This document shows positions 1 through 64,000 of a stretch of 64,000 nt of DNA, piece by piece. A program made the translations under genes and the position numbers. Origin of the DNA: Flavobacteriales bacterium (GTDB taxonomy: Bacteria; Bacteroidota; Bacteroidia; Flavobacteriales; JASBRU01). The notes beneath the pieces are model-generated. The model saw only the letters and a list, made by a program, of their open reading frames with translations. It had not been told where the DNA came from and made no database searches. Every line of letters begins with the position of its first letter. Position 1 is the first letter of the stretch. The stretch lies in assembly GCA_030149285.1 (NCBI GenBank), contig JASBRU010000006.1:64170-128169 (forward strand), given 5' to 3'.

Positions 1-311
1 GAATATGATTGTAGTATTACAGATTCGTTCTCAAAGCTCAAACGCGGGTTGTAGTAGCCAATGGCTGTCATTATAGCTTCGGCACCGGCTTGTTTATCAC
101 TACCATCTTCTATTAATAATGTGGTTTTTACTTTGTACTGTTCAGTTGCATATCTATTAAAAACTATGGCTATACCAATAGCTATAAATAAACTAAGTAA
201 TATAAACGGCCAGTAAGCAACAAATTTAAATAGTAGCTCCTTAATGTTTATTCCGCCACCTTCTTCCTCTGAATTTTGTTGTGAAACAACTCTATTCTGA
301 ATTTCTGCCAT
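1..311 (-). CDS. Polysaccharide chain-length determinant (Wzz/Wzc-type), N-terminal part; gene runs off the left edge
   Basis: Own translation from ATG at 311..309: MAEIQNRVVSQQNSEEEGGGINIKELLFKFVAYWPFILLSLFIAIGIAIVFNRYATEQYKVKTTLLIEDGSD... A short cytoplasmic head is followed by one TM helix. It starts 5 nt after the stop of a Wza-like gene, as in wza-wzc operons. Confidence 0.55.
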   Translation of the reverse strand, partial: MAEIQNRVVSQQNSEEEGGGINIKELLFKFVAYWPFILLSLFIAIGIAIVFNRYATEQYKVKTTLLIEDGSDKQAGAEAIMTAIGYYNPRLSFENESVILQSY

Positions 312-316
312 ATCTC

Positions 317-1117
317 TTATTGCAATAAGTTAACAATCAACAGCACACTAGACACTGCAGATAATATTGTAGTAAACGTTCCGATACCTGTAGTACCTGT
401 ACCAAAAGATTTCACTTTAAGTGGTGGTATATTTACAATATCATTGGGTTGTAAAAAATAATACGGAGAGTTTATCACATTTCTATCGGTTAAATCTATC
501 TCATGGATTTTTACTCCATCAGGATATTGTCTTATTACCTGCACCTCTCTTCTATTGGCTACAAATGTAGCATCACCTGCATTTGCAAGAGCCTCAAATA
601 TACTTACTTGGTTCTCAAAAATGGTAAATTTACCGGGTCTATTTACTTCACCTACTACAGATATACGTATACCTGCCAATTGAACAGTTACATATACCGC
701 AGAATCATTAAAGTAGTTTTCATTTAACTCTGTTTCTACTTTGTTTTTTATCTCATCAGTAGTAAGCCCTGCTACATGTACCATTCCTAAAATAGGCAGT
801 TCTATATTTCCTTCTTGGTTTATAGAATACCCTCTCAGGTAAAATATAAGGTCTCCTCCAACAAAATTATTACCCCCTTCTGTACCATTTGCATTATATG
901 ATTCTGTTGCTTTTGAATCGTATGAGCGAACATTTACGGTAATAATATCGTTTATCTGTACTTTGTATTGAGACCTATCTAGAGTATGGTAGCCTGAACT
1001 GTCTACTTTAGCCTCCTCTCCTTGGTCCTGAAGGTACTTTAACTGACGGGGAGACACACATGATGTGGTAAAAAATAATACTAGTAAGCCAAGTGGCAAA
1101 AGTTTACGAATATGCAT
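317..1117 (-). CDS. Polysaccharide export outer-membrane lipoprotein (Wza-like, Poly_export + SLBB domains)
   Basis: Lipoprotein signal MHIRKLLPLGLLVLFFTTSC. Typical Wza blocks are present: YKVQINDIITVNV, GNIELPILGMVHVAGLTTDEI, VGEVNRPGKF, QPNDIVNIPP. Start moved to the internal Met (ATG 1117..1115). Confidence 0.8.
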   Translation of the reverse strand: MHIRKLLPLGLLVLFFTTSCVSPRQLKYLQDQGEEAKVDSSGYHTLDRSQYKVQINDIITVNVRSYDSKATESYNANGTEGGNNFVGGDLIFYLRGYSINQEGNIELPILGMVHVAGLTTDEIKNKVETELNENYFNDSAVYVTVQLAGIRISVVGEVNRPGKFTIFENQVSIFEALANAGDATFVANRREVQVIRQYPDGVKIHEIDLTDRNVINSPYYFLQPNDIVNIPPLKVKSFGTGTTGIGTFTTILSAVSSVLLIVNLLQ

Positions 1118-1235
1118 GCCTTGTTTTTTGAGTATTTTCAGCCGACAAATATACTCCAATCTTTAACAATTGAAAATTAACAAACCATTAATTTCTAGGT
1201 GGTTTATGCGCAATAGTGGGTATTTAACCTGTTTA

Positions 1236-2267
1236 TTATGAGTTGAAAAACGGGTTTTTTAGGTATATCCGTTCTATAATATCAACCACCATTAAGCCCT
1301 CTTGTGCATTGGTAGTAATGGGGCCTCTGCTTTTTAGCACATCTGCAATATTTTGTATTACATAACTGTGGTTTGCCGCACTCCCCTTGTATGTACCGTA
1401 ATTATTAGAGGGGTTTGTCTCGGGCAATTGAGGCATTTCATAATCTTTTATATGGCAATATTCAACCTCATTCATATACTGCCCGCTTACCTTTATACTT
1501 CCGTTCTCTGCTATAATAGTTATGCTGCTTTCTAAGTTTTGTTCAAAAACAGCTGTAGAGTAATTAATACTGCCTTGTCCTCCGTTTACCAACTCAAAAC
1601 TTATAATACCCGAATCTTCAAAATCTGTAACTAGGTTGTGGTTAAAATCGGCAAAACGCGCCTCAATATTGGTAATATCTCCAAACAACCAGTACAGCAT
1701 ATCTACAAAATGAGAGAATTGTGTAAATAAAGTTCCGCCATCCAAGTCTTTATCTCCATGCCAGTTACCGGCATGATAATAACGTTCGTCTCTGTTCCAA
1801 TAACAATTGAGTTGAACCATATATATATTGCCCAACTTTTTGCTCTCTACAATTTCTTTTAACCATACTGATGGTGGCGAGTAACGGTTTTGCATCACTA
1901 CAAATACCTCTCTATCCACCTCATTAGACTTAGCTATAATAGCCTCGGCATCTGCTTTATGCAAAGCCATTGGCTTTTCTATTACTACGTGGCGTTGTGC
2001 AGTAAGTGCTTGTATAGCTTGGCTGGCATGCAAGCCATTTGGCGTTGCAATAGTTATCACATGTGCATGTGGGCCTTCTTGTAAATACAACTCTAGTGAG
2101 CTGTAAAAAGGTACATCTATACTTTTGGCTTTTTCCTCTACTAAAGGGTTGGTATCTATAATGGCTACCAGTTCGGCTTCGGGGTTTTCCATTATCATGG
2201 TTACATGGCGGGTACCAATACGCCCACAGCCTACTACCGCAAATTTTACTATCTCCTGTTCTCCCAT
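1236..2267 (-). CDS. Gfo/Idh/MocA-family NAD-dependent oxidoreductase (WbpB-like sugar-nucleotide dehydrogenase)
   Basis: N-terminal Rossmann motif FAVVGCGRIGTRH and an EKP motif (VVIEKPMA). It is translationally coupled (overlapping stop/start at 2267) to a hexapeptide acetyltransferase, the WbpB/WbpD arrangement. Confidence 0.75.
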   Translation of the reverse strand: MGEQEIVKFAVVGCGRIGTRHVTMIMENPEAELVAIIDTNPLVEEKAKSIDVPFYSSLELYLQEGPHAHVITIATPNGLHASQAIQALTAQRHVVIEKPMALHKADAEAIIAKSNEVDREVFVVMQNRYSPPSVWLKEIVESKKLGNIYMVQLNCYWNRDERYYHAGNWHGDKDLDGGTLFTQFSHFVDMLYWLFGDITNIEARFADFNHNLVTDFEDSGIISFELVNGGQGSINYSTAVFEQNLESSITIIAENGSIKVSGQYMNEVEYCHIKDYEMPQLPETNPSNNYGTYKGSAANHSYVIQNIADVLKSRGPITTNAQEGLMVVDIIERIYLKNPFFNS

Positions 2268-2854
2268 CAGCTTACTCTCTTTACAGTATCATTTTGCAGC
2301 TCATATTCCTCACCACTTTCGGGGCAAGTTGCTCTGTTATTTTCAAAATTCAGTTTATGGCCATATTCGCTCATCCACCCGGTTTGCTTTGCAGGATTCC
2401 CCATTAGCAAAGCATAAGGCTTTACATTTTTGGTTACCACAGCTCCGGCGCCAATAAAGCAATATTCGCCTAGTGTAATACCACATACTATAGTAGCATT
2501 GGCGCCTATAGTGGCTCCTTTTTTTACTAGGGTTTTAGCGTATTCGCCACGGCGGTTTACTGCACTGCGCGGATTAATTACATTGGTAAACACCATACTA
2601 GGGCCCAAAAAAACATCATCCTCGCACTCTACCCCGGTGTAAAGAGATACATTGTTTTGCACCTTTACATTACTACCTAGCTTTACCTGTGGCATAACCA
2701 CCACGTTTTGCCCAATATTGCAGTTATTACCAATAATACTATCTGGCATTACATGGCAAAAATGCCATATTTTGCTTCCTTCACCTATTGTACAACCCTC
2801 GTCTATTACGGCAGTTGGGTGACTAAAATATGTTGTGTTTTTATTTGAACTCAT
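2267..2854 (-). CDS. Left-handed beta-helix (hexapeptide-repeat) sugar N-acetyltransferase, WbpD/WlbB-like
   Basis: Repeated [LIV]-G-x-x-x-x hexapeptides ([45 protein letters not shown]) and a C-terminal MGNPAK motif. Confidence 0.75.
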
Positions 2855-3078
2855 ATGAAGGCGCTAATATACTGAAATGCTATAACAGCGTTAATTATGA
2901 TAATATTGTACACATAGCCTGTTGATTAATAAACCTAAGGAACCGTCTTTTTGAGGTATAACCCAACTTTTAGCACGCTTTTTGCGTTATAATAGCAAGA
3001 GCAATTAACCTACAATTAATAAGTCAAAAATAGAGCTGAATAGCTTTTTTTTATACATTTATCAAAAATAAGTACACA

Positions 3079-3378
3079 GTGAGCGATTACATGGTCATAA
3101 TGAAACTCCCACCATCTCTAAACGATGAGTTTATGAGTTTGATACCTGCCCAAAGAGAGCAAACCAGTAAACTGTTTGAAGACGGTAAACTAACAAGCTA
3201 CTCATTGGCGCTAGACCGCTCTTTTTTATGGGCTACTGTTATTGCTCCTGATACAGAAGCTGTACGCGCTATTTTAAAAACCCTACCCTTAACTAAGTAC
3301 ATGCGTAAAATAGATATCTCTGAACTATATTTTCACGAGAGTATTAATGTACAGTTGCCTCAGCCTTCGCTTAACTAA
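3079..3378 (+). CDS. Small muconolactone-isomerase-like (ferredoxin-like fold) protein
   Basis: 99 aa. The pattern V-M-KLP...LWATV...EAVRAILKTLPLTKYM..I resembles the MIase family layout. The start is uncertain (GTG 3079 or ATG 3090). Confidence 0.4.
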   Translation: MSDYMVIMKLPPSLNDEFMSLIPAQREQTSKLFEDGKLTSYSLALDRSFLWATVIAPDTEAVRAILKTLPLTKYMRKIDISELYFHESINVQLPQPSLN

Positions 3379-3380
3379 GC

Positions 3381-4388
3381 TTATTTACAGTTAAAGTAAG
3401 CTCTCCAAGCTTTTATATCTCTTTCAAACTCTTCATCAGTATATTCCGGCCCTAGGTAGTTACCTCCATTTGTACATTTAATTGAAGATTTTTCGGCTAT
3501 TTCTTTTGCCATTACAAATACAATATCAGTAACTCTCTGCTCCTTAACATTGTAATAATAGTTCTCTAAAAAAGAAATCCTTTCACAATAATCTCTTAGC
3601 AAAAGATACTCATCTAATCTATCAAAATAGGTATCAACAAAAGCTTCGTGTTTGCCCTCACTAACTAAATAACTTGTTAAGTGAAAAAATTGCCCATCTA
3701 AGTATTCAAATGTTCCTCTAAGAAGAAAAACATCATCATCGGGGTATAAGTAATTAAGTGACTTTCTTTCCTTATCATACATAAAAACATCCATTTCAAA
3801 ATCTGCCTGATCAGGTACTTGAAATGCATTTTGATTATTATTTTTAACAGGAGTAATCACGACAGAATCTTCCTCAAAAGAAACAACATTTGCTTTACAA
3901 ACCTTTACATAACCTATGTTATGCCATTCTACTGTATGGTCTAGTATTAGATATTTTCCATCATCTAATAAATGTATAGAGTCAACTCTATTTATTTCTA
4001 CGTGCTGTAAAATTTCATCATAAACCAAATACGATTCTTCCCAAGAAAAACAATGTGCGGCACAGGTCTCCGCAAAAAAAGTATATATCTTAAGTTTGTT
4101 GTCTGGTGAATAATAAACTCTCCCTTCATCTATATGCACGCTATTTACATATTCATATGATAATGCAGAGTCTATTTCATCATAAGACCAAGTAGTGTTA
4201 CCCGCTGCATCATCCCCTATCATATTTATAGCGGTGCGTCTCCATAACTTAGCCAGCATTATAGAGTCATTACGCTCTTCCTGCACCAATATAGTATCAT
4301 TTGGTATTGTACTTTTTGGTGCCCATAAAAATGACATAAGTACTAGTACACTAATGGGGACAATTAAAAATTTGAGAGATTTTTTCAT
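3381..4388 (-). CDS. Hypothetical secreted protein
   Basis: Long ORF with signal-like N-terminus MKKSLKFLIVPISVLVLMSFLWAP. No recognisable domain. Confidence 0.55.
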   Translation of the reverse strand: MKKSLKFLIVPISVLVLMSFLWAPKSTIPNDTILVQEERNDSIMLAKLWRRTAINMIGDDAAGNTTWSYDEIDSALSYEYVNSVHIDEGRVYYSPDNKLKIYTFFAETCAAHCFSWEESYLVYDEILQHVEINRVDSIHLLDDGKYLILDHTVEWHNIGYVKVCKANVVSFEEDSVVITPVKNNNQNAFQVPDQADFEMDVFMYDKERKSLNYLYPDDDVFLLRGTFEYLDGQFFHLTSYLVSEGKHEAFVDTYFDRLDEYLLLRDYCERISFLENYYYNVKEQRVTDIVFVMAKEIAEKSSIKCTNGGNYLGPEYTDEEFERDIKAWRAYFNCK

Positions 4389-4485
4389 CCGTGATGATTT
4401 TAGGCAAAATAACAATTAAGTCTCATTTATAAAACGTTCTTATACTCTTATGTGTTTTCTATCTTTGTAAAAAGAGGTAGATACC

Positions 4486-5091
4486 ATGGCAGAAGATAAT
4501 TTTCACATCCCCAGCAATATAGATTCTATAGATGTACCCGAGTTGTTTTACAACTCTGATACCGGCAAACCTTTTGAGAACTGCTTGGTATGCAATTGTA
4601 ATTTATTGGAAGAAGATACCATGTATCTTATAGAGCGCGCCATAAAAAAATACAATACCCTAGAAACCTCATCGGTAATATTTGAGTATGCCATGTGTTT
4701 ATCATGCGCCATGCGTATGCACGAGGTACTATCAGAAGAGTCTAAAAACAAAGTAGAAGCCTATTTTGCACAGCATGTAAACATGCAGCAACGTATACAA
4801 GATAACAAAGAGCAGTTTGGCACAGATGTAAGCAAATGGGTAGAGCATTGTATGCTGAAAAACACTCATGAATCTGAAACCGAAGAATACCAATTGTATG
4901 GCATGTTTATGGGTAACCAAATGCTATTTACAGAAATGCCCTACATGCTATCGGGCGAGGCTATGGACGAAATAACCAACTTATTATCTAATAAAAGCCT
5001 GGGCGATATTGATGATTTTATAGATCAGTTTTTTGGCCTACCCCCGGAAGTTAGGGATGCCATAAAAAACAGTAAAGGCGTATTGGTATAA
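4486..5091 (+). CDS. Hypothetical Cys-cluster protein
   Basis: 201-aa ORF with CLVCNC...CLSCAM cysteine pairs, followed by a terminator hairpin. Confidence 0.55.
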   Translation: MAEDNFHIPSNIDSIDVPELFYNSDTGKPFENCLVCNCNLLEEDTMYLIERAIKKYNTLETSSVIFEYAMCLSCAMRMHEVLSEESKNKVEAYFAQHVNMQQRIQDNKEQFGTDVSKWVEHCMLKNTHESETEEYQLYGMFMGNQMLFTEMPYMLSGEAMDEITNLLSNKSLGDIDDFIDQFFGLPPEVRDAIKNSKGVLV

Positions 5092-5096
5092 AACAA

Positions 5097-5128
5097 AAGA
5101 AGTTCGGGAGCTACCCAAACTTCTTTTC
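5097..5128 (+). terminator. Rho-independent terminator hairpin between convergent genes
   Basis: aagaagtt-(13 nt loop)-aacttctt followed by tt. Confidence 0.5.
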
Positions 5129-5158
5129 GACAAAAAATAAAAACAATCTTTAATTCAT

Positions 5159-7201
5159 TTATTTATTATAAATTTTGGTTACATCTCTAAAAGCACTGTT
5201 ATTATTAGAATACCAGTCCATGTGACTAAAGCCACCTGATTGCGCCCACTGAGAAAACTTTAAGTAAGCAGCTTCTATACTCATGTTCTCAGCCGGATAA
5301 TCAAAGCTTTGTGGCAAATCTATTGCCCAAGGCAAATTCCCGTCAGACTTATATAGCTTGTTGTTAGCTATATCCGTATCATCATCTTCTTGTCCAAATA
5401 AATTAGTGTTTACCAAATCTGTTGGCATATAGCCTGGCAAGTGAATTTCGTATCCGCGTTGCATATTTACAACCATAAATGGGTTGTATGGACCAAAACC
5501 TAAGGTAGTTTTTGCAATAGGGCTTGTAAATACTACACCTATTTCTATTGTATCAGGTGTTACATAATTACCCGCTGCACTTGTATTTACAAATGCTCCA
5601 CCAGATGGTTGCATGCGGCTATAGGCATCATCAAATACTAGTATTACGGCATTGGTTTGTGCTGCTTCTGTACCATTTGCATTGGTAGTTATATACCCAT
5701 TACTTAAATCAGAGCCTGTTACGCTTGCAACTTGTGAGGGCGCTATTGGTAACTCAAAACCAAAGCCATTATGAAAACCACCACCTATTGCCTTTAGTAC
5801 AAACTTTGCTTTTAACTCTACCACATCATTATTGGCATCGGTTACTTCATTTATTCTATAATCTATTACTAAGTCATTAAAGTCATAGTCTCCTTTAGAT
5901 GGCCATAAGTCTTCAAAAGCCAAAGTACCGTAGCCATTTGCTGTAGGCGTGTAGTTGTTAAATGCTCTATTTACATCATTTGGATATTCATCATTTAGGT
6001 CTCCAATTCCGTCCCCATCGGTATCTGTTACACTAGATGCCGCTTGTGGCATGTTTACATTGTTGATAGCTGTTACCGGATTTGAGGTTGCATAAAAAAC
6101 TAAATCGTTAAAATCATTATCTCCACTTCCACCTTCTCGGTATAAATCTTCAAAACCAATTAGCACTAAGTTTCTACCTGCATCATATAATGCTACACTA
6201 TGTTGTTGCCAGCTTGCACTAGGCTCTGGGTTAAAACTAGGCTCAGAGTAAAAATGTAGTTTGTTTGTACTTACAGATCCCCAGCCCCATGCATTTTGCA
6301 ATAACACCCATCCGATACCAGTATTTGCTGGAAACTGACCAATTTTTACTTTATCACCAGATACCAATCCGCCACCATCTCCTAAGAAAGATGCATTTGG
6401 GAATACAAAATTTATAGTATCAATATCGTTTGCTGTTGCAGGCGGGTTATTGATGTCATATGTATAAAAACCCAATGCGTTTTTATATCCTGCACCTTCG
6501 TGTACAAAAGTTACCCATACATCTGCCAACTCTGTAATTTCCAAATCTGTTTGGTTTGAACTTGATAAGTAATTTGGGTTATGTATATGCACAGGCATAC
6601 TCTCTGGTAATGATGCATTACAATCTGTAATAAAAGCTGCGTCTATTAAATCTCTTACCGGCTCTAGGTTATTAGGCACGCCATCTGCATCAAAACCACT
6701 TAGGTAATTATAACCGGCAGGTGCACTTGGTATTGGGGCACTGCTAATTGTTGTATTTATTCTGCGTGAAGGTTGTTGCCCACCAAAAGTATAGTGTCCT
6801 ACATTATTATTTATGGTTATAGTACTTGCATTTACCATACCTAATGTATGTGCTATTGCGTATACTTCTGTTGCATTACTTGGTAATTTTATGTTTGCTA
6901 CATATACACCACTGGCATTTGTTACACCTTTCATTAGCAATTGTCCGCCTTGTGCAGTGTCTTTATCATAAACCGACACTACTATATTTGGCATTGGAGT
7001 ACCATTATTATCTTCTACAGTAATGCTTAAGTTTTCTTGCATAGAGGTTTGGTAGTTAAATGTTTTGGGTACAAAAAAGCCCAACTCATTTTTTGTTCTA
7101 CCAGCAGCAGTATTTACCATTACATCCTCGTCTGGGGCACAACTTGATAATATTCCGGTTGAGATAACTAATACTGAGATAAACTTGTAAAAACTTTTCA
7201 T
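5159..7201 (-). CDS. LruC-domain surface lipoprotein (Ig-like N-domain + DUF4114-like + thrombospondin-type-3 Ca-binding repeat + LruC domain)
   Basis: Lipoprotein signal MKSFYKFISVLVISTGILSSC. Motifs: DUF4114-like VWVTFVHEGAGYKNALGFY...NDFNDLVFY; TSP3-like DTDGDGIGDLNDEYPND; LruC core YGTLAFEDLWPSKGDYDFNDLVIDY. Confidence 0.75.
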   Translation of the reverse strand: MKSFYKFISVLVISTGILSSCAPDEDVMVNTAAGRTKNELGFFVPKTFNYQTSMQENLSITVEDNNGTPMPNIVVSVYDKDTAQGGQLLMKGVTNASGVYVANIKLPSNATEVYAIAHTLGMVNASTITINNNVGHYTFGGQQPSRRINTTISSAPIPSAPAGYNYLSGFDADGVPNNLEPVRDLIDAAFITDCNASLPESMPVHIHNPNYLSSSNQTDLEITELADVWVTFVHEGAGYKNALGFYTYDINNPPATANDIDTINFVFPNASFLGDGGGLVSGDKVKIGQFPANTGIGWVLLQNAWGWGSVSTNKLHFYSEPSFNPEPSASWQQHSVALYDAGRNLVLIGFEDLYREGGSGDNDFNDLVFYATSNPVTAINNVNMPQAASSVTDTDGDGIGDLNDEYPNDVNRAFNNYTPTANGYGTLAFEDLWPSKGDYDFNDLVIDYRINEVTDANNDVVELKAKFVLKAIGGGFHNGFGFELPIAPSQVASVTGSDLSNGYITTNANGTEAAQTNAVILVFDDAYSRMQPSGGAFVNTSAAGNYVTPDTIEIGVVFTSPIAKTTLGFGPYNPFMVVNMQRGYEIHLPGYMPTDLVNTNLFGQEDDDTDIANNKLYKSDGNLPWAIDLPQSFDYPAENMSIEAAYLKFSQWAQSGGFSHMDWYSNNNSAFRDVTKIYNK

Positions 7202-7303
7202 GGCTATATATTTTGTGTTCTATACTTTGTTTCTGATTGACAAGGCAAATGAACGACAGCCACATTGGGTACTGAAAATTATTGGACGAACTGCATGATT
7301 TCA

Positions 7304-7329
7304 TCGATAAGATGCATGCATAGTATTTT
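7304..7329. promoter_or_regulatory. Copy 1 of a conserved motif TCGATAAnATGCATGCATAGTATTTT (10-bp palindrome ATGCATGCAT), ~110 nt upstream of the first LruC gene
   Basis: Near-identical copy at 7907..7932 and a 15/18 match at 10746..10762. Confidence 0.3.
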
Positions 7330-7561
7330 TTAATACTGATTTACAAATACTTACAAAATAATACTCATAAAAAAAGTGAAATGTGTAGAAAAGAAAAAAC
7401 GCCATTCATCTAATGAACAGCGTTATATTCCGGCTTGATACCTATTTACTTTACTCGCACTTCAAAGATGCGATATGGGTGAGCCAAAACCGGTAAATAA
7501 TCGATGAAATACACATATCATCGGTAAGTGGTAAAAAAGAAACCATACCTATATAAATAAG

Positions 7562-7618
7562 AAAAGCTCCGCATCAACCTAAGCCGAGTACGGAGCCTTT
7601 CCCCCATCATGAAAAAAC
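7562..7618 (-). repeat. Copy a of a 57-nt tandem element folding (minus strand) into an extended hairpin followed by a U-run; candidate sRNA 3' end or terminator
   Basis: Direct repeat of 7674..7730. On the minus strand, AAAGGCUCCG pairs with CGGAGCUUUU and the inner stem is UCGGC-UUAG-GUUGA. The conserved 5' flank is GUUUUUUCAUGAUGGGGGAAAGG. Confidence 0.4.
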
Positions 7619-7673
7619 TTTACTAACCTATATATAAGACTAGTATTATATTAAATAGTTTAAAGTGAAATAG

Positions 7674-7730
7674 AAAAGCCCCGTATCAACCGAAGTTGAA
7701 AACGGAGCCTTTCCCCCATCATGAAAAAAC
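7674..7730 (-). repeat. Copy b of the 57-nt tandem hairpin element
   Basis: Same architecture as copy a. The inner stem is UCAAC-UUCG-GUUGA (UUCG tetraloop). Differences from copy a keep pairing only if read as minus-strand RNA (G.U versus A-U). Confidence 0.4.
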
Positions 7731-7906
7731 TAAAAACTATTACTTATTGCTCTTGATATGTTGTCCTAGAACAACACTTATATTTTATTCTTAACGTTTA
7801 GTTCAATTGCTGTAACCCTACGTCTAAATCTTTCTTCTTAATTACTGTACAAAGTACCGACAATTTTAAGTCTCAAAAGAATATTATCGATGAAATGCAT
7901 ATAACT

Positions 7907-7932
7907 TCGATAAAATGCATGCATAGTATTTT
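7907..7932. promoter_or_regulatory. Copy 2 of the ATGCATGCAT-containing motif, inside the ORF-free spacer
   Basis: tcgataaaatgcatgcatagtatttt versus tcgataagatgcatgcatagtatttt at 7304..7329. Confidence 0.3.
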
Positions 7933-8030
7933 GTAATAAACTCAAAGAACCAAAAATAATACTTAATTAATTGAATAATAATGTTTTACACTAAATCAAT
8001 CCATTTAAGCACTTCTACATATATAAACGA

Positions 8031-8071
8031 AAAAAGACCATGTTTAGTTTACACAACATGGTCTTTTTTTT
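8031..8071. terminator. Bidirectional terminator-like hairpin in the ORF-free spacer
   Basis: aaaaa-agaccatg-(14 nt)-catggtct-ttttttt. Confidence 0.45.
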
Positions 8072-8353
8072 AAAGGAAAAGCCGCAAGTTTAAAGTAGCT
8101 AGGTAAAACCTAAAAAACCTATACTACAGCTTGCGGCTTTGAGGCTCGTAATAAACCTTTTATATGTTAATCTTTTTTAAAGCTTCAAAAAATCTGAACA
8201 GGTAATGAGCAATCCATATGCCATACAGTTAACTAACTGAAAAACAAAATCTTACAAACACAACATTGCAAAACACTTCCCGATTTTGGAAAAAACAAGC
8301 TTTAATACTCTATTTATGGGACAAAACATGTAGCAAACTCAAGAACAGAAAAA

Positions 8354-8389
8354 CAAAAAAGCCTCAAAATTGAAATTCAACTTTGAGGC
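8354..8389 (-). terminator. Rho-independent terminator of the second LruC gene
   Basis: Minus strand: gcctcaaag-ttgaatttcaa-ttttgaggc followed by tttttt, 23 nt after the stop at 8412. Confidence 0.65.
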
Positions 8390-8411
8390 TTTGATTATTT
8401 AGTACTCTATT

Positions 8412-10388
8412 TTACTTAGAGTATATATTGCTGTTATTTCTATAACCTGTTTTGTTATCAGCCCAGTCAGAGAAGATAGAACCTCCTGATGCTGCCCATT
8501 GATTGAAATGGCTATAGGCTGCGTCTATAGATGTTTTCTCGTTTGGATAGTCTAACTGATTAAATATATCTACCGCAAACGGTAAATTATTAGATGTTTT
8601 ATAATATCTACCTGTTCCAGGGTTAGAATCATCAGAACCTGTACCAAAAAATGCAGGGTTTGCCAAATCTGTTGGTGTATAGTTTGCCATGTGTAATTCT
8701 TTACCTCTATCACCATCAATAAATATAAATGGGTTAAAAGGTGCTACTCCTAAATTTGCCTGGCTTATAGGAGCAGTAAATACTACTGATATATTAAATG
8801 TATCTGGCGTTACATAATTGGAGCTTGGTAATGTATTTACAAATGGACCACCAGAGGTTGTCATATGATCATAAGCATCATCAAACACCATTATTACGGC
8901 ATTGGTTTGTCCGGCCTCAGTACCGTTTGCATTAAGTGTAACAATACCATGTTGTAAGTCAGTACCGGTAACACTGGCAACATCTGTAAATGGTATAGGC
9001 ATTTCAAAACCAAAACCATCATGATAGCTACCGCCAATTGCTTTTAGTACTAATTGTAATTGTAGTTCAACTACATCATTATTACCATCCGCTATTAATA
9101 CCGACTGATAATCTACTACCAAATCGTTAAAGTCATAATCTCCTTGGCTTGGCCATAAATCTTCAAAGCCTAAAGTTCCGTAAGTGCTTTCGGTAGGTGT
9201 GTATAGGTTAAATGCTTTTAATGGATCACATGGATAATCATCAAAATCATCAGGTATACCATCAGAATCACAATCTGGTAATAAAGAAAGTGAACCAAAA
9301 GTAATGTCTGATACACCTATACCGGATGATGTTGGACTTTGCTCGTACCAGCCTAGTTTAACTCTTATACTATCTACAGCAGTAAGAAAATCTACATCTA
9401 CATCAGCATTATCATCAGTATTAGCTACTCTAATAGCACCTGATATACGATTGTTTCTTACTCTTAATACATTAGGGTCATGCGCAGAGAGCATTGGCAA
9501 TACTTCGTTACCATTCTTGTACCCTACAACTTCCATATACTCATTTATATAATCTGATGCTGTACCAACTCCTCCACTATGGTTACCATCAATATCTCTT
9601 AGTGTAAAGCTTACATAGTCTGGTGTATTAGCACCTGACAACACCATAGAAAGCACAATCTCTTCGTTGGTGTTATTTAAGTTTTGCAACCATATCAAAC
9701 TATTTTCGCCAGAACGAGAAAACAATGTATTTGCTACAGTTGGAGCCGTAAAGCCGGCTGCAGTAGAAAAACGATTGGTATTGCCCGAGAACTTAAAATC
9801 TATATCTACACCGGAACCTCCAATGTTTGTATTTGATGATGCTGTACTTGCAGTAGGCATATTTGCTAAAGACCAACCAAAAGTAGTAGTATTTACTAGG
9901 GCTGTTTTTGCAGAAGAAATACCACCGGTTGTTAGTGGTCCTCCACCGTTTGACTTACTAGATTTTTTACCTAATAAATCTGCTAAATTAAACTTAAGCT
10001 TACCATTTGTAATTTTTACAGCTTGGTCTGAAACAAAGTTGAAATATATGATACGCACATATACTTCTTTGCTAGACTTAGGGCTTGCCATATACCCATT
10101 ATAATATCCGTTTACCGGAGCACCAACAGCCATTAGCTTGGCTCCGTGGTATGGCATACCATCATAAATTTCAAAGCGAAGCCCCTTTATTGGCTGTTTA
10201 TTATTATCAAATGCAGATATCTCTATATCTACTTTATTTGAAGTAGAGAAGTTAAAGTTATTCGGAACATCAATCTCTGTAATGTTTAAATCAGCCGGAT
10301 TAACGTGTACTGTTGTATCCTCATCTGAGCTTTTACAGGCATTAAATGCTAGGGCAATAGATAACCCTAATAATAGTTTTCTAGTCAT
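8412..10388 (-). CDS. LruC-domain surface lipoprotein, paralogue of 5159..7201
   Basis: Lipoprotein signal MTRKLLLGLSIALAFNAC (start moved to ATG 10388). The C-terminal ~290 aa are collinear with the paralogue (YGTLGFEDLWPSQGDYDFNDLVVDY, NANGTEAGQTNAVIMVFDDAY, TPTDLANPAFFG). The N-terminal half is unrelated. Confidence 0.75.
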   Translation of the reverse strand: MTRKLLLGLSIALAFNACKSSDEDTTVHVNPADLNITEIDVPNNFNFSTSNKVDIEISAFDNNKQPIKGLRFEIYDGMPYHGAKLMAVGAPVNGYYNGYMASPKSSKEVYVRIIYFNFVSDQAVKITNGKLKFNLADLLGKKSSKSNGGGPLTTGGISSAKTALVNTTTFGWSLANMPTASTASSNTNIGGSGVDIDFKFSGNTNRFSTAAGFTAPTVANTLFSRSGENSLIWLQNLNNTNEEIVLSMVLSGANTPDYVSFTLRDIDGNHSGGVGTASDYINEYMEVVGYKNGNEVLPMLSAHDPNVLRVRNNRISGAIRVANTDDNADVDVDFLTAVDSIRVKLGWYEQSPTSSGIGVSDITFGSLSLLPDCDSDGIPDDFDDYPCDPLKAFNLYTPTESTYGTLGFEDLWPSQGDYDFNDLVVDYQSVLIADGNNDVVELQLQLVLKAIGGSYHDGFGFEMPIPFTDVASVTGTDLQHGIVTLNANGTEAGQTNAVIMVFDDAYDHMTTSGGPFVNTLPSSNYVTPDTFNISVVFTAPISQANLGVAPFNPFIFIDGDRGKELHMANYTPTDLANPAFFGTGSDDSNPGTGRYYKTSNNLPFAVDIFNQLDYPNEKTSIDAAYSHFNQWAASGGSIFSDWADNKTGYRNNSNIYSK

Positions 10389-10580
10389 TTCAATTGTGGG
10401 ATATTGATTCAATTGTCGAAAATTTATCAATATATATGCCACAAAAACAACATATTCTGTATCAGTAGTTTATATTTTATACTACAAATCACACATCCCA
10501 ATATTGGAAAATAAGAGGGCCCCTTATCTTATAATGAGACAAAACCGATAAAAGAGTGAAAAATTGATGAGTGGGGAAAT

Positions 10581-10671
10581 AAAAAAGGCAGGTTACAATA
10601 CCGAAAAGCCCAAAACCTACAAAATGATCAATTCGGAACATCGGGGGGGGACCCCGAAAGCGTAACCTGCC
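10581..10671 (-). other. Structured intergenic element: 10-bp closing stem around two inner hairpins, followed by a U-run on the minus strand
   Basis: ggcaggttac (10587..10596) pairs with gtaacctgcc (10662..10671). Inner hairpins are ccgaa/ttcgg and cgggg/ccccg (the latter within a G8 run). A6 at 10581..10586 is a U6 tail on the minus strand. Confidence 0.3.
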
Positions 10672-10745
10672 AGTGCAAATATAAAATATTTTTTATTAAT
10701 GTATTTGTTTAAAAAAATATATTTAATGATATAATTTACAGGTAA

Positions 10746-10762
10746 ATACATGCATATTATTT
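10746..10762. promoter_or_regulatory. Degenerate copy 3 of the ATGCATGCAT motif, upstream of the second LruC gene
   Basis: atacatgcatattattt matches 15 of 18 positions of atgcatgcatagtatttt. Confidence 0.2.
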
Positions 10763-10945
10763 CGTTATAATATTTTTTCTACAGCAAAAAACTGTCTGTT
10801 TTGTGCGAATTACCCAAAAACACTAGCGTAACAAACAAATAACGTTTTCACAACTTACTTTGTTCAGCCATATAAATGCAAAATAAAAAAGGAAAAAGAA
10901 CAAGTAAAAATTTTAAATCCTAAAAGTTATTTGTAGCCAAAAAAA

Positions 10946-11443
10946 TTAAATTTTGGTTACATGCTCCTGTAAGTCTAACTGAAAACCTTTTAAAGAAGCA
11001 GTAGGATCTAAAAAGAAATACGACATAAACCTGAATATTGGATTATATACCTCTCCATTTTCTGTAATAGAAAGCTTTGTGCTGCCATCATTTTGCTCAG
11101 TTAACTCATACACCCACTCGCCACCAAAAGGCAAGCCATCATCATCTATAACAACTACCAACCTATTAGGAGGGTTTTGTTCTGTAATGCTAAATGTAAT
11201 TTTATCGTCTTTTGGCCCTACTTCTACCCAAGTATCTTCATCTACTATTTCTACATCTTTTAGGTCATTACGCCAATTGGTATAGTTATCTATACTTACA
11301 ATTGCACTCCATACACTATCTACAGGAGCATTAATAACAATATCACCTTGTGCAGTATGTCCTTTGGGCAAGAAAAAACCAACAAAGTAAACTAGAGCTA
11401 CTAATATTACGGGTATAAATAAGGCTATAAATAGTTTTTTCAT
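10946..11443 (-). CDS. SRPBCC-superfamily (polyketide cyclase/START-like) protein with N-terminal membrane anchor
   Basis: TM helix MKKLFIALFIPVILVALVYFVGFF, then the typical VINAPVDSVWSAI...W block. Paralogue of 55089..55607. Confidence 0.6.
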   Translation of the reverse strand: MKKLFIALFIPVILVALVYFVGFFLPKGHTAQGDIVINAPVDSVWSAIVSIDNYTNWRNDLKDVEIVDEDTWVEVGPKDDKITFSITEQNPPNRLVVVIDDDGLPFGGEWVYELTEQNDGSTKLSITENGEVYNPIFRFMSYFFLDPTASLKGFQLDLQEHVTKI

Positions 11444-11461
11444 GCTTGTATGTTGTTAAAT

Positions 11462-11486
11462 AAAAACGGCAGCCAATAGGCTGCCG
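11462..11486 (-). terminator. Rho-independent terminator after the mini-protein gene
   Basis: cggcagcc-aata-ggctgccg flanked by an A-run and T-run. Confidence 0.65.
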
Positions 11487-11512
11487 TAAAATTATATAAA
11501 TATGTGTACGTA

Positions 11513-11716
11513 CTAAATTTCTTTTTGTTCGTCACGCCTTTTTTTTGCGTTATGGGCTTTTTTGGCACCAATTGCTGCACCGGCAGCCACAAGTATACTT
11601 ATTCCCCCATCTATAGGAACTGGAGCTCCACCACCTCCCGGAGGATCTGGCTGTGCCATTAATAGCATTGGCGAAACTAGAAGTGCAAGAAGTAAAAGTT
11701 TGCTAATTAATTTCAT
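11513..11716 (-). CDS. 67-aa mini-protein: signal peptide + Pro/Gly linker + tripartite C-terminal sorting signal (VPIDGG motif, TM helix, basic tail)
   Basis: MKLISKLLLLALLVSPMLLMAQ|PDPPGGGGAPVPIDGG|ISILVAAGAAIGA|KKAHNAKKRRDEQKEI. The ATG at 11716 lies 1 nt after the stop of the T9SS gene (the longer ORF-track start is a TTG). Confidence 0.55.
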   Translation of the reverse strand: MKLISKLLLLALLVSPMLLMAQPDPPGGGGAPVPIDGGISILVAAGAAIGAKKAHNAKKRRDEQKEI

Positions 11717-11717
11717 C

Positions 11718-14468
11718 TTATCTAACAATTTTTTGGGTGAACACTTTATTACCGTGTGTTACTCTAACTAATAATAGTTGCCCTGTGGCAAAGTTAGAAA
11801 TATTTAACACATTTTCTGCATTTATTTTCAATTTACTTTCATACACCACCTGACCTAATAAATTAATAATCTCAATACTTGCAACACCTTCAAGAGAATT
11901 ATTAAACAAAAAATCTATAGTATTTGTTGTTGATTTTATTACAACAAAATCTACATTTGATGAATTTGTATTAGTAGGATTAGTTTTCTTACTAAAGTGT
12001 ACACTAAATCTATTGGTATTTACACCTGGTGTATTTGTAAATGTGTAGCTGCTATTTACTAAATCATGAAAATCTTTTGTTTGCTTATCATATAAAAAAA
12101 CTTCCCAACCAGGATTGGCAAAGTCTGCAAGCATTTCTATAGTGTGTTGGCTTGCAGTTTTATTTTCAAAACCAAGCTCAACAACTCTATCAGTTGACAG
12201 GTAATCAACCGCATTAATGCTCAAATTTTTATCATCAGATACTATTGAGTACATATTTGGCACTCCGTCTTCTGTAGACAATAACTTAGGTGCATCAAAT
12301 AAATTATCAAAATCATCTGTAGCGTTTGCATTTGCATATACAACCATTTCATCAGAAAAACCCGTTGCTTTATCAGAAACTCTAAGTTTTAGCTGCTCCA
12401 CTGGAGCTGTACGCATTACATTAGCCGTACTATCTGTAACTCTATGTGAGTTTGTTAAAGGCAATACATCGCCATTACCGCTAGAATTTACATTTACAAA
12501 AAAGGCCTGCATTGGAGCTATATACCTTCTACCTCCATTGGTATTAATACCGCTAGAAAGGTAAGTAGCATATTGGGTACCATTCCACAAAGAAAGCGTG
12601 TTATTGGTATTGGCTGTTAGATTTCCTTTTATGGTTTCCCAGTCTAAATTTGAAGGATATGGATTAGACACTAAGTTCCAACCATCATTCTGAACTGAAC
12701 CTGTGTTATTATATGATAAGGTTACATTTCTATTACCGGTAATTAAGCTACCGTGTACAGAAATTGTTTTTGGCAAAGTACCAAAGGCTGCTCCATCTCC
12801 CATATAAATTGCAAAGCCGCGCCCATCAAAAGAGTGACTTGCATTAGGAACTGCAACCCAAGCACTGGTAGCAGCATCAAAATAAAAAATGTTTTCACCA
12901 ATGTGCCCGCTGTAATTTTTAGGTGTATCTCCTAAGTCTAAGTCAGCCAAAGTAGCTTGCACAGGAAAACCTAAGTATATCCATCCTCCACTGGTTCTGC
13001 TTATGTGTTGCATAAATACAGCACCGCTTGAAGAAATAGCGCCATTCCCAGTACCTAACTGTGCATACCCATTTGCATCGGCAAAAAAGGTAATAGTATC
13101 TGCATTTAACACTCCTTGAGTAGGGTTCAGCATATTTTTTATAACAATGTCAGACCCATTGGTATTCATAGTACCAATTAATGAGTTAATAGTTAATGTG
13201 TTTACAGTAAGGGTATGAGTATTAATAAACTTAACATTTCTATTAGTAGAAATAGGGCTTTGCATAACCAAGCCACCAAACTCATAGTTATTACCATCCG
13301 GAAAATCTACCGTGAACCCCCCTTTTGTTGCCTCACCAGACAATGAAGCAGAACCATCGCCAAAGCTTATGGTTACTCCTGAAAAATCTTTTGTAGCAGA
13401 ACCTAAACCTTCCAATACAAAATCTGCTGGTGGCACATCTTGCCCCCCGTTATTTGACACAGGATTTACAAGAGTTATAGTACCACCTGTTAAATTCAGC
13501 TCTGTCTCAGGGTCTATTGCAAATAATTTATTTGAAGTCATAGAGCCTGGGTCAATATTCACTTCTCCATCAGACATGTTAAATATTGAGCCTCCACCTG
13601 CTTCATCTAAAAACCTAAGTGAACCTGTAATATTTACAACTGCATTTGGTCCATCAACTGTTAGCTTTCCAAAAGTATTGTTTCTAAAAATCACTAATGT
13701 TTGCCCTGCCCCTAATGCTAGTGTACCTGCTGTTACATGCATATGTAATCCGAATGATATTCCAGATCCATTAATGTCATAAAAGTTTGCAGACGAATGA
13801 TTCAACCATATCTCTGCATTATTACCACTAGTAGTGTTTACATCTACCGACGTACTTGTTCCGTATGGTGTTATTGATGTAGCCGAAGAGATTTTAAGTG
13901 TACCGGAGGCTACATCTAAGTTTGACCCTGAACTTGGAGTAACAATTGTAAATGTTCGGGTAGCCTCTAATGTACCCGTAGTTTTATCTATTATTAGTTT
14001 ATAAAAATCACAAGTACTTCCTGTTCCTCTGAGCACCTCATCTGTAGTTGAGTTAAAATATGTTTCCGCATTAGTATGATTAAAATCAAAAACACCGTCT
14101 ACTACCAAGTCTCCTCCTATTTTTAGCTGCTTTACTCCTGTATTACTGGTTGAATTAAAAGAACCATTTAATACAACCGTTAGATTATTAGTAATATTAA
14201 ACTCTACAGTTGTACTTGTTGAAGGAGTAAAATTTACCGTTGCTCCGCTTTCTATCCATAATGATAATACGGTGTAAGACACCTGACTCTCATCTATTGT
14301 AATGGTAGCTCCACTAGCCACAACTGCAGCGTCAGATGCGCCAGGTACAACTCCACCAACCCAGCTTGATCCTAAATTAAAATTACCACCACTTCCTGTT
14401 GAAGTAATTGTAGCAGAAATTGCAAAAAATGGCAACAACATTGCCATAGAAAATAATAATTTTCTCAT
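11718..14468 (-). CDS. Large secreted repeat protein with T9SS (Por_Secre_tail, type A) C-terminal sorting domain
   Basis: Signal peptide MRKLLFSMAMLLPFFAISA. The body is a Thr/Ser/Gly/Asn-rich beta-rich repeat region. The C-terminus ...IEIINLLGQVVYESKLKINAENVLNISNFATGQLLLVRVTHGNKVFTQKIVR is a typical T9SS CTD. Confidence 0.75.
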   Translation of the reverse strand: MRKLLFSMAMLLPFFAISATITSTGSGGNFNLGSSWVGGVVPGASDAAVVASGATITIDESQVSYTVLSLWIESGATVNFTPSTSTTVEFNITNNLTVVLNGSFNSTSNTGVKQLKIGGDLVVDGVFDFNHTNAETYFNSTTDEVLRGTGSTCDFYKLIIDKTTGTLEATRTFTIVTPSSGSNLDVASGTLKISSATSITPYGTSTSVDVNTTSGNNAEIWLNHSSANFYDINGSGISFGLHMHVTAGTLALGAGQTLVIFRNNTFGKLTVDGPNAVVNITGSLRFLDEAGGGSIFNMSDGEVNIDPGSMTSNKLFAIDPETELNLTGGTITLVNPVSNNGGQDVPPADFVLEGLGSATKDFSGVTISFGDGSASLSGEATKGGFTVDFPDGNNYEFGGLVMQSPISTNRNVKFINTHTLTVNTLTINSLIGTMNTNGSDIVIKNMLNPTQGVLNADTITFFADANGYAQLGTGNGAISSSGAVFMQHISRTSGGWIYLGFPVQATLADLDLGDTPKNYSGHIGENIFYFDAATSAWVAVPNASHSFDGRGFAIYMGDGAAFGTLPKTISVHGSLITGNRNVTLSYNNTGSVQNDGWNLVSNPYPSNLDWETIKGNLTANTNNTLSLWNGTQYATYLSSGINTNGGRRYIAPMQAFFVNVNSSGNGDVLPLTNSHRVTDSTANVMRTAPVEQLKLRVSDKATGFSDEMVVYANANATDDFDNLFDAPKLLSTEDGVPNMYSIVSDDKNLSINAVDYLSTDRVVELGFENKTASQHTIEMLADFANPGWEVFLYDKQTKDFHDLVNSSYTFTNTPGVNTNRFSVHFSKKTNPTNTNSSNVDFVVIKSTTNTIDFLFNNSLEGVASIEIINLLGQVVYESKLKINAENVLNISNFATGQLLLVRVTHGNKVFTQKIVR

Positions 14469-14812
14469 AAAAAATAAGTGTTACTTAATAAATAAATATT
14501 ATTCCAAACAACTATCATTCAGGAGCTGAATATATAATATAATCGATATAAAAAAACTGACTAACACCATACCTCTATCATATTATTACTTATTTTGTGT
14601 TAATAATTGCAGAAAATATTATAACACTATTCTTACAAAAAAACAGGTAGAAACACCTGTTTTTCATGTAATTACAATAATGTGCTTGAATAATAAAAAC
14701 AAGTAGATACCTGACAGAAGATTGATGTTAATAACTTATTTTTAGACATAGAAAAAATAAATTACCGACGAAGAATAACAGCTTTGTTGTAACTCTTTGT
14801 TAAACTTGTAGT

Positions 14813-15958
14813 ATGAAAAAGAAGCTAATACTTATAACAATACTTATAGGTGCAGGAATACTATTAAATAATACCTACGCACAGCAAAGCAACATAGCCA
14901 AGCTTTATGAAAAAAGTAGTTATGATGAGATTATAACACAGATAAGCGAAACTAAAAACTATAGCCCAACAGATTGCTACTATATAGCAATGGCACTGTA
15001 CAGTAAAAACAAATTACAAAAAGCGCATACTTGGTTTAAGAAAGCAGAGCAAAAAGGTGTTTCTACAATTGACCTCTATCACAACCATGGTAGGGTGTTA
15101 GCAAGATTACAGTTTTACCCCGAAGCAATTGATGAATACAACAATGCCTTGTTTTTAGACTCTACTAACCAAGAAATTGTGATAGAAAAAGCTTATGCTT
15201 ACTATCATTTAAATCAGCTTGAGGCTGCAAAAAAATACTATACGGCTGCAAAAAATATGGAGGGTGAGCTATTGGAGCCCTATTATATGATTCCGCACCT
15301 ATACCAATATGCCGGAAAAAATGAAATTGCTCTTGAAGAATTTTATAAGTCTAAAAAAGAACTACAAATAAAATATAGCAATACAAAGGTATACGTAGAT
15401 ATTTTAAAAACAATTGCTGAACTTGAAGTTGAGATTTTTAACAACCCGGAAGCATCAATAAAAGCATATAAAGAAATCATAAGCATAGCTCCAAATGACT
15501 ACAAAACTATTCAGCAACTTATTATAACATACAATAGAGCAGAAAGATACAGTAAGGCAGACTCTATAATAGCATACATGAGCATTGAAGCAGAGAACGG
15601 TAATTTACCAACCGAACTGGAAGCAGGGTTTATTATAGATAAATTTTCTGTAAATGGTAGGGTAATTGAAATTTATGAGTACTTAAACCCAATACAAAAG
15701 GAAGGGGAAAGTAGACATAAAGCATTTGTACTTACAGCAAACCAAACAAGAGTATTAGAACAAATACAAAGTGTTTACGTAGATGGATACCACTACACAA
15801 TAGAGCGATTGACAAAAGCAAATAAACTAGAGTATGATGTAGAGCTCCCTGTTGGATATCATTACACAGATTTTAAAACTCATGTGAAGCAAATATTTGC
15901 CGGTAAGCTAAGATCAATACCTACAAAGCCTGTAAATAACAAAAAAGAAGAAAACTAA
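14813..15958 (+). CDS. Secreted TPR-repeat protein
   Basis: Signal peptide followed by repeated A-x-x-Y/F-x-x-A TPR-like helices (YYIAMALYSKNKLQKAHTWFKKAEQ, AIDEYNNALFLD, AKKYYTAAKNM). Confidence 0.6.
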   Translation: MKKKLILITILIGAGILLNNTYAQQSNIAKLYEKSSYDEIITQISETKNYSPTDCYYIAMALYSKNKLQKAHTWFKKAEQKGVSTIDLYHNHGRVLARLQFYPEAIDEYNNALFLDSTNQEIVIEKAYAYYHLNQLEAAKKYYTAAKNMEGELLEPYYMIPHLYQYAGKNEIALEEFYKSKKELQIKYSNTKVYVDILKTIAELEVEIFNNPEASIKAYKEIISIAPNDYKTIQQLIITYNRAERYSKADSIIAYMSIEAENGNLPTELEAGFIIDKFSVNGRVIEIYEYLNPIQKEGESRHKAFVLTANQTRVLEQIQSVYVDGYHYTIERLTKANKLEYDVELPVGYHYTDFKTHVKQIFAGKLRSIPTKPVNNKKEEN

Positions 15959-15960
15959 GC

Positions 15961-16455
15961 ATGAATCTAAAACCAGTAATATTAGCTCTATTTTCAATTT
16001 TACTGTTCAGCTCAGGTAAGCCTGTAAATAATGAGAATAGATATTACAGTTTAGATGATATAGTTATTGAAGAAGGTAGTATTTATGTGTCATACAACAT
16101 AAACATAGCATTTGGTGGCTATCTAGAAATGAATGACAGTTTAAACCAAAAAGAAGTAAATAAAATTATTGTCTTCTTAAAAGATCACTCAGAAATTGAA
16201 CAAATAGAAATAGGCGCTCATCTTGGAAGAGCTCAAAACCCTACTTCATCAAGGAAAAGCACCCAAGTTAATTCTGAAAAAATTAAAGAATATATGGTTA
16301 GAGCTAGTATTGACAGAGTCAGACTAATAGCAAAAGGTTATGAATTTAATGCCCCTTTGATAGACACTGGTGAAGAATATTCAACAAAAACCAACTTTGA
16401 AGCGTACACAAAAAATAGCCGATTTGAGTTTAAAATCCTTAAATTAAAACCTTAG
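15961..16455 (+). CDS. Secreted protein with degenerate OmpA-like C-terminal domain
   Basis: Signal peptide. The block IEIGAHLGRAQNPTSSRKSTQVNSEKIKEYMVRASIDRVRLIAKGYEFNAPL has the OmpA_C layout but degenerate key residues. It starts 3 nt after the upstream stop. Confidence 0.4.
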   Translation: MNLKPVILALFSILLFSSGKPVNNENRYYSLDDIVIEEGSIYVSYNINIAFGGYLEMNDSLNQKEVNKIIVFLKDHSEIEQIEIGAHLGRAQNPTSSRKSTQVNSEKIKEYMVRASIDRVRLIAKGYEFNAPLIDTGEEYSTKTNFEAYTKNSRFEFKILKLKP

Positions 16456-16456
16456 C

Positions 16457-18049
16457 ATGAAAGCTACGAAGTTTATCATATTCTTACTACTTCTTACCCT
16501 AAACTTATCAGTTAATGCTCAGTTTACAGAAAAAAATATTGTTTTTGCTGATGAAAACTATATGAAAAAAGATAAAAAATCTGACTGGGCTTTAAATAAC
16601 TGGGTGCTAAGAGAAGATATTGAAGATGCCCAATACACAATCTATTGGGATAAAGAGAAAACAGAAAAGGCAAGTTTTATCTGGAAGCATGAGGGAAGTA
16701 TAATTGGCATTACCCATTATAGTAAAGACGGGCTTATAAATAAAGCGGTTCACTTTTATGGACCATACAGAGCATTAATGGCCACAAAGCTAGACTCCTT
16801 GCACTACACCTTACGCTATTACAACTTATGGGAAGGTCCTAAAGAAGAAAATATAATCCCAAATATTACTCACACAAAAAGTTACCTAAGTGGTTTTTAC
16901 AAAGGAAAATTTACTGGCTATATAGACTATTATAATATTGACAAGGAACTCGCTTTTACTGAATACTATAAAAATGATGAGCTTGCAGTAAAAGATTATT
17001 ACCAAAATAAAAAACTAATCCAGCGAACTTATGACTCATATATATATGATTATTATAAGACCGATAAGTTAAAATCAGTAATAGATACTAGCCAACGTAT
17101 TCAAACCGAATTTTATAAAAATGGGAATATTAAAAATGAGGGGGCGTACTTCAATAACAAAAAGATGGGCTGGTGGAAAAACTTCAACAAAAAAGAAGAA
17201 TTAATTGATAGCACTAATCATGGTAACTATAACTTCCCCCTAAGTTTTCACAAAGGCACTTACAAATTAAAACATCTCAAGAGTTATCCCCTGAAGGATG
17301 ACACCTTATATGTTGCTCACTATGGATACACTATCTCAAACCCAAAAACCGGATGTATGATAAGTGATGAGCTTATCCAGTTATATAAAAGCAATGCAGA
17401 TTCTTTATTAAACCTAATTAATAAATCCTTATCATCTATTGATGCAGGAAAATTTGAAAGTAATTCCGAAGAAGACTATGAAAGTTGTTTTATCGAAAAG
17501 AAAAATGAAAAATTTATAGCCTACAAACAATCATTCACAACTAACCTCTACAATACTAACGCATCAGAACCTGACACTTCTACCTTTAATGAAGAAGAGG
17601 AATATGAGGAACGGTATGAAAACACACAAAGTGCCCATACAAACTACATAGACAGCACTTTATACAGCATGAGTTATAGTTATTGGAATTATTACGGTGG
17701 GGCACACGGCAATTTTGGAGAAACACCCTTTAATTTTGACTTAACTAATGGTAAAGCAATTTATATAGAAGGTGTTTTCAAAACTGATTCTGCATCAAGC
17801 TCTAAACTATTAATCCTCCTTAAAGAAAAAATCGGATTTGAAACTGAGGACTTTGATATTGGTGAAATAGGCTTTACAGAAGAGTACATTTATGTTTATT
17901 ATGCCCCTTACTCAATAGGTGGCTGGCAACCTGTATATGTATACCTGTCATATACTGATATAAAACCATTCCTTAAGCAGAATTTCATTAAAAAACACAG
18001 TCAATACATCAAAAAGCTATCCAGTTATACAAGTGAGGATTTACCCTGA
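16457..18049 (+). CDS. Secreted protein with MORN-variant (YwqK-like) repeats and a DUF3298/RsiV-like C-terminal domain
   Basis: Repeats EYYKNDELAVKDYYQNKKL..., EFYKNGNIKNEGAYFNNKKMGWWKNF. The C-terminal block SYSYWNYYGGAHGNFG carries the GGAHG signature of DUF3298. Confidence 0.55.
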   Translation: MKATKFIIFLLLLTLNLSVNAQFTEKNIVFADENYMKKDKKSDWALNNWVLREDIEDAQYTIYWDKEKTEKASFIWKHEGSIIGITHYSKDGLINKAVHFYGPYRALMATKLDSLHYTLRYYNLWEGPKEENIIPNITHTKSYLSGFYKGKFTGYIDYYNIDKELAFTEYYKNDELAVKDYYQNKKLIQRTYDSYIYDYYKTDKLKSVIDTSQRIQTEFYKNGNIKNEGAYFNNKKMGWWKNFNKKEELIDSTNHGNYNFPLSFHKGTYKLKHLKSYPLKDDTLYVAHYGYTISNPKTGCMISDELIQLYKSNADSLLNLINKSLSSIDAGKFESNSEEDYESCFIEKKNEKFIAYKQSFTTNLYNTNASEPDTSTFNEEEEYEERYENTQSAHTNYIDSTLYSMSYSYWNYYGGAHGNFGETPFNFDLTNGKAIYIEGVFKTDSASSSKLLILLKEKIGFETEDFDIGEIGFTEEYIYVYYAPYSIGGWQPVYVYLSYTDIKPFLKQNFIKKHSQYIKKLSSYTSEDLP

Positions 18050-18162
18050 TAATAAATTATTTTTTTGTTATTACAGAAGCTTATCTTAAGTAAGACAAAA
18101 TAATTATACATTTGTAAAGTTAACTTCTTTCTTATCTTCTATTTTACTATAATAACCTTATC

Positions 18163-19488
18163 ATGAAAGTAACCTTTATTAGCCAAGCATCAATGATTGT
18201 TGAAACAGAGGATTGTGTAATATGGTCTGACCCATGGCTATTTGGCAAGGCATTTAATGATTCTTGGGCTTTATTTCCAGAACCAAATTTCTCTGAAGAT
18301 TGGTATGGTAAAATAACTCATCTTTGGATTTCCCATGAACACCCAGACCACTTCAATATTCCAACTTTGAAATCATTACCTAAAGATTTTAAAGAAAGTG
18401 TTACTGTGCTATTCCAAAAAAACAACTCAGACAAAATGCCAAAAGCATTCAAGATGCTAGGGTTTAAAAAAGTTACATTACTGAAGAACAGAAAAGTTAC
18501 TTCTATATCTGATAAGACTAAGGTTCACAACTGTCAAGTTGGACAAATGGACTCTTCTTTAGCAATTATTTCTGAAGGAAAAACTTTACTAAATGTAAAT
18601 GACTGTGAAATAAATAGCGTTGACTGCAAAAACTACCTTAAAGACTTAGGTAAAGTTGATGGCGTATTTAATCAGTTTTCAATGGCCGGATACAATGGAC
18701 AAATTGATTACGATATTCATTTACCTAAAAGTGCTGAACAAATATTAAATAATATGGTAGCCAACCATAGAGATTTAAAAGCTAGTTTCTCTATACCATT
18801 TGCAAGCAATATATACTTCTGTTGCGAAGACAACAAGCATATAAATTTATATGCTAACACTCCAACTGACGTAGAAAACAAATTCAAAAATGAAAATCTT
18901 GATTGTTGTATACTATACCCTGGCGAAACCGTTGATGTTGATAATTACAAAAAGCATGATAATACAAGTTCATTAGAAAGCTTTAAAAAATTATATAGCA
19001 AAAAAGACTCATTAATTTACGATTCACCTGAAAAAGTCGAAATTGATTTAATTAAGGAAGCTTTTACTGAAAGATTTATTCAGTTAAATAGTAAATTCTC
19101 TAAAATTGTTCTAAAAAAATTAAAACCAGTTATCGTTTATATTCCCGATTTAAATAAAAAAGTTCGTTTATCCCTTTATTCAGGTATTTTTGAAATAATT
19201 GAGGATAATAACAAAGATAACTTTGATCTACAGATTAACTCTCAACCGTTATTCTTTTCATTTAAGTTCACATGGGGATTACAAACTCTAGGGGTTTCTG
19301 CAAGATATTTTATTAAAAATAATCATACTACATGGAGGTGGTATAGAATAATTACTTCTTTAAATAATGCAGAGCTATATTTAAAACCTAAGTATATTCT
19401 TTCAAAATCAAATTTAAACTTTATGAAAGATCGACTAGGAGGTAGTATAAATCAACTAGTGTATAGACTTAAAATTATGAAACAATAG
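18163..19488 (+). CDS. MBL-fold metallo-hydrolase with ~200-aa C-terminal extension
   Basis: HxHxDH motif in HLWISHEHPDHF near the N-terminus. The 3' end overlaps the 3' end of the convergent spanin-like gene by 33 nt. Confidence 0.65.
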   Translation: MKVTFISQASMIVETEDCVIWSDPWLFGKAFNDSWALFPEPNFSEDWYGKITHLWISHEHPDHFNIPTLKSLPKDFKESVTVLFQKNNSDKMPKAFKMLGFKKVTLLKNRKVTSISDKTKVHNCQVGQMDSSLAIISEGKTLLNVNDCEINSVDCKNYLKDLGKVDGVFNQFSMAGYNGQIDYDIHLPKSAEQILNNMVANHRDLKASFSIPFASNIYFCCEDNKHINLYANTPTDVENKFKNENLDCCILYPGETVDVDNYKKHDNTSSLESFKKLYSKKDSLIYDSPEKVEIDLIKEAFTERFIQLNSKFSKIVLKKLKPVIVYIPDLNKKVRLSLYSGIFEIIEDNNKDNFDLQINSQPLFFSFKFTWGLQTLGVSARYFIKNNHTTWRWYRIITSLNNAELYLKPKYILSKSNLNFMKDRLGGSINQLVYRLKIMKQ

Positions 19489-19905
19489 CTTCATAATTAC
19501 TACAAAAACAATTATTAATATTAACTTCCCGAACAATCTGTAATGTAATGGTACTTTGTAATTTTGCATAAACTTTTCATATGGCACTTTTATCGTTGAA
19601 TAAATAGTATCTGCTTTACAAGAAGCATCTATTTTTATTGTATCAAACTCTCTAATCAACTTTACACTTAGCTTTTCTTTTTCAATAAAAAGAGTATCTC
19701 TTTTTTCAGTTAAAAAAGCTGAGTCTAAAACTACTTCAGGTACTAATACTTTGTGGTTTACATGTAAGGTATCTTTTATCTTTAATTCCGGATACTCGCT
19801 AGTTATCTTATCTATTTTTCTACTGGCTCTATTTACTTTACATGACCTAGATAGACAACAGGAAGAAAAGAAAACCACAATAAAAATTCCAATAATCCAC
19901 TTCAT
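19456..19905 (-). CDS. Unimolecular (u-)spanin-like lysis protein
   Basis: N-terminal lipoprotein signal MKWIIGIFIVVFFSSC plus C-terminal TM helix LFGKLILIIVFVVIMKLLF. It is the last gene of the lysis cassette, and its ATG overlaps the stop of the upstream holin-like ORF (ATGA). Confidence 0.5.
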   Translation of the reverse strand: MKWIIGIFIVVFFSSCCLSRSCKVNRASRKIDKITSEYPELKIKDTLHVNHKVLVPEVVLDSAFLTEKRDTLFIEKEKLSVKLIREFDTIKIDASCKADTIYSTIKVPYEKFMQNYKVPLHYRLFGKLILIIVFVVIMKLLFHNFKSIH

Positions 19906-20072
19906 AATTTAGGCTTTGGGTCTTTCACAAACAATAAGGTAAATGCCATACCTAAAAATGCACTCACTTCTGTAAGCGTAGCCTTACCAAAATATACAAG
20001 GGTAAAGCAGATTATTAAAATAAATATACCTGTGAGTGATGTTTTTAGGTTTTTAAAAATTCTATCAATCAT
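19902..20072 (-). CDS. Holin-like small membrane protein (56 aa, below the ORF-track cutoff)
   Basis: Own translation: MIDRIFKNLKTSLTGIFILIICFTLVYFGKATLTEVSAFLGMAFTLLFVKDPKPKL. It has two hydrophobic segments and a charged tail, with ATGA overlaps to both neighbours. Confidence 0.5.
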   Translation of the reverse strand: MIDRIFKNLKTSLTGIFILIICFTLVYFGKATLTEVSAFLGMAFTLLFVKDPKPKL

Positions 20073-20500
20073 TTTTTAGGTTTTAACTTTCTATACCCCA
20101 AAACTCTAGTAATAGGATATGTAGATATATTAACTTGATTATTTTGATTACCCCCAAGCACATAAAGCTCATTACCAACTTGGTTTATAAATATACCCAC
20201 GTGTCCTTTCCAACTTCTTGGGCTTGAACGCCAAAAGACCACTATATCTCCTATTTCAGGACTATCAACTTCCTGACCAACGTTAAGCCATGAACGTGCA
20301 TTTAACTTTGCGGAATATTCTAATTCGGCTTGCTTGGCACACCAGTTTAAAAAAGCACTACACCAGGCCATTTCATCATCTTTTACCCACTCATGACCTA
20401 TTTCTTGAAAATATTTTAACACTTGAGGGTTGTGATTTTCACCACTTATTTCTTTTACACCGTATTGTGTAAATGCCATTTTTAGTAAATCTAAACTCAT
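20069..20500 (-). CDS. Phage endolysin-type cell-wall hydrolase (TIGR02594 / CHAP-NlpC/P60-like)
   Basis: EISGENHNPQVLKYFQ...WCSAFLNWC...GDIVVFWR...GHVGIF...GGNQNNQV is the characteristic layout of the TIGR02594 family, with catalytic Cys and His. Confidence 0.75.
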   Translation of the reverse strand: MSLDLLKMAFTQYGVKEISGENHNPQVLKYFQEIGHEWVKDDEMAWCSAFLNWCAKQAELEYSAKLNARSWLNVGQEVDSPEIGDIVVFWRSSPRSWKGHVGIFINQVGNELYVLGGNQNNQVNISTYPITRVLGYRKLKPKK

Positions 20501-20670
20501 TTTCTCTTTTTAGATTCAATTATCCACTTCCAAACTGTGTAAGAAATTGATATGAGTAGTAGTAGGAGTTTTAGGGAATCAATAACATTTGTGTACGTAA
20601 TTCCTATTATACTACCATTCAACAATAGTATTGTAAATGGATTCTCATATATTTTTATAAAACCATCCAT
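20497..20670 (-). CDS. Second holin/antiholin-like small membrane protein (57 aa, not in the ORF track)
   Basis: Own translation: MDGFIKIYENPFTILLLNGSIIGITYTNVIDSLKLLLLLISISYTVWKWIIESKKRK. It has two hydrophobic segments and a basic C-terminus. Its TGA overlaps the endolysin ATG. Confidence 0.45.
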   Translation of the reverse strand: MDGFIKIYENPFTILLLNGSIIGITYTNVIDSLKLLLLLISISYTVWKWIIESKKRK

Positions 20671-21482
20671 CAACTACCTATAGAATTTAAATATGAAATA
20701 AGGATATTATTTAATTTACTATGATCAATAGCTGATGTTCCGGCAAAAGCAAACTTGAGTTTTCCTTCTGGAATATAATACCCAGTAGGACTAGGAGTAT
20801 TATCCTTAGCTAGGATATATAGCTCCCCTGTTTCAGAAGTCGAATTTGGTGATAAACTATTCGTTTTCCTTACTAATCCAGATTTATACACGAAAATACC
20901 ATTCCCATTACGTCTTGTTGAGTATAGTGCTTCTGCACCCTCACTTTGCATTCCAAAAACATTTTGATTAGCTGGGTAATTTATTCTTACAGTATAAATA
21001 TCGGTACTGCCTATATCAGGGTTACTTGGTATAATATGATTAATTGAATCAAACCAAATCAATGTACTACTAGGCGCTGATGAAATTCTATTTGTAATAT
21101 AAGCCCCGAAAGCACAGTCTATGTGAGTGGTAAGTGAAGTCTCTGTATTCATTCGGTAGTCTGAATACAAGTATGATGACGTACCATCTGAGTTTACCCC
21201 TACATCTGTTGTAAAAGTTGGATTATTTACCGGTATTAAGTTATGATTATCCGCTTTCCAGTTTAATATTGCTGCTTGTGAATCATGTGCAGCCGTAAAG
21301 TAGATAACATCTAAATAATCCCATATACCCTCATCTTTTAAGGCTACAATGGTATCATTTACCACCTTTACTCTATCGGGGGTTGGTTTAACAGTCATCC
21401 TATCAATCAAGGAAACCGTTTCGGGCTCAACCAAACCATTATGTTTTTTTATTCCTATTCCTATTCCTTGACCTATTCTCAT
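20670..21482 (-). CDS. Phage structural protein (possible tail fibre/host-recognition component)
   Basis: 270-aa ORF directly upstream of the lysis cassette. It is Ser/Thr/Asn-rich and beta-rich, with no recognisable motif. Confidence 0.4.
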   Translation of the reverse strand: MRIGQGIGIGIKKHNGLVEPETVSLIDRMTVKPTPDRVKVVNDTIVALKDEGIWDYLDVIYFTAAHDSQAAILNWKADNHNLIPVNNPTFTTDVGVNSDGTSSYLYSDYRMNTETSLTTHIDCAFGAYITNRISSAPSSTLIWFDSINHIIPSNPDIGSTDIYTVRINYPANQNVFGMQSEGAEALYSTRRNGNGIFVYKSGLVRKTNSLSPNSTSETGELYILAKDNTPSPTGYYIPEGKLKFAFAGTSAIDHSKLNNILISYLNSIGS

Positions 21483-21486
21483 AATC

Positions 21487-21744
21487 TTAATCTATTGCTG
21501 CTGCAAGTGTACCTGATGAAACCTCAATTTGAGAGAAGCTTCCTTCCAACACATCACCATTTGCAACATGGTCGTTAAAAAAATCGAGCATATCTGTTAA
21601 GTCATTACCATGTAAATCTTTCAATACAGAAAGAGTTGCACCGGTAATACTTTTTTTGATGGCAAAATAGGCTCCGTCTAAATCGTTTGAACTTGTGCAT
21701 ATATCCCAATTTCTTTGGGCGTGCATTCTATTATTTGGTGTCAT
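21487..21744 (-). CDS. Hypothetical phage protein
   Basis: 85-aa ORF, tightly spaced within the operon. Confidence 0.45.
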   Translation of the reverse strand: MTPNNRMHAQRNWDICTSSNDLDGAYFAIKKSITGATLSVLKDLHGNDLTDMLDFFNDHVANGDVLEGSFSQIEVSSGTLAAAID

Positions 21745-21757
21745 TTTTTATGTTTTT

Positions 21758-22237
21758 TTAGTATAAATAAATACCTTGATAATCTGAATCTGATGATAGG
21801 TTGTATGAAGAAAAGTCTGAAGCATTATCACAGATAAACTTTAATGCTTCTGCAGCATAAAACCGTGCATTATTGAGTTGCTCATCTCTTAAGTACTTAA
21901 ACTCTATAAAGTCCGAACCCTCACTAAACTCACTTTTACCAATCATGATTCCCTTATTCACAATTTTTTGCCTAATGAGTGGTAAAGCTTCATACAAAGT
22001 ATAATGAGCCAAAGCAGGTTTCAGGTAGTCAGTTAATAAAGATTCATTACTGCCGGTATAAGTTTCTGCAACTGTTTCATTTTGGAGAGTTTCATACAAG
22101 TCCTCTCCTACTAGCGGCTTTATGTGCTTCAGTTGTGATTTAGAGATATGTTTCTCTAATAATGTGATGTCTATTTGGCTACCAACAGCTGTAATATCTA
22201 TTACTTCTGTTGCTGTGATTAATGCTGTTTCTGCCAT
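21758..22237 (-). CDS. Hypothetical phage protein (possible head-tail adaptor)
   Basis: 159 aa, helical, start/stop-coupled to the portal gene at 22237. The function is a guess from position only. Confidence 0.4.
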   Translation of the reverse strand: MAETALITATEVIDITAVGSQIDITLLEKHISKSQLKHIKPLVGEDLYETLQNETVAETYTGSNESLLTDYLKPALAHYTLYEALPLIRQKIVNKGIMIGKSEFSEGSDFIEFKYLRDEQLNNARFYAAEALKFICDNASDFSSYNLSSDSDYQGIYLY

Positions 22238-23484
22238 TATTTGAGTAGGTTTATAAGTGCTGTATCATATTGCTCTTGGCTGATGGCTTTTTCATCTAAA
22301 AGAGTTTTAAACCCCGAAATTTCTGCGGCAATACCCCTTGGAATAAAGGATACAGGTAAAGAAGTTTGTATTGATAAACTCTCTGGATTAACAGCTTTTT
22401 CATTTACTAAAACGGTTTCTAACCTTTTAAGAATAGTTCGCTGTACTTCACCAATGGTGTTTTTCATAGCTAACTCAAACTCCGTACGAATTTGCTGATT
22501 ACTACCTAACTTTCCTTCGGTTTGAATACCTGCAAGAGATGCGTAATACTGATGTGCCGTGATGATATTTTCTCTGGCCAATTTTTGTAGTTCTGTAAAA
22601 GAGCCTTCTGCCAAATCATTCAATAAAGTAATTCTGGTAGACTCATCTATAGAGTCTAATACCTGCACAATTACTTTTGCATTATTATCCTCACCTGTAA
22701 AGTTTTTGATTAAGTCTGAAGCCAGTCTCTCCTTATCTTCATCCGAAGTACCCGGTGCAACTAAATCTACTAAAGCACTTGGGCGAAAATCATTCTGAAA
22801 ACGAGAGTAGTTATATTTTCCTGTTAGGTAATCAATATCTAACCAACCACTTGTATAAGCTCCAACCCATTCTGGCACTCCATAGTCCTCAAAGCCGATT
22901 TCATAATCTTTAATATGAAGTATTGAGCGCTGCACCCCTTTTTCAGGCTTAGAAAACTCCGGATACAAAGGGATTTTTACAGCTTCTTTTGGCAAACTAT
23001 TTTGCCTTTTACGCTCTATTTCTCCCCAGTTTGGGTATAAAACAGCTACTTGTTTTTCGCCTTGCTTTGGATTGGATAAGCGAACTTTTGTAGGGTCTTT
23101 ATGATACAAGAACACATCGTTCCCGGATTTTACAATTTCTACCCAAACGTTAGCGCCTACCCAAAAATCAGCATAAAGCTTCTTTAATACCTCATTTAAA
23201 CTTTCACCATTTGTATTGATACGTTCAGATTTGGATTTTGCCTTGTTGTTTGCAGCCATTATACCATCGCCCAAACATAGCTTGGTTTTAGAGGTAATGC
23301 ATGCTCTGTGTGTAGAGGATGTTCTATACTTTAATGCATAAATGTCCATTGCCTCAAACGGAATGTACTCTGATCGCAACTTTCGTTTATCTGAAACCGG
23401 AACTACATTTTTAGTTAGCTCAGCAACTTTGGCTACAATACGCTTGGTAATAGGTTGCTTAGTTTTCTTCTGCTGTTGCATCAA
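22237..23484 (-). CDS. Phage portal protein
   Basis: 415 aa. The central block YGVPEWVGAYTSGWLDIDYL...FRPSALVDLV...AKVIVQV has the layout of PBSX/P2-type portal families. Confidence 0.6.
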   Translation of the reverse strand: MMQQQKKTKQPITKRIVAKVAELTKNVVPVSDKRKLRSEYIPFEAMDIYALKYRTSSTHRACITSKTKLCLGDGIMAANNKAKSKSERINTNGESLNEVLKKLYADFWVGANVWVEIVKSGNDVFLYHKDPTKVRLSNPKQGEKQVAVLYPNWGEIERKRQNSLPKEAVKIPLYPEFSKPEKGVQRSILHIKDYEIGFEDYGVPEWVGAYTSGWLDIDYLTGKYNYSRFQNDFRPSALVDLVAPGTSDEDKERLASDLIKNFTGEDNNAKVIVQVLDSIDESTRITLLNDLAEGSFTELQKLARENIITAHQYYASLAGIQTEGKLGSNQQIRTEFELAMKNTIGEVQRTILKRLETVLVNEKAVNPESLSIQTSLPVSFIPRGIAAEISGFKTLLDEKAISQEQYDTALINLLK

Positions 23485-23629
23485 GTAGTTCTATTAAATC
23501 GGTATAAATACCTCTGTTATATAAAATACCTAGTTGGCGATTATTGGCTGATAAAAGGTTTATTTTATGCTTACCAAAGTAGATATCTACATCTGGTGCG
23601 CCCTCTTTAAGTTTATATTTCTTTGCCAT
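23459..23629 (-). CDS. Hypothetical small phage protein
   Basis: Start moved to MAKKYKLKEG (ATG 23629). It overlaps the portal start. Confidence 0.35.
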   Translation of the reverse strand: MAKKYKLKEGAPDVDIYFGKHKINLLSANNRQLGILYNRGIYTDLIELLDATAEEN

Positions 23630-23679
23630 TGGTTTAGGTTTTAAATTGAAAAGAAGGGGTGCTGTGCACCCCAAATGAT

Positions 23680-24213
23680 TTATACTAATGGTGATTCCAT
23701 TACTACAGATGTTGTGTACATCTTTTCAGCTGAAAGGTTATTCTTTAGCACAATTGTCTCACCATTTTGGTCTTTTAAAGCTTTACCACTAGTACTATCG
23801 TCAGATGATAGCATTAAAGAAGCTTGCAGATTGATTATATCATCCCAACCCACAAAGTAAGTTTCGCCACTATACAGTTCCACTACAGCCACTACTCCTT
23901 TTGCCGAAGCAATACCCATAATAGCCTCTCTGTTAGCAGCACTTAAGCTTGGTGTAAAAATCTCAATCTCTTGAGACCAAGTAGAAACTCCATTTTCTCT
24001 CTCATGAGATTCTCTCAATTCTGCGGTAAACTCTTCAAACTTAAACTCAACGAATGTTTCACTATTAAGCATTGCAATAGCACTTACAACCCCGCCTGTT
24101 ACAGTAGCAGAGTCTATTGATTGTTCATCAGCTAAATAGAGAGTCTTGACACCTCCTTTTGCAGTTTTGTTTTCACTGGAAACGTCTGTACCAGTTGTTA
24201 TAAATGTTGCCAT
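23680..24213 (-). CDS. Phage structural protein (possible major tail tube or head-decoration protein)
   Basis: 177 aa, beta-rich, immediately downstream of the capsid gene. Confidence 0.4.
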   Translation of the reverse strand: MATFITTGTDVSSENKTAKGGVKTLYLADEQSIDSATVTGGVVSAIAMLNSETFVEFKFEEFTAELRESHERENGVSTWSQEIEIFTPSLSAANREAIMGIASAKGVVAVVELYSGETYFVGWDDIINLQASLMLSSDDSTSGKALKDQNGETIVLKNNLSAEKMYTTSVVMESPLV

Positions 24214-24239
24214 TTGTTATTTAATATTTAGGTTTTTAA

Positions 24240-25235
24240 TTAGTCTGCAAGTGCAGTTACTGTTAATTCATCATTTAAATACTGTACACCAACCACATAC
24301 TTCACGCGCATACGGTTTTCTTCTTCATCTTGGTTGTACCATTCTTCGGCTTCGCCTTCGTTGTAATCTGTACCAATTACAATGTTGTTTTTCACGGTAA
24401 AAATGGCTCTGTGTGGGTCTGTTGCTAAAGAATCGATAGCAATATGCGTATCCCATTCTCTACGCTCTATTACCGGAATACCATTCCAGGTAAGTGTAGG
24501 CACACCATTAATTAAGGCAGTGTTTGCAGTTTCTGTACCCCAACCAATATTTTGTAAGCTCTCACGGTAGTTTTGAGCCATAGAACGAGACACCATAATT
24601 ACAGCATCCTCTTCTAACTCCAATAATTCCGGTGGAGCGGCATCGTACATTGCTTCAAAAGTGCTTAAAGCTGCATCTATACCCAATGCACCAGCATCAA
24701 TGGTTAGTTTTTGACCAGAAGGAAGCCCTTCTAACACTTTAAAAATACCATCATATAAACGGTAGTTTTCTGCTAAAGCCTGAGCTGTTGCATCGCCACC
24801 CGGATCACCTAGGGTAACATCGCCAAAAAATAACTGACGGTTTAAATCTCGGATTACAGCACTACGGAATGTATCTGCTACAATCTCTTTTAACACAGTT
24901 CCGTCAATATCATCTTTTTGGTAGCCTCTACGTAAAGCCTCACCTTTTACGGAGCTCCAAAATGCATTACCACCTTGTGATGCTTCTGCTTTTGCACGAA
25001 CTACCGTTAAGGTTTTTTGGTCATAAACACTTCCGCCATCGCCCGAAAAGCCTTTGGAATATGCTTTTGTAATTTTCTCTAGTTTAGAGAACTTGTCTAG
25101 TTTAATTGACCCTTTTACATCTTGTATTACATGAAAGATGTCGGTTACAGGGTTTCCCACAAACATTGGTTGCAAGAAGTAGCGTTGTGCATCTTCGCCA
25201 ATGTAACTAAGGGAATGTGTGAACATTTCTGCCAT
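24240..25235 (-). CDS. Major capsid protein (HK97-fold type inferred)
   Basis: 331 aa, directly downstream of the protease/scaffold gene. Size and position are typical. No motif-level proof. Confidence 0.55.
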   Translation of the reverse strand: MAEMFTHSLSYIGEDAQRYFLQPMFVGNPVTDIFHVIQDVKGSIKLDKFSKLEKITKAYSKGFSGDGGSVYDQKTLTVVRAKAEASQGGNAFWSSVKGEALRRGYQKDDIDGTVLKEIVADTFRSAVIRDLNRQLFFGDVTLGDPGGDATAQALAENYRLYDGIFKVLEGLPSGQKLTIDAGALGIDAALSTFEAMYDAAPPELLELEEDAVIMVSRSMAQNYRESLQNIGWGTETANTALINGVPTLTWNGIPVIERREWDTHIAIDSLATDPHRAIFTVKNNIVIGTDYNEGEAEEWYNQDEEENRMRVKYVVGVQYLNDELTVTALAD

Positions 25236-25267
25236 TGTTATTTATTTAGGATTGATTGTTAAGGTTT

Positions 25268-26143
25268 TTATTTAGGAAGGGAATTTGCCAACTGATCTGC
25301 GGCTAAATCGAAAGGTGTTTTCTTAGGTATGCCGTCAACCTCTGGGTCTCCGGAGCCTGCAACAACAGTTTCTACTGCTCTTGCTTCGGCCAACTGAGCT
25401 TCTAGCTCTGTTACTTTTTCTTCTAAGTTTTTAATGTGGTTTTGAGCTGTATTTGCTTGGGTACCTGCCTCAAGCAAATTATCTTCCAACTCTTTTATTT
25501 TGTTTTGAGCAGCTTTGTCTTGCTTATCAAAAAATGCAGATAGCTTATTGAAAAAGCCTTTATCTTCTGCCAGGTTTTCTTCGGGTTTCATATAGTTTAT
25601 AGAATTGCGTTTGCTAAATCTGGTGGCATCTATCATGGCTGCCATTTTTGGGGCTTCGGCTTTAGAGTCGCAAAAACCCATATCTACTGCTTCGTCATCA
25701 GTAAACCAAGTTTCGGCAGTCATTAAGTCTCTTACTTGTTGCTCATCTAGTCCTGTTTTATTTACATAAACCGTAACCAGTTTATCATCTATTTGCTCTA
25801 GTAATTGGGTTTCTTTTTTTAGTTGTTCTGCATTGCCTACTCCCCAACTCCACGCATTGTGTATCATAAAACTGGCTCCTTCGCCAATAGATACTGTATC
25901 TGCCGCTAAGGCTATAATGGTAGCTATAGAAGCCGCTACACCATCAATCATTACGGATACTTTGTTACCGGCATTGCGGTGCTGAATAAGCGCATTGTAT
26001 ATTGCCCAACCTTCGTGTACCAATCCGCCGTAGGAGTTGATGTGAATTTCTAGGTCTTCATTGCCGGTTTCGGCTAAGGTTTCTCGGATTCCTTTGGCGG
26101 TAACATCCCAGCCAATATCTCCGTAAATAAGAATTTGTGCCAT
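25268..26143 (-). CDS. ClpP-like head-maturation protease fused to a coiled-coil scaffold-like C-terminus
   Basis: IHINSYGGLVHEGWAIYNAL...IDGVAASIATIIALAADTV...FMIHNAW is a ClpP/S14 layout (Ser in AAS, His in IHN). The C-terminal part, NKIKELEDNLLEAGTQANTAQNHIKNLEEKVTELEAQLAEA, is a coiled coil. Confidence 0.75.
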   Translation of the reverse strand: MAQILIYGDIGWDVTAKGIRETLAETGNEDLEIHINSYGGLVHEGWAIYNALIQHRNAGNKVSVMIDGVAASIATIIALAADTVSIGEGASFMIHNAWSWGVGNAEQLKKETQLLEQIDDKLVTVYVNKTGLDEQQVRDLMTAETWFTDDEAVDMGFCDSKAEAPKMAAMIDATRFSKRNSINYMKPEENLAEDKGFFNKLSAFFDKQDKAAQNKIKELEDNLLEAGTQANTAQNHIKNLEEKVTELEAQLAEARAVETVVAGSGDPEVDGIPKKTPFDLAADQLANSLPK

Positions 26144-26213
26144 TCAATAGGTTTTTTGTTGATACAAAGATTTGGAAATCAGTACAGGCTATATGCCCAC
26201 TTTTGGTACTATT

Positions 26214-26486
26214 TTAATGTGTGTTGATGTAGCTGTAGAACTTGCGCTTAATAGTAGTTTCGGAAGTTTCGTAGATTACAGAAAGGTCTCTGAAGGTATT
26301 GGTTACATGGCCCTCGTTTTCTTTAAGGAGCTCGTAAAAATCATGAATGATTAGGTAGTCTCTGCTGTCTTTTTCTCGGATGAGTTTTTCATCGAATAAG
26401 AAGTTAACGATGCTCTCAATATCATTCTGATTGTGTTTTTCTGCAACTACAGCGGATAGATGTTCTTTTAGTTCAGAACGTGTCAT
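26214..26486 (-). CDS. Small protein with C-terminal helix-turn-helix-like segment
   Basis: 90 aa. TNTFRDLSVIYETSETTIKRKFY resembles an HTH. It lies between the nuclease-like gene and the protease gene. Confidence 0.45.
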   Translation of the reverse strand: MTRSELKEHLSAVVAEKHNQNDIESIVNFLFDEKLIREKDSRDYLIIHDFYELLKENEGHVTNTFRDLSVIYETSETTIKRKFYSYINTH

Positions 26487-26544
26487 AGGCTGTTAAGGTT
26501 TTGATACTCCAAAGTAGAATAATTCACTACAGAGTGTCAAAAAA

Positions 26545-27702
26545 TTATAACTTAATTTTCTCCGCTTCTTCTCTAATTTGTATGACTATACCGTCTGAAA
26601 AATATAAATACCTTTCATTACTAGGAGGGTAATCTATATTTAAATCATAGGAACCATAAACTAAATTACTAACCACTTTTTTATCTATACCTATCTTAAA
26701 ATCTATTTTCTCTGATGGCTTAAAATTTATTCCGAAATAATATGAATCAAGTCTTATTTCATAAAAGAGAGGCTTTTCTACCCAATAAATTACATTATTT
26801 TTATCATCCTCACCTTCTTGGTAAGAAATAGAGTCATTACTATTTTGGTTATCGAAACTATCAATAGCTTGATTATCTAATAGCTTACTAGCTCTGTTAA
26901 AGTCACCAACTAAATAAAACCATGAAGCATAATGCTGCCTAAACAACTCTTTCTTATCAAAAGAATTACTATTTCCTATTTTTTTAAAATGATAATTTAT
27001 ACTTGAGTCATATTTACTATTTTCATTACCAAACTGAGTACAAACAGGTATTAATTGACTTGTTTTGGGCTTTAAAATGATTTCTAATTGCTCTTCTAGG
27101 GCTTTTTTAAGTAAACTTTTTATATTAGTATTACCTTGTGAAATGCCCTTCGACTCATAAAGTCCAATATTTTGTAAATCAGAGTTTAAAATCACAAAAT
27201 CTGGAGACTTTGATCTTTTATTGCTAATAAGTTTTTCCGACTTACACTTATATTTTTCACAGTATAAATGAAAATCTATTATGTATGGAAAGCCAAGTCG
27301 TTCTTGAATAAACAAGTAACTTACAGCCTGTGCCAATTCGCCAATCCTTGATGTCCTTGAAAAATCTCTTAACCTATTTAATCTTGACTGTTTTAATTGT
27401 AAATAATCTCCATTATAATTAAATAAGTTCATTATACTAAAGAATGAAGACATAATATCAAAGTATAATTCTTTGTAATTTAGATGGTGACTACATAGTG
27501 TTCGGGCTATTGCATAGGCTATTTTAAATTGGCTTGCTTGAAAATCACCTTCGGCTACGGGTACACTTTTATCATAAGCCTTAAGTGTTTTATAGTTTAA
27601 CACTTTAAACTTTTTCTGTTTAAGGCCCACATTAAATTCATATCTATGATAGTGTAAAATATACATCAATTTAAAAATATTAGTCTTTTTATAAAGAAAC
27701 AC
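26545..27702 (-). CDS. PD-(D/E)xK nuclease-like protein of unknown function (candidate phage-borne defence/exclusion gene)
   Basis: Central motif series RIGELAQAVSYLF ... KSPDFVILNSD ... IGLYESKG matches E / PD / ExK of restriction-endonuclease-like folds. The gene is visibly more AT-rich than the flanking structural genes. Confidence 0.5.
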   Translation of the reverse strand: MFLYKKTNIFKLMYILHYHRYEFNVGLKQKKFKVLNYKTLKAYDKSVPVAEGDFQASQFKIAYAIARTLCSHHLNYKELYFDIMSSFFSIMNLFNYNGDYLQLKQSRLNRLRDFSRTSRIGELAQAVSYLFIQERLGFPYIIDFHLYCEKYKCKSEKLISNKRSKSPDFVILNSDLQNIGLYESKGISQGNTNIKSLLKKALEEQLEIILKPKTSQLIPVCTQFGNENSKYDSSINYHFKKIGNSNSFDKKELFRQHYASWFYLVGDFNRASKLLDNQAIDSFDNQNSNDSISYQEGEDDKNNVIYWVEKPLFYEIRLDSYYFGINFKPSEKIDFKIGIDKKVVSNLVYGSYDLNIDYPPSNERYLYFSDGIVIQIREEAEKIKL

Positions 27703-27744
27703 TTCTAAACTAAACCAGTCAACCCGCTAAAAGACCTGTTTTTA

Positions 27745-30147
27745 CTAAAAACTATTCTCAGATTCTTGTAAGCGTACTGTAGTACTTACCGAGTGCAAAT
27801 GCTCTACCGGTAATACCACCTCACGGGAGTTTATTTTATTGGCTAAGCTACTGGTAAACGATTCTACATCTATACCTGCATTACTTTGGTTATTTCTAAA
27901 GGGTTGAGGAATTAAAGCTTGCGGTGGCAACAAACCGCCCAAGGCAAACTTGCTACCTATTGCGCCTGGTATGGGCACACCGCCTGCGGCTACATTCAGC
28001 TCGCTGGCTCTGGCTCGTAAAAACGGATTTTGGGCTACACCTTTGGTGAGTAGTATTTCACCTCCTTCGGCTTCAAAGCCTCCCCTACCATCAATATTAA
28101 AGGGGATACCGCCCGCCTCATGTGAAGGACCTTGTAACAAACCACCCCTTTTAAACTTAGGGATTGGCTTTGCGGCTACCAATGCGGCTTGTAATGCGCC
28201 TTGAGCCCCAACAATTGCTGCCAATATAAAATTAGGTAAGGCAGCAGCTACCGCCTTCGCAGTACTTAATGCAATCTCAAAAAGTGTTTTCTGCTTATCT
28301 GTTTTGGCTTGCTCAGTTTTTATCCTTTTTTCTTCAGCTGCAAACTTTTTATTAATCCGCTCTTTGGCTTTGGCATTATCACCGGCTAAGGCCAACTCTG
28401 CTTGTTTTTGCCTATCTAAATCTAATAGTTCTTTCTCTCTATTAATTCTGCCAAACTCAAAAATGGCCTCGTAGGTTTGTATTGCCAAGTCTTTTGCCGC
28501 CTGCCTATTTGCTGCATCTCTTTCTGCTTTTGCTAAAGCAGTTTTTTTCTCATCATCATCTATTTTTTGTAAAGCCAGTTTATGTTGCTCAATTTCCTCT
28601 TCATGCTTTTTTACCAAAAACTGCTGAAAGTCTGTAAAACTACTCTCATAAAACTCATTTACTATATCTTGTTTTTCCTGCTCGGTTTTAATTGCATAAT
28701 CGGCATTAATTTTTCTTAGTGCCTCTGCTTTCTCTTGCTCCTTTTGTTTTTGCTTTCCTAGGTTTTGGGCATCAAACTGATGCTCTTCTCTTTCTTTTGC
28801 AAAAACATCATCAATTAACAATAATTCAGCATTTTTCTTTTCTTCTAATGCTTTTACATCTATGCTGTGTTGTTTACCTAAATCTATTAGTTTTTTATAC
28901 TGAGCATTTATTCTGGCTATTTCATCTGTTTTGGCTTTCTCACTCAGGTCGCCAAAATTAAACTCCTCTTTGGCAGCAATAGCTTCATCAATTAGAGCTT
29001 GGGCTTCTTGCTTTGCAGCTTCACGTTTTTGCTTTTCTGCTTCAGCTTTTTCTCTATTTTTTTGGTTTTGATTTTTAATTGCATCTGTTTGCTGCTGCTT
29101 AATATCAGCAACTAAATCACTATAACTGGCAGCTATACTAGCTTGCTCTCTTTCTAGTTCAAATACTCTTATTTGCCCTTCATGAATTTCGTCAGCTAAA
29201 GCTTCTTTTTCTTCATCACTTACAGTACCCAACAAGCCTTCTTGATTATTTACCCTTTCTTGTGCAATCCTCAGTTCTTCTGCATTTAGCTTTTTACGCA
29301 ATTCATTTTGTTGCTCTGCTGCCTCAAGTCTTTCTTTATAGCTTTTCTTTTCATCATCTATAATGCGCTGTAGTCTATCATCATCTATCCCCCTTTCTGC
29401 TCTTTGTTTTTCTAGCTCTTTTTCATCTGTAACTAGTTTATTTAAGTTATCTCTAAGCGTATTTATATTTTTTGCTGCATCAAGCGCATCTTTCCCCAGA
29501 TTTTTTAATCTTTTTGCACTATCAGTAACATTTTCAGCAAAATCTTGCACAGCACCTTTGGCATCGTTTAGTGCTCCTTTAAAATCTCCTTTAAAAACTT
29601 TACCAATAGCTCCGGCTATGGTTCTAAGGGTTTGAAAATACTTAATTACATAGTTTTTAATGATATCAACTAATCCACTAAAAACATTGCTCAAAAAGTT
29701 GGTTGCAGTTCTAAGAACCTTTGCACCCTTTTCTGTCTTAAAGAACATTTGCCCCAGCTTTACCAGTAGCCCCACCACAAAACCAATTGGATTTGATTTT
29801 AATGCTGCATTAAAAAGCTTGGTTGCCTTTTGCGCAAAGCTCATAGAACCTGCGCTAGACTTAAACTCCTTAGAAAGCTTTGAAATACCCGATTTTGCCT
29901 GTTTATATGCGTTTACTCCATCGCCAATGGTTGAACCCAACACTTCTGTCTTCTTTATCATATCTATGATAGAGGTAGAAGACTTATCAAACTCGTCTTT
30001 ATTCTTTTTTAAGGTTATATTGAGGTTATTAACCTGGCTATTTACTTTGGTTACGTTTTGGGTAACACTTGTAATTTGGGTATTGAAGTTTTGTACTTGC
30101 TGGGTATTATTGACCTGTAGGTCGATAATAATTTTATTGTCTTCCAT
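27745..30147 (-). CDS. Tail tape-measure-like protein with Gly-rich C-terminal domain
   Basis: 800 aa. It has hydrophobic segments near residues 110-135, a very long Lys/Glu/Ala/Gln coiled coil, a second hydrophobic block (AALPNFILAAIVGAQGALQAALVAA), then GGLLQGPSHEAGGIPFNIDGRGGFEAEGGEILL. Confidence 0.65.
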   Translation of the reverse strand: MEDNKIIIDLQVNNTQQVQNFNTQITSVTQNVTKVNSQVNNLNITLKKNKDEFDKSSTSIIDMIKKTEVLGSTIGDGVNAYKQAKSGISKLSKEFKSSAGSMSFAQKATKLFNAALKSNPIGFVVGLLVKLGQMFFKTEKGAKVLRTATNFLSNVFSGLVDIIKNYVIKYFQTLRTIAGAIGKVFKGDFKGALNDAKGAVQDFAENVTDSAKRLKNLGKDALDAAKNINTLRDNLNKLVTDEKELEKQRAERGIDDDRLQRIIDDEKKSYKERLEAAEQQNELRKKLNAEELRIAQERVNNQEGLLGTVSDEEKEALADEIHEGQIRVFELEREQASIAASYSDLVADIKQQQTDAIKNQNQKNREKAEAEKQKREAAKQEAQALIDEAIAAKEEFNFGDLSEKAKTDEIARINAQYKKLIDLGKQHSIDVKALEEKKNAELLLIDDVFAKEREEHQFDAQNLGKQKQKEQEKAEALRKINADYAIKTEQEKQDIVNEFYESSFTDFQQFLVKKHEEEIEQHKLALQKIDDDEKKTALAKAERDAANRQAAKDLAIQTYEAIFEFGRINREKELLDLDRQKQAELALAGDNAKAKERINKKFAAEEKRIKTEQAKTDKQKTLFEIALSTAKAVAAALPNFILAAIVGAQGALQAALVAAKPIPKFKRGGLLQGPSHEAGGIPFNIDGRGGFEAEGGEILLTKGVAQNPFLRARASELNVAAGGVPIPGAIGSKFALGGLLPPQALIPQPFRNNQSNAGIDVESFTSSLANKINSREVVLPVEHLHSVSTTVRLQESENSF

Positions 30148-30164
30148 TTTATGTAGGTTTGTTT

Positions 30165-32219
30165 TTAGCTGGTTACAGGCACATAATTGCCCACGTACAA
30201 GAGTAATTCTACGGTTGTTGTATTAGATGCCCCTGGTGTGTAGTTGCTTATTTTATTGATGTAGTAAAAATTCTCGCCCAGCTTTATCAGTTTTCTAGGA
30301 TTTAGGTTGGCAATATCTAGCGGAGTTAGATGAAAGTTGGCTTTAAGTATTCTGCTCTCATCATAGAGTTTTTGCTGTAAACCATAGTATTTTTGGTAAA
30401 ACCCAAGTTCCCCTCCTACATCTGCAAATTGCATTGCTCCATCTGTTGTATATCCGGTAAAGGCTGCTCCATACTCTGCATTAGATGTTTCATTTCCGTC
30501 CTCATCTATTATCTTAAAACTATTGGTTCCTTCGGTACTATTTTCACCATCATAATACCACATACGGGTATTGAATTTTATATTCCTATCAGGCACATTA
30601 TCATCTTCGGGTAAATCCTTCCATAGTGTTGGTATAAGCGTATTGCCTAAACCACGTGCAGTATCTTCTCTCATTATGGTTGGTGAAACTGCTTTTACCT
30701 CTACCTTTTGCTCGCCATTGGCAAACACGTTTTTCACATCTACTTTGTGCTCACCGTATATAGCCTCTTTTTCCTTTTCATACTCTTCCAGTAGCACGTC
30801 TCCACTATCTGGTTTTTGAGTGTATATAAATGTTTTTTTGGCTACACTTATGTAACTTATTTCGGGTGGTTTGCTTACATCTAATTTATCAGACCAATCT
30901 ACAGATTCACTTATATTGCTAAAGAAGTCAGGATGTGGCTCTATGTAAATTTTCTTTTCATTTACATCGGTATAAAAGTATAAGTTGAAATGCTCTTTTA
31001 GCATCTGCACAAACTCTAATTGAGTCATATCCGGTAATTGCTTAGAGAGTTCTATTGTAGCTCCAAAAGGTATTTTGTTGGTAGGTGTTATTATAAACTC
31101 CGAGTCTGTTTCTATTCTACAAACCCCATCATCAATATTTGGGGTATCCATCGCTACCCGAACATATATCTCATCGCCATTTTCAAATGATCCCTCATAA
31201 TCTAAACCCACATAATGCTCATCTGCACCCGAAAGCTCTTCAATACCTTTTTTAAGAACTACTTCTGTAGATGTACCATTTAATTTTTTGATTAAGGAAT
31301 ATCTAACTCTTGGAGTATCGGCTATATCTAATAAAAACAACCTACTTGAAACCTTTAAATGAATGTCTTTTTTACAGGTATAATGCCCAGTACCCAAAGC
31401 ATAAGGTGGGTCAGTAGCTCTTTGGTCGGCCTGCTCCCATATCAAATCAGTAGACGTTGAATAACCATAACCAGCATATGGCGCGCCAAAAGACACACCA
31501 TCTGTTGAAGTTTTGTAGGCTTTTAAATATAAATCTTCGTCTGAACCATTGCTAAACTTCTCTTTGGTAAATGGAATAATAAGCTTTTTAAAAAAATTGG
31601 TATTGGTAAAACTTGATATTACCTGATAACCTGCATCATTAAAAATTTTATCGAAAACAGGTTTTACAAAAACTGCCGGATAAAAATCGTTGAGCGTAAA
31701 CTGCTTTTTTATGGCATCATTGCCAATATGTTCATATCCGTAATTGGTAAGTGGGTAGGTATATAAATCTGTATAATCATTCGTCCAACTGGCAGTAATG
31801 TTTGCTTTTGTATAAGCATGGTCTCCTTCGCTCAAGTCAACATCTATCAACTCTAGTTCATTCATGCTTTCTTTCCAGTCGCCATTACCGCCCTTTATTT
31901 CTATTTTGTATTCTGATAGTACTCCAAAAGGATCAGAAACAATACTTTTTACCTTACACAGGCCCGTCATTACTACTATGCCATTAACCTCTATACGTGC
32001 TTTAAGTAATTGGGTTTGATCTTTTGCTGAAAGCGAATTTATATCCGTTGCAAAACCAAATACTTGCTGATTAGTACTAGTTGCAGGTACTGTAATAGTT
32101 CTAGAAAAATCTGTGCTTCTAGACTGTATTTTGTTGATATCTGCAATAGAGTAATTAAGCGCAATAGGCTCTGAGCCAACATCTATAGATTGCTCATTAA
32201 TAAATATTTCTGTACGCAT
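30165..32219 (-). CDS. Large phage tail/baseplate-type structural protein
   Basis: 684 aa, beta-rich, adjacent to the tape measure and a fibre-like gene. Function inferred from size and position. Confidence 0.45.
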   Translation of the reverse strand: MRTEIFINEQSIDVGSEPIALNYSIADINKIQSRSTDFSRTITVPATSTNQQVFGFATDINSLSAKDQTQLLKARIEVNGIVVMTGLCKVKSIVSDPFGVLSEYKIEIKGGNGDWKESMNELELIDVDLSEGDHAYTKANITASWTNDYTDLYTYPLTNYGYEHIGNDAIKKQFTLNDFYPAVFVKPVFDKIFNDAGYQVISSFTNTNFFKKLIIPFTKEKFSNGSDEDLYLKAYKTSTDGVSFGAPYAGYGYSTSTDLIWEQADQRATDPPYALGTGHYTCKKDIHLKVSSRLFLLDIADTPRVRYSLIKKLNGTSTEVVLKKGIEELSGADEHYVGLDYEGSFENGDEIYVRVAMDTPNIDDGVCRIETDSEFIITPTNKIPFGATIELSKQLPDMTQLEFVQMLKEHFNLYFYTDVNEKKIYIEPHPDFFSNISESVDWSDKLDVSKPPEISYISVAKKTFIYTQKPDSGDVLLEEYEKEKEAIYGEHKVDVKNVFANGEQKVEVKAVSPTIMREDTARGLGNTLIPTLWKDLPEDDNVPDRNIKFNTRMWYYDGENSTEGTNSFKIIDEDGNETSNAEYGAAFTGYTTDGAMQFADVGGELGFYQKYYGLQQKLYDESRILKANFHLTPLDIANLNPRKLIKLGENFYYINKISNYTPGASNTTTVELLLYVGNYVPVTS

Positions 32220-32223
32220 AGGT

Positions 32224-33819
32224 TTATGAAGATTGTAGTATTACACTTGCATCATTGGTATTGCTTTGTGTGTTTATTGCATTTGAATACCTACAATTAA
32301 GCTTTAATTGAGTGGCTTGCTCACTTTCGTGAGTTATAACTTTACCGTCATCAATTACAATGGGTATCAACTTATCTTTTATCTCGTAACGCTTAACAGA
32401 TACATCATCCCAAAAATTTGTGCTTCCGGCAACTCCATCATTACGTAAATTTAAATACACGCTTGTAGCACTAGGGCTATATATAAAGCTTGTTGTAGCT
32501 TGCTCATCTAATGCAACCTCACTCTCTACACCCTCTAAAGAGCCTGCACTAAGTGTAAAGTTTATGCTTCTAACTGTTGATGTACCTTCTAAATGCGTTA
32601 CAGAAACCAAGTAATCTTCGCCAACTTCTAGGCCTTCTAATAACTGAGATACCCCCCCGCCACTAGATGGGGTTCCTTCATTTGTAGTAACCTCCATTAC
32701 ATCTGAGCTAGCATCTGTAGTACTATCAAAGGCTACCCAGCCATCACTATTTCCAAAATCACCATTCTGTATTACCTCAATACCCACAAATGGAGTTTCA
32801 GAATCATACAGGTATACGTCTACAGAATAGAGAAGCTCTTTTAGCCAACTCATTTTTTCTTCCGAAAGGAACTCGCTATAAATTTCAAAACTTTCATTGG
32901 CTTCAATACCAGTAATTATTTCTCCTCGGTTACTCAATTCAAAATCATTACCTAAGGGTCTTGTAAAAGTTTGTGTTTTTGTGGATAAGCTATTTTTTCT
33001 TTTCCCTTTAAATGTAAATTGGTCATACCCACCTAATGAATTTCTAAAAAAGAGGGTTGAATGCTGTTTGTTAACCGTACGGTCTACATATACTGTTTTT
33101 GTATATAAGTACAGTTCACTATCAGGGGCAGAACCTACAGCTATTTTTATATATGCGCAATTAGAGGCCAAGTCTTCCATTTTTTGCTGAAAAACTCGCC
33201 TTGTTGCAGAGTTATTTAATAAATAATAATCTTTTTGAATACTGCTATTACTACTAGTAAACTGCTCTACAGTAATAGTAATACTTGTAATAGAAGGGTT
33301 ATTTATAAATGCTATTTGCAAATAGGTGTCAGCAGGTACAAACTGTTTATTGGGCATATTCGTTAAAAAATCTCTCTGTTCATCTCCATCTATGGTGTAA
33401 CCCAATAAGTTTTGATTTTCTAAGTGCTGACGGGTAGCATTTAATACCCCAAAAGTAGAGGAAGTAGCAGTTAAGCCTTCTTGTAGCAAACCATTAGAAT
33501 CTTCATAAAGCTCTGTAAAAACACAGTAAAAAGTTCTTGAAGATTCATTTGAAGAAGCAAATTGTCCCGTTCCTTTTTTAAAATCCTCGGGCTTACCTGT
33601 AAGTACACTTTTTAAGTGTTCTGAAACATCAAAAGTATATACCAATGGTGAAGTATCACTATACCTATATGTTGAGCTAATTTTGATGTCATTTACATAT
33701 ATATCTGCTCTAACCCTAGGGTTACTACCTTGTGGTGCAGTGTTTAATACTTTAAATATTATTGGGCGATATGCCGCAGAGTAGTACTCTGTCGGGTAAT
33801 GGGTAATGCTAAATGCCAT
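32224..33819 (-). CDS. Phage tail fibre/receptor-binding-like protein with CBM-like jelly-roll C-terminal domain
   Basis: The C-terminal segment IQNGDFGNSDGWVAFD...YLVSVTHLEG...FWDDVSVKR has the layout of CBM4_9/galactose-binding-like domains. Confidence 0.45.
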   Translation of the reverse strand: MAFSITHYPTEYYSAAYRPIIFKVLNTAPQGSNPRVRADIYVNDIKISSTYRYSDTSPLVYTFDVSEHLKSVLTGKPEDFKKGTGQFASSNESSRTFYCVFTELYEDSNGLLQEGLTATSSTFGVLNATRQHLENQNLLGYTIDGDEQRDFLTNMPNKQFVPADTYLQIAFINNPSITSITITVEQFTSSNSSIQKDYYLLNNSATRRVFQQKMEDLASNCAYIKIAVGSAPDSELYLYTKTVYVDRTVNKQHSTLFFRNSLGGYDQFTFKGKRKNSLSTKTQTFTRPLGNDFELSNRGEIITGIEANESFEIYSEFLSEEKMSWLKELLYSVDVYLYDSETPFVGIEVIQNGDFGNSDGWVAFDSTTDASSDVMEVTTNEGTPSSGGGVSQLLEGLEVGEDYLVSVTHLEGTSTVRSINFTLSAGSLEGVESEVALDEQATTSFIYSPSATSVYLNLRNDGVAGSTNFWDDVSVKRYEIKDKLIPIVIDDGKVITHESEQATQLKLNCRYSNAINTQSNTNDASVILQSS

Positions 33820-33824
33820 TTATG

Positions 33825-34133
33825 TTAGGTTTTTAAGGGCTTTAAACTATTTTTTAATTGGCTTATAAAAGACTGTGTTAGTAAACTTTTTATCTCTGCT
33901 TTTTTATTTTGATAGATGATAGCTGCCGGGCTTTTTGAAGTATTACTTTCAAATACATTTTTATATGCATCAAAGCTTTTTCTGTTTGGGAGAAAGTATT
34001 TTACACTTATCAATTCTTTTACCATATTTACCTCCACTCCGTTTTCATCTAATCCTTGCTCTATTAGTAGCTTTACTGACTCATCTTGCAGTAAATCAGC
34101 AACTTTTGCTAATGCATTATCAAAATCCATCAA
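33825..34133 (-). CDS. Hypothetical phage protein
   Basis: 102-aa ORF, 5 nt upstream of the next gene. Confidence 0.45.
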   Translation of the reverse strand: MMDFDNALAKVADLLQDESVKLLIEQGLDENGVEVNMVKELISVKYFLPNRKSFDAYKNVFESNTSKSPAAIIYQNKKAEIKSLLTQSFISQLKNSLKPLKT

Positions 34134-34168
34134 TTGGTTTTTTAGTTTTTTTTATTACTTTTAGAGCT

Positions 34169-34687
34169 ATGAAAGCTGTGAGTAGCATTTTTATTGTAGT
34201 CCTTTCCCTCATCATGATTACTTCTTGTGAAGATGCTACTATTGGTGATGGTGGAGCCGACACCTTACCAGCTGTTACTAGTAACGGGGCAAACACACTA
34301 GGTTTTAAGCTCAATGATAAAGTATGGGTACCTAAGTCTGAAGGTCTTATATCACCCCTACAAGTTGAGTTCAATAACAATAGTTTATTTATTAAAGGTA
34401 CCAGAGGTCTTACCGAAACTTTTATCATTAACTATAAAAATGACATCACTAAAGAAGGTACTTACCCAATGGTTTTTGCCAATATTGCCACCGATGGCAC
34501 AGGTTATTACAAAGATGTAAATGGCGAAGAGTATTACTGCGACAACAGATTTGGTCAGCTAATAATTGATAAACTTGATAAAAAAGAGCGCATCATTTCA
34601 GGCACATTTAATTTCAATGTTATTATACCCGGTCAGCCTACCTCTAAGCTTTCTATAACTGAGGGTAGATTTGATCTTGCTTATTAA
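34169..34687 (+). CDS. Lipoprotein encoded on the opposite strand inside the phage cluster (moron)
   Basis: MKAVSSIFIVVLSLIMITSC lipobox. Start set at ATG 34169 (the longer ORF-track N-terminus overlaps the minus-strand gene). Confidence 0.6.
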   Translation: MKAVSSIFIVVLSLIMITSCEDATIGDGGADTLPAVTSNGANTLGFKLNDKVWVPKSEGLISPLQVEFNNNSLFIKGTRGLTETFIINYKNDITKEGTYPMVFANIATDGTGYYKDVNGEEYYCDNRFGQLIIDKLDKKERIISGTFNFNVIIPGQPTSKLSITEGRFDLAY

Positions 34688-35118
34688 TTGTACGTAAATA
34701 CCGCTTCACTTAATTCATTACAAATTCCTATACTAAAACTAAGTTTTACTGCCCACAGCTCATCATTGTGCTGATACCCGGCATAATCTGTTTGTATAAC
34801 AGAGTCTAGCAATAAATCAGGCAGGTTTTTAGTAAATAATTCTTGTAAAATTTGTCTTCCCCATATATGCACTCGGCTATAAACTGCCTGTTCATCATCG
34901 TCTATTTGTTTTTTATCAAATACATAAAACTCCATTTTAAAACGCTCATCTGCCATATATACCTTATCTATTTCGCCTTTAAATGGTGTAAGCATGGCTA
35001 AAGGGTAGGTATGTAATCCGGTATTTATATCTGATAAATAGCCAAAATGAAAAGCCGTTATTTGCTCATGAGCTAATGCTGTTTCTTTAAACTTTGCTAC
35101 TAATTCTTGCAGTGTCAT
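34684..35118 (-). CDS. Hypothetical phage protein
   Basis: 144-aa ORF in the minus-strand series. Confidence 0.45.
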   Translation of the reverse strand: MTLQELVAKFKETALAHEQITAFHFGYLSDINTGLHTYPLAMLTPFKGEIDKVYMADERFKMEFYVFDKKQIDDDEQAVYSRVHIWGRQILQELFTKNLPDLLLDSVIQTDYAGYQHNDELWAVKLSFSIGICNELSEAVFTYN

Positions 35119-35225
35119 AGGTTATATATTTATTTCAAATTTAAGAAGTACGCTGCATGATTCTTGTCCACTTTTAAGAACTTTTTATATACATTAGTGC
35201 CTTCAATTTTTTAGTAAAAACAGAT

Positions 35226-35807
35226 ATGAAAAAAATTATTTTTATCGCTTTAATTTCAAGCGCACTATTTAGTTGTAGTAATGATACAAAGCAAGATAAT
35301 GCCGAATACAATGCGCCAACAATAGTATATACTGGCACTGCAGACTCTATTAGTACAGTTGCAGCAGCAAACAAACTTCATTCGTTTTTACATGATTATA
35401 AAAGCAACTACGCAGAAATAAATAACATTAAATTTATTGTTGAAGGAGATGATGAAGCCAATAAAGTAGATTTTGAAAAACTAGTTGCTTATCAAGAAGA
35501 CCTTAAAAAGAGTGGCTATTTTACTGACCAATATTTTGAGGAAAAACTTATCTATTACACCGAGATGGACTCTAGGTTAGCTACAGGAACCACCTACTCC
35601 AATGATGAAATAAAGCAAGATCCTATATTATTTGTAACAGACCCAAAAAGAATTTTAAATAACATTAATAATATTACCTACACAGCAAAAAGAGCTGGTA
35701 ATGGGGTTATTATTAATGGTAATTATAATGATATAGTAGTAACTGCCGAGTTATTTTTTAATAATGACAATTGGACTATTAATAATATCTATTGCTACTA
35801 TAAATAA
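35226..35807 (+). CDS. Second opposite-strand lipoprotein inside the phage cluster (moron)
   Basis: MKKIIFIALISSALFSC lipobox; 193 aa. Confidence 0.6.
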   Translation: MKKIIFIALISSALFSCSNDTKQDNAEYNAPTIVYTGTADSISTVAAANKLHSFLHDYKSNYAEINNIKFIVEGDDEANKVDFEKLVAYQEDLKKSGYFTDQYFEEKLIYYTEMDSRLATGTTYSNDEIKQDPILFVTDPKRILNNINNITYTAKRAGNGVIINGNYNDIVVTAELFFNNDNWTINNIYCYYK

Positions 35808-36056
35808 TTATTCTTGCATAACTGTAGCCTGATTATGGGCTCGTTGGTAATTTAAAAAAGTCATTACCTCCCATAAATTCTGGTTTTCTATTTTTTTCAT
35901 TTTAAAGAAGTCGCCTCCGGCAGCATCATATAGCTGTGGGTACCAGCCAAAATCCGATAGGTTTTCTGAAAACTTTGCAGCTTTTATGCTGCTGTGTCCC
36001 TGCCCGAAAAGATAGGGAAAGAATTTAGCCATTCTTTGCTCCGCTCTCCTAAACAA
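35808..36056 (-). CDS. -1-frame extension ORF of the upstream gene (putative frameshift product tail, GT-like)
   Basis: No ATG start (the ORF track uses TTG inside the T9 run). The frame is reached from 35984..36634 by a -1 shift on the T9 run. Confidence 0.4.
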   Translation of the reverse strand: MFRRAEQRMAKFFPYLFGQGHSSIKAAKFSENLSDFGWYPQLYDAAGGDFFKMKKIENQNLWEVMTFLNYQRAHNQATVMQE

Positions 36057-36634
36057 AAAAAAACCTGATAGGCAATATTCATCGGCAAATTCAAAAACTC
36101 TTCAGCTCTTTTTTCTACAACCTCTACCACAAGTGTTTCTGTTTCATCTTTGCGCTTGCATATAAGGGCTATCATATATGGCAGTGTGCTGTAATCCCCT
36201 TCTTCTAAGGCTTTACTTTTAAACTCCAATTGCTTTTGATTGATGTAATCTCCATAGGTAGAGTTACTCATCCACTCTTTAGGCAAATGATATACCTGCC
36301 CATTGTGCTTAAACTTATCTACTCTTGTTTCTTCGGGTTGTCCAAAAAATCCGCTTAAGCGCTCAAAAAGCAATTGCACGGTTTCTGCATTTACTTGCTT
36401 CATCAGCTCGCTATCTACATTACCAATTATAGCCAGCCAACCGGCCATAAAGTCTAGCATTTGTAAATATATTTCATCAATACCTTCTCTATCTTGGTCG
36501 GTTAGAGCCTTTAGTAGATCTGCATTGTGTAACTCAAAATCTTTGAGCTTTATAAACTGTGCTAAAGTTAATTCGTTCCAGCCTTCAGCAAATTGTATTA
36601 ATTGTCCGGTTTGTCTTACTTCTGCTGTCAACAT
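35984..36634 (-). CDS. Phage protein, 0-frame member of a putative programmed-frameshift pair (tail assembly chaperone-like architecture)
   Basis: 216-aa acidic helical protein. It contains the codons GTT TTT TTT T 21 codons before its stop. Confidence 0.5.
   Translation of the reverse strand: MLTAEVRQTGQLIQFAEGWNELTLAQFIKLKDFELHNADLLKALTDQDREGIDEIYLQMLDFMAGWLAIIGNVDSELMKQVNAETVQLLFERLSGFFGQPEETRVDKFKHNGQVYHLPKEWMSNSTYGDYINQKQLEFKSKALEEGDYSTLPYMIALICKRKDETETLVVEVVEKRAEEFLNLPMNIAYQVFFCLGERSKEWLNSFPIFSGRDTAA
36055..36063 (-). other. T9 homopolymer (A9 on the plus strand) = candidate -1 slippery site T_TTT_TTT
   Basis: Read directly: CAG GTT TTT TTT TGT in the 0 frame; the -1 frame continues TTG TTT AGG AGA GCG..., which is ORF 35808..36056. 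Confidence 0.45.
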
Positions 36635-36732
36635 ATTTATTCTGTTTTAGAAGATTATTTAAAGCCGAACATGATGGGAGGTTCTATAATAATTACGCAT
36701 TTCGGCAAGTTTTAGTTTGGTTAGTGTCCTTT

Positions 36733-36918
36733 TTATTTCAATCTTTTTAAAATTATTTTCACTTGCCTCTGCACCCCAATAATTTTACTGGGTAGTTTTT
36801 GCCCTTTTTCTTTTTGGCTCAATTTGTAGTTTTCTATCATTTCGGCAAGCTTATGAGCAGTTTTAGTAATCATTGCCTCAGTAGGCGCTCTTTTGGTTTT
36901 AGGTTTTTGGGTTTCCAT
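36733..36918 (-). CDS. Small basic hypothetical phage protein
   Basis: 61 aa, Lys-rich. Confidence 0.35.
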   Translation of the reverse strand: METQKPKTKRAPTEAMITKTAHKLAEMIENYKLSQKEKGQKLPSKIIGVQRQVKIILKRLK

Positions 36919-36974
36919 ATAGATTATTTAAAGTTTAAAAATTTGATTAGCTTCGTATGAGCTACGATTTTATC

Positions 36975-37547
36975 ATGAAACACATACTAGCATTTGCCTT
37001 ATTATTAGCATCACTACACTACTGCCATGCTCAAAAACGCACAAGGTTTGAGGTAGATGAGCGCCCCTTGCTTGTAACTATTGGAGGCGTTATTAACACA
37101 CCCGGCGGCGGTGAGAGAAGCGGAAAATTTAACTCCGGCTTTGGTGCCAGAGTTGCCCTAGAACGCAGCTTGGGCTATGGTACTGCAGCTACTTTCTCTT
37201 CAGGCATACATGATTTTAACGTAAGTACTATAAGCTTTACAAGCCCCGACATACAAAACATCCCTATTTTACTAGGCTATAAAAACTACCTAAATAAAGG
37301 CAGTTTTTTTACTGTAGAGGGTGGTGTAGGTCTTACCTCATTTACTAAACTTGTTGTTACAGAGTTTGCCACTGGTTTTCAGGTAGCTGCCGGTTTAGGT
37401 TACCTAGGTACTCTTAAAAACAAACAATACATAGAGTTCTCTTTAAAATATAATTATGTTACTTATGAAATAGAAGCCCCCTTACAATATGTAAGCATTG
37501 GGGTTTCATTTGCTTTTAGAGTAGATAAAGCTAGAAATAGTCAATAA
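36975..37547 (+). CDS. Small outer-membrane beta-barrel protein (OmpX/Lom-size), moron 1 of 3
   Basis: Signal peptide MKHILAFALLLASLHYCHAQ. It has alternating hydrophobic beta-strand patterns with Gly/aromatic girdles (GVGLTSF, AAGLGYLG, VSIGVSFAF). Confidence 0.55.
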   Translation: MKHILAFALLLASLHYCHAQKRTRFEVDERPLLVTIGGVINTPGGGERSGKFNSGFGARVALERSLGYGTAATFSSGIHDFNVSTISFTSPDIQNIPILLGYKNYLNKGSFFTVEGGVGLTSFTKLVVTEFATGFQVAAGLGYLGTLKNKQYIEFSLKYNYVTYEIEAPLQYVSIGVSFAFRVDKARNSQ

Positions 37548-37584
37548 AAAAATTTAGTTTCGCAAAAAATTATCCTATAAATCA

Positions 37585-38139
37585 ATGAAATACATTATAA
37601 CATTTATTACAATACTATTTGCTTTTACTGCAAATGCACAGTTTATATACGATAAAAAACCTTCCTCATCATCTTCTTCTTCTTCAGGGTATATACAAGC
37701 TAAAATTGGTGCTGACTTTAATGTAGTAGTAAGTGATGAATTTTCAGAGTTTTCGAAATTTTTAGCAGGACCACATTTCGAGTTCGACTACAACTTTACT
37801 GATGAATACGCCATTACATTTAATGGTGCTTATTTTTTCTCTGCCTTTTCTGCTTTTAACTCTAGTGTTGGTGTAGATATTGCTCAATTTTCATTGGGTT
37901 TTAAACATTACATTACTGACGAGTTTTTTTATTCAGCTAGAACAGGCCTTGGACTTTATATAATAGAAGACTTTGATAATACTCAAGGCTTATTATTATC
38001 AGCCGGTATAGGTATTATTGATGATCGTAGATACAGCACCAACGTGTACACTTTAAATTTCAACTATATAACTGAAGGTGATTTTACATCGGCAATGTAC
38101 ATTGGGGTAGGATATGCATATCTTATAACTGATTACTAA
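37585..38139 (+). CDS. Small outer-membrane beta-barrel protein, moron 2 of 3 (poly-Ser tract after the signal peptide)
   Basis: Signal MKYIITFITILFAFTANAQ, then an S9 tract and beta-strand periodicity. It ends with the aromatic GVGYAYLITDY. Confidence 0.55.
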   Translation: MKYIITFITILFAFTANAQFIYDKKPSSSSSSSSGYIQAKIGADFNVVVSDEFSEFSKFLAGPHFEFDYNFTDEYAITFNGAYFFSAFSAFNSSVGVDIAQFSLGFKHYITDEFFYSARTGLGLYIIEDFDNTQGLLLSAGIGIIDDRRYSTNVYTLNFNYITEGDFTSAMYIGVGYAYLITDY

Positions 38140-38145
38140 TCATCA

Positions 38146-38718
38146 ATGAAATATTTATCTTCTCTATTACTTTTTATTACTCTTTGCTTTAATGTAAATG
38201 CACAATCAGAAGGTTTTTTAGCGAATGAAGAAGACGACTATATTAGAGTATTCAATTTTAGTATTCCTGCTCCACTTGCTACCGAAGATAGTATAGGTGC
38301 TACATATAGTGGCGTTGGTCTTGGCTTTGCTTTCGAATCAAAAATTAATAATCGCCTAGGCTCTTCAATTGGTTTTTCTTACTATTATTTTGGTAAGGAT
38401 AACAAGTCAAATATTTCTGTTAAAGCTATCCATATACCATCTATAGATGCTAATCTTAAATACTACCCCTATAAAGGATTATTTATAGCTGTGGGCGGTG
38501 GTATGTCTATCACATATTTCCAATCATTTTCAAATGGTGGCCCTTTTGGTTCTAACACTAGCTCAGAAATGGCATTTAAGTTAACATCTAGTTTAGGGTA
38601 TGCATTTAGACGAAAAAATGACAAGTTCATATCGGTTTACTTAAAAGAGGATTATTATAACTTTAAAGGTGATGGAGTTATCTATTTCCTGTCAATTAAC
38701 TTAGGGCTTTCATTATAA
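38146..38718 (+). CDS. Small outer-membrane beta-barrel protein, moron 3 of 3
   Basis: Signal MKYLSSLLLFITLCFNVNAQ, with the same size and periodicity as its two neighbours. Its stop abuts the TerL stop (convergent). Confidence 0.55.
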   Translation: MKYLSSLLLFITLCFNVNAQSEGFLANEEDDYIRVFNFSIPAPLATEDSIGATYSGVGLGFAFESKINNRLGSSIGFSYYYFGKDNKSNISVKAIHIPSIDANLKYYPYKGLFIAVGGGMSITYFQSFSNGGPFGSNTSSEMAFKLTSSLGYAFRRKNDKFISVYLKEDYYNFKGDGVIYFLSINLGLSL

Positions 38719-40128
38719 TTATTTCATAATTACCCTCCTTCCTTTAGGGGCTTTTTGCAAAGCCATTACTAAGCAATCTACTCTATCATCGTGCTTGGCA
38801 TTAGGAAAATGACATACTTCTTTCAAAAAATCATCATTCCAAGTGCCTTGTAAAAGCTCTACTCTACCGGCTTCTACTATAGCAGATATGTTTTGTACTC
38901 TAGCCACTTTATCGGTTACAGGGCTTTTATCTTCCAGTACATTCAGAGTGGTTTCTCTTTTAAGTGCTTGCACCAAACTTTTACCACTTGCTTTGGGCTC
39001 TATGTATATTCTAGATGAAGATGAATAGCCATTCTTTTTGCAAAAAGTAACTATGTATTTCAGCAACTCCGGAAACTCCATACGTACTGCCTCTACTTCA
39101 CGTATTACCCATTGGTTATTTTGCACAGAGTAAGCCAATAATGCTGTAGCATCGTTATAGTCTGATGCTGTATAAGCAGGGTCAATACAAAAGTTCCAAG
39201 TAACATTATCGGGTACTGTATTGGTTAGTTTAAACCAGTTTTTCTTTAATAAGCCTCCTTCTTCTGGTGCAGGGCTCTGCTCAAACTGACCTGCATATCC
39301 GTAGCTACCTAAATCTACTTTGGCTTCTTGTAACACACTTCTGTTTAAACGTTCTTTATCCAACAATCCTTGCTTGTACTTTAGGCGCAATGAGTGTGGT
39401 TTTACCAAGCTACTCAACTCGGCAGGCAAGCATATATGTTTCAGCTTTTGCTTTTGTTTGGCAAGCCAGTGCCCCGTACAATCATCTTCGTGCAGGCGCT
39501 GCATTATCAATATGGTGGGTGTTATGGCTTTATCTACCTTACGGGTACTAAGGGTTTTATCTAGCCAATCATTAGCCGTTTTTCGTTCGGTTTCAGATGC
39601 CGCCATTTTAGGGTTTAAGGGGTCATCTACTATAATTATATGGGCGTGCTTACCCGTAACCGTACCCCCTACCGAGGTTGCCATACGGCTACCGCCCATC
39701 GTATTCTCATAATAAGTTTTACTGTTCTGATCGGTTTTTAGTTCTATTTCGGGGAATAGTTTTTTATATAAATCAGAGCGCAGTACATCTCTGGTTTTTA
39801 CCGAGTGCTCGGTTGCCAGCTCTCCACTATAACTACCGGTAATAATACGGAGGGTAGGGTCGAGCGTCCAGCACCACGCTGGGAACAGGAGGGTACACAA
39901 AGTAGATTTTGTAGTTCCCGGAGGAATATTGATGATAATGTCGTGGTGCTTAGATAAACGCTCGGAGGCTTGTTCTGCAAGAGTTTGCAGCTCGGCACAT
40001 AAATAAGGTATGTGCCAGTTATATATAGGTTTTTCGGGTATAATGATGGGCCAGAACAGTCTTACAAATTCGTAAAAATGTCTGCGGCAAAGCTCCGCTT
40101 GGGCTTTAAGACTGCTGGCTCGCATCAA
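38719..40128 (-). CDS. Terminase large subunit
   Basis: Walker A-like IINIPPGTTKST and Walker B HIIIVDDP. The C-terminal RNaseH-like nuclease has CIDPA...IEPKASG...HDDRVDCL (the TIGR01630-type C-terminal domain). Confidence 0.85.
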   Translation of the reverse strand: MMRASSLKAQAELCRRHFYEFVRLFWPIIIPEKPIYNWHIPYLCAELQTLAEQASERLSKHHDIIINIPPGTTKSTLCTLLFPAWCWTLDPTLRIITGSYSGELATEHSVKTRDVLRSDLYKKLFPEIELKTDQNSKTYYENTMGGSRMATSVGGTVTGKHAHIIIVDDPLNPKMAASETERKTANDWLDKTLSTRKVDKAITPTILIMQRLHEDDCTGHWLAKQKQKLKHICLPAELSSLVKPHSLRLKYKQGLLDKERLNRSVLQEAKVDLGSYGYAGQFEQSPAPEEGGLLKKNWFKLTNTVPDNVTWNFCIDPAYTASDYNDATALLAYSVQNNQWVIREVEAVRMEFPELLKYIVTFCKKNGYSSSSRIYIEPKASGKSLVQALKRETTLNVLEDKSPVTDKVARVQNISAIVEAGRVELLQGTWNDDFLKEVCHFPNAKHDDRVDCLVMALQKAPKGRRVIMK

Positions 40129-40339
40129 TTATTTCTTTAAGGGTTTTATCAGATAGTTTGCTGTAATCAACTGCATCAGCTGGCTCATTGGTATCGGTTT
40201 CTACACCCATCAATTTGGTTTGTAGCTCTATGGCTTTTAGCACCAATGCAGCATACTTATCTAGGGGTAATTGTTTTATTTCCTCTAGCTTTTGGATGTT
40301 GGTTTCCCGCAATAAATCTGTTTCTGTATTAGCTTTCAT
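40106..40339 (-). CDS. Small acidic phage protein upstream of TerL (small-terminase role possible but unsupported)
   Basis: 77 aa; overlaps the TerL start by 23 nt. Confidence 0.4.
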   Translation of the reverse strand: MKANTETDLLRETNIQKLEEIKQLPLDKYAALVLKAIELQTKLMGVETDTNEPADAVDYSKLSDKTLKEIIDASQQS

Positions 40340-40508
40340 TTAGCTTATCTACATTGGTATAGCGGTTAAACTCCATGTGCCTGTGGTAGGGTTCAGTCAG
40401 TTCTTTTTCTTGTGGAACTTCCCAGCCTGTCATTAAGTACCAGCTTAAATCACAGGTGATGTTCTTGGGCAGACGTACGTCTTGCCTTAGCGTTAATTCA
40501 TCTCGCAT
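40329..40508 (-). CDS. Hypothetical 59-aa ORF, first gene of the minus-strand phage series (not in the ORF track)
   Basis: Own translation: MRDELTLRQDVRLPKNITCDLSWYLMTGWEVPQEKELTEPYHRHMEFNRYTNVDKLNES. It overlaps the next ATG by 11 nt. Confidence 0.3.
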   Translation of the reverse strand: MRDELTLRQDVRLPKNITCDLSWYLMTGWEVPQEKELTEPYHRHMEFNRYTNVDKLNES

Positions 40509-40703
40509 TACAAAAGGTTTTGTAGGTTAAAAAACTCTAAAATGGTTTAGATATAGCCGCAAGCACAGACATAGCTGCGGGCGGGGCATTGGCGGGGGAC
40601 CCAACCAAATACATGTGCAATGTATACAATTCGGTCTGGCGTGCAAGAGTTGACTAAAAAAATATGAAACTTTTTTATAGCGCTTTGATTATAAGATAGT
40701 TCT

Positions 40704-41056
40704 GTTCGTTTTGCCTTGATGCAAAAAACGAGTACCTACTTTCTTTTGCAAGCACTATTTGCTATTACCTGTTCATTTTGTCTTGAAACAAAACGAACCA
40801 AAAATTCAAGAAGTGTTTAAGGAAATTTTTGCAAGCAAAACCGCTGATAAATCTATCGTTTCATGCCCTGCCTCCCCTTGGTCGGCGCAATTCCACTCGA
40901 CTTACAGCTATTTCTGGAAACCCTTCGTTTTATTGCTTTTGTAGAAAGCAACGAGTCTTCCCTCGGTATATGTACTTGGTTTGTGTTAAAAATTTTCGAA
41001 GCCTTGGGAAGGCGGTCTTTTCTTTTGCTTCGTTTTCTTTGGACAAGCGAAGAAAG
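40704..41056. repeat. Four dispersed copies of a TTC(G/A)TTTT-initiated hairpin in an ORF-poor, relatively GC-richer region at the right edge of the phage cluster
   Basis: Hairpins at 40704..40733, 40771..40798, 40925..40954 and 41022..41056. In addition, ttttgcaagca is repeated at 40744..40754 and 40827..40837. Confidence 0.4.
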
Positions 41057-41097
41057 TGAAGAGTTAAAAGGTTTTATCTGCAAACAAAAAGACAGTG

Positions 41098-41691
41098 TTA
41101 CCCCTTCCATTTTAGTAATACCTTTTTACGAGATATTTCTTGTTCAGTAGAGCTTTTTCCTTTTTTGCCTTCAACAATAACTAATAGATATATGTCTTTG
41201 TCTACCGCGCTTATATCTATCTCGTTTCCTTCAGCATCTACTATTTTTTCTATAGTTTTTTGTTGGGCGTTATATACCACATCATTTATTCTGTAAAACA
41301 GCCCAAATTGTGGTTTATAGTCAATAATTTCTACAGCATTTTTTGTGTCTACCATCAGCTCATTATTTCTCTTTTTAAAATACTTACGAGATTTAATGGT
41401 TTGTCTTACAGTAAGGTCGTTAGCACTTAATTGGCTTGCTTCTTTATTAAAAAAGTCATCACTATAAGAGGCTTGTATGTATACTTTTGCATCTTTTATT
41501 TCTTTAGATACATTTACTTGTAGCATAAACTCACCTTTTTGTATTTCTACCACATCATCCTTCAACTCCATATTACAAAATTGGTCCTCTTGATAAATAC
41601 CTATTACTAAATCATCGGGGATAGAAGTATTAAAACTTGCGGTTGCCAAAAACAGGGCTACAAATGACAGAGCTACTACTACTTTTTTCAT
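41098..41691 (-). CDS. Hypothetical secreted protein
   Basis: Signal peptide MKKVVVALSFVALFLATASF; 197 aa. Confidence 0.55.
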   Translation of the reverse strand: MKKVVVALSFVALFLATASFNTSIPDDLVIGIYQEDQFCNMELKDDVVEIQKGEFMLQVNVSKEIKDAKVYIQASYSDDFFNKEASQLSANDLTVRQTIKSRKYFKKRNNELMVDTKNAVEIIDYKPQFGLFYRINDVVYNAQQKTIEKIVDAEGNEIDISAVDKDIYLLVIVEGKKGKSSTEQEISRKKVLLKWKG

Positions 41692-41814
41692 TTTCAGGGA
41701 TTTTAAGTGATTTTCTACCTACTAAATGTACGTTTCTTTTTTTACTTTTAATAAAACGCATGTGAATTGTCCAATACGTATTCCGTTTAAAGTCTTGTAT
41801 ATAAAAAGTAGTAC

Positions 41815-42144
41815 ATGAGTGCACCCAAAAAATTGTTTGAAAACATTGTAAACCAGTTTTGCCAAGAGGATAGTAATGTTACGCCTGGTAAGATGATGAG
41901 CTCTGATGCCCTTAAATACAAGGGTAAAGTATTTGCATTTATCAGCCCCGGAGAAAACATGGTTTTTAAATTGGGTAAAGACTACCCTGCTACAGAATCA
42001 GAAGCCTCTGTATTGAGCGAGTTTAACCCCTTTAAAAATAAAGGGCCTTTACCCGGTTGGTTTATGGTAAACAAAATCAATAGCAATTTGTGGGAGCATT
42101 ACACTTTGTATGCATTAGAAACTTTTAAAAACAAAAAGAGATGA
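41815..42144 (+). CDS. Small hypothetical protein (TfoX_N/YjbR-like fold possible)
   Basis: 109 aa; ATGA-coupled to the next gene. Confidence 0.45.
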   Translation: MSAPKKLFENIVNQFCQEDSNVTPGKMMSSDALKYKGKVFAFISPGENMVFKLGKDYPATESEASVLSEFNPFKNKGPLPGWFMVNKINSNLWEHYTLYALETFKNKKR

Positions 42145-42806
42145 ATTATTTTACCGATGCCTACGTGCAGTTTTTTACTGATCTGGAAAAGAACAATCAT
42201 AAAGATTGGTTTCATGCCAATAAAAAGGTTTACGAAAAAGAGGTGAAAGAACCCTTTAACCAACTGGTAGGCGATTTGATTACCGAAATCAGAAACCTAG
42301 ACCCCGATATACAAATGGAACCCAAAGATGCCATCTTCCGCATTAACAAAGACATTCGTTTTTCTAAAGATAAAAGCCCCTACAACACCATGATGAAGGC
42401 CGGTTTTGCCAAAAACGGCCGAAAATCTCCTTATGCTGGGTATTACCTAGGGCTTAGTACTAATGGCTTGCACGTTGGTGGCGGTATGTTTATGCTAAAG
42501 CCGGATGAACTGAAAAAAGTACGTGAGCACATTGCCAACAATACCGATGAATTCTTAAAACTCATCAACCAAAAAGAATTTAAAACAGTTTTTCCGGAGT
42601 TGAAAGGAGAGCAAATCAAACGTATCCCTACAGAGTTTCAGGAGGTTCATGAAAAAACACCATACATCGCCAATAAGCAATATTACTATATGGCCGATTT
42701 GGGACAGCAAAAAATAATTTCGTCTGATAAATTATTTCCCGAAATTGTAAAACACTTTAAGCTGATTACACCACTGAATAAATTCTTTAAAAAAGCGCTA
42801 GACTAA
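42141..42806 (+). CDS. DUF2461 (TIGR02453) family protein
   Basis: FFTDLEKNNHKDWFHANKKVYEKEVKEP...IFRINKDIRFSKDKSPY is the hallmark N-terminal region of this family. Confidence 0.7.
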   Translation: MNYFTDAYVQFFTDLEKNNHKDWFHANKKVYEKEVKEPFNQLVGDLITEIRNLDPDIQMEPKDAIFRINKDIRFSKDKSPYNTMMKAGFAKNGRKSPYAGYYLGLSTNGLHVGGGMFMLKPDELKKVREHIANNTDEFLKLINQKEFKTVFPELKGEQIKRIPTEFQEVHEKTPYIANKQYYYMADLGQQKIISSDKLFPEIVKHFKLITPLNKFFKKALD

Positions 42807-43129
42807 TGAATGAGTATTTGATAATAGTACAAGGAAACAACAAAGTAGACCATACTGAAGAAGAAATGCAAGCTCGAGTTGCAAAATATAATAAGTGGGC
42901 AGATGAGCTAGGCGAAAAACATGTGGCTGCGCAACGCTTAAAAAGAGTAGGCAGATACCTAAAAAGCCGAGACGAAATTTTTTCTGATGGTCCTTTTTTA
43001 GAGTCTAAAGAATTGGTGGTAGGTTTTGCATGGATTAAAGCCAAGGATATAGAAGAGGCCTTGGAGATGACCAAGCAATGCCCTTTGGCAGAAAGCCATG
43101 AGTTACAACTAAGAGAAATAGTTATTTAA
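42806..43129 (+). CDS. YciI-like family protein
   Basis: 107 aa. The SDGPFLESKELVVGFAWIKAKDIEEALEM pattern is typical of YCII-related domains. Confidence 0.6.
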   Translation: MNEYLIIVQGNNKVDHTEEEMQARVAKYNKWADELGEKHVAAQRLKRVGRYLKSRDEIFSDGPFLESKELVVGFAWIKAKDIEEALEMTKQCPLAESHELQLREIVI

Positions 43130-43238
43130 GCAGAATTATTTTCTGGATTATGATTTGGCTAACAGTCCTATACCTGTTGGCATAGGACAACTATGCCTTA
43201 CAATTAACATTTATTTATTAACCCAAACTAATTTTAAA

Positions 43239-43847
43239 ATGAAACGAACTTCACAATTATTAGCAACCTTAATTTTATTAATGATGACAACAACAACTAA
43301 TGCAAACGTAAAACCGGAGAAAAAAACAGTATCTATAAAACATGATATTGTGATTAATGCTCCTATTGAAAAAGTGTGGAATACTCTTGTAGAAAACTAC
43401 GGTGGCTTGCACAACTATAGCCCAAGCACTGTAAGCTCATACTGCACCAACAATGCTACTGTAGCAGAAATGGGTGCGGGTCGTGTATGCCAGTTTGATG
43501 AAAAGGGAAAGAAATACATGCGAGAAAACATAGTATTGTTTGATGCCGCTAACTACTATTTTGAAAATCAGTTGGTAGAAACATCTTATCCTATGGATAC
43601 AGAGAATACTATGGCTACTTATAAGCTTACAGCTAATGCAGATGGCACCACTACCCTTACCCAAGAAGTTATGTATAGGATGAAACCTGCTTTTATGGGT
43701 GGTTTAATGAAAGGTGCTTACCGTAAAACTATTATGGATGACCAGATTGGTTTTAAATACTTTATAGAAACCGGTAACAAGAGTACTGAGGATACTAAGA
43801 AAGATCTTAGAAAAAAATACGAAAGTGCTATTACTATAATTAACTAA
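43239..43847 (+). CDS. Secreted SRPBCC-superfamily protein
   Basis: Signal MKRTSQLLATLILLMMTTTTNA, then VINAPIEKVWNTL. Start moved to ATG 43239. Confidence 0.6.
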   Translation: MKRTSQLLATLILLMMTTTTNANVKPEKKTVSIKHDIVINAPIEKVWNTLVENYGGLHNYSPSTVSSYCTNNATVAEMGAGRVCQFDEKGKKYMRENIVLFDAANYYFENQLVETSYPMDTENTMATYKLTANADGTTTLTQEVMYRMKPAFMGGLMKGAYRKTIMDDQIGFKYFIETGNKSTEDTKKDLRKKYESAITIIN

Positions 43848-43870
43848 AACAGGTTACATTTCTCTTAGTT

Positions 43871-43893
43871 AAGCCCCATTTTGGGGCTTTTTT
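43871..43893 (+). terminator. Rho-independent terminator
   Basis: aagcccca-tttt-ggggctt followed by ttttt. Confidence 0.7.
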
Positions 43894-43909
43894 ATTTAAT
43901 TTAGAAGCC

Positions 43910-44380
43910 ATGGCTAGGCAAACCTACTTACGGAGACACTATGGCAAATGCATGGTATTTATTGTTTATGTAGTTATTGCATTTATCCAAAAAACATTTG
44001 ATGTACAATTAGTATATAATCAACTTAGTGTAGATTACTTTAACCATCAGATGGATTACTTTGATGCAAGAGCATTAGTGCTAAAAATAAATGCCATTGC
44101 TTTTATTCTGTTTCCTGCTCTCTTTCTTTTTCTTACCAGACGCTTTTACAGTAGGATACAAACATTGTTTCTATGGCTATTTATTGTATTTATAGGGGTT
44201 TCGCAATTCTTTTTTATTAGCTTTTTAAGCGACTTATACTCCTTAGAAAACAACTTTCAATACGATTCTGATTTTGGTATTATAGGTATAATTATATTCC
44301 CTGTAAATCTTATTTATATTTTTACTCTGGCAATACTATTTGATCTTATGAAAAACAAAAGCTACAACTCTAACCTATGA
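43910..44380 (+). CDS. Integral membrane protein, unknown function
   Basis: Four hydrophobic helices; ATGA overlap with the next gene. Confidence 0.5.
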   Translation: MARQTYLRRHYGKCMVFIVYVVIAFIQKTFDVQLVYNQLSVDYFNHQMDYFDARALVLKINAIAFILFPALFLFLTRRFYSRIQTLFLWLFIVFIGVSQFFFISFLSDLYSLENNFQYDSDFGIIGIIIFPVNLIYIFTLAILFDLMKNKSYNSNL

Positions 44381-45024
44381 AAAAACTACTTCTATTTACT
44401 GTTTTAAGCGCTTTATTAGTCTCTTGCAACAATAACGTTGATACTCAAAAAGGTGATTCAGACCTATCAACTAATCAAGAGAATACAGTATCCGATTCTA
44501 AAGAAAAAGAGATTAAACCTTGCGATAATATTTGGTTCAAAGATATTGATGAGCTTGATTTTGATTCGCTTTGTGTAAATAAAGCTTTTGATGACTCAGT
44601 ATGCTCTGCTATGAACCTGCTGATAATGGCTTCTGAAGGTGACACTAATTTTGTAATGAAAGAAAATTTATTCTTTGAGTTATTAAATATCAACCGTAAA
44701 CTTGACATGAATAGCTTTAATGACAAACAGTTCTACTACTGTACTTTATTTAATTTAGAACATGTTGCAGATGGTATTATGAGCGAATCTTTGGGCTATG
44801 ATTTATTTGAATTATTTGAACACAACCCTTGTGAGTTTTACAAAGCACTTCACCCTTATGCTATTAATTATGAATTTACTGCTAGCTCTATAGTATTTGA
44901 ATGTCAACACCTACCCGACATCAATAGTATATTTATTGGGCATGAAAAACTTTTTACAGATAAACTCTTGCAAAAAACCGTAAACGATTTTCATAAAGAA
45001 GTTACTCGTACAAGAAATCTGTAA
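44377..45024 (+). CDS. Lipoprotein, unknown function
   Basis: MKKLLLFTVLSALLVSC lipobox. Confidence 0.55.
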   Translation: MKKLLLFTVLSALLVSCNNNVDTQKGDSDLSTNQENTVSDSKEKEIKPCDNIWFKDIDELDFDSLCVNKAFDDSVCSAMNLLIMASEGDTNFVMKENLFFELLNINRKLDMNSFNDKQFYYCTLFNLEHVADGIMSESLGYDLFELFEHNPCEFYKALHPYAINYEFTASSIVFECQHLPDINSIFIGHEKLFTDKLLQKTVNDFHKEVTRTRNL

Positions 45025-45073
45025 TTTTATCTAACTAAAATTCAATTGATTACAAATTATTTTCATTTTTTCT

Positions 45074-45103
45074 AAAACAATGTAATAACATTGATGTTAT
45101 AAC
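45074..45103 (+). promoter_or_regulatory. 30-nt operator-like site AAAACAATGT-N10-ATGTTATAAC upstream of the AhpD-like gene
   Basis: The same 30-nt frame recurs at 46420..46449, and the core AATGTTATAAC recurs at 45801..45811. GTTATAAC is palindromic. Confidence 0.4.
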
Positions 45104-45161
45104 ACCATTATTCCGCTATTGGGATAAACAACATCATATTACACTTAACAAAAAGTAAAAA

Positions 45162-45713
45162 ATGAAAACATTTGAAGTATTAAAAAGAGAAGATGCATCA
45201 GAAAAAACACAAGAAATTTTTGATGGTATCAAATCAAAACTGGGTATGGTTCCAAACCTATATGCTACAATAGGTTACTCGCCGGAAATATTAGAGGCTT
45301 ACCTAAACTTTACGCATGTAGCTGAGTCGCAAAGTTTCACTAACAAAGAAACACAAGCTATTTACTTAGCTGTTTCTGAAGCAAACTCTTGTACTTACTG
45401 CCTTGCCGTACATACTGCTATTGGTAAAATGAATGGCTTTACAGATGAGGATACCTATAAGTTACGTAATGCTACAATTGAGGATGAAAAACTAAATGTA
45501 TTGACCACACTAGCTAAAGAAATTGCTGAAACTACCGGTAGACCATCTGCAGAAGCTTTAGATCGTTTTTATGGTTTAGGTTATACAGACCAAGAGTTTG
45601 TAGAGTTTTTGGGCTTAGTAAATGTAAAAATGTTTAGTAACATTTTTCATAATGTAACTAAAATTCCAGTTGACTTTCCAGAGGTAAAACCACTAGAAAG
45701 TGTAACTGTCTAA
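45162..45713 (+). CDS. Carboxymuconolactone decarboxylase/AhpD-like family protein
   Basis: CxxC-containing motif EANSCTYCLAVH, typical of AhpD-like peroxidase-related enzymes. Confidence 0.7.
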   Translation: MKTFEVLKREDASEKTQEIFDGIKSKLGMVPNLYATIGYSPEILEAYLNFTHVAESQSFTNKETQAIYLAVSEANSCTYCLAVHTAIGKMNGFTDEDTYKLRNATIEDEKLNVLTTLAKEIAETTGRPSAEALDRFYGLGYTDQEFVEFLGLVNVKMFSNIFHNVTKIPVDFPEVKPLESVTV

Positions 45714-45723
45714 ATATCCCCCT

Positions 45724-45753
45724 AGCCTCGGCTTAATTGCCGAGGCTATTTTT
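45724..45753 (+). terminator. Rho-independent terminator
   Basis: agcctcggc-ttaatt-gccgaggct followed by attttt. Confidence 0.7.
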
Positions 45754-45800
45754 AAAAAAACTATCTAATACTACTTTAAACTGCTTATTTTTAGCTAATT

Positions 45801-45811
45801 AATGTTATAAC
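45801..45811 (+). promoter_or_regulatory. Core operator-like motif AATGTTATAAC upstream of the MarR gene
   Basis: Exact match to the 3' half-site at 46439..46449. Confidence 0.35.
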
Positions 45812-45881
45812 TTTAAGAAATATGTATCTTTACCAATATTTTCCCATCTAATAAACATTAATAAACAAAGAGTTTTAAAAA

Positions 45882-46340
45882 ATGAAAATTGAAGAGGCTA
45901 TACAGCAAAAGAATTTTAAAAGCGAAAAGCAAAAGCTAATGGCCAACTTATTGTATTCTGGTTTATGGATAAAAGAAAATATCAAATCATTTTTAGAACC
46001 CTACAGCATTACTCAACAACAATTCAACATACTTAGAATTTTGCGCGGTGCAAAAGGAGAACCCTTAAGTACCTTGCAAATACGAGAGCGTATGATTGAT
46101 AAAATGTCTGACACTTCTAGGTTGGTAGATCGTTTACAGCTAAAAGAGTTGGTACGCAAAAACCCATGTCCGCATGATAAACGATTGGTACAAGTATACA
46201 TCTCTGATAAAGGTATGGATGTATTATCTAAAATAGATGAGCAGTATAAAAATTTCCATAGCTGCTTAAGTGGCTTAAGCGATGACGAAATGAAACAGCT
46301 TAATGACCTCCTTGACAAAATGCGGGAGTACAAAAAGTAA
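45882..46340 (+). CDS. MarR-family transcriptional regulator
   Basis: Winged-HTH layout ITQQQFNILRILRG...STLQIRERMIDKMSDTSRLVDRLQLKELVRK...DKRLVQVYISDKG. Confidence 0.8.
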   Translation: MKIEEAIQQKNFKSEKQKLMANLLYSGLWIKENIKSFLEPYSITQQQFNILRILRGAKGEPLSTLQIRERMIDKMSDTSRLVDRLQLKELVRKNPCPHDKRLVQVYISDKGMDVLSKIDEQYKNFHSCLSGLSDDEMKQLNDLLDKMREYKK

Positions 46341-46419
46341 AATTCAATAAGTAAAACCCCATCCCTCAATAACTTATAAATGAGCCTCAAAATAATTGGG
46401 GCTTTTTTTATGTTTTTTC

Positions 46420-46449
46420 AAAACAATGTTTAAACTTTAATGTTATAAC
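46420..46449 (+). promoter_or_regulatory. Second full 30-nt operator-like site, upstream of the SDR gene
   Basis: aaaacaatgt-ttaaacttta-atgttataac, ending 36 nt before ATG 46485. Confidence 0.4.
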
Positions 46450-46484
46450 TCTATTTAGCAACAACCATAAAAAACTCATTAAAA

Positions 46485-47363
46485 ATGAAAGAACCAAAAG
46501 TTATTTTAATAACAGGAGCCAGTAGTGGTTTCGGAAAAGAATCTGCTATAAAACTAGCGCAAGAAGGTAACAATGTATTTGCTACCATGCGTAATGTAAA
46601 TGGCAAAAACAAAGCTGTAGCAGATGAACTTAGCGCTATGAACAACATTACAGTTGTAGAACTAGATGTTACAAGTGACGCATCTGTAGATGCTGCCATT
46701 AATACTATTATAAGTGACGCGGGCCGTATAGATGTATTGGTAAATAATGCAGGTGCCGGACTGATAGGTATCTCTGAAACATTCTCTACCAAAGATGTAG
46801 AAGAGCAATTCGAGATTAATTTGTTTGGTGTATTTAGAGTTACAAAAGCAGTACTACCCTATATGCGTAAGCAAAAAGATGGTTTACTTGTAAATGTATC
46901 AAGCGTGTTTGGCAGACTTACTACTCCACTATTTGCGGTTTACTGTAGCAGTAAATATGCATTAGAAGGTTTGGCCGAGGCTTGGCGTTATGAGTTAAGC
47001 CCAGTGGGTATAGACTCTGTAATTGTAGAGCCGGGAGCTTTCCCTACCACCAATTTCTTTGCCAATGCAAAAAGCCTATCTGTAGAAGAAGAAACTGTAG
47101 CAAATGACTATGGCGATTTAGCCGTATTACCAGAGAAAATTGGAGCAATGTTTACAGATTTGGTAGAAGCAGGTAATGCCCAAAACCCATTAATGGTATC
47201 TGATGCAATTGCAGAACTGATAAACACACCAAAAGGAGAACGACCATTGCGTACTGTTGTAGATGGTGGTCATAAAGAAGCTGTAGGTGCTTATAACGAT
47301 CATGTAAAAGAACTACAAAAAGCAACTTTAGAAGGCTTTATGATGGGGCAGTTTTATAACTAA
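46485..47363 (+). CDS. Short-chain dehydrogenase/reductase (SDR) family oxidoreductase
   Basis: TGASSGFG cofactor motif, NNAG, and catalytic YCSSK. Confidence 0.85.
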   Translation: MKEPKVILITGASSGFGKESAIKLAQEGNNVFATMRNVNGKNKAVADELSAMNNITVVELDVTSDASVDAAINTIISDAGRIDVLVNNAGAGLIGISETFSTKDVEEQFEINLFGVFRVTKAVLPYMRKQKDGLLVNVSSVFGRLTTPLFAVYCSSKYALEGLAEAWRYELSPVGIDSVIVEPGAFPTTNFFANAKSLSVEEETVANDYGDLAVLPEKIGAMFTDLVEAGNAQNPLMVSDAIAELINTPKGERPLRTVVDGGHKEAVGAYNDHVKELQKATLEGFMMGQFYN

Positions 47364-47385
47364 TCATCAATTAAATAATTTAAAA

Positions 47386-47411
47386 AGCGAGCCAACTGGC
47401 TCGCTTTTTTT
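47386..47411 (+). terminator. Rho-independent terminator
   Basis: gcgagcc-aact-ggctcgc followed by ttttttt. Confidence 0.75.
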
Positions 47412-47451
47412 ATGAAATAAACAGTAATTTTAGAGCTGTAAAACTACAGCC

Positions 47452-48033
47452 GTGTACAAACTACTACTAGATAACATACGCAGACATATAACTCTTACTC
47501 CGGAGGAAGAAGCGTTTTTTGTGTCTTTACTACAACATCGCAGAATAAGAAAAAGGCAATACCTTATACAAGAAGGGGATGTATGTAAATACGAAACCTT
47601 TGTAATAAAAGGTTGCTTACGTGCCTATAGTGTAGATGAAAACGGACAAGAACACATTATACAGTTTGCCGAAGAAGATTGGTGGGTTGGAGATATGTAT
47701 AGTTTTACAACCCGAGAACCTGCAATTTTTAATGTAGATGCCTTAGAAGACTCAGAAGTATTGCAATTAAGCTTTGAAAACCAAGAAGAACTATTTAAAA
47801 CCTATCCAAAATTTGAACGCTTTTTCCGTATTATAGTCCAAAACGGTTTTATATCACTGCAACGCCGCGTTATAGCAAACATGAGCAAACCCGCAGAAGA
47901 ACGTTACCTAGACTTTGCCAATAGATACCCTAGTATCCTCAACCGTGTACCTCAGCATCAGGTAGCATCATACCTAGGCATTACTCCGGAGTTTTTAAGC
48001 AGAATACGCAAGCAAGTAGCCCATAAATCTTAA
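47452..48033 (+). CDS. Crp/Fnr-family (cNMP-binding domain) transcriptional regulator
   Basis: Beta-roll region YLIQEGDVCKYETFVIKGCLRAY and C-terminal HTH VPQHQVASYLGITPEFLSRIR. GTG start. Confidence 0.75.
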   Translation: MYKLLLDNIRRHITLTPEEEAFFVSLLQHRRIRKRQYLIQEGDVCKYETFVIKGCLRAYSVDENGQEHIIQFAEEDWWVGDMYSFTTREPAIFNVDALEDSEVLQLSFENQEELFKTYPKFERFFRIIVQNGFISLQRRVIANMSKPAEERYLDFANRYPSILNRVPQHQVASYLGITPEFLSRIRKQVAHKS

Positions 48034-48122
48034 ACTAGATCAATAGTTTTTTCTAAACTACATCAATGCACAGCTATGCTGCGCTTATGACATTTGTATT
48101 GTTAATTAAATACATAAAAATC

Positions 48123-48476
48123 ATGAGCGAAATAAAAAATAAAGTAGCTGAGCTAAATCAAATGATACTAGAAGGCAAAGCCCTAGAAGCATTTGAAAAA
48201 TTTTACCACAACGATATTGTAATGCAAGAAAACGGTGGCGAACCTACCATTGGTAAAGACGCCAACCGCAAACGAGAAGAAGAGTTTTTTGGCAACATTA
48301 CAGAGTTTAGAGGTGCACAAGTACACAATATATCTGTAGGCGAAAACTGTTCGGCTGTAGAGTGGTCTTTTGATTATACACACAAAGAATGGGGCGAACG
48401 CAATTACCGCCAAGTATGTGTACAAGACTGGAAAGACGGACAAATAGTAAGCGAACGCTTCTATTACGGCCAATAA
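48123..48476 (+). CDS. SnoaL-like / NTF2-fold protein
   Basis: AFEKFYHNDIVMQENG...VSERFYYG. Paralogue of 61344..61712. Start moved to ATG 48123. Confidence 0.6.
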   Translation: MSEIKNKVAELNQMILEGKALEAFEKFYHNDIVMQENGGEPTIGKDANRKREEEFFGNITEFRGAQVHNISVGENCSAVEWSFDYTHKEWGERNYRQVCVQDWKDGQIVSERFYYGQ

Positions 48477-48498
48477 AAACTAACTAAACCAAACAAAA

Positions 48499-48954
48499 AT
48501 GTTACAGAAATTAATAAAAACAGATAGCAGCAATACTGCTGCACTAGTATTGCGCTTAACAATTGGGCTAGTAATGTTCCCTCACGGTGCTCAAAAACTA
48601 TTTGGCATGTTTGGCGGGTATGGCTTTAGCGGTACCATGCAATACTTTACAGAAACCGCAGGTATACCATGGGTATTGGCCTTTTTAGTAATTATTGGCG
48701 AAGCTCTAGGCTCATTGGCTTTAATAGCCGGTTTTGCTACCCGATTTGTAGCGGGTTCATACATATTATTGATGGCAGGTATTATCTTTTTTGCCGGACA
48801 CCTTGAGAATGGCTTTTTTATGAACTGGACCGGCGCCCAAGCAGGCGAGGGTTATGAATACCACTTACTAGTAATAGGTATGGCAATTGCCTTATTAATT
48901 ACCGGTAGCGGAAAAGCCTCTGTAGATGCTAAACTACAAGCCTCTACCAACTAA
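48499..48954 (+). CDS. DoxX-family membrane protein
   Basis: [25 protein letters not shown] plus four TM helices. Confidence 0.75.
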
Positions 48955-48978
48955 TTATTGAATTTATACAGTTTACAA

Positions 48979-49004
48979 AGCAGGCAAATTTGCCTGCTTT
49001 TTTA
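48979..49004 (+). terminator. Rho-independent terminator
   Basis: agcaggcaaa-tttgcctgct followed by tttttt. Confidence 0.75.
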
Positions 49005-49155
49005 TTTTTATAAAACACTGAAAAACAACGCTTAACATTAAATTAACATAGTAAGTTATTTATTTTCAGTGCACTAATTTTTTAAATACAATGCTTGCAT
49101 CTATTAGATATTTAGTATCTTAGGATGAACGAAACAATTCTTATCAAGAGCTATT

Positions 49156-50271
49156 TTGGAAGTCTTAGAGAAAATACTAAGTAAACACCTCCGAGCAATA
49201 TACGGTATGCCAACCATTGGCATTATTACATCCGTACCTGACAAGGGCATTGTAGATGTAAACCCCGCTATATGCAAAATGTTGGGTTATGCCCGAAAAG
49301 AACTCCTTACCAAAAAATGGACGGACATTACTCACCCGGATGATGTAGACCTTGATGTAGGTTATTTTTCCAAAATACTAAATAACGAGATTGATAGCTA
49401 TACGATAGAAAAACGCTACATCCATAAAAATGATACCATTATATGGATAGAGCTATCTGTAGAATGTATAAAAAATGATGATGATGAGATTGACTTTTTT
49501 GTAGCGCTTATTAAAAATATTGATGACCGCAAAGGGGCAGAAAACAGACTACAAGCAGAGCTTGATAAAACCAAAGCCCTAAGTCAAAACTTAGAAAACA
49601 GAAACAAACACCTTAGAGAATTTGCCCATATTACATCTCATAACCTTAGAGCGCCTGTAAGCACAATGGCTAGTTTACTAGACATGCTTATTTCGGAAAA
49701 CGACCAAGAAATGAGACTTACTATTATAGAAAAAATTGAAGAGGTAAACTCTCAGTTACTAGAAACCCTAGATAGTTTAGGAGAAGCCCTAGAAATACAA
49801 GAAGGGCAAAACCTTGAGTTTAAACATGCTGACATTGATTATAAACTAAAGCGCACCATCAAGTTTTTACAAACTGATATTAAAGCCAACAAAGTAAAAA
49901 TAAGTACCGATTTTAGCAGAGCCCCAACCATATATGTATACCCGGGCTATATGCAAAGTATATTATTAAACCTGATAAGCAATGCAATAAATTACAGATC
50001 TAAAGAACGAGACCCCATCATACATATTTCTTCTGATACTGATGAAAACTACACCTATATACATGTTACAGATAATGGTTTGGGTATAGATTTAGAACGA
50101 CATGCCGACAAGGTATTTGGCTTGTATAAAACTTTTCATCGTAACCCTAAAGCAAAGGGTGTTGGGCTATTTATGGTTAAAAACCAAGTAGAAGCAATGG
50201 ACGGAGAAATTTCAGTTGAAAGTGAAGTTGATAAAGGAACAACATTTACCCTTAAATTTCCCAAGCAATGA
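49156..50271 (+). CDS. PAS-domain sensor histidine kinase
   Basis: PAS core, H-box FAHITSHNLRAPV, N-box LLNLISNAINY, G-boxes DNGLGIDL and GVGLFMVKNQVEAMDGEI. The start is uncertain (TTG in the track). Confidence 0.8.
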   Translation: MEVLEKILSKHLRAIYGMPTIGIITSVPDKGIVDVNPAICKMLGYARKELLTKKWTDITHPDDVDLDVGYFSKILNNEIDSYTIEKRYIHKNDTIIWIELSVECIKNDDDEIDFFVALIKNIDDRKGAENRLQAELDKTKALSQNLENRNKHLREFAHITSHNLRAPVSTMASLLDMLISENDQEMRLTIIEKIEEVNSQLLETLDSLGEALEIQEGQNLEFKHADIDYKLKRTIKFLQTDIKANKVKISTDFSRAPTIYVYPGYMQSILLNLISNAINYRSKERDPIIHISSDTDENYTYIHVTDNGLGIDLERHADKVFGLYKTFHRNPKAKGVGLFMVKNQVEAMDGEISVESEVDKGTTFTLKFPKQ

Positions 50272-50663
50272 GCAAGGCAAGAACATTATGTGTGATAGAC
50301 GATGATAATATTTATCAGTTTACGGTAAAGCATTTTATTAAAAATGAAAAACTAGCTGATGAGATAATTACTTTTGCTGATGGAGAAGAGGCTATCAATT
50401 ATTTTACAGAAAACATAAATAAACCTGAGGCTTTACCGGATATAATTTTGCTAGACATAAACATGCCTATTATGGACGGGTGGCAATTTTTAGATGAATA
50501 CGAAAAAATTGTAGATAAGCTCCCTAAACAGATTACCATATATATGGTATCCTCTTCTGTAGACCATGAAGACCTTAAAAAAGCCAGAGGCATAAACCTT
50601 ATAAGTAATTACTTTACAAAGCCTTTAAAAGTAGCCGACTATTATTTGATGTTAAACGCTTAA
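50268..50663 (+). CDS. Stand-alone response-regulator receiver (CheY-like) protein
   Basis: DDD acidic pocket, phospho-acceptor in ILLDINMPIMDGW, and a conserved K in FTKPL. There is no output domain. ATGA overlap with the kinase. Confidence 0.8.
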   Translation: MSKARTLCVIDDDNIYQFTVKHFIKNEKLADEIITFADGEEAINYFTENINKPEALPDIILLDINMPIMDGWQFLDEYEKIVDKLPKQITIYMVSSSVDHEDLKKARGINLISNYFTKPLKVADYYLMLNA

Positions 50664-50687
50664 ATTAGCGCAAACTAATCTTAAAGT

Positions 50688-51068
50688 ATGTACGTATCTA
50701 TTACCCGCTTTCGGATTAAACACCTGTTGGCTCTACCTCGTTTTATGATGCTTTCTGCACCTGCATTTAACCAAGCCCAACAAGCCAAGGGAAACCTATT
50801 TTGCGAAACCAAAAATGTAAGTATGTTTGCTTACTGGACGCTTACCGCTTGGGATACAAAGCAAGATATGCTTAATTACCTAAAACAACCTGCACATATA
50901 AAGGCTATTAAAATTTCATCTAAAATAGCATCGGGGCTAAACTCTTATGGCTACGAAACCACAGACTTACCTACTTGGAAAGAGGCAATAGAAATTATGC
51001 ACAAGCAACCCAACACAGATAAGATGCCAAGGTATGCACCCAATGCAAAAAACAAAAGCTTAAAATAA
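50688..51068 (+). CDS. DUF3291-like (dimeric alpha/beta-barrel) protein
   Basis: 126 aa. The pattern ITRFRIKH...WTLTAWDTKQDMLNYLKQPAH fits that family layout. Confidence 0.45.
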   Translation: MYVSITRFRIKHLLALPRFMMLSAPAFNQAQQAKGNLFCETKNVSMFAYWTLTAWDTKQDMLNYLKQPAHIKAIKISSKIASGLNSYGYETTDLPTWKEAIEIMHKQPNTDKMPRYAPNAKNKSLK

Positions 51069-51094
51069 GCACATTAGCTATATTTTTCTATCTT

Positions 51095-51114
51095 TATAGA
51101 CCAATCGGTCTATA
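51095..51114. promoter_or_regulatory. Perfect 8-bp inverted repeat TATAGACC-aatc-GGTCTATA, 2 nt upstream of the TetR start codon (probable autoregulatory operator)
   Basis: Read directly from the sequence. Confidence 0.5.
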
Positions 51115-51116
51115 TT

Positions 51117-51713
51117 ATGCAAGCAAAAAGCAATACCAAAGAAAAAATAATAACAATTGGGCTACAAATGGTGCTTTATAATGGCTACCACAATACAGGC
51201 TTAATAGAACTGATAGAAAAAGCAAATATCTCTAAAGGCACTTTTTATCATTACTTTAAAAGCAAAGAAGCTTTTGCAATAGAGCTGATTGAACAATACA
51301 CAAAAACCACACTAGAAGTAATGACACAAGGTGCAAACAGCAATGTAAGCGCCATAGAAAACCTAAAAAAGGTTTTTCAAAACAAAATAGCCCTACAAGA
51401 AAGCCTACAGTACAAAAGAGGCTGTTTGCTAGGTAATTTCAGTATAGAAATGGGCAACCTTAGCCCTGCCCTGCAGCAAAAAACAGAAGAAGCTCATTTG
51501 GAGTTAACCACCATTGTAATAAGCTTTTTACAAGAAGCCTTACAAAACGGAGAGCTGGAAGATGATATAGACGCCCACGAAACTGCAAACTATATAATGA
51601 ATAGCTGGCAAGGCGCTTTACTACGCATGAAATCTGCGAAAAGTAACAAGCCACTAAAGCTATTTTTCAGCCATACATTTAACACACTCTTAAAAAAGAA
51701 TACCGCAGAATAG
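51117..51713 (+). CDS. TetR/AcrR-family transcriptional regulator
   Basis: N-terminal HTH GYHNTGLIELIEKANISKGTFYHYFKSKE. Confidence 0.85.
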   Translation: MQAKSNTKEKIITIGLQMVLYNGYHNTGLIELIEKANISKGTFYHYFKSKEAFAIELIEQYTKTTLEVMTQGANSNVSAIENLKKVFQNKIALQESLQYKRGCLLGNFSIEMGNLSPALQQKTEEAHLELTTIVISFLQEALQNGELEDDIDAHETANYIMNSWQGALLRMKSAKSNKPLKLFFSHTFNTLLKKNTAE

Positions 51714-51740
51714 ATGTATATTACAACATCCAGAAACTAA

Positions 51741-52127
51741 ATGGCCAACAACAATACCATATTATTTGATAGTTTTTCTGATCCTGTGTCGGCACACATA
51801 TTACGCTCTAAGTTTGAGGATGCCGGTATACACAGCTTTCTAAAGGGAGAAAACAGCCACTTGTACTCGCAAATAGCCGTACCCATAGAGGTATGGATAT
51901 ACGAGCAAGATTTAGACAAAGCCCTACAAGTTTTTCATAAAGAGTACCCGGGTTTACATCCGCCCTGCCCCATTTGCCAATCTACAGAGGTGCGCATTCA
52001 CTTAGATTATGCAGAAAGCAACAAAAGCTTTTGGAAACATTTAAAAGATGCATTTGTTAGCAATTACAAATCATCAAAAACTCAATACAAGTGCTACAAT
52101 TGCGGCAATACTTTTACCGAAGACTAA
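51741..52127 (+). CDS. DUF2007-like protein with C-terminal zinc-ribbon
   Basis: SDPVSAHILRSKFEDAGIHSFL...IYEQDLDKALQVF, then CPICQS...CYNCGN. Confidence 0.55.
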   Translation: MANNNTILFDSFSDPVSAHILRSKFEDAGIHSFLKGENSHLYSQIAVPIEVWIYEQDLDKALQVFHKEYPGLHPPCPICQSTEVRIHLDYAESNKSFWKHLKDAFVSNYKSSKTQYKCYNCGNTFTED

Positions 52128-52171
52128 GTAGCTATTGTAGCTTATGGCACTTTCTTTGTACTTTTACACAT

Positions 52172-53101
52172 ATGCATAAAATACTGTTTTTAGCACTGTG
52201 CTTTGCAACAGCATTGGCACACGGGCAAGCACAAGTTAAACCATACGGAACCTTAGATAAAGAGCAAGCAAAAAGCAATTTGGTAAAAACTGCTACAGTA
52301 ACTATTGCCCCTAACCCGGAGTACACAAAACTAGATAGCGGAGCAGTAATAAAAGTATGGGAATACGATACAGCAGGGCACACCATTATTAACCAAGACT
52401 ATATATACCAAAGTGGCAGAGTTTATATAAACACCGAGAAAAATAGCTTCCAAAACAATAAACTTATATACACCTCTAGCGGACTTGGCGCTGGCCAAAA
52501 AATAACCATTGAGTATACTTATAATGATCAAGGCTTATTGGCAACCGAAACTCACAAAAACGGAGGAAAACTTGAACAGGTACTAAACTACACCTACAAA
52601 AAAGGAAAGTTATATAAACTAGAAAGCATTTTTGCATTAGACAGCACCAGAAATCATTACAAAAACAGAGTAGAATACCACTCTTACCACTTACTAAGCG
52701 GGCTGCTAAAAAGCATAAAAACCGAGTGGGGAAAAGGCCATAAAAAAGAAGAGTTTTTTTGGTATTGGGATAATGGAAAAATAAAGGAACATATTATTGT
52801 AACCGAAAAAGAATCGGAAAAATACATGTATGAGTATACTGATGACAGCAAGCTGTTTAAAGAAACAAAGGTGAGTAACGAAAACTACAAAACCCCAGAC
52901 CATACTATAGAGTATTTGTTTTATAATGATGGTAGATTGTTTGAAAGACAAAACAGAAACAGAATAAAAGAAGAACCCTATAAAATACAGTTTAGCTACT
53001 ACCCAAACGGGCTAGTAAAACAAGAGAAATACATAGATTTTTCTACAGGTTGGACTGCCTTTATATACCAATATAACTATACATACTACACACAGCCATG
53101 A
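52172..53101 (+). CDS. Secreted repeat protein (MORN-variant/YD-like repeats)
   Basis: Signal MHKILFLALCFATALAHGQ. It has repeated Y-x-Y-x-x-G-x-L type units. Start moved to ATG 52172. Confidence 0.5.
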   Translation: MHKILFLALCFATALAHGQAQVKPYGTLDKEQAKSNLVKTATVTIAPNPEYTKLDSGAVIKVWEYDTAGHTIINQDYIYQSGRVYINTEKNSFQNNKLIYTSSGLGAGQKITIEYTYNDQGLLATETHKNGGKLEQVLNYTYKKGKLYKLESIFALDSTRNHYKNRVEYHSYHLLSGLLKSIKTEWGKGHKKEEFFWYWDNGKIKEHIIVTEKESEKYMYEYTDDSKLFKETKVSNENYKTPDHTIEYLFYNDGRLFERQNRNRIKEEPYKIQFSYYPNGLVKQEKYIDFSTGWTAFIYQYNYTYYTQP

Positions 53102-53943
53102 GACTTAAAATAGTAACCATACTATGTATTATACTTTTTAGTGCCTGCGATGCACCTGCACAAAAAACATATACTCCGGATGACAGAAAGTTTAAAAAAC
53201 TTACGGCTGTTGCATACCCAAATTATGAGAAAGATTTTGCTGCAACCAAAGATGACTCTTTAAAAGGCGTACGCTATTTTAGTTGGCTAGATAATGCCCT
53301 GGCTCCTTTTGAGCTAGAAAAAATATACCTAAGCCAAGAGATAAATGATATGAACTTTATCTTATACCATTGGAAAAGCAACTATGAGCAAAATGTACGT
53401 GTAATATCTATGGTGCTTGCCAAAAAAGAAAAAGGTACTTACAAAGCTGTAAGCAGCTTACCGGAAGAGCAAATGATAATCTATTCTGCCGAAGCCGATA
53501 AAAAACCCAAAATAAAAGAGGTGATAACCTGGGGCAGTTATCCGGCTATAGTTATAGAAGATGAGTTTTTTCATCCTGAAAAAGGAGTGCTTACGCTCAA
53601 TAAAAAAATATATGCCTTGATAGAGGGTAAAGAGCTTAAACAAGTATATGCTTATGCAGAACGCAGCCGTAACAAAGTAAAAGAAACCTATTTGTTACCC
53701 GATGAAGTTATTGACCCCGGCAACCCCGTTATCAATGACATCTCTAATTTACACGATGCAGAAAAAGAGTTTTTGTTTGATAGATTGGAAAGAGTTGAAA
53801 TAATAGAAACCGAAAACGGGATGCCTAATTTTAAGATACACACATACAACTACACCTATGATGCAACTGCGCAAAAGCTACTTATAGATAAGCAAACTGT
53901 GCAAATGACTTGGAAAAAAAGAGGCTACATATACTACAACTAA
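53098..53943 (+). CDS. Hypothetical lipoprotein
   Basis: MRLKIVTILCIILFSAC lipobox; ATGA overlap with the upstream gene. Confidence 0.5.
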   Translation: MRLKIVTILCIILFSACDAPAQKTYTPDDRKFKKLTAVAYPNYEKDFAATKDDSLKGVRYFSWLDNALAPFELEKIYLSQEINDMNFILYHWKSNYEQNVRVISMVLAKKEKGTYKAVSSLPEEQMIIYSAEADKKPKIKEVITWGSYPAIVIEDEFFHPEKGVLTLNKKIYALIEGKELKQVYAYAERSRNKVKETYLLPDEVIDPGNPVINDISNLHDAEKEFLFDRLERVEIIETENGMPNFKIHTYNYTYDATAQKLLIDKQTVQMTWKKRGYIYYN

Positions 53944-53999
53944 AACCTCTTTGGCGTAATTATTGCAGTAAAACAGTTGTTAAATATTTACTGTAAGTA

Positions 54000-54542
54000 A
54001 TGAAAAGAACCAGAATATTATTGGGCATTGTATACATACTACTGTATGCATTATTGCTACTGATAAGATCTTCTTCTCCAGACCAAATTTTAGAAGGAAA
54101 AGAAACTGAGGCAGTATTTATTACTATGCGTAGCCCCACTACTATACTTGTAGCTCTTACACTTAGTTTTATATTGCTATATAAAGCAGTAGCTTATTTA
54201 CATCATAAAAAATACGAACTATTAACCGCTTCTACCCTTGCAGGGCTTAGTTTGCTATTTGTTGCCGGCCAGGTAATTGTGCAAGAACCATATAGTGTAG
54301 AAGAGTACTTTATAGTTATTAAACTAAGAGAAGAGAAGTTTGAAAACAAGAAAGATTATTATCAATATCAAGACCTCAACTATTTTTCTCAACAACTACC
54401 GCAATACCCCAAATATTCCGACTCTCTAGGCGGCTTATTTAGAGAGTACAAAACGGGCAATAACAACCATTTTAGAGTGTTTAATGGTTTTGGTCCCATT
54501 TTTGCCTTAGAAGATAGAAATTATGAATCTTTAAGTCAGTAA
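54000..54542 (+). CDS. Membrane protein, tandem paralogue 1
   Basis: Three TM helices followed by a soluble tail ending FRVFNGFGPIFALED. Confidence 0.5.
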   Translation: MKRTRILLGIVYILLYALLLLIRSSSPDQILEGKETEAVFITMRSPTTILVALTLSFILLYKAVAYLHHKKYELLTASTLAGLSLLFVAGQVIVQEPYSVEEYFIVIKLREEKFENKKDYYQYQDLNYFSQQLPQYPKYSDSLGGLFREYKTGNNNHFRVFNGFGPIFALEDRNYESLSQ

Positions 54543-54552
54543 ACACTCTTTT

Positions 54553-55092
54553 TTGAAAATTAAATTACTCATACTTCCTGCATTTTTATTGCTCTACTAT
54601 ATGGTAATGCTTAGTATTTATTACCAATACATGGGAGATATTTTACTCTCTGGTGGTACTGCCCCCTACCAAGTAACCACGCGTAACCCTATAAGCATAT
54701 TCATTTTACTTGGGCTGGTTTATTTAATGGCAATAATGGGTAAATATTATATGAAGCGCAAAAAAGTAATACAAACTATGGGCTTTAGCTTAGCTGCAGG
54801 CCTTTTCTTTTTTATGTCCGGACAAGTAGTGGTAAACAAACTAAGTAGTGTACAAGAGCAGTTTGTAATCATTAAAATAAAAGAACATCATTTTGATATG
54901 GTAACAGCGGGCTTAAACTATGGTGGCTATGACCCCCTATACCATCAAAAAGATGAATACCCTTGTTATGAATACTGCCAATCTATATTTTTTAGGTATT
55001 ACCAAGTAGGCCCTTATAAACAGTTTACAGTTTTTAGAGGTTTGGGTCCTTTATTTAGTTTAGAAGAAAATAAACTTTGGCCAACTAATTAA
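54553..55092 (+). CDS. Membrane protein, tandem paralogue 2
   Basis: Same topology and length as paralogue 1; the tail ends FTVFRGLGPLFSLEE. TTG start in the track. Confidence 0.5.
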   Translation: MKIKLLILPAFLLLYYMVMLSIYYQYMGDILLSGGTAPYQVTTRNPISIFILLGLVYLMAIMGKYYMKRKKVIQTMGFSLAAGLFFFMSGQVVVNKLSSVQEQFVIIKIKEHHFDMVTAGLNYGGYDPLYHQKDEYPCYEYCQSIFFRYYQVGPYKQFTVFRGLGPLFSLEENKLWPTN

Positions 55093-55607
55093 GCCTCATC
55101 TACAAGCTTTTTAAAGCTATTATACTTCTCATCGCTATTCTTTTGGAATATAGATTTTGTTAAAGAAATAATAGATTTCATAATTAAGCTTTTACCTTCG
55201 GTTACAGACTTTTCTGTAACAATTGTTCCATCCCCATCAGACTTAAAGTGTACCTCTTGCTTACTCAAAAGAATATCATTTTCTATTGTAAAAACGTATA
55301 GTTCGTCCTCTTTATACTCTACAAGAGTTTCTGTCATTACATACTCTTCATCATTCTGTACAATTATTACTTCATAAGTACTACCGGGTGTAGTAGCATC
55401 GCCACTAAGCACTTTTTTGCTTTTAAAGCCTTGCATCCACTCGGCCATCAATTCTGTATCAGAAAACATATCCCAAGTTTCTTCAACCGGCTTATTGGTG
55501 GTAATGGTAGTCTCATAACTAATTTTGGGTACAATAACACCAATAAGTATAAACCCTACTGAGATTAGCACAACTATTATTAAAAAAACCTTAAAATATT
55601 TCATCAC
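55089..55607 (-). CDS. Membrane-anchored SRPBCC-superfamily protein
   Basis: Same architecture as 10946..11443 (N-terminal TM helix, then ...PVEETWDMF...W). Confidence 0.55.
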   Translation of the reverse strand: MMKYFKVFLIIVVLISVGFILIGVIVPKISYETTITTNKPVEETWDMFSDTELMAEWMQGFKSKKVLSGDATTPGSTYEVIIVQNDEEYVMTETLVEYKEDELYVFTIENDILLSKQEVHFKSDGDGTIVTEKSVTEGKSLIMKSIISLTKSIFQKNSDEKYNSFKKLVDEA

Positions 55608-55727
55608 AAAAAACTTATGTTATACCCCGCTAAAGTACTAAAAATAGGTGTTTAGATTGAACCATACTATTTCAAATTATATTTTATTATCAGTACATTG
55701 CATAGACATTTTAATACAGAATCCGCC

Positions 55728-56234
55728 ATGAAAAAAATTGCTCTTTTAGTTGCCTTGCTCTTTGGCGCTAGCCTTTTTGGTCAGAATAACGAGGTAATGG
55801 AAATTACCCAAATGCAATTACACAAAGGTCCACCCGCGGTTACCACATTAGATGTACTTACAAAGCATTTTGCAAAAACCGATAGTATTGTTGATGCCGG
55901 AGATGATGATTGCGTATACTTTACTACCGAAACAGACACCTATGAGCGTTACTACTTTAACGGTATAGTTTACATGGTTAAAAACAAACAAGAAGCATTT
56001 TTGTATAGTATAGACTTTGTTCTTTCGGGTATAGAAATTACCAATGTAAATATTAGCCTAAGTAAAGAAACAAGCTTCATCCAATTTATAAAAGTATACC
56101 GTAGCCCAAATATGGAAACTGTAAATGGCCAAAAAAGGGTATACGTTTTTACAGGATATGAATCTGACGATAAATGGATGCTTGTTTTTGAAAAAAGCAA
56201 ACTGATTGCAATGAGGTACCTTTCAGATTGTTAA
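55728..56234 (+). CDS. Hypothetical secreted protein
   Basis: Signal MKKIALLVALLFGASLFGQ. Start moved to ATG 55728. Confidence 0.5.
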   Translation: MKKIALLVALLFGASLFGQNNEVMEITQMQLHKGPPAVTTLDVLTKHFAKTDSIVDAGDDDCVYFTTETDTYERYYFNGIVYMVKNKQEAFLYSIDFVLSGIEITNVNISLSKETSFIQFIKVYRSPNMETVNGQKRVYVFTGYESDDKWMLVFEKSKLIAMRYLSDC

Positions 56235-56412
56235 TTTTTACTCAGGTATTACCACCTGTTTATTAGGGTTTATAAGCGTTTGTAATACAAATTTATTATA
56301 CATGAATAGCATTTTTGCAGATATAAACGATACCTTTATATAGATTAAAAAAACCGTGCTCAACTCAGCACAAACACAGCAATAGTTTTTATTGCTAAAA
56401 AAAACTTAAAAT

Positions 56413-57903
56413 TTGGATTCAGTAAAAAATCAACTGATAAGAATGCAACTCCTAGAGCTAGGCTCTAATATGGGTATTTGGGACTGGGACCTTGAGAGGG
56501 AAATAAAATGGTGGTCCGATAGATTTTATGCACTACTAGGTTATCAGCCCGGAGAAATAACAGCTTCCTATGATACCTTTATGGGACTTATACACCCAGA
56601 AGATGAAAAAGGAGTATTAATGGCATTTGAGTCTCATCTAAAAAACAATATAAAATTTGATGTACAACTGCGTTTACGCAGAAAAAGCGGTAAATACTTT
56701 TGGTACAGATGCCAAGGGCAAAGCAAAAAAAATGAAAAAGGTGAAGCCATACGAATGGCAGGCTCATTAACAGATATTAATGATTATAAACGCGCCGAGT
56801 ACGAAAGAGAAGTCAGCCGAAAAAACCTTGCCTCCTTTGTAAAACACGCACCTGCTGCAGTAGCCATGCTTGATAAAGACATGGACTATATACTAGTGAG
56901 CGATGTGTGGCTAAAAGACTACAAGCTAGAGGGAAGTGTTATTGGGCAAAACCATTACGAGATATTTCCGGAGATTGGAGATGACTGGAAAGAACAACAC
57001 AGGTTAGTACTAGAAGAAGGCAAAGTACTTACCAACAATAAAGACAAGTTTATTAGGGCAGACGGCTCTGTACAATACTTACAATGGGAAATAAGACCTT
57101 GGTATCAGTCAGATGAGATTGCAGGCATCATAATGCTTACCAATGTAATTACTGATATTGTAAAAAACGAAGAAGCCTTAAAAAAGAAAAACAAACAGTT
57201 AAAGGAGTTAGCAAAAAAGCTTACCTCGCAAAACACCCAGCTAGAGGACTATGCCTATATCACCTCACACAACTTACGCTCACCGGTTGGTAATATAACT
57301 GCACTTTTAAACTTATATAAATCAGATCCAACACCCGAAAATTTAGACTTTGCACTCACCAACATCACAGAGTCTGCAAACACCCTCAACCAAACCATAG
57401 ATAACCTAAGTGAGCTGTTTACAATAAAAAAAGAGATACACAAAAAACGTATCAACCTCAACCTAGAAGAAATATTAAAGCAGACTATGGCTAGTATAAG
57501 CCAAGAAATAAAAAGCAAAAAAGCTATTATTGAGTACGATTTTAGCCAAGCCACACATGTGCACTTCCCTAAGGCGTATTTAGAGAGTGTAATGCTAAAC
57601 CTGCTTACCAATGCCCTTAAGTACTCATCGCCCAAACGCAAACCACATATAGTATTTACCAGTAAAAACAGTAAAAAATTTACTACGCTTACCTGCACAG
57701 ATAATGGCTTAGGTATAAACCTAGAAAGGCATGGCGAGAAAATATTTGGGCTTAACAAAACGTTTCATCGTAACCCCGATGCACGAGGAGTAGGCTTATT
57801 TATAACCAAAGCACAAATAGAAGCGATGGGTGGAACCATAAACGTTGAGAGCACCGTAGATGAAGGAAGCACTTTTACAGTAACTTTTTTAAATACCCAT
57901 TAA
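56413..57903 (+). CDS. Dual-PAS sensor histidine kinase (paralogue of 49156..50271)
   Basis: Two PAS/PAC regions, H-box YAYITSHNLRSPV, N-box LLTNALKY, G-boxes DNGLGINL and GVGLFITKAQIEAMGG. Confidence 0.8.
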   Translation: MDSVKNQLIRMQLLELGSNMGIWDWDLEREIKWWSDRFYALLGYQPGEITASYDTFMGLIHPEDEKGVLMAFESHLKNNIKFDVQLRLRRKSGKYFWYRCQGQSKKNEKGEAIRMAGSLTDINDYKRAEYEREVSRKNLASFVKHAPAAVAMLDKDMDYILVSDVWLKDYKLEGSVIGQNHYEIFPEIGDDWKEQHRLVLEEGKVLTNNKDKFIRADGSVQYLQWEIRPWYQSDEIAGIIMLTNVITDIVKNEEALKKKNKQLKELAKKLTSQNTQLEDYAYITSHNLRSPVGNITALLNLYKSDPTPENLDFALTNITESANTLNQTIDNLSELFTIKKEIHKKRINLNLEEILKQTMASISQEIKSKKAIIEYDFSQATHVHFPKAYLESVMLNLLTNALKYSSPKRKPHIVFTSKNSKKFTTLTCTDNGLGINLERHGEKIFGLNKTFHRNPDARGVGLFITKAQIEAMGGTINVESTVDEGSTFTVTFLNTH

Positions 57904-58301
57904 TGACAAATACGCCAAAAGTAGCACTTGTAGACGACGATATTATTTACAGAATAACTACCAAAAAACTTATTGAGCATAAGCAATTGGCAAACGAAGT
58001 AATGTTTTTTTCTGATGGTGAAGAGGCTATAGATTTTTTAAGATTAAAGCAAAACACCCCTACAGATTTACCGGACATTATATTGCTAGATATAAACATG
58101 CCCGTAATGGATGGCTGGGATTTTTTAGAAGAATACATACTCTTAAAACCAAAAATTGGCAAAAGCATCATGCTATACATTGTAAGCTCATCTGTAAGTA
58201 AAGAAGACATTATTAGGTCTAAAAAAATAAGTGCAGTAACAGACTATATTGTTAAGCCCATTACCGATGAAGATTTGGCCACCTTATTTGAAAGCATTTG
58301 A
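57903..58301 (+). CDS. Stand-alone response-regulator receiver protein (paralogue of 50268..50663)
   Basis: VDDD pocket, ILLDINMPVMDGW, IVKPI. No output domain. Confidence 0.8.
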   Translation: MTNTPKVALVDDDIIYRITTKKLIEHKQLANEVMFFSDGEEAIDFLRLKQNTPTDLPDIILLDINMPVMDGWDFLEEYILLKPKIGKSIMLYIVSSSVSKEDIIRSKKISAVTDYIVKPITDEDLATLFESI

Positions 58302-58593
58302 TGCTTTAAAGCTTGTTTTAGGAATTTTTTACCTCTCTAGCCATTTGCATTATTTGCAAACCTAGGCTTACTACTTCTTCTTCGCTTACTATCGTATAAT
58401 AATTACAAAAAAAATTTAACTCTCTATTTGTCATCCTATTTTACTAGTTCAAAAACTCCATTTTCAATAAAAAACAAAATTTGTTTGTAAGAATTTTCTT
58501 ACTTTTCCAATCAGGTATTTAAACCTATTTTATATACAATATGCATTGGTTAAATTGCCAATACATCAGATATAGTACTTTACGGTTGAAGTA

Positions 58594-59043
58594 ATGATAT
58601 TTAATAAACGTGCACAAATTGCGCAGCCAGATGGTAAGCGTAAGAATATAGAAAGGTTGGAAGCAGGAGACCATATAATGGTAGCCGATGCAAATCTAAA
58701 CTGGAAAAAAGTAAAAATTGTTTCTTCAGTAAAAGATCCTATATACCCTATGTATCCGTTATTGGTAAATGTAGAGTTGGCAAACGGAAAGAGTTTAACC
58801 TCATCTCCGGACCAGCAATATCTTACACATAACTCTTTACCGGTAAAGGCAATAGATATTAACACTAACCATAAACTAAAAACTGTAGACGGAAAATACA
58901 TAGCTGTAAGAAAAATAGACCGAACGGTAAGTACAGAAAAAGTATATGGGCTTAATCTGCTAGCTGAAAACAATGAAGTACAATTGATAAATGTAAATGG
59001 CGTTATAGCATTAGAGAATATAAAAACGTTAGAACCGATTTAA
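58594..59043 (+). CDS. Stand-alone degenerate Hint (intein/hedgehog-like) domain protein
   Basis: Block-A-like AQIAQPDGKRKNIERLEAGDHIMV, block-B-like SLTSSPDQQYLTHN, C-terminal NGVIALEN. There is no Cys/Ser at position 1 and no block-B His. Confidence 0.4.
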   Translation: MIFNKRAQIAQPDGKRKNIERLEAGDHIMVADANLNWKKVKIVSSVKDPIYPMYPLLVNVELANGKSLTSSPDQQYLTHNSLPVKAIDINTNHKLKTVDGKYIAVRKIDRTVSTEKVYGLNLLAENNEVQLINVNGVIALENIKTLEPI

Positions 59044-59199
59044 GCCTGAGACCAGCAAAATAAACCTAGCTGCCCCCTGTCATGAAAATAGTACGATTGG
59101 GGGCTTTTTGTTTGCCTACACCAAAAATCACACTTAAGTATGATGTCCCAAAAATCTTATTAAATTAGGTTTGTGGCTTAATTATAAAAACACACAAAA

Positions 59200-59622
59200 A
59201 TGAGTACCGAAAAAAAATTAGTGGCACATGTAGGAGGCACATTTATTTACTCCAAAAACCCAAAAGAACTGGCAGACTGGTATAAAAGCAGGCTAGGTAT
59301 TAACTATGATCACTACGAAGGGCATGGTGTTTATTACTGTGCAATGCCATACAAAGATGTAGATAATGACCAAAAATCATACATAGTATGGTCTATTATG
59401 GACAGCGCAAACAGACCCACAGTTGAGGGTAAAGTATTTTGCATAAACTACCGTGTACACAACCTAGCGGACACACTAGAGCACCTAAAAAGTTTGGGCG
59501 AAACACTAGAAAAAGAACCTGAAACCTATGAGCAAGGAAAATTTGCCTGGATTTATGACCCAGATGGAAATTATATAGAACTTTGGGAAGACACCAACTT
59601 AGGAAAAGACATGCCAGAGTAG
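59200..59622 (+). CDS. VOC (glyoxalase/bleomycin-resistance) family protein
   Basis: C-terminal GKFAWIYDPDGNYIELWE is a typical VOC beta-alpha-beta-beta-beta end. Confidence 0.6.
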   Translation: MSTEKKLVAHVGGTFIYSKNPKELADWYKSRLGINYDHYEGHGVYYCAMPYKDVDNDQKSYIVWSIMDSANRPTVEGKVFCINYRVHNLADTLEHLKSLGETLEKEPETYEQGKFAWIYDPDGNYIELWEDTNLGKDMPE

Positions 59623-59683
59623 AACATGGTAGAATATTTTTTGTTAAATTGACCTGAAGCAAAAACAAAAAAAACTACTTACC

Positions 59684-60508
59684 ATGGAAGAAACTGACTT
59701 AACACAAATTATGACAAAAGTATGGGATTGGGTATTTGAAGTTGGCCCAAGCTTACTACTGGCAATTGTTACCTTATTTATTGGCTTGCGCATTATTAAG
59801 GTAATTAATAAAAACATACGCAAAAGCCTTAACAAAAGTACCGCCGACCCTACTCTTGCGCCTTTTTTAAGCAACGTTATTGGTGCATTACTTAAGGTAG
59901 TACTATTTGTTAGTGTAGCCTCTATGGTAGGTATTAAAACCACCTCTTTTGTAGCTATATTAGGTGCTGCAGGTTTGGCTGTTGGTTTATCATTACAAGG
60001 CTCGCTTAGCAATTTTGCAGGTGGTGTATTAATATTAATGCTCAAACCATTTAAAGTAGGCGATTTTATTACCGCTGCAGGCTATAGTGGTACGGTAGAG
60101 GAAATACAAATTTTTTATACCAAACTTACTACCCCGCAAAACCGACAAATTACCATACCAAATGGTGCTTTGTCTAATAATAGCCTTACCAACTTCTCTG
60201 CAAAAGAGCAAGTGCGCCTAGATATACCCGTAGGAATCTCTTATGATGCAGATATAAAACAAGCAAAAGAGGTACTAAAAGGCTTACTTACTGATGAACG
60301 TATACTACAAGACCCGGAGCCACAAATACTGGTTACGGAACTGGCAGATAACTCTGTAAACCTAAGCTTACGTATATGGGTAATGGCAGCAGACTACTGG
60401 CCACTAAACTTTGATATGCTAGAACGTATAAAATATGCGTTAGATAATGCAGGTATTGGTATACCATACCCACAACGCGATGTACACGTATATGAGCATA
60501 AAGCATAA
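59684..60508 (+). CDS. Small-conductance mechanosensitive channel (MscS family)
   Basis: Three TM helices, then the pore/beta-domain block GSLSNFAGGVLILMLKPFKVGDFITAAGYSGTVEEIQIFYTKLTTPQNRQITIPNGAL. Confidence 0.85.
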   Translation: MEETDLTQIMTKVWDWVFEVGPSLLLAIVTLFIGLRIIKVINKNIRKSLNKSTADPTLAPFLSNVIGALLKVVLFVSVASMVGIKTTSFVAILGAAGLAVGLSLQGSLSNFAGGVLILMLKPFKVGDFITAAGYSGTVEEIQIFYTKLTTPQNRQITIPNGALSNNSLTNFSAKEQVRLDIPVGISYDADIKQAKEVLKGLLTDERILQDPEPQILVTELADNSVNLSLRIWVMAADYWPLNFDMLERIKYALDNAGIGIPYPQRDVHVYEHKA

Positions 60509-61265
60509 AATAACAGTATTTTTACTACTATTTAGTTGGGGCTTTACCTATGGGCAAAGCCCCAACTCTGTTTTAGATAGTTTGGATGTGTACCTAACAG
60601 ATATATACACCAACTTTTTAAAAAGCTACAAAACAGATGATAGCTCTTTTTCTTTTGTGAAATCTGAAATAACAAATGGACTAAAGAGCCCCGGAAGTTT
60701 TGATTATGAATTTAAACACCTAGGCAGGCATATGTATGCCTTTAACTCACCAGATAATAAACTAAGAGTACATAATTTACTTTCTTGCGTTGGTCTAAAT
60801 ATAATTAACTGCTCATATATAACTTTTATACAACAAAAAACAGATAGTAATAGTCATACAGCATATTACTTAAACGATTATGTAGACATAAAAGATGCCT
60901 ATCCTTATGCAGTTCATAACATCAATAAAAATGGGCTTAATTATTACTTATTTCTGCTACACACACCACTAAAAAACTCTTTGAATGAATATAAAGCAAT
61001 GGTATTAAAACCCAAGGGACAACAACTAGTTGATGCCACTGATGAGTTTTTTAAAAAACCCAAAGACTATATAAATGTTATCTTTTTTTTCTTCCCCAGT
61101 ATAGAAACCAAACTGGAGTACAACCCAGAAACACAAGAAATCTCTTACAGCGGTTATTATCAAAAACCCGATGGTTCTTTTGAATGGGGAAAACCCGAAA
61201 CTGCTATGGTATGGAAACTTGTAGACGGCTATTTTGTAAAGCAAAACCCTACTCCTGAAAAGTAA
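60492..61265 (+). CDS. Hypothetical secreted protein
   Basis: Signal MSIKHKITVFLLLFSWGFTYGQ. Start moved to ATG 60492 (overlaps the MscS end). Confidence 0.5.
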   Translation: MSIKHKITVFLLLFSWGFTYGQSPNSVLDSLDVYLTDIYTNFLKSYKTDDSSFSFVKSEITNGLKSPGSFDYEFKHLGRHMYAFNSPDNKLRVHNLLSCVGLNIINCSYITFIQQKTDSNSHTAYYLNDYVDIKDAYPYAVHNINKNGLNYYLFLLHTPLKNSLNEYKAMVLKPKGQQLVDATDEFFKKPKDYINVIFFFFPSIETKLEYNPETQEISYSGYYQKPDGSFEWGKPETAMVWKLVDGYFVKQNPTPEK

Positions 61266-61343
61266 TTTTATGTGAATTGTCTATAGCTCATACAGGCATC
61301 CGTCATCTAGGTAAATACATTATTAATTTAAAAAATTACAACA

Positions 61344-61712
61344 ATGTCTTACTTAGAAAAAGTAACCGAAATGTACAACATGGTAAACAGAGGTCAACTA
61401 CTAGAAGCCTTTGACAAGTATTATCATACAGATTGTGTACTGGTAGAAGCTACCGGAGAAGTGCGCAAAGGAAAAGCTAGCAATATGGATTTTATGAAAG
61501 AGCATATTGAAAGTATAAAAGAACATCACGGAGCAGGTGTAGAAAAAATTACCGCCAATGAAACTGAAAAAACTACTATGGTTGAGGCTTGGGTAGAGCT
61601 TACCTTTAAAAATGGTATGCGCATGAAAATGGAAGAAGTGGCCGTACAACAATGGGATGGAGACCACATTATTCATGAGCGTTTTTACTACAACATGCCG
61701 GCCCAAAACTAA
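61344..61712 (+). CDS. SnoaL-like / NTF2-fold protein
   Basis: AFDKYYHTDCVLVEATGE...IIHERFYY, collinear with 48123..48476. Confidence 0.6.
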   Translation: MSYLEKVTEMYNMVNRGQLLEAFDKYYHTDCVLVEATGEVRKGKASNMDFMKEHIESIKEHHGAGVEKITANETEKTTMVEAWVELTFKNGMRMKMEEVAVQQWDGDHIIHERFYYNMPAQN

Positions 61713-61738
61713 ACTGGCACCAACACTACTAGAATGTT

Positions 61739-61762
61739 AACCCTGCAAAAGCAGGGTTTTTT
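61739..61762 (+). terminator. Rho-independent terminator
   Basis: aaccctgc-aaaa-gcagggtt followed by tttt. Confidence 0.75.
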
Positions 61763-61813
61763 ATTGCCCAAACCAAAAACTGTAGTATATTATGTTCACT
61801 AAACGAAAGCACA

Positions 61814-62506
61814 ATGAGAAAAATAGTATTACTAATTGGTTTTGTAAGCCTTTTACAACTTGGCTTAAAAGCCCAAAACAGCAATGTATTGCAAATTGGT
61901 TTATCTGCACCGGTTGGAGAGCTATCTAGTAACGATGGCTTATATGGTGGCTTTGCATCATCGGGCTTTTATTTGGGCTACGAGCATAAAAGACATTTGG
62001 GTTGGCGTGTAGGCTTTATAACCGTAAACCATTATACCCAACACGCATTAGATGAGAGCTTAGTAAACACTGCATACGAACAACAGTTTAGTATACAAAA
62101 TGTAAACTATAGCGGTGGTCCTTACCGAAGCCTTACTACTACCGAAGGGCTTTATATAGATGTTGTAGACAAAAACGGATTTGTAGTTACCCTAAAAGGA
62201 GGCGTAGGACTGGGTATTACTTATTTTGAAGACCAAACACTTAGCTGGACTGAACCCGGAGGCATAGTTACCCCACCTAGTAATAAACAACAAGAAAAAA
62301 CAGTACAACTAGGCACAAATTTCAATTCATATGGGGGTGCTAGTTTAGCCTTTAAATTTACCGAGGAAGTAGGCATAGGCTTTGACATCAGTTATACTTA
62401 CATAAACAACGCTACGGTAAAATTGGTAAACCCAACAGAAAGCGGAGACGGGCGTTCGCCAAACATTGTATACTTAAATGTAGGCTTAAATTTATTGTTG
62501 TACTAA
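61814..62506 (+). CDS. Outer-membrane beta-barrel protein
   Basis: Signal peptide and Gly/aromatic beta-strand periodicity. The conserved tail is GRSPNIVYLNVGLNLLLY. Confidence 0.6.
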   Translation: MRKIVLLIGFVSLLQLGLKAQNSNVLQIGLSAPVGELSSNDGLYGGFASSGFYLGYEHKRHLGWRVGFITVNHYTQHALDESLVNTAYEQQFSIQNVNYSGGPYRSLTTTEGLYIDVVDKNGFVVTLKGGVGLGITYFEDQTLSWTEPGGIVTPPSNKQQEKTVQLGTNFNSYGGASLAFKFTEEVGIGFDISYTYINNATVKLVNPTESGDGRSPNIVYLNVGLNLLLY

Positions 62507-62569
62507 GTCTATTCAACAAATTCGTATTATTTTAGCAGCCTATAAATAAATTATTTACACCTACACCCC

Positions 62570-63328
62570 ATGAAAAAACTATCACTCCTTCTTGCCCTAT
62601 TTTTTGCTTTTTCTACACTTAGTTATGCCCAATATGTTGAGGAAGATTATGAAGATGTGGATGAAGATGAAATATTTGAATTTGATATTTACGGAAACGG
62701 TTATATAGGCTATGCTTTTGCAGTAGGAGAACTGGCAAAAAAAGATGCACTAACCGGTGGCTTTGGTACCTATGGCATGTATGGAGGTTATGATATAAAA
62801 GGACATCTAATAAATGGCTTTGGTGGTATTGCCATGGCGCAATTTTCTTTTATAAGAGTAGATGATGTTTCTATGGCAAGATCCTACGAAGACCATTATA
62901 ATATTGATTATGTAAATGTAAGCACACCCTCATTTATAAACCTTAATACTATTTACGGCCTATACTATGAGTTTTATGGTACCGATAAACTTACAGCCAC
63001 TGTAAAAGGCGGTATAGGTTTTACATATATGATTATGGGGTCTCAATCCATTAGCTGGAGCGAAGACGACCCTATAAACGGGCTACAAACTTATTATGAT
63101 GACCTTTTTCCGCAAGTAAATATTTTTGGTTTTACAACAAACATTGGTGGTTCAGTAGAGTTTTTTATAAATGATATTTTGGGAGTCGGCTTTGATGTTG
63201 GATTTACTACTATCTCTAACTCAGAGGTTAAACTTATTGCCCCATATGGTGATAATGAGTTTAATAAAACCGGACGCTCACCAAATGTTGGTTACTTAAA
63301 CTTTGGGCTTAGTATTTTTGTTCAGTAA
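62570..63328 (+). CDS. Outer-membrane beta-barrel protein, tandem paralogue
   Basis: Same layout as the neighbour; the tail is GRSPNVGYLNFGLSIFVQ. An acidic DE-rich insert follows the signal peptide. Confidence 0.6.
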   Translation: MKKLSLLLALFFAFSTLSYAQYVEEDYEDVDEDEIFEFDIYGNGYIGYAFAVGELAKKDALTGGFGTYGMYGGYDIKGHLINGFGGIAMAQFSFIRVDDVSMARSYEDHYNIDYVNVSTPSFINLNTIYGLYYEFYGTDKLTATVKGGIGFTYMIMGSQSISWSEDDPINGLQTYYDDLFPQVNIFGFTTNIGGSVEFFINDILGVGFDVGFTTISNSEVKLIAPYGDNEFNKTGRSPNVGYLNFGLSIFVQ

Positions 63329-63379
63329 AAACTCAATCTCATTATAGCTGGTTTTGCAGTAGTTTAGTAACTTCACGAT

Positions 63380-63514
63380 ATGAAAGTTTACCAAAAAATT
63401 ATTGCAATAGCTTTATTAGCAATACTTACTTATAGCTGCAGCAACACACGTGGCTTAGAGCGCCAACAGCGCTGTAATTGCTCTGTAGAAACACCTTTAC
63501 CCAATAATTGCTAA
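63380..63514 (+). CDS. Possible 44-aa Cys-rich lipoprotein (not in the ORF track)
   Basis: Own translation: MKVYQKIIAIALLAILTYSCSNTRGLERQQRCNCSVETPLPNNC. Confidence 0.3.
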   Translation: MKVYQKIIAIALLAILTYSCSNTRGLERQQRCNCSVETPLPNNC

Positions 63515-63518
63515 TACC

Positions 63519-64000
63519 GTGAACCCTACGTACACCTTTGTAAACTATGTAAAGAGTATTGTAAGCTTACCTGCAGATCAGGAAATGAAGTTTGCACAAC
63601 TAATTACCACAAAACAGCTAAAAAAAGGCGAAGAATTTGTGCAAATTGGCAGCCATCCAAAATACATAGGCTACATCAAACAAGGTTTATTTAGGTATTT
63701 GTATGTAGATGATAAAGGAGTAGAGTTTACCAAAACTTTTTTTCCGGAAAACAACATTATAAGCTCATATAGTGCCATTATAGAAAACAGAGCCTCTTAC
63801 TTTGCTATAGAAGCACTTGAAGACTCTGTAATAGAAATAGTAGATTATAAAGAGTTTTCAAAACTGTTTTCTCAACACCATTGTTGGACAGAACTAATTT
63901 CTCAGTTTTTACTAAAAGGCTTTTTAACTAAAGAAGAAAGAGAAAGACAGTTTTTATTGCTAAGTGCAGAGGAGCGCTATCAGAAGTTTTTAGAAAAATA
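63519..64000 (+). CDS. Crp/Fnr-family regulator, 5' part (runs off the right edge)
   Basis: Own translation from GTG 63519: ...LKKGEEFVQIGSHPKYIGYIKQGLFRYLYVDDKGVEFTKTFFPENNIISSYSAII... This is a cNMP-binding beta-roll layout. The start codon is uncertain. Confidence 0.55.
   Translation, partial: MNPTYTFVNYVKSIVSLPADQEMKFAQLITTKQLKKGEEFVQIGSHPKYIGYIKQGLFRYLYVDDKGVEFTKTFFPENNIISSYSAIIENRASYFAIEALEDSVIEIVDYKEFSKLFSQHHCWTELISQFLLKGFLTKEERERQFLLLSAEERYQKFLEK

What the first reader, a model, noticed from the sequence alone, without database searches (positions are those of the whole stretch)
26214..27702. AT-rich PD-(D/E)xK nuclease-like gene (plus small HTH-like ORF) wedged inside the virion-structural operon: candidate undescribed phage-borne defence/exclusion module
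- **Position:** the 385-aa ORF 26545..27702 lies between the tape-measure stop (27745) and the protease/capsid genes, where no nuclease is expected.
- **Motif:** its centre carries, in the right order and spacing, the signature of restriction-endonuclease-like folds: a helix with Glu (RIGELAQAVSYLF), a strand with PD (KSPDFVILNSD) and a strand with E-x-K (IGLYESKG).
- **Unassigned regions:** I cannot assign the ~120-aa N-terminal region or the ~190-aa Asn/Asp/Ser/Tyr-rich C-terminal region to any family.
- **Composition:** spot counts of single 60-nt lines give about 28% G+C inside the gene (26581..26640) versus about 47% in the adjacent tape-measure gene (28021..28080). This suggests a later insertion.
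- **Partner:** a 90-aa ORF with an HTH-like C-terminus follows on the same strand.
- **Interpretation:** nuclease cargo inserted into late operons of prophages is a recurrent location for anti-phage systems. I do not recognise this one as a named system (Shedu-like single-gene nucleases are the nearest concept).
Basis: partly seen in the sequence, partly recalled or inferred. Interest (0 to 1): 0.7.

Follow-up and report, generated by a model that had tools for sequence, protein, structure and literature searches.

The report
Unnamed restriction-linked nuclease gene in prophage
An AT-rich gene sitting between the tail and head genes of a prophage-like element encodes a predicted DNA-cutting enzyme of an unnamed family that elsewhere lives almost only inside bacterial type I restriction-modification operons, so it is most likely an anti-phage defence gene picked up by the phage.

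Summary
ORF 26545..27702 (-) is real; its likely start is ATG 27666, giving 373 aa. It lies between a tape-measure-like gene and the prohead protease, and it has 28.2% G+C against 36% for the rest of the phage-like region.

An AlphaFold model (pLDDT 86, pTM 0.89) has the alpha-beta-beta-beta-alpha-beta nuclease core. Fold matches are individually weak but are mostly PD-(D/E)xK nucleases.

The main new result is context. In 19 of 29 informative loci, spanning Bacteroidota and Proteobacteria, homologues sit inside type I R-M operons, usually directly after hsdS. They sit beside TgvAB-like GmrSD pairs and other defence cargo. No homologue was found in 50,697 phage genomes or in IMG/VR.

The 90-aa "HTH partner" is an ORFan with different composition and no support as a partner.

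Verdict: a new PD-(D/E)xK family and a probable defence or exclusion nuclease, here as a single-gene prophage moron. Function is untested, and a PrrC-like coupling to type I R-M is not excluded.

The parts
26545..27666 (-). Gene X: a 373-aa protein of an unnamed PD-(D/E)xK nuclease-like family. The maximal ORF extends to GTG 27702 (385 aa).
   Evidence: ORF list. The identical 373-aa protein is in the database and has 86 homologues. The profile search finds 356 clusters at 50% identity. AF2 model: pLDDT 86, pTM 0.89. No Pfam, PHROG, PADLOC or NCBIfam hit.
27088..27369 (-). Predicted catalytic core, in 373-aa numbering: R100-D101-F102-S103; helix alpha1 with G109-E110 and Q113; D131; P155-D156 at the start of a strand; E171-S-K173-G174 in the next strand; Q193 in helix alpha2.
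   Evidence: These are invariant columns in the 53-sequence alignment A1. D101, D156, K173 and Q193 stay invariant in the 81-sequence divergent alignment A2, and the others stay at 90% or more. DSSP of the model gives H101-123, E128-131, E157-160, E167-176, H182-194, E204-214, which is the alpha-beta-beta-beta-alpha-beta core.
26545..26857 (-). C-terminal beta-rich domain (about residues 270-373) of unknown function, ending in the conserved F-x-D358-G-T motif.
   Evidence: Model strands 282-364 with mostly high pLDDT. D358/G359 are conserved at 90% or more. No fold or family match.
27370..27666 (-). N-terminal region (residues 1-99): a beta-hairpin plus helices, family-specific and unassigned.
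   Evidence: Model elements E17-24, E37-45, H46-60, H65-81. Conserved ARTLCS-like helix in A1. No family match.
27667..27744 (-). 78-nt spacer between the stop of the tape-measure-like gene and the ATG of X.
   Evidence: Sequence. No Bacteroidota -7 motif TAnnTTTG on this strand between 24576 and 28952. No promoter or terminator signal above shuffled expectation, and no flanking repeats.
26214..26486 (-). Adjacent 90-aa ORFan. It is listed because the finding included it, but it is not shown to belong to the X unit.
   Evidence: It matches only itself among 5.8 billion proteins. G+C is 37.4% and GC3 0.43, against 28.2% and 0.22 for X. No homologue sits next to X in any of 46 loci. No HTH by Pfam; the model is weak and all-helical with no fold match.

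Best explanation
Gene X (26545..27666, minus strand) encodes a stand-alone, metal-dependent PD-(D/E)xK-type endonuclease of a previously unnamed family. The family's normal home is the cargo slot of type I restriction-modification operons (hsdM-hsdS-X-...-hsdR).

In this window a solitary copy has been acquired as a single-gene, AT-rich moron. It sits at the junction between the tail module and the head module of a prophage-like element in a Bacteroidota chromosome.

The most likely role is nucleic-acid-level defence or superinfection exclusion: cleavage of incoming foreign, probably phage, DNA. Catalysis would use the E110 / D156 / E171-x-K173 site. The family-specific N- and C-terminal domains would supply target recognition or regulation. 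Because the copy has no cognate methyltransferase, self-protection probably comes from target specificity (modified or structured DNA) or from regulated activation, not from host methylation.

Shown: family membership, conservation of the motif, the predicted fold, and the genomic contexts. Inferred: nuclease activity, DNA as the substrate, the defence role, and benefit to the lysogen.
For: - Catalytic-type residues are the invariant columns of the family. The window copy keeps all of them and aligns end to end with the family profile (400 bits).
- The AF2 model is confident (pLDDT 86, pTM 0.89) and has the canonical alpha-beta-beta-beta-alpha-beta order, with D156 at the start of a strand and ExK in the next strand.
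- In the Foldseek BFVD search, 12 of the top 20 hits are PD-(D/E)XK, Cas4, YqaJ, DUF2800, exonuclease or cap-snatching proteins. The PDB list includes cap-snatching endonuclease, RecE, HindIII, HincII, YaeQ, lambda exonuclease and MutH.
- In 19 of 29 informative distinct loci X lies on the same strand between hsdS and hsdR. In 13 of those it is directly after hsdS, often with a 4-8 nt overlap.
- This holds across at least 4-5 HsdM lineages in two phyla. X and HsdM divergences co-vary (rho 0.73).
- Co-embedded genes are typical defence cargo: TgvAB-like GmrSD pairs, SACS/HATPase, NOV_C, REase-ARP, PLD/NgoFVII, DUF4917 and RelA_SpoT. For TgvAB see PMC11411939.
- Non-R-M contexts also look like defence islands or mobile elements: SMC-like ATPase + GmrSD_N + NACHT, Fic, and PLD nuclease + serine recombinase.
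- Embedding in a defence operon is a validated predictor of defence function (Payne et al., bioRxiv 10.1101/2024.01.29.577857).
- Composition marks X alone as foreign within the structural cluster.
Against: - No experiment bears on this.
- No fold match is individually significant: best E is 0.03 in BFVD and 0.38 in PDB.
- Profile searches against PDB sequences, and hhalign against three PD-(D/E)xK families, are not significant.
- No close relative of the prophage exists to show an empty site, so 'insertion' rests on composition alone.
- No own promoter motif was found upstream. X may therefore be transcribed with the late structural genes rather than in the lysogen.
- The phage-like region lacks detectable integrase, repressor and replication genes and may be defective.
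- The family is absent from all other phage collections searched, so phage carriage is a one-off.
Confidence: 0.55

Rival explanations
1. X is a PrrC-like guard of type I restriction. It would be a latent nuclease held in check by, or physically bound to, the HsdM/HsdS(/HsdR) complex. It would be unleashed when a phage anti-restriction protein disables the R-M enzyme, giving an abortive-infection backup. The prophage copy would then act with a host type I system in trans, or be a repurposed orphan.
For: - In L016, L031, L033 and L034 the operon is hsdM-hsdS-X-hsdR with translationally coupled overlaps. This is the hsdS-hsdR slot that the PrrC literature describes for prrC (PMC1484252 abstract).
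- About two thirds of loci are embedded. Payne et al. note that such near-exclusive embedding is unusual and typical of PrrC.
- X is the first cargo gene after hsdS in most multi-cargo loci.
- X co-diverges with HsdM.
- HsdR in these operons keeps its own nuclease domain (HSDR_N), so X is not a substitute for it.
Against: - Ten loci, including the window, carry X with no adjacent hsd genes. No HsdM or HsdS similarity exists anywhere in the 64-kb window.
- X has no NTPase or sensor domain comparable to the ABC-type domain of PrrC, and no similarity to PrrC models in PADLOC.
- Positional conservation may simply reflect that the hsdS-hsdR gap is the general cargo slot.
Confidence: 0.2
2. X serves the phage during lytic growth rather than the lysogen. 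It would be a nuclease expressed with the late genes to degrade host or competitor DNA, or to process phage DNA.
For: X has the same strand and tight spacing as the flanking late structural genes. No promoter-like motif lies upstream and no terminator separates X from the tape-measure gene.
Against: - No phage in INPHARED or IMG/VR carries a homologue, whereas phage-beneficial nucleases are usually conserved among related phages.
- Homologues are cellular and sit in defence loci.
- Its foreign composition argues that it is not part of the phage core.
Confidence: 0.12
3. X is a selfish free-standing homing endonuclease gene that invaded the gap between two phage genes.
For: It is an AT-rich single-gene insertion between conserved phage genes, and PD-(D/E)xK homing endonucleases are known (background knowledge). 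Composition.
Against: - The family is not found in any other phage.
- Homologues keep a stable, co-diverging position inside type I R-M operons in two phyla. That is not the sporadic distribution of homing genes.
- There are no flanking repeats or split target genes.
Confidence: 0.04
4. X is inert baggage: an intact-looking but unexpressed or non-functional relic in a decaying prophage remnant.
For: The phage-like region has only structural and lysis genes, an unusual module order, and no integrase or regulatory genes. X has no recognisable promoter.
Against: The ORF is full length, keeps all 17 invariant residues of the family, and scores 400 bits end to end against the family profile. All neighbouring phage ORFs are also intact.
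Confidence: 0.1

Closest known systems
PD-(D/E)xK (restriction-endonuclease-like) nuclease superfamily, e.g. Cas4/RecB-like, lambda exonuclease/YqaJ, HindIII/HincII, bunyaviral cap-snatching endonuclease
   Same: The motif order is the same: E in helix alpha1, then (P)D at the start of a strand, then ExK in the next strand, then a conserved Q in helix alpha2. The predicted alpha-beta-beta-beta-alpha-beta core is the same. These proteins dominate the otherwise weak Foldseek hit lists.
   Different: No sequence-profile link to any Pfam or PDB member. X has family-specific N-terminal and C-terminal domains and an invariant RDFS motif before alpha1. No individual structural match reaches significance.
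Genes embedded in type I R-M operons: TgvAB (GmrSD-like; PMC11411939), the PDC/HEC candidates of Payne et al. (10.1101/2024.01.29.577857), and the Campylobacter Rlo genes
   Same: Homologues of X occupy the same hsdS-hsdR cargo slot on the same strand, often next to TgvAB-like pairs. The inference of a defence role uses the same guilt-by-embedding logic.
   Different: X is unrelated in sequence to GmrSD and matches no PADLOC v2 model. The window copy is not embedded in an R-M operon at all; it sits in a prophage structural cluster.
PrrC anticodon nuclease (type Ic R-M-linked abortive-infection RNase)
   Same: The operon position (hsdM-hsdS-X-hsdR) is the same, and the fraction of family members embedded in type I R-M is unusually high.
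   Different: The fold and chemistry differ. PrrC is an ABC-ATPase plus a ribonuclease domain, while X is a PD-(D/E)xK protein without an NTPase domain. There is no sequence similarity. A third of X loci lack hsd genes.
   Same: It is a single-gene defence built on a PD-(D/E)xK nuclease with a variable N-terminal region.
   Different: None of 53 family members hits DUF4263 in Pfam or the Shedu models in PADLOC. The genomic association differs: X is type I R-M-embedded.
Mrr-type type IV restriction enzymes
   Same: It is a solitary PD-(D/E)xK nuclease without a partner methyltransferase, encoded beside type I R-M and other type IV genes.
   Different: There is no Mrr_cat or winged-helix match. 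Modification dependence is untested.

Membership tests
PD-(D/E)xK nuclease superfamily | Conserved catalytic signature: an acidic residue in helix alpha1, D at the start of strand beta2, and (D/E)xK in strand beta3 | tested here: met
   E110, P155-D156 and E171-x-K173 are invariant in 53 sequences. In 81 divergent sequences D156 and K173 stay invariant, and E110 and E171 stay at 90% or more.
PD-(D/E)xK nuclease superfamily | alpha-beta-beta-beta-alpha-beta core fold carrying those residues | tested here: met
   Predicted only. AF2 (pLDDT 86, pTM 0.89) gives H101-123, E128-131, E157-160, E167-176, H182-194 and E204-214, with the motif residues at the expected positions.
PD-(D/E)xK nuclease superfamily | Statistically significant structural or profile similarity to an established member | tested here: inconclusive
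   Foldseek best E is 0.03 (BFVD) and 0.38 (PDB), yet the lists are dominated by PD-(D/E)xK proteins. Pfam, PDB-profile and hhalign searches are not significant, although hhalign places PD..ExK in register with the HsdR-N, REase-ARP and NOV_C motifs.
PD-(D/E)xK nuclease superfamily | Metal-dependent phosphodiesterase activity | not testable with these tools
   Needs purified protein and active-site mutants.
Shedu (SduA) | C-terminal DUF4263/SduA nuclease domain | tested here: not met
   No Pfam hit at E<=5 and no PADLOC hit at E<=1 for any of 53 members, nor for the window protein.
Type I R-M-embedded defence candidates (guilt-by-embedding, Payne et al.) | Gene lies between hsd genes of one operon, on the same strand | tested here: met
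   Met for the family: 19 of 29 informative loci. Not met for the window copy itself: there is no hsd similarity in the window.
Type I R-M-embedded defence candidates (guilt-by-embedding, Payne et al.) | Matches an existing HEC/PDC or other PADLOC model | tested here: not met
   PADLOC-DB v2.0.0 has no consistent hit for any of 53 members.
PrrC-type R-M-linked abortive-infection nucleases | N-terminal ABC-type NTPase plus C-terminal anticodon nuclease domain | tested here: not met
   No Pfam or PADLOC match. The model shows a PD-(D/E)xK core and no P-loop domain.
PrrC-type R-M-linked abortive-infection nucleases | Silencing by the type I R-M complex and activation by a phage anti-restriction factor | not testable with these tools
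   Only the operon position is shared. Needs co-purification and Ocr/Stp challenge.
Mrr-like type IV restriction enzymes | Mrr_cat catalytic domain with an N-terminal winged-helix, and dependence on modified DNA | tested here: not met
   No Mrr_cat or wHTH hit. Modification dependence is not testable here.
Free-standing homing endonuclease genes of phages | Sporadic presence or absence among related phage genomes at a conserved site | tested here: not met
   No homologue in INPHARED or IMG/VR. Cellular homologues are stably syntenic with hsd genes.
   The 90-aa ORF is an ORFan, is absent next to all homologues, has different composition, and shows no HTH by Pfam or fold search.

The most novel reading that the evidence does not exclude
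The X family is a functional accessory of type I restriction-modification systems: a PD-(D/E)xK counterpart of PrrC. It would be translationally coupled to hsdS, kept latent by the HsdMS(R) complex, and fired when phage anti-restriction proteins disable the enzyme. The prophage would have captured an orphan copy, either to plug into the host's type I system in trans or to use as an unregulated exclusion nuclease. That would define a second, DNA-level 'retaliation' arm of type I R-M, conserved from Flavobacteriia to Proteobacteria.
Probability: 0.2. Interest if true: 0.75.

Novelty: new variant of a known kind. Interest (0 to 1): 0.5.

Why it matters
If X is an active defence nuclease, three things follow.
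- It adds a compact single-gene system (about 370 aa) to the defence repertoire. No current annotation resource recognises it (Pfam, PHROGs, NCBIfam and PADLOC v2 are all negative).
- It explains a recurrent unannotated gene in type I R-M operons of marine and freshwater Flavobacteriia and of some Proteobacteria.
- It gives a concrete example of gene flow from a chromosomal R-M cargo slot into a phage structural operon.

Its unusually strict linkage to hsdS also makes a PrrC-style coupling between type I restriction and a second nuclease directly testable. Even so, new candidate defence nucleases found by context are now common, and nothing here has been shown experimentally. The finding is useful rather than startling.

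Tried and rejected
- **Family libraries.** Pfam, PHROGs, NCBIfam and PADLOC were run on the window protein, and Pfam and PADLOC also on all 53 aligned members. Nothing was found. Pfam on ten long or remote family members also found nothing.
- **PDB by sequence.** Single-sequence and two profile searches gave no relative.
- **hhalign.** The family profile was compared with the HsdR N-terminal nuclease, REase-ARP and NOV_C alignments built from neighbouring genes. Probabilities were below 2%, so this is not usable as proof, although the PD/ExK motifs were placed in register.
- **Empty-site comparison.** I looked for related prophages lacking X. blastn and tblastn against INPHARED, an IMG/VR scan with the capsid protein, and a protease homologue search found no close relative (best 40% identity), so the comparison was impossible.
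- **Other phage-borne X copies.** None in INPHARED or IMG/VR.
- **Insertion scars, promoter and terminator around X.** Nothing above background, and no Bacteroidota -7 motif upstream.
- **The 90-aa ORF as partner.** A database search found only itself. The single-sequence model is of low confidence and its fold search is meaningless. Rejected as a demonstrable partner.
- **X as a replacement for a missing HsdR nuclease domain.** Rejected, because HsdR in these operons keeps HSDR_N.
- **Two look-ups failed.** P0008 and P0009 were not on record.
Full report
**1. What is in the window**

All genes from about 19.4 to 41.7 kb that matter here lie on the minus strand. In the direction of transcription the order is:
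- a large terminase (38719..40128; Terminase_6C);
- several unassigned ORFs;
- two large tail-type ORFs (32224..33819 and 30165..32219);
- an 800-aa coiled-coil ORF with weak tape-measure PHROG hits (27745..30147);
- the 385-aa ORF of the finding (26545..27702);
- a 90-aa ORF (26214..26486);
- a ClpP-type prohead protease (25268..26143; PF00574 at 5e-25, phrog_94 at 8e-67);
- the major capsid protein (24240..25235);
- the portal (22237..23484; PF04860);
- a CHAP lysin (20069..20500).

Flanking genes are ordinary Bacteroidota chromosomal genes: a T9SS-sorted protein, DUF4842 proteins, histidine kinases, DUF2461 and an SDR. So the ORF really is wedged between the tail and head modules of a prophage-like element. 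I found no integrase, repressor or replication genes, and the module order is unusual. The element may therefore be defective.

**2. Check of the observation**

The coordinates, the three motif strings and the two spot G+C values are all correct.

The likely start is ATG 27666, giving 373 aa. This is the form stored in the protein database, and homologues begin at the same place.

- X is 28.2% G+C.
- The whole tape-measure gene is 37.8%.
- The rest of the phage-like region is 36.3%.
- The gene mean is 35.6% (sd 3.4).
- X is the second most AT-rich of 65 ORFs, and only 1.3% of equal-sized windows are as AT-rich.

The dip covers X alone. The 90-aa ORF has 37.4% G+C and the highest GC3 in the region (0.43, against 0.22 for X).

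**3. The protein family**

X has no hit in Pfam, PHROGs, NCBIfam or PADLOC v2 and none in PDB by sequence. It is nevertheless not an orphan:
- 86 homologues were found, all annotated 'hypothetical' or left unnamed. The named ones come mostly from Flavobacteriia and other Bacteroidota, with a shorter 335-aa branch in Proteobacteria.
- An exhaustive profile search finds 356 clusters at 50% identity among 1.84 billion representatives, of which 112 score below 1e-30.
- None of 53 members hits any Pfam or PADLOC model consistently, and ten remote or longer members gave nothing either.

In the 53-sequence alignment the invariant columns are R100, D101, F102, S103, G109, E110, Q113, D131, P155, D156, F157, E171, K173, Q193, W249, F250 and D358. 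In an 81-sequence alignment reaching down to about 20% identity, D101, D156, K173 and Q193 remain invariant. E110, D131, P155, E171 and G174 remain at 90% or more. The motif is therefore a conserved signature and not a chance match.

**4. Fold**

An AlphaFold2 model built on the alignment is confident (mean pLDDT 86.3, pTM 0.89). Its central part reads:
- helix 101-123, carrying E110;
- strand 128-131, carrying D131;
- strand 157-160, preceded by P155-D156;
- strand 167-176, carrying E171 and K173;
- helix 182-194, carrying Q193;
- strand 204-214.

This is the canonical alpha-beta-beta-beta-alpha-beta restriction-endonuclease-like core, with the catalytic residues where they should be. Around it lie a family-specific N-terminal hairpin-plus-helices region and a C-terminal beta-rich domain.

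Foldseek gives no individually significant match. In BFVD, however, 12 of the top 20 hits are PD-(D/E)XK, Cas4, YqaJ, DUF2800, exonuclease or bunyaviral L proteins (best E 0.03). The PDB list contains cap-snatching endonuclease, RecE, HindIII, HincII, YaeQ, lambda exonuclease and MutH (best E 0.38).

Profile-profile comparison with three PD-(D/E)xK families taken from neighbouring genes was not significant, although it put the PD and ExK motifs in register.

I conclude that X is a very divergent PD-(D/E)xK nuclease. My confidence is about 0.8 for the fold and lower for activity.

**5. Genomic context of homologues (the main new result)**

I collected 46 loci from genomes and metagenomes. I annotated them with precomputed Pfam hits, iterative HMMs seeded from one annotated operon, and a Pfam scan.

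Of 29 distinct loci with enough flanking DNA, 19 have X inside a type I R-M operon, on the same strand and downstream of hsdM-hsdS.
- In 13 of these, X directly follows hsdS, often with a 4-8 nt overlap.
- In Proteobacteria the operon is simply hsdM-hsdS-X-hsdR (L016, L031, L033, L034).
- In Flavobacteriia X is followed by variable cargo before hsdR. The cargo includes GmrSD_N/GmrSD_C pairs of the TgvAB type (PMC11411939), a 1482-aa SACS/HATPase protein, NOV_C, REase-ARP/PDDEXK_13, PLD/NgoFVII, DUF4917 and RelA_SpoT.

The association spans at least four or five HsdM lineages that share only 27-48% identity. X and HsdM divergences co-vary (Spearman 0.73; the pairs are not independent), with X evolving faster. 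HsdR in these operons retains its own nuclease domain, so X is not a split-off HsdR nuclease.

The ten non-embedded loci include:
- a defence-island-like context with an SMC-like ATPase, GmrSD_N and NACHT;
- a Fic neighbour;
- the closest homologue (47% identity), which sits next to an NgoFVII-like PLD nuclease and a serine recombinase on a 45-kb contig of mostly unknown genes;
- several uninformative contexts.

No homologue exists in 50,697 GenBank phage genomes or in IMG/VR.

**6. Interpretation**

Payne et al. showed that embedding in type I R-M, BREX, DISARM or Hma operons predicts defence function. They confirmed seven embedded systems experimentally and noted that more than half of embedded genes remain unexplained (10.1101/2024.01.29.577857). 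X falls in that unexplained fraction, because it matches no PADLOC v2 model.

The best-supported reading is that X is a defence-type nuclease, and that the window holds a copy captured by a prophage-like element as a single-gene moron. It has no partner methyltransferase and also occurs without hsd genes. Self-protection must therefore come from target specificity (type IV-like, or structure-specific) or from regulated activation. The sequence does not say which.

An attractive but unproven alternative is a PrrC-like functional coupling to the type I enzyme. X shares PrrC's operon slot and its unusually high embedding rate, but it has none of PrrC's domains.

Against expression in the lysogen, I found no promoter-like motif in the 78-nt upstream spacer. 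In particular there is no Bacteroidota TAnnTTTG on that strand between 24576 and 28952. A role during lytic growth therefore cannot be excluded.

**7. The 90-aa ORF**

- It is an ORFan: it matches only itself in 5.8 billion proteins.
- Its composition is unlike that of X.
- It has no counterpart next to any X homologue.
- It has no Pfam HTH match.
- Its single-sequence model (pLDDT 65) is all-helical with no fold match.

The 'nuclease + HTH module' is not supported. The unit is the nuclease gene alone.

**8. Novelty and verdict**

The kind of thing is known: a stand-alone PD-(D/E)xK nuclease associated with restriction systems and carried as a prophage moron. The family itself is not named in any library searched here, and four literature searches found no paper that describes it.

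Membership in Shedu, Mrr, PrrC or any PADLOC candidate was tested and not met. I rate the finding a new variant of a known kind, of moderate interest (0.5).

Its interpretation is partly supported:
- Right on the nuclease-like nature, the foreign origin and the likely defence role.
- Wrong on the partner ORF.
- Unaware that the family's home is the type I R-M operon.

Everything functional remains to be tested.

Noticed in passing
window 19400-41700: The prophage-like region holds only packaging, structural and lysis genes, in an unusual order: TerL > tail > tape-measure > X > protease > capsid > portal > CHAP lysin. No integrase, repressor or replication gene was detectable, and there is no close relative in phage collections (best protease homologue 40% identity). 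It could be a defective prophage or some other phage-derived particle cluster.
   Followed up: partly
window 33935-34687 (+), 35226-35807 (+), 36957-38718 (+): Opposite-strand ORFs are inserted within the structural cluster. Two have lipoprotein-like N-termini (…LIMITSC, …SSALFSC), and three more have no family hit. They are probably additional morons, for example surface or exclusion lipoproteins.
   Followed up: no
window 26214-26486 (-): A 90-aa ORFan lies directly upstream of the prohead protease. It is unique in a database of 5.8 billion proteins and has the highest GC3 of the region (0.43). Its function is unknown, and whether it codes at all is unverified.
   Followed up: yes
window 27745-28400 (-): The 3' end of the tape-measure-like gene is a local G+C peak (0.45-0.48). 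It encodes a Gly-rich C-terminal segment (…GPSHEAGGIPF…GGFEAEGGE…) that is distinct from the coiled-coil body. The best PHROG hit for this protein is an unknown-function family (phrog_33615, 1.5e-16), not a tape-measure family (1e-5).
   Followed up: no
L001, L003, L005, L008, L009, L020, L022, L043, L045, L046 (between hsdS and hsdR): The type I R-M operons of Flavobacteriia carry a highly variable cargo slot. Besides X it holds TgvAB-like GmrSD pairs, a 1482-aa SACS/HATPase protein, a 1040-aa protein with a NOV_C end, REase-ARP, PLD/NgoFVII, DUF4917 and RelA_SpoT. It also holds large proteins with no family hit (1261 aa in L001; 467 and 400 aa in L045). This is a rich source of further defence candidates.
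   Followed up: partly
window 5159-7201 (-) and 8412-10442 (-): Two paralogous proteins of about 680 aa with DUF4114 + DUF4842 lie near a 916-aa T9SS-sorted protein (11718-14468). These are host surface proteins unrelated to the finding.
   Followed up: no
L039/L040 and L025/L026: A separate conserved island context for X homologues reads: 310-aa and 158-aa unknown ORFs, a 684-aa SMC_N/AAA_23 ATPase, X, a 572-aa GmrSD_N protein, a 277-aa ORF, then a NACHT protein. X may be part of, or adjacent to, a multi-gene ATPase-based system there.
   Followed up: no
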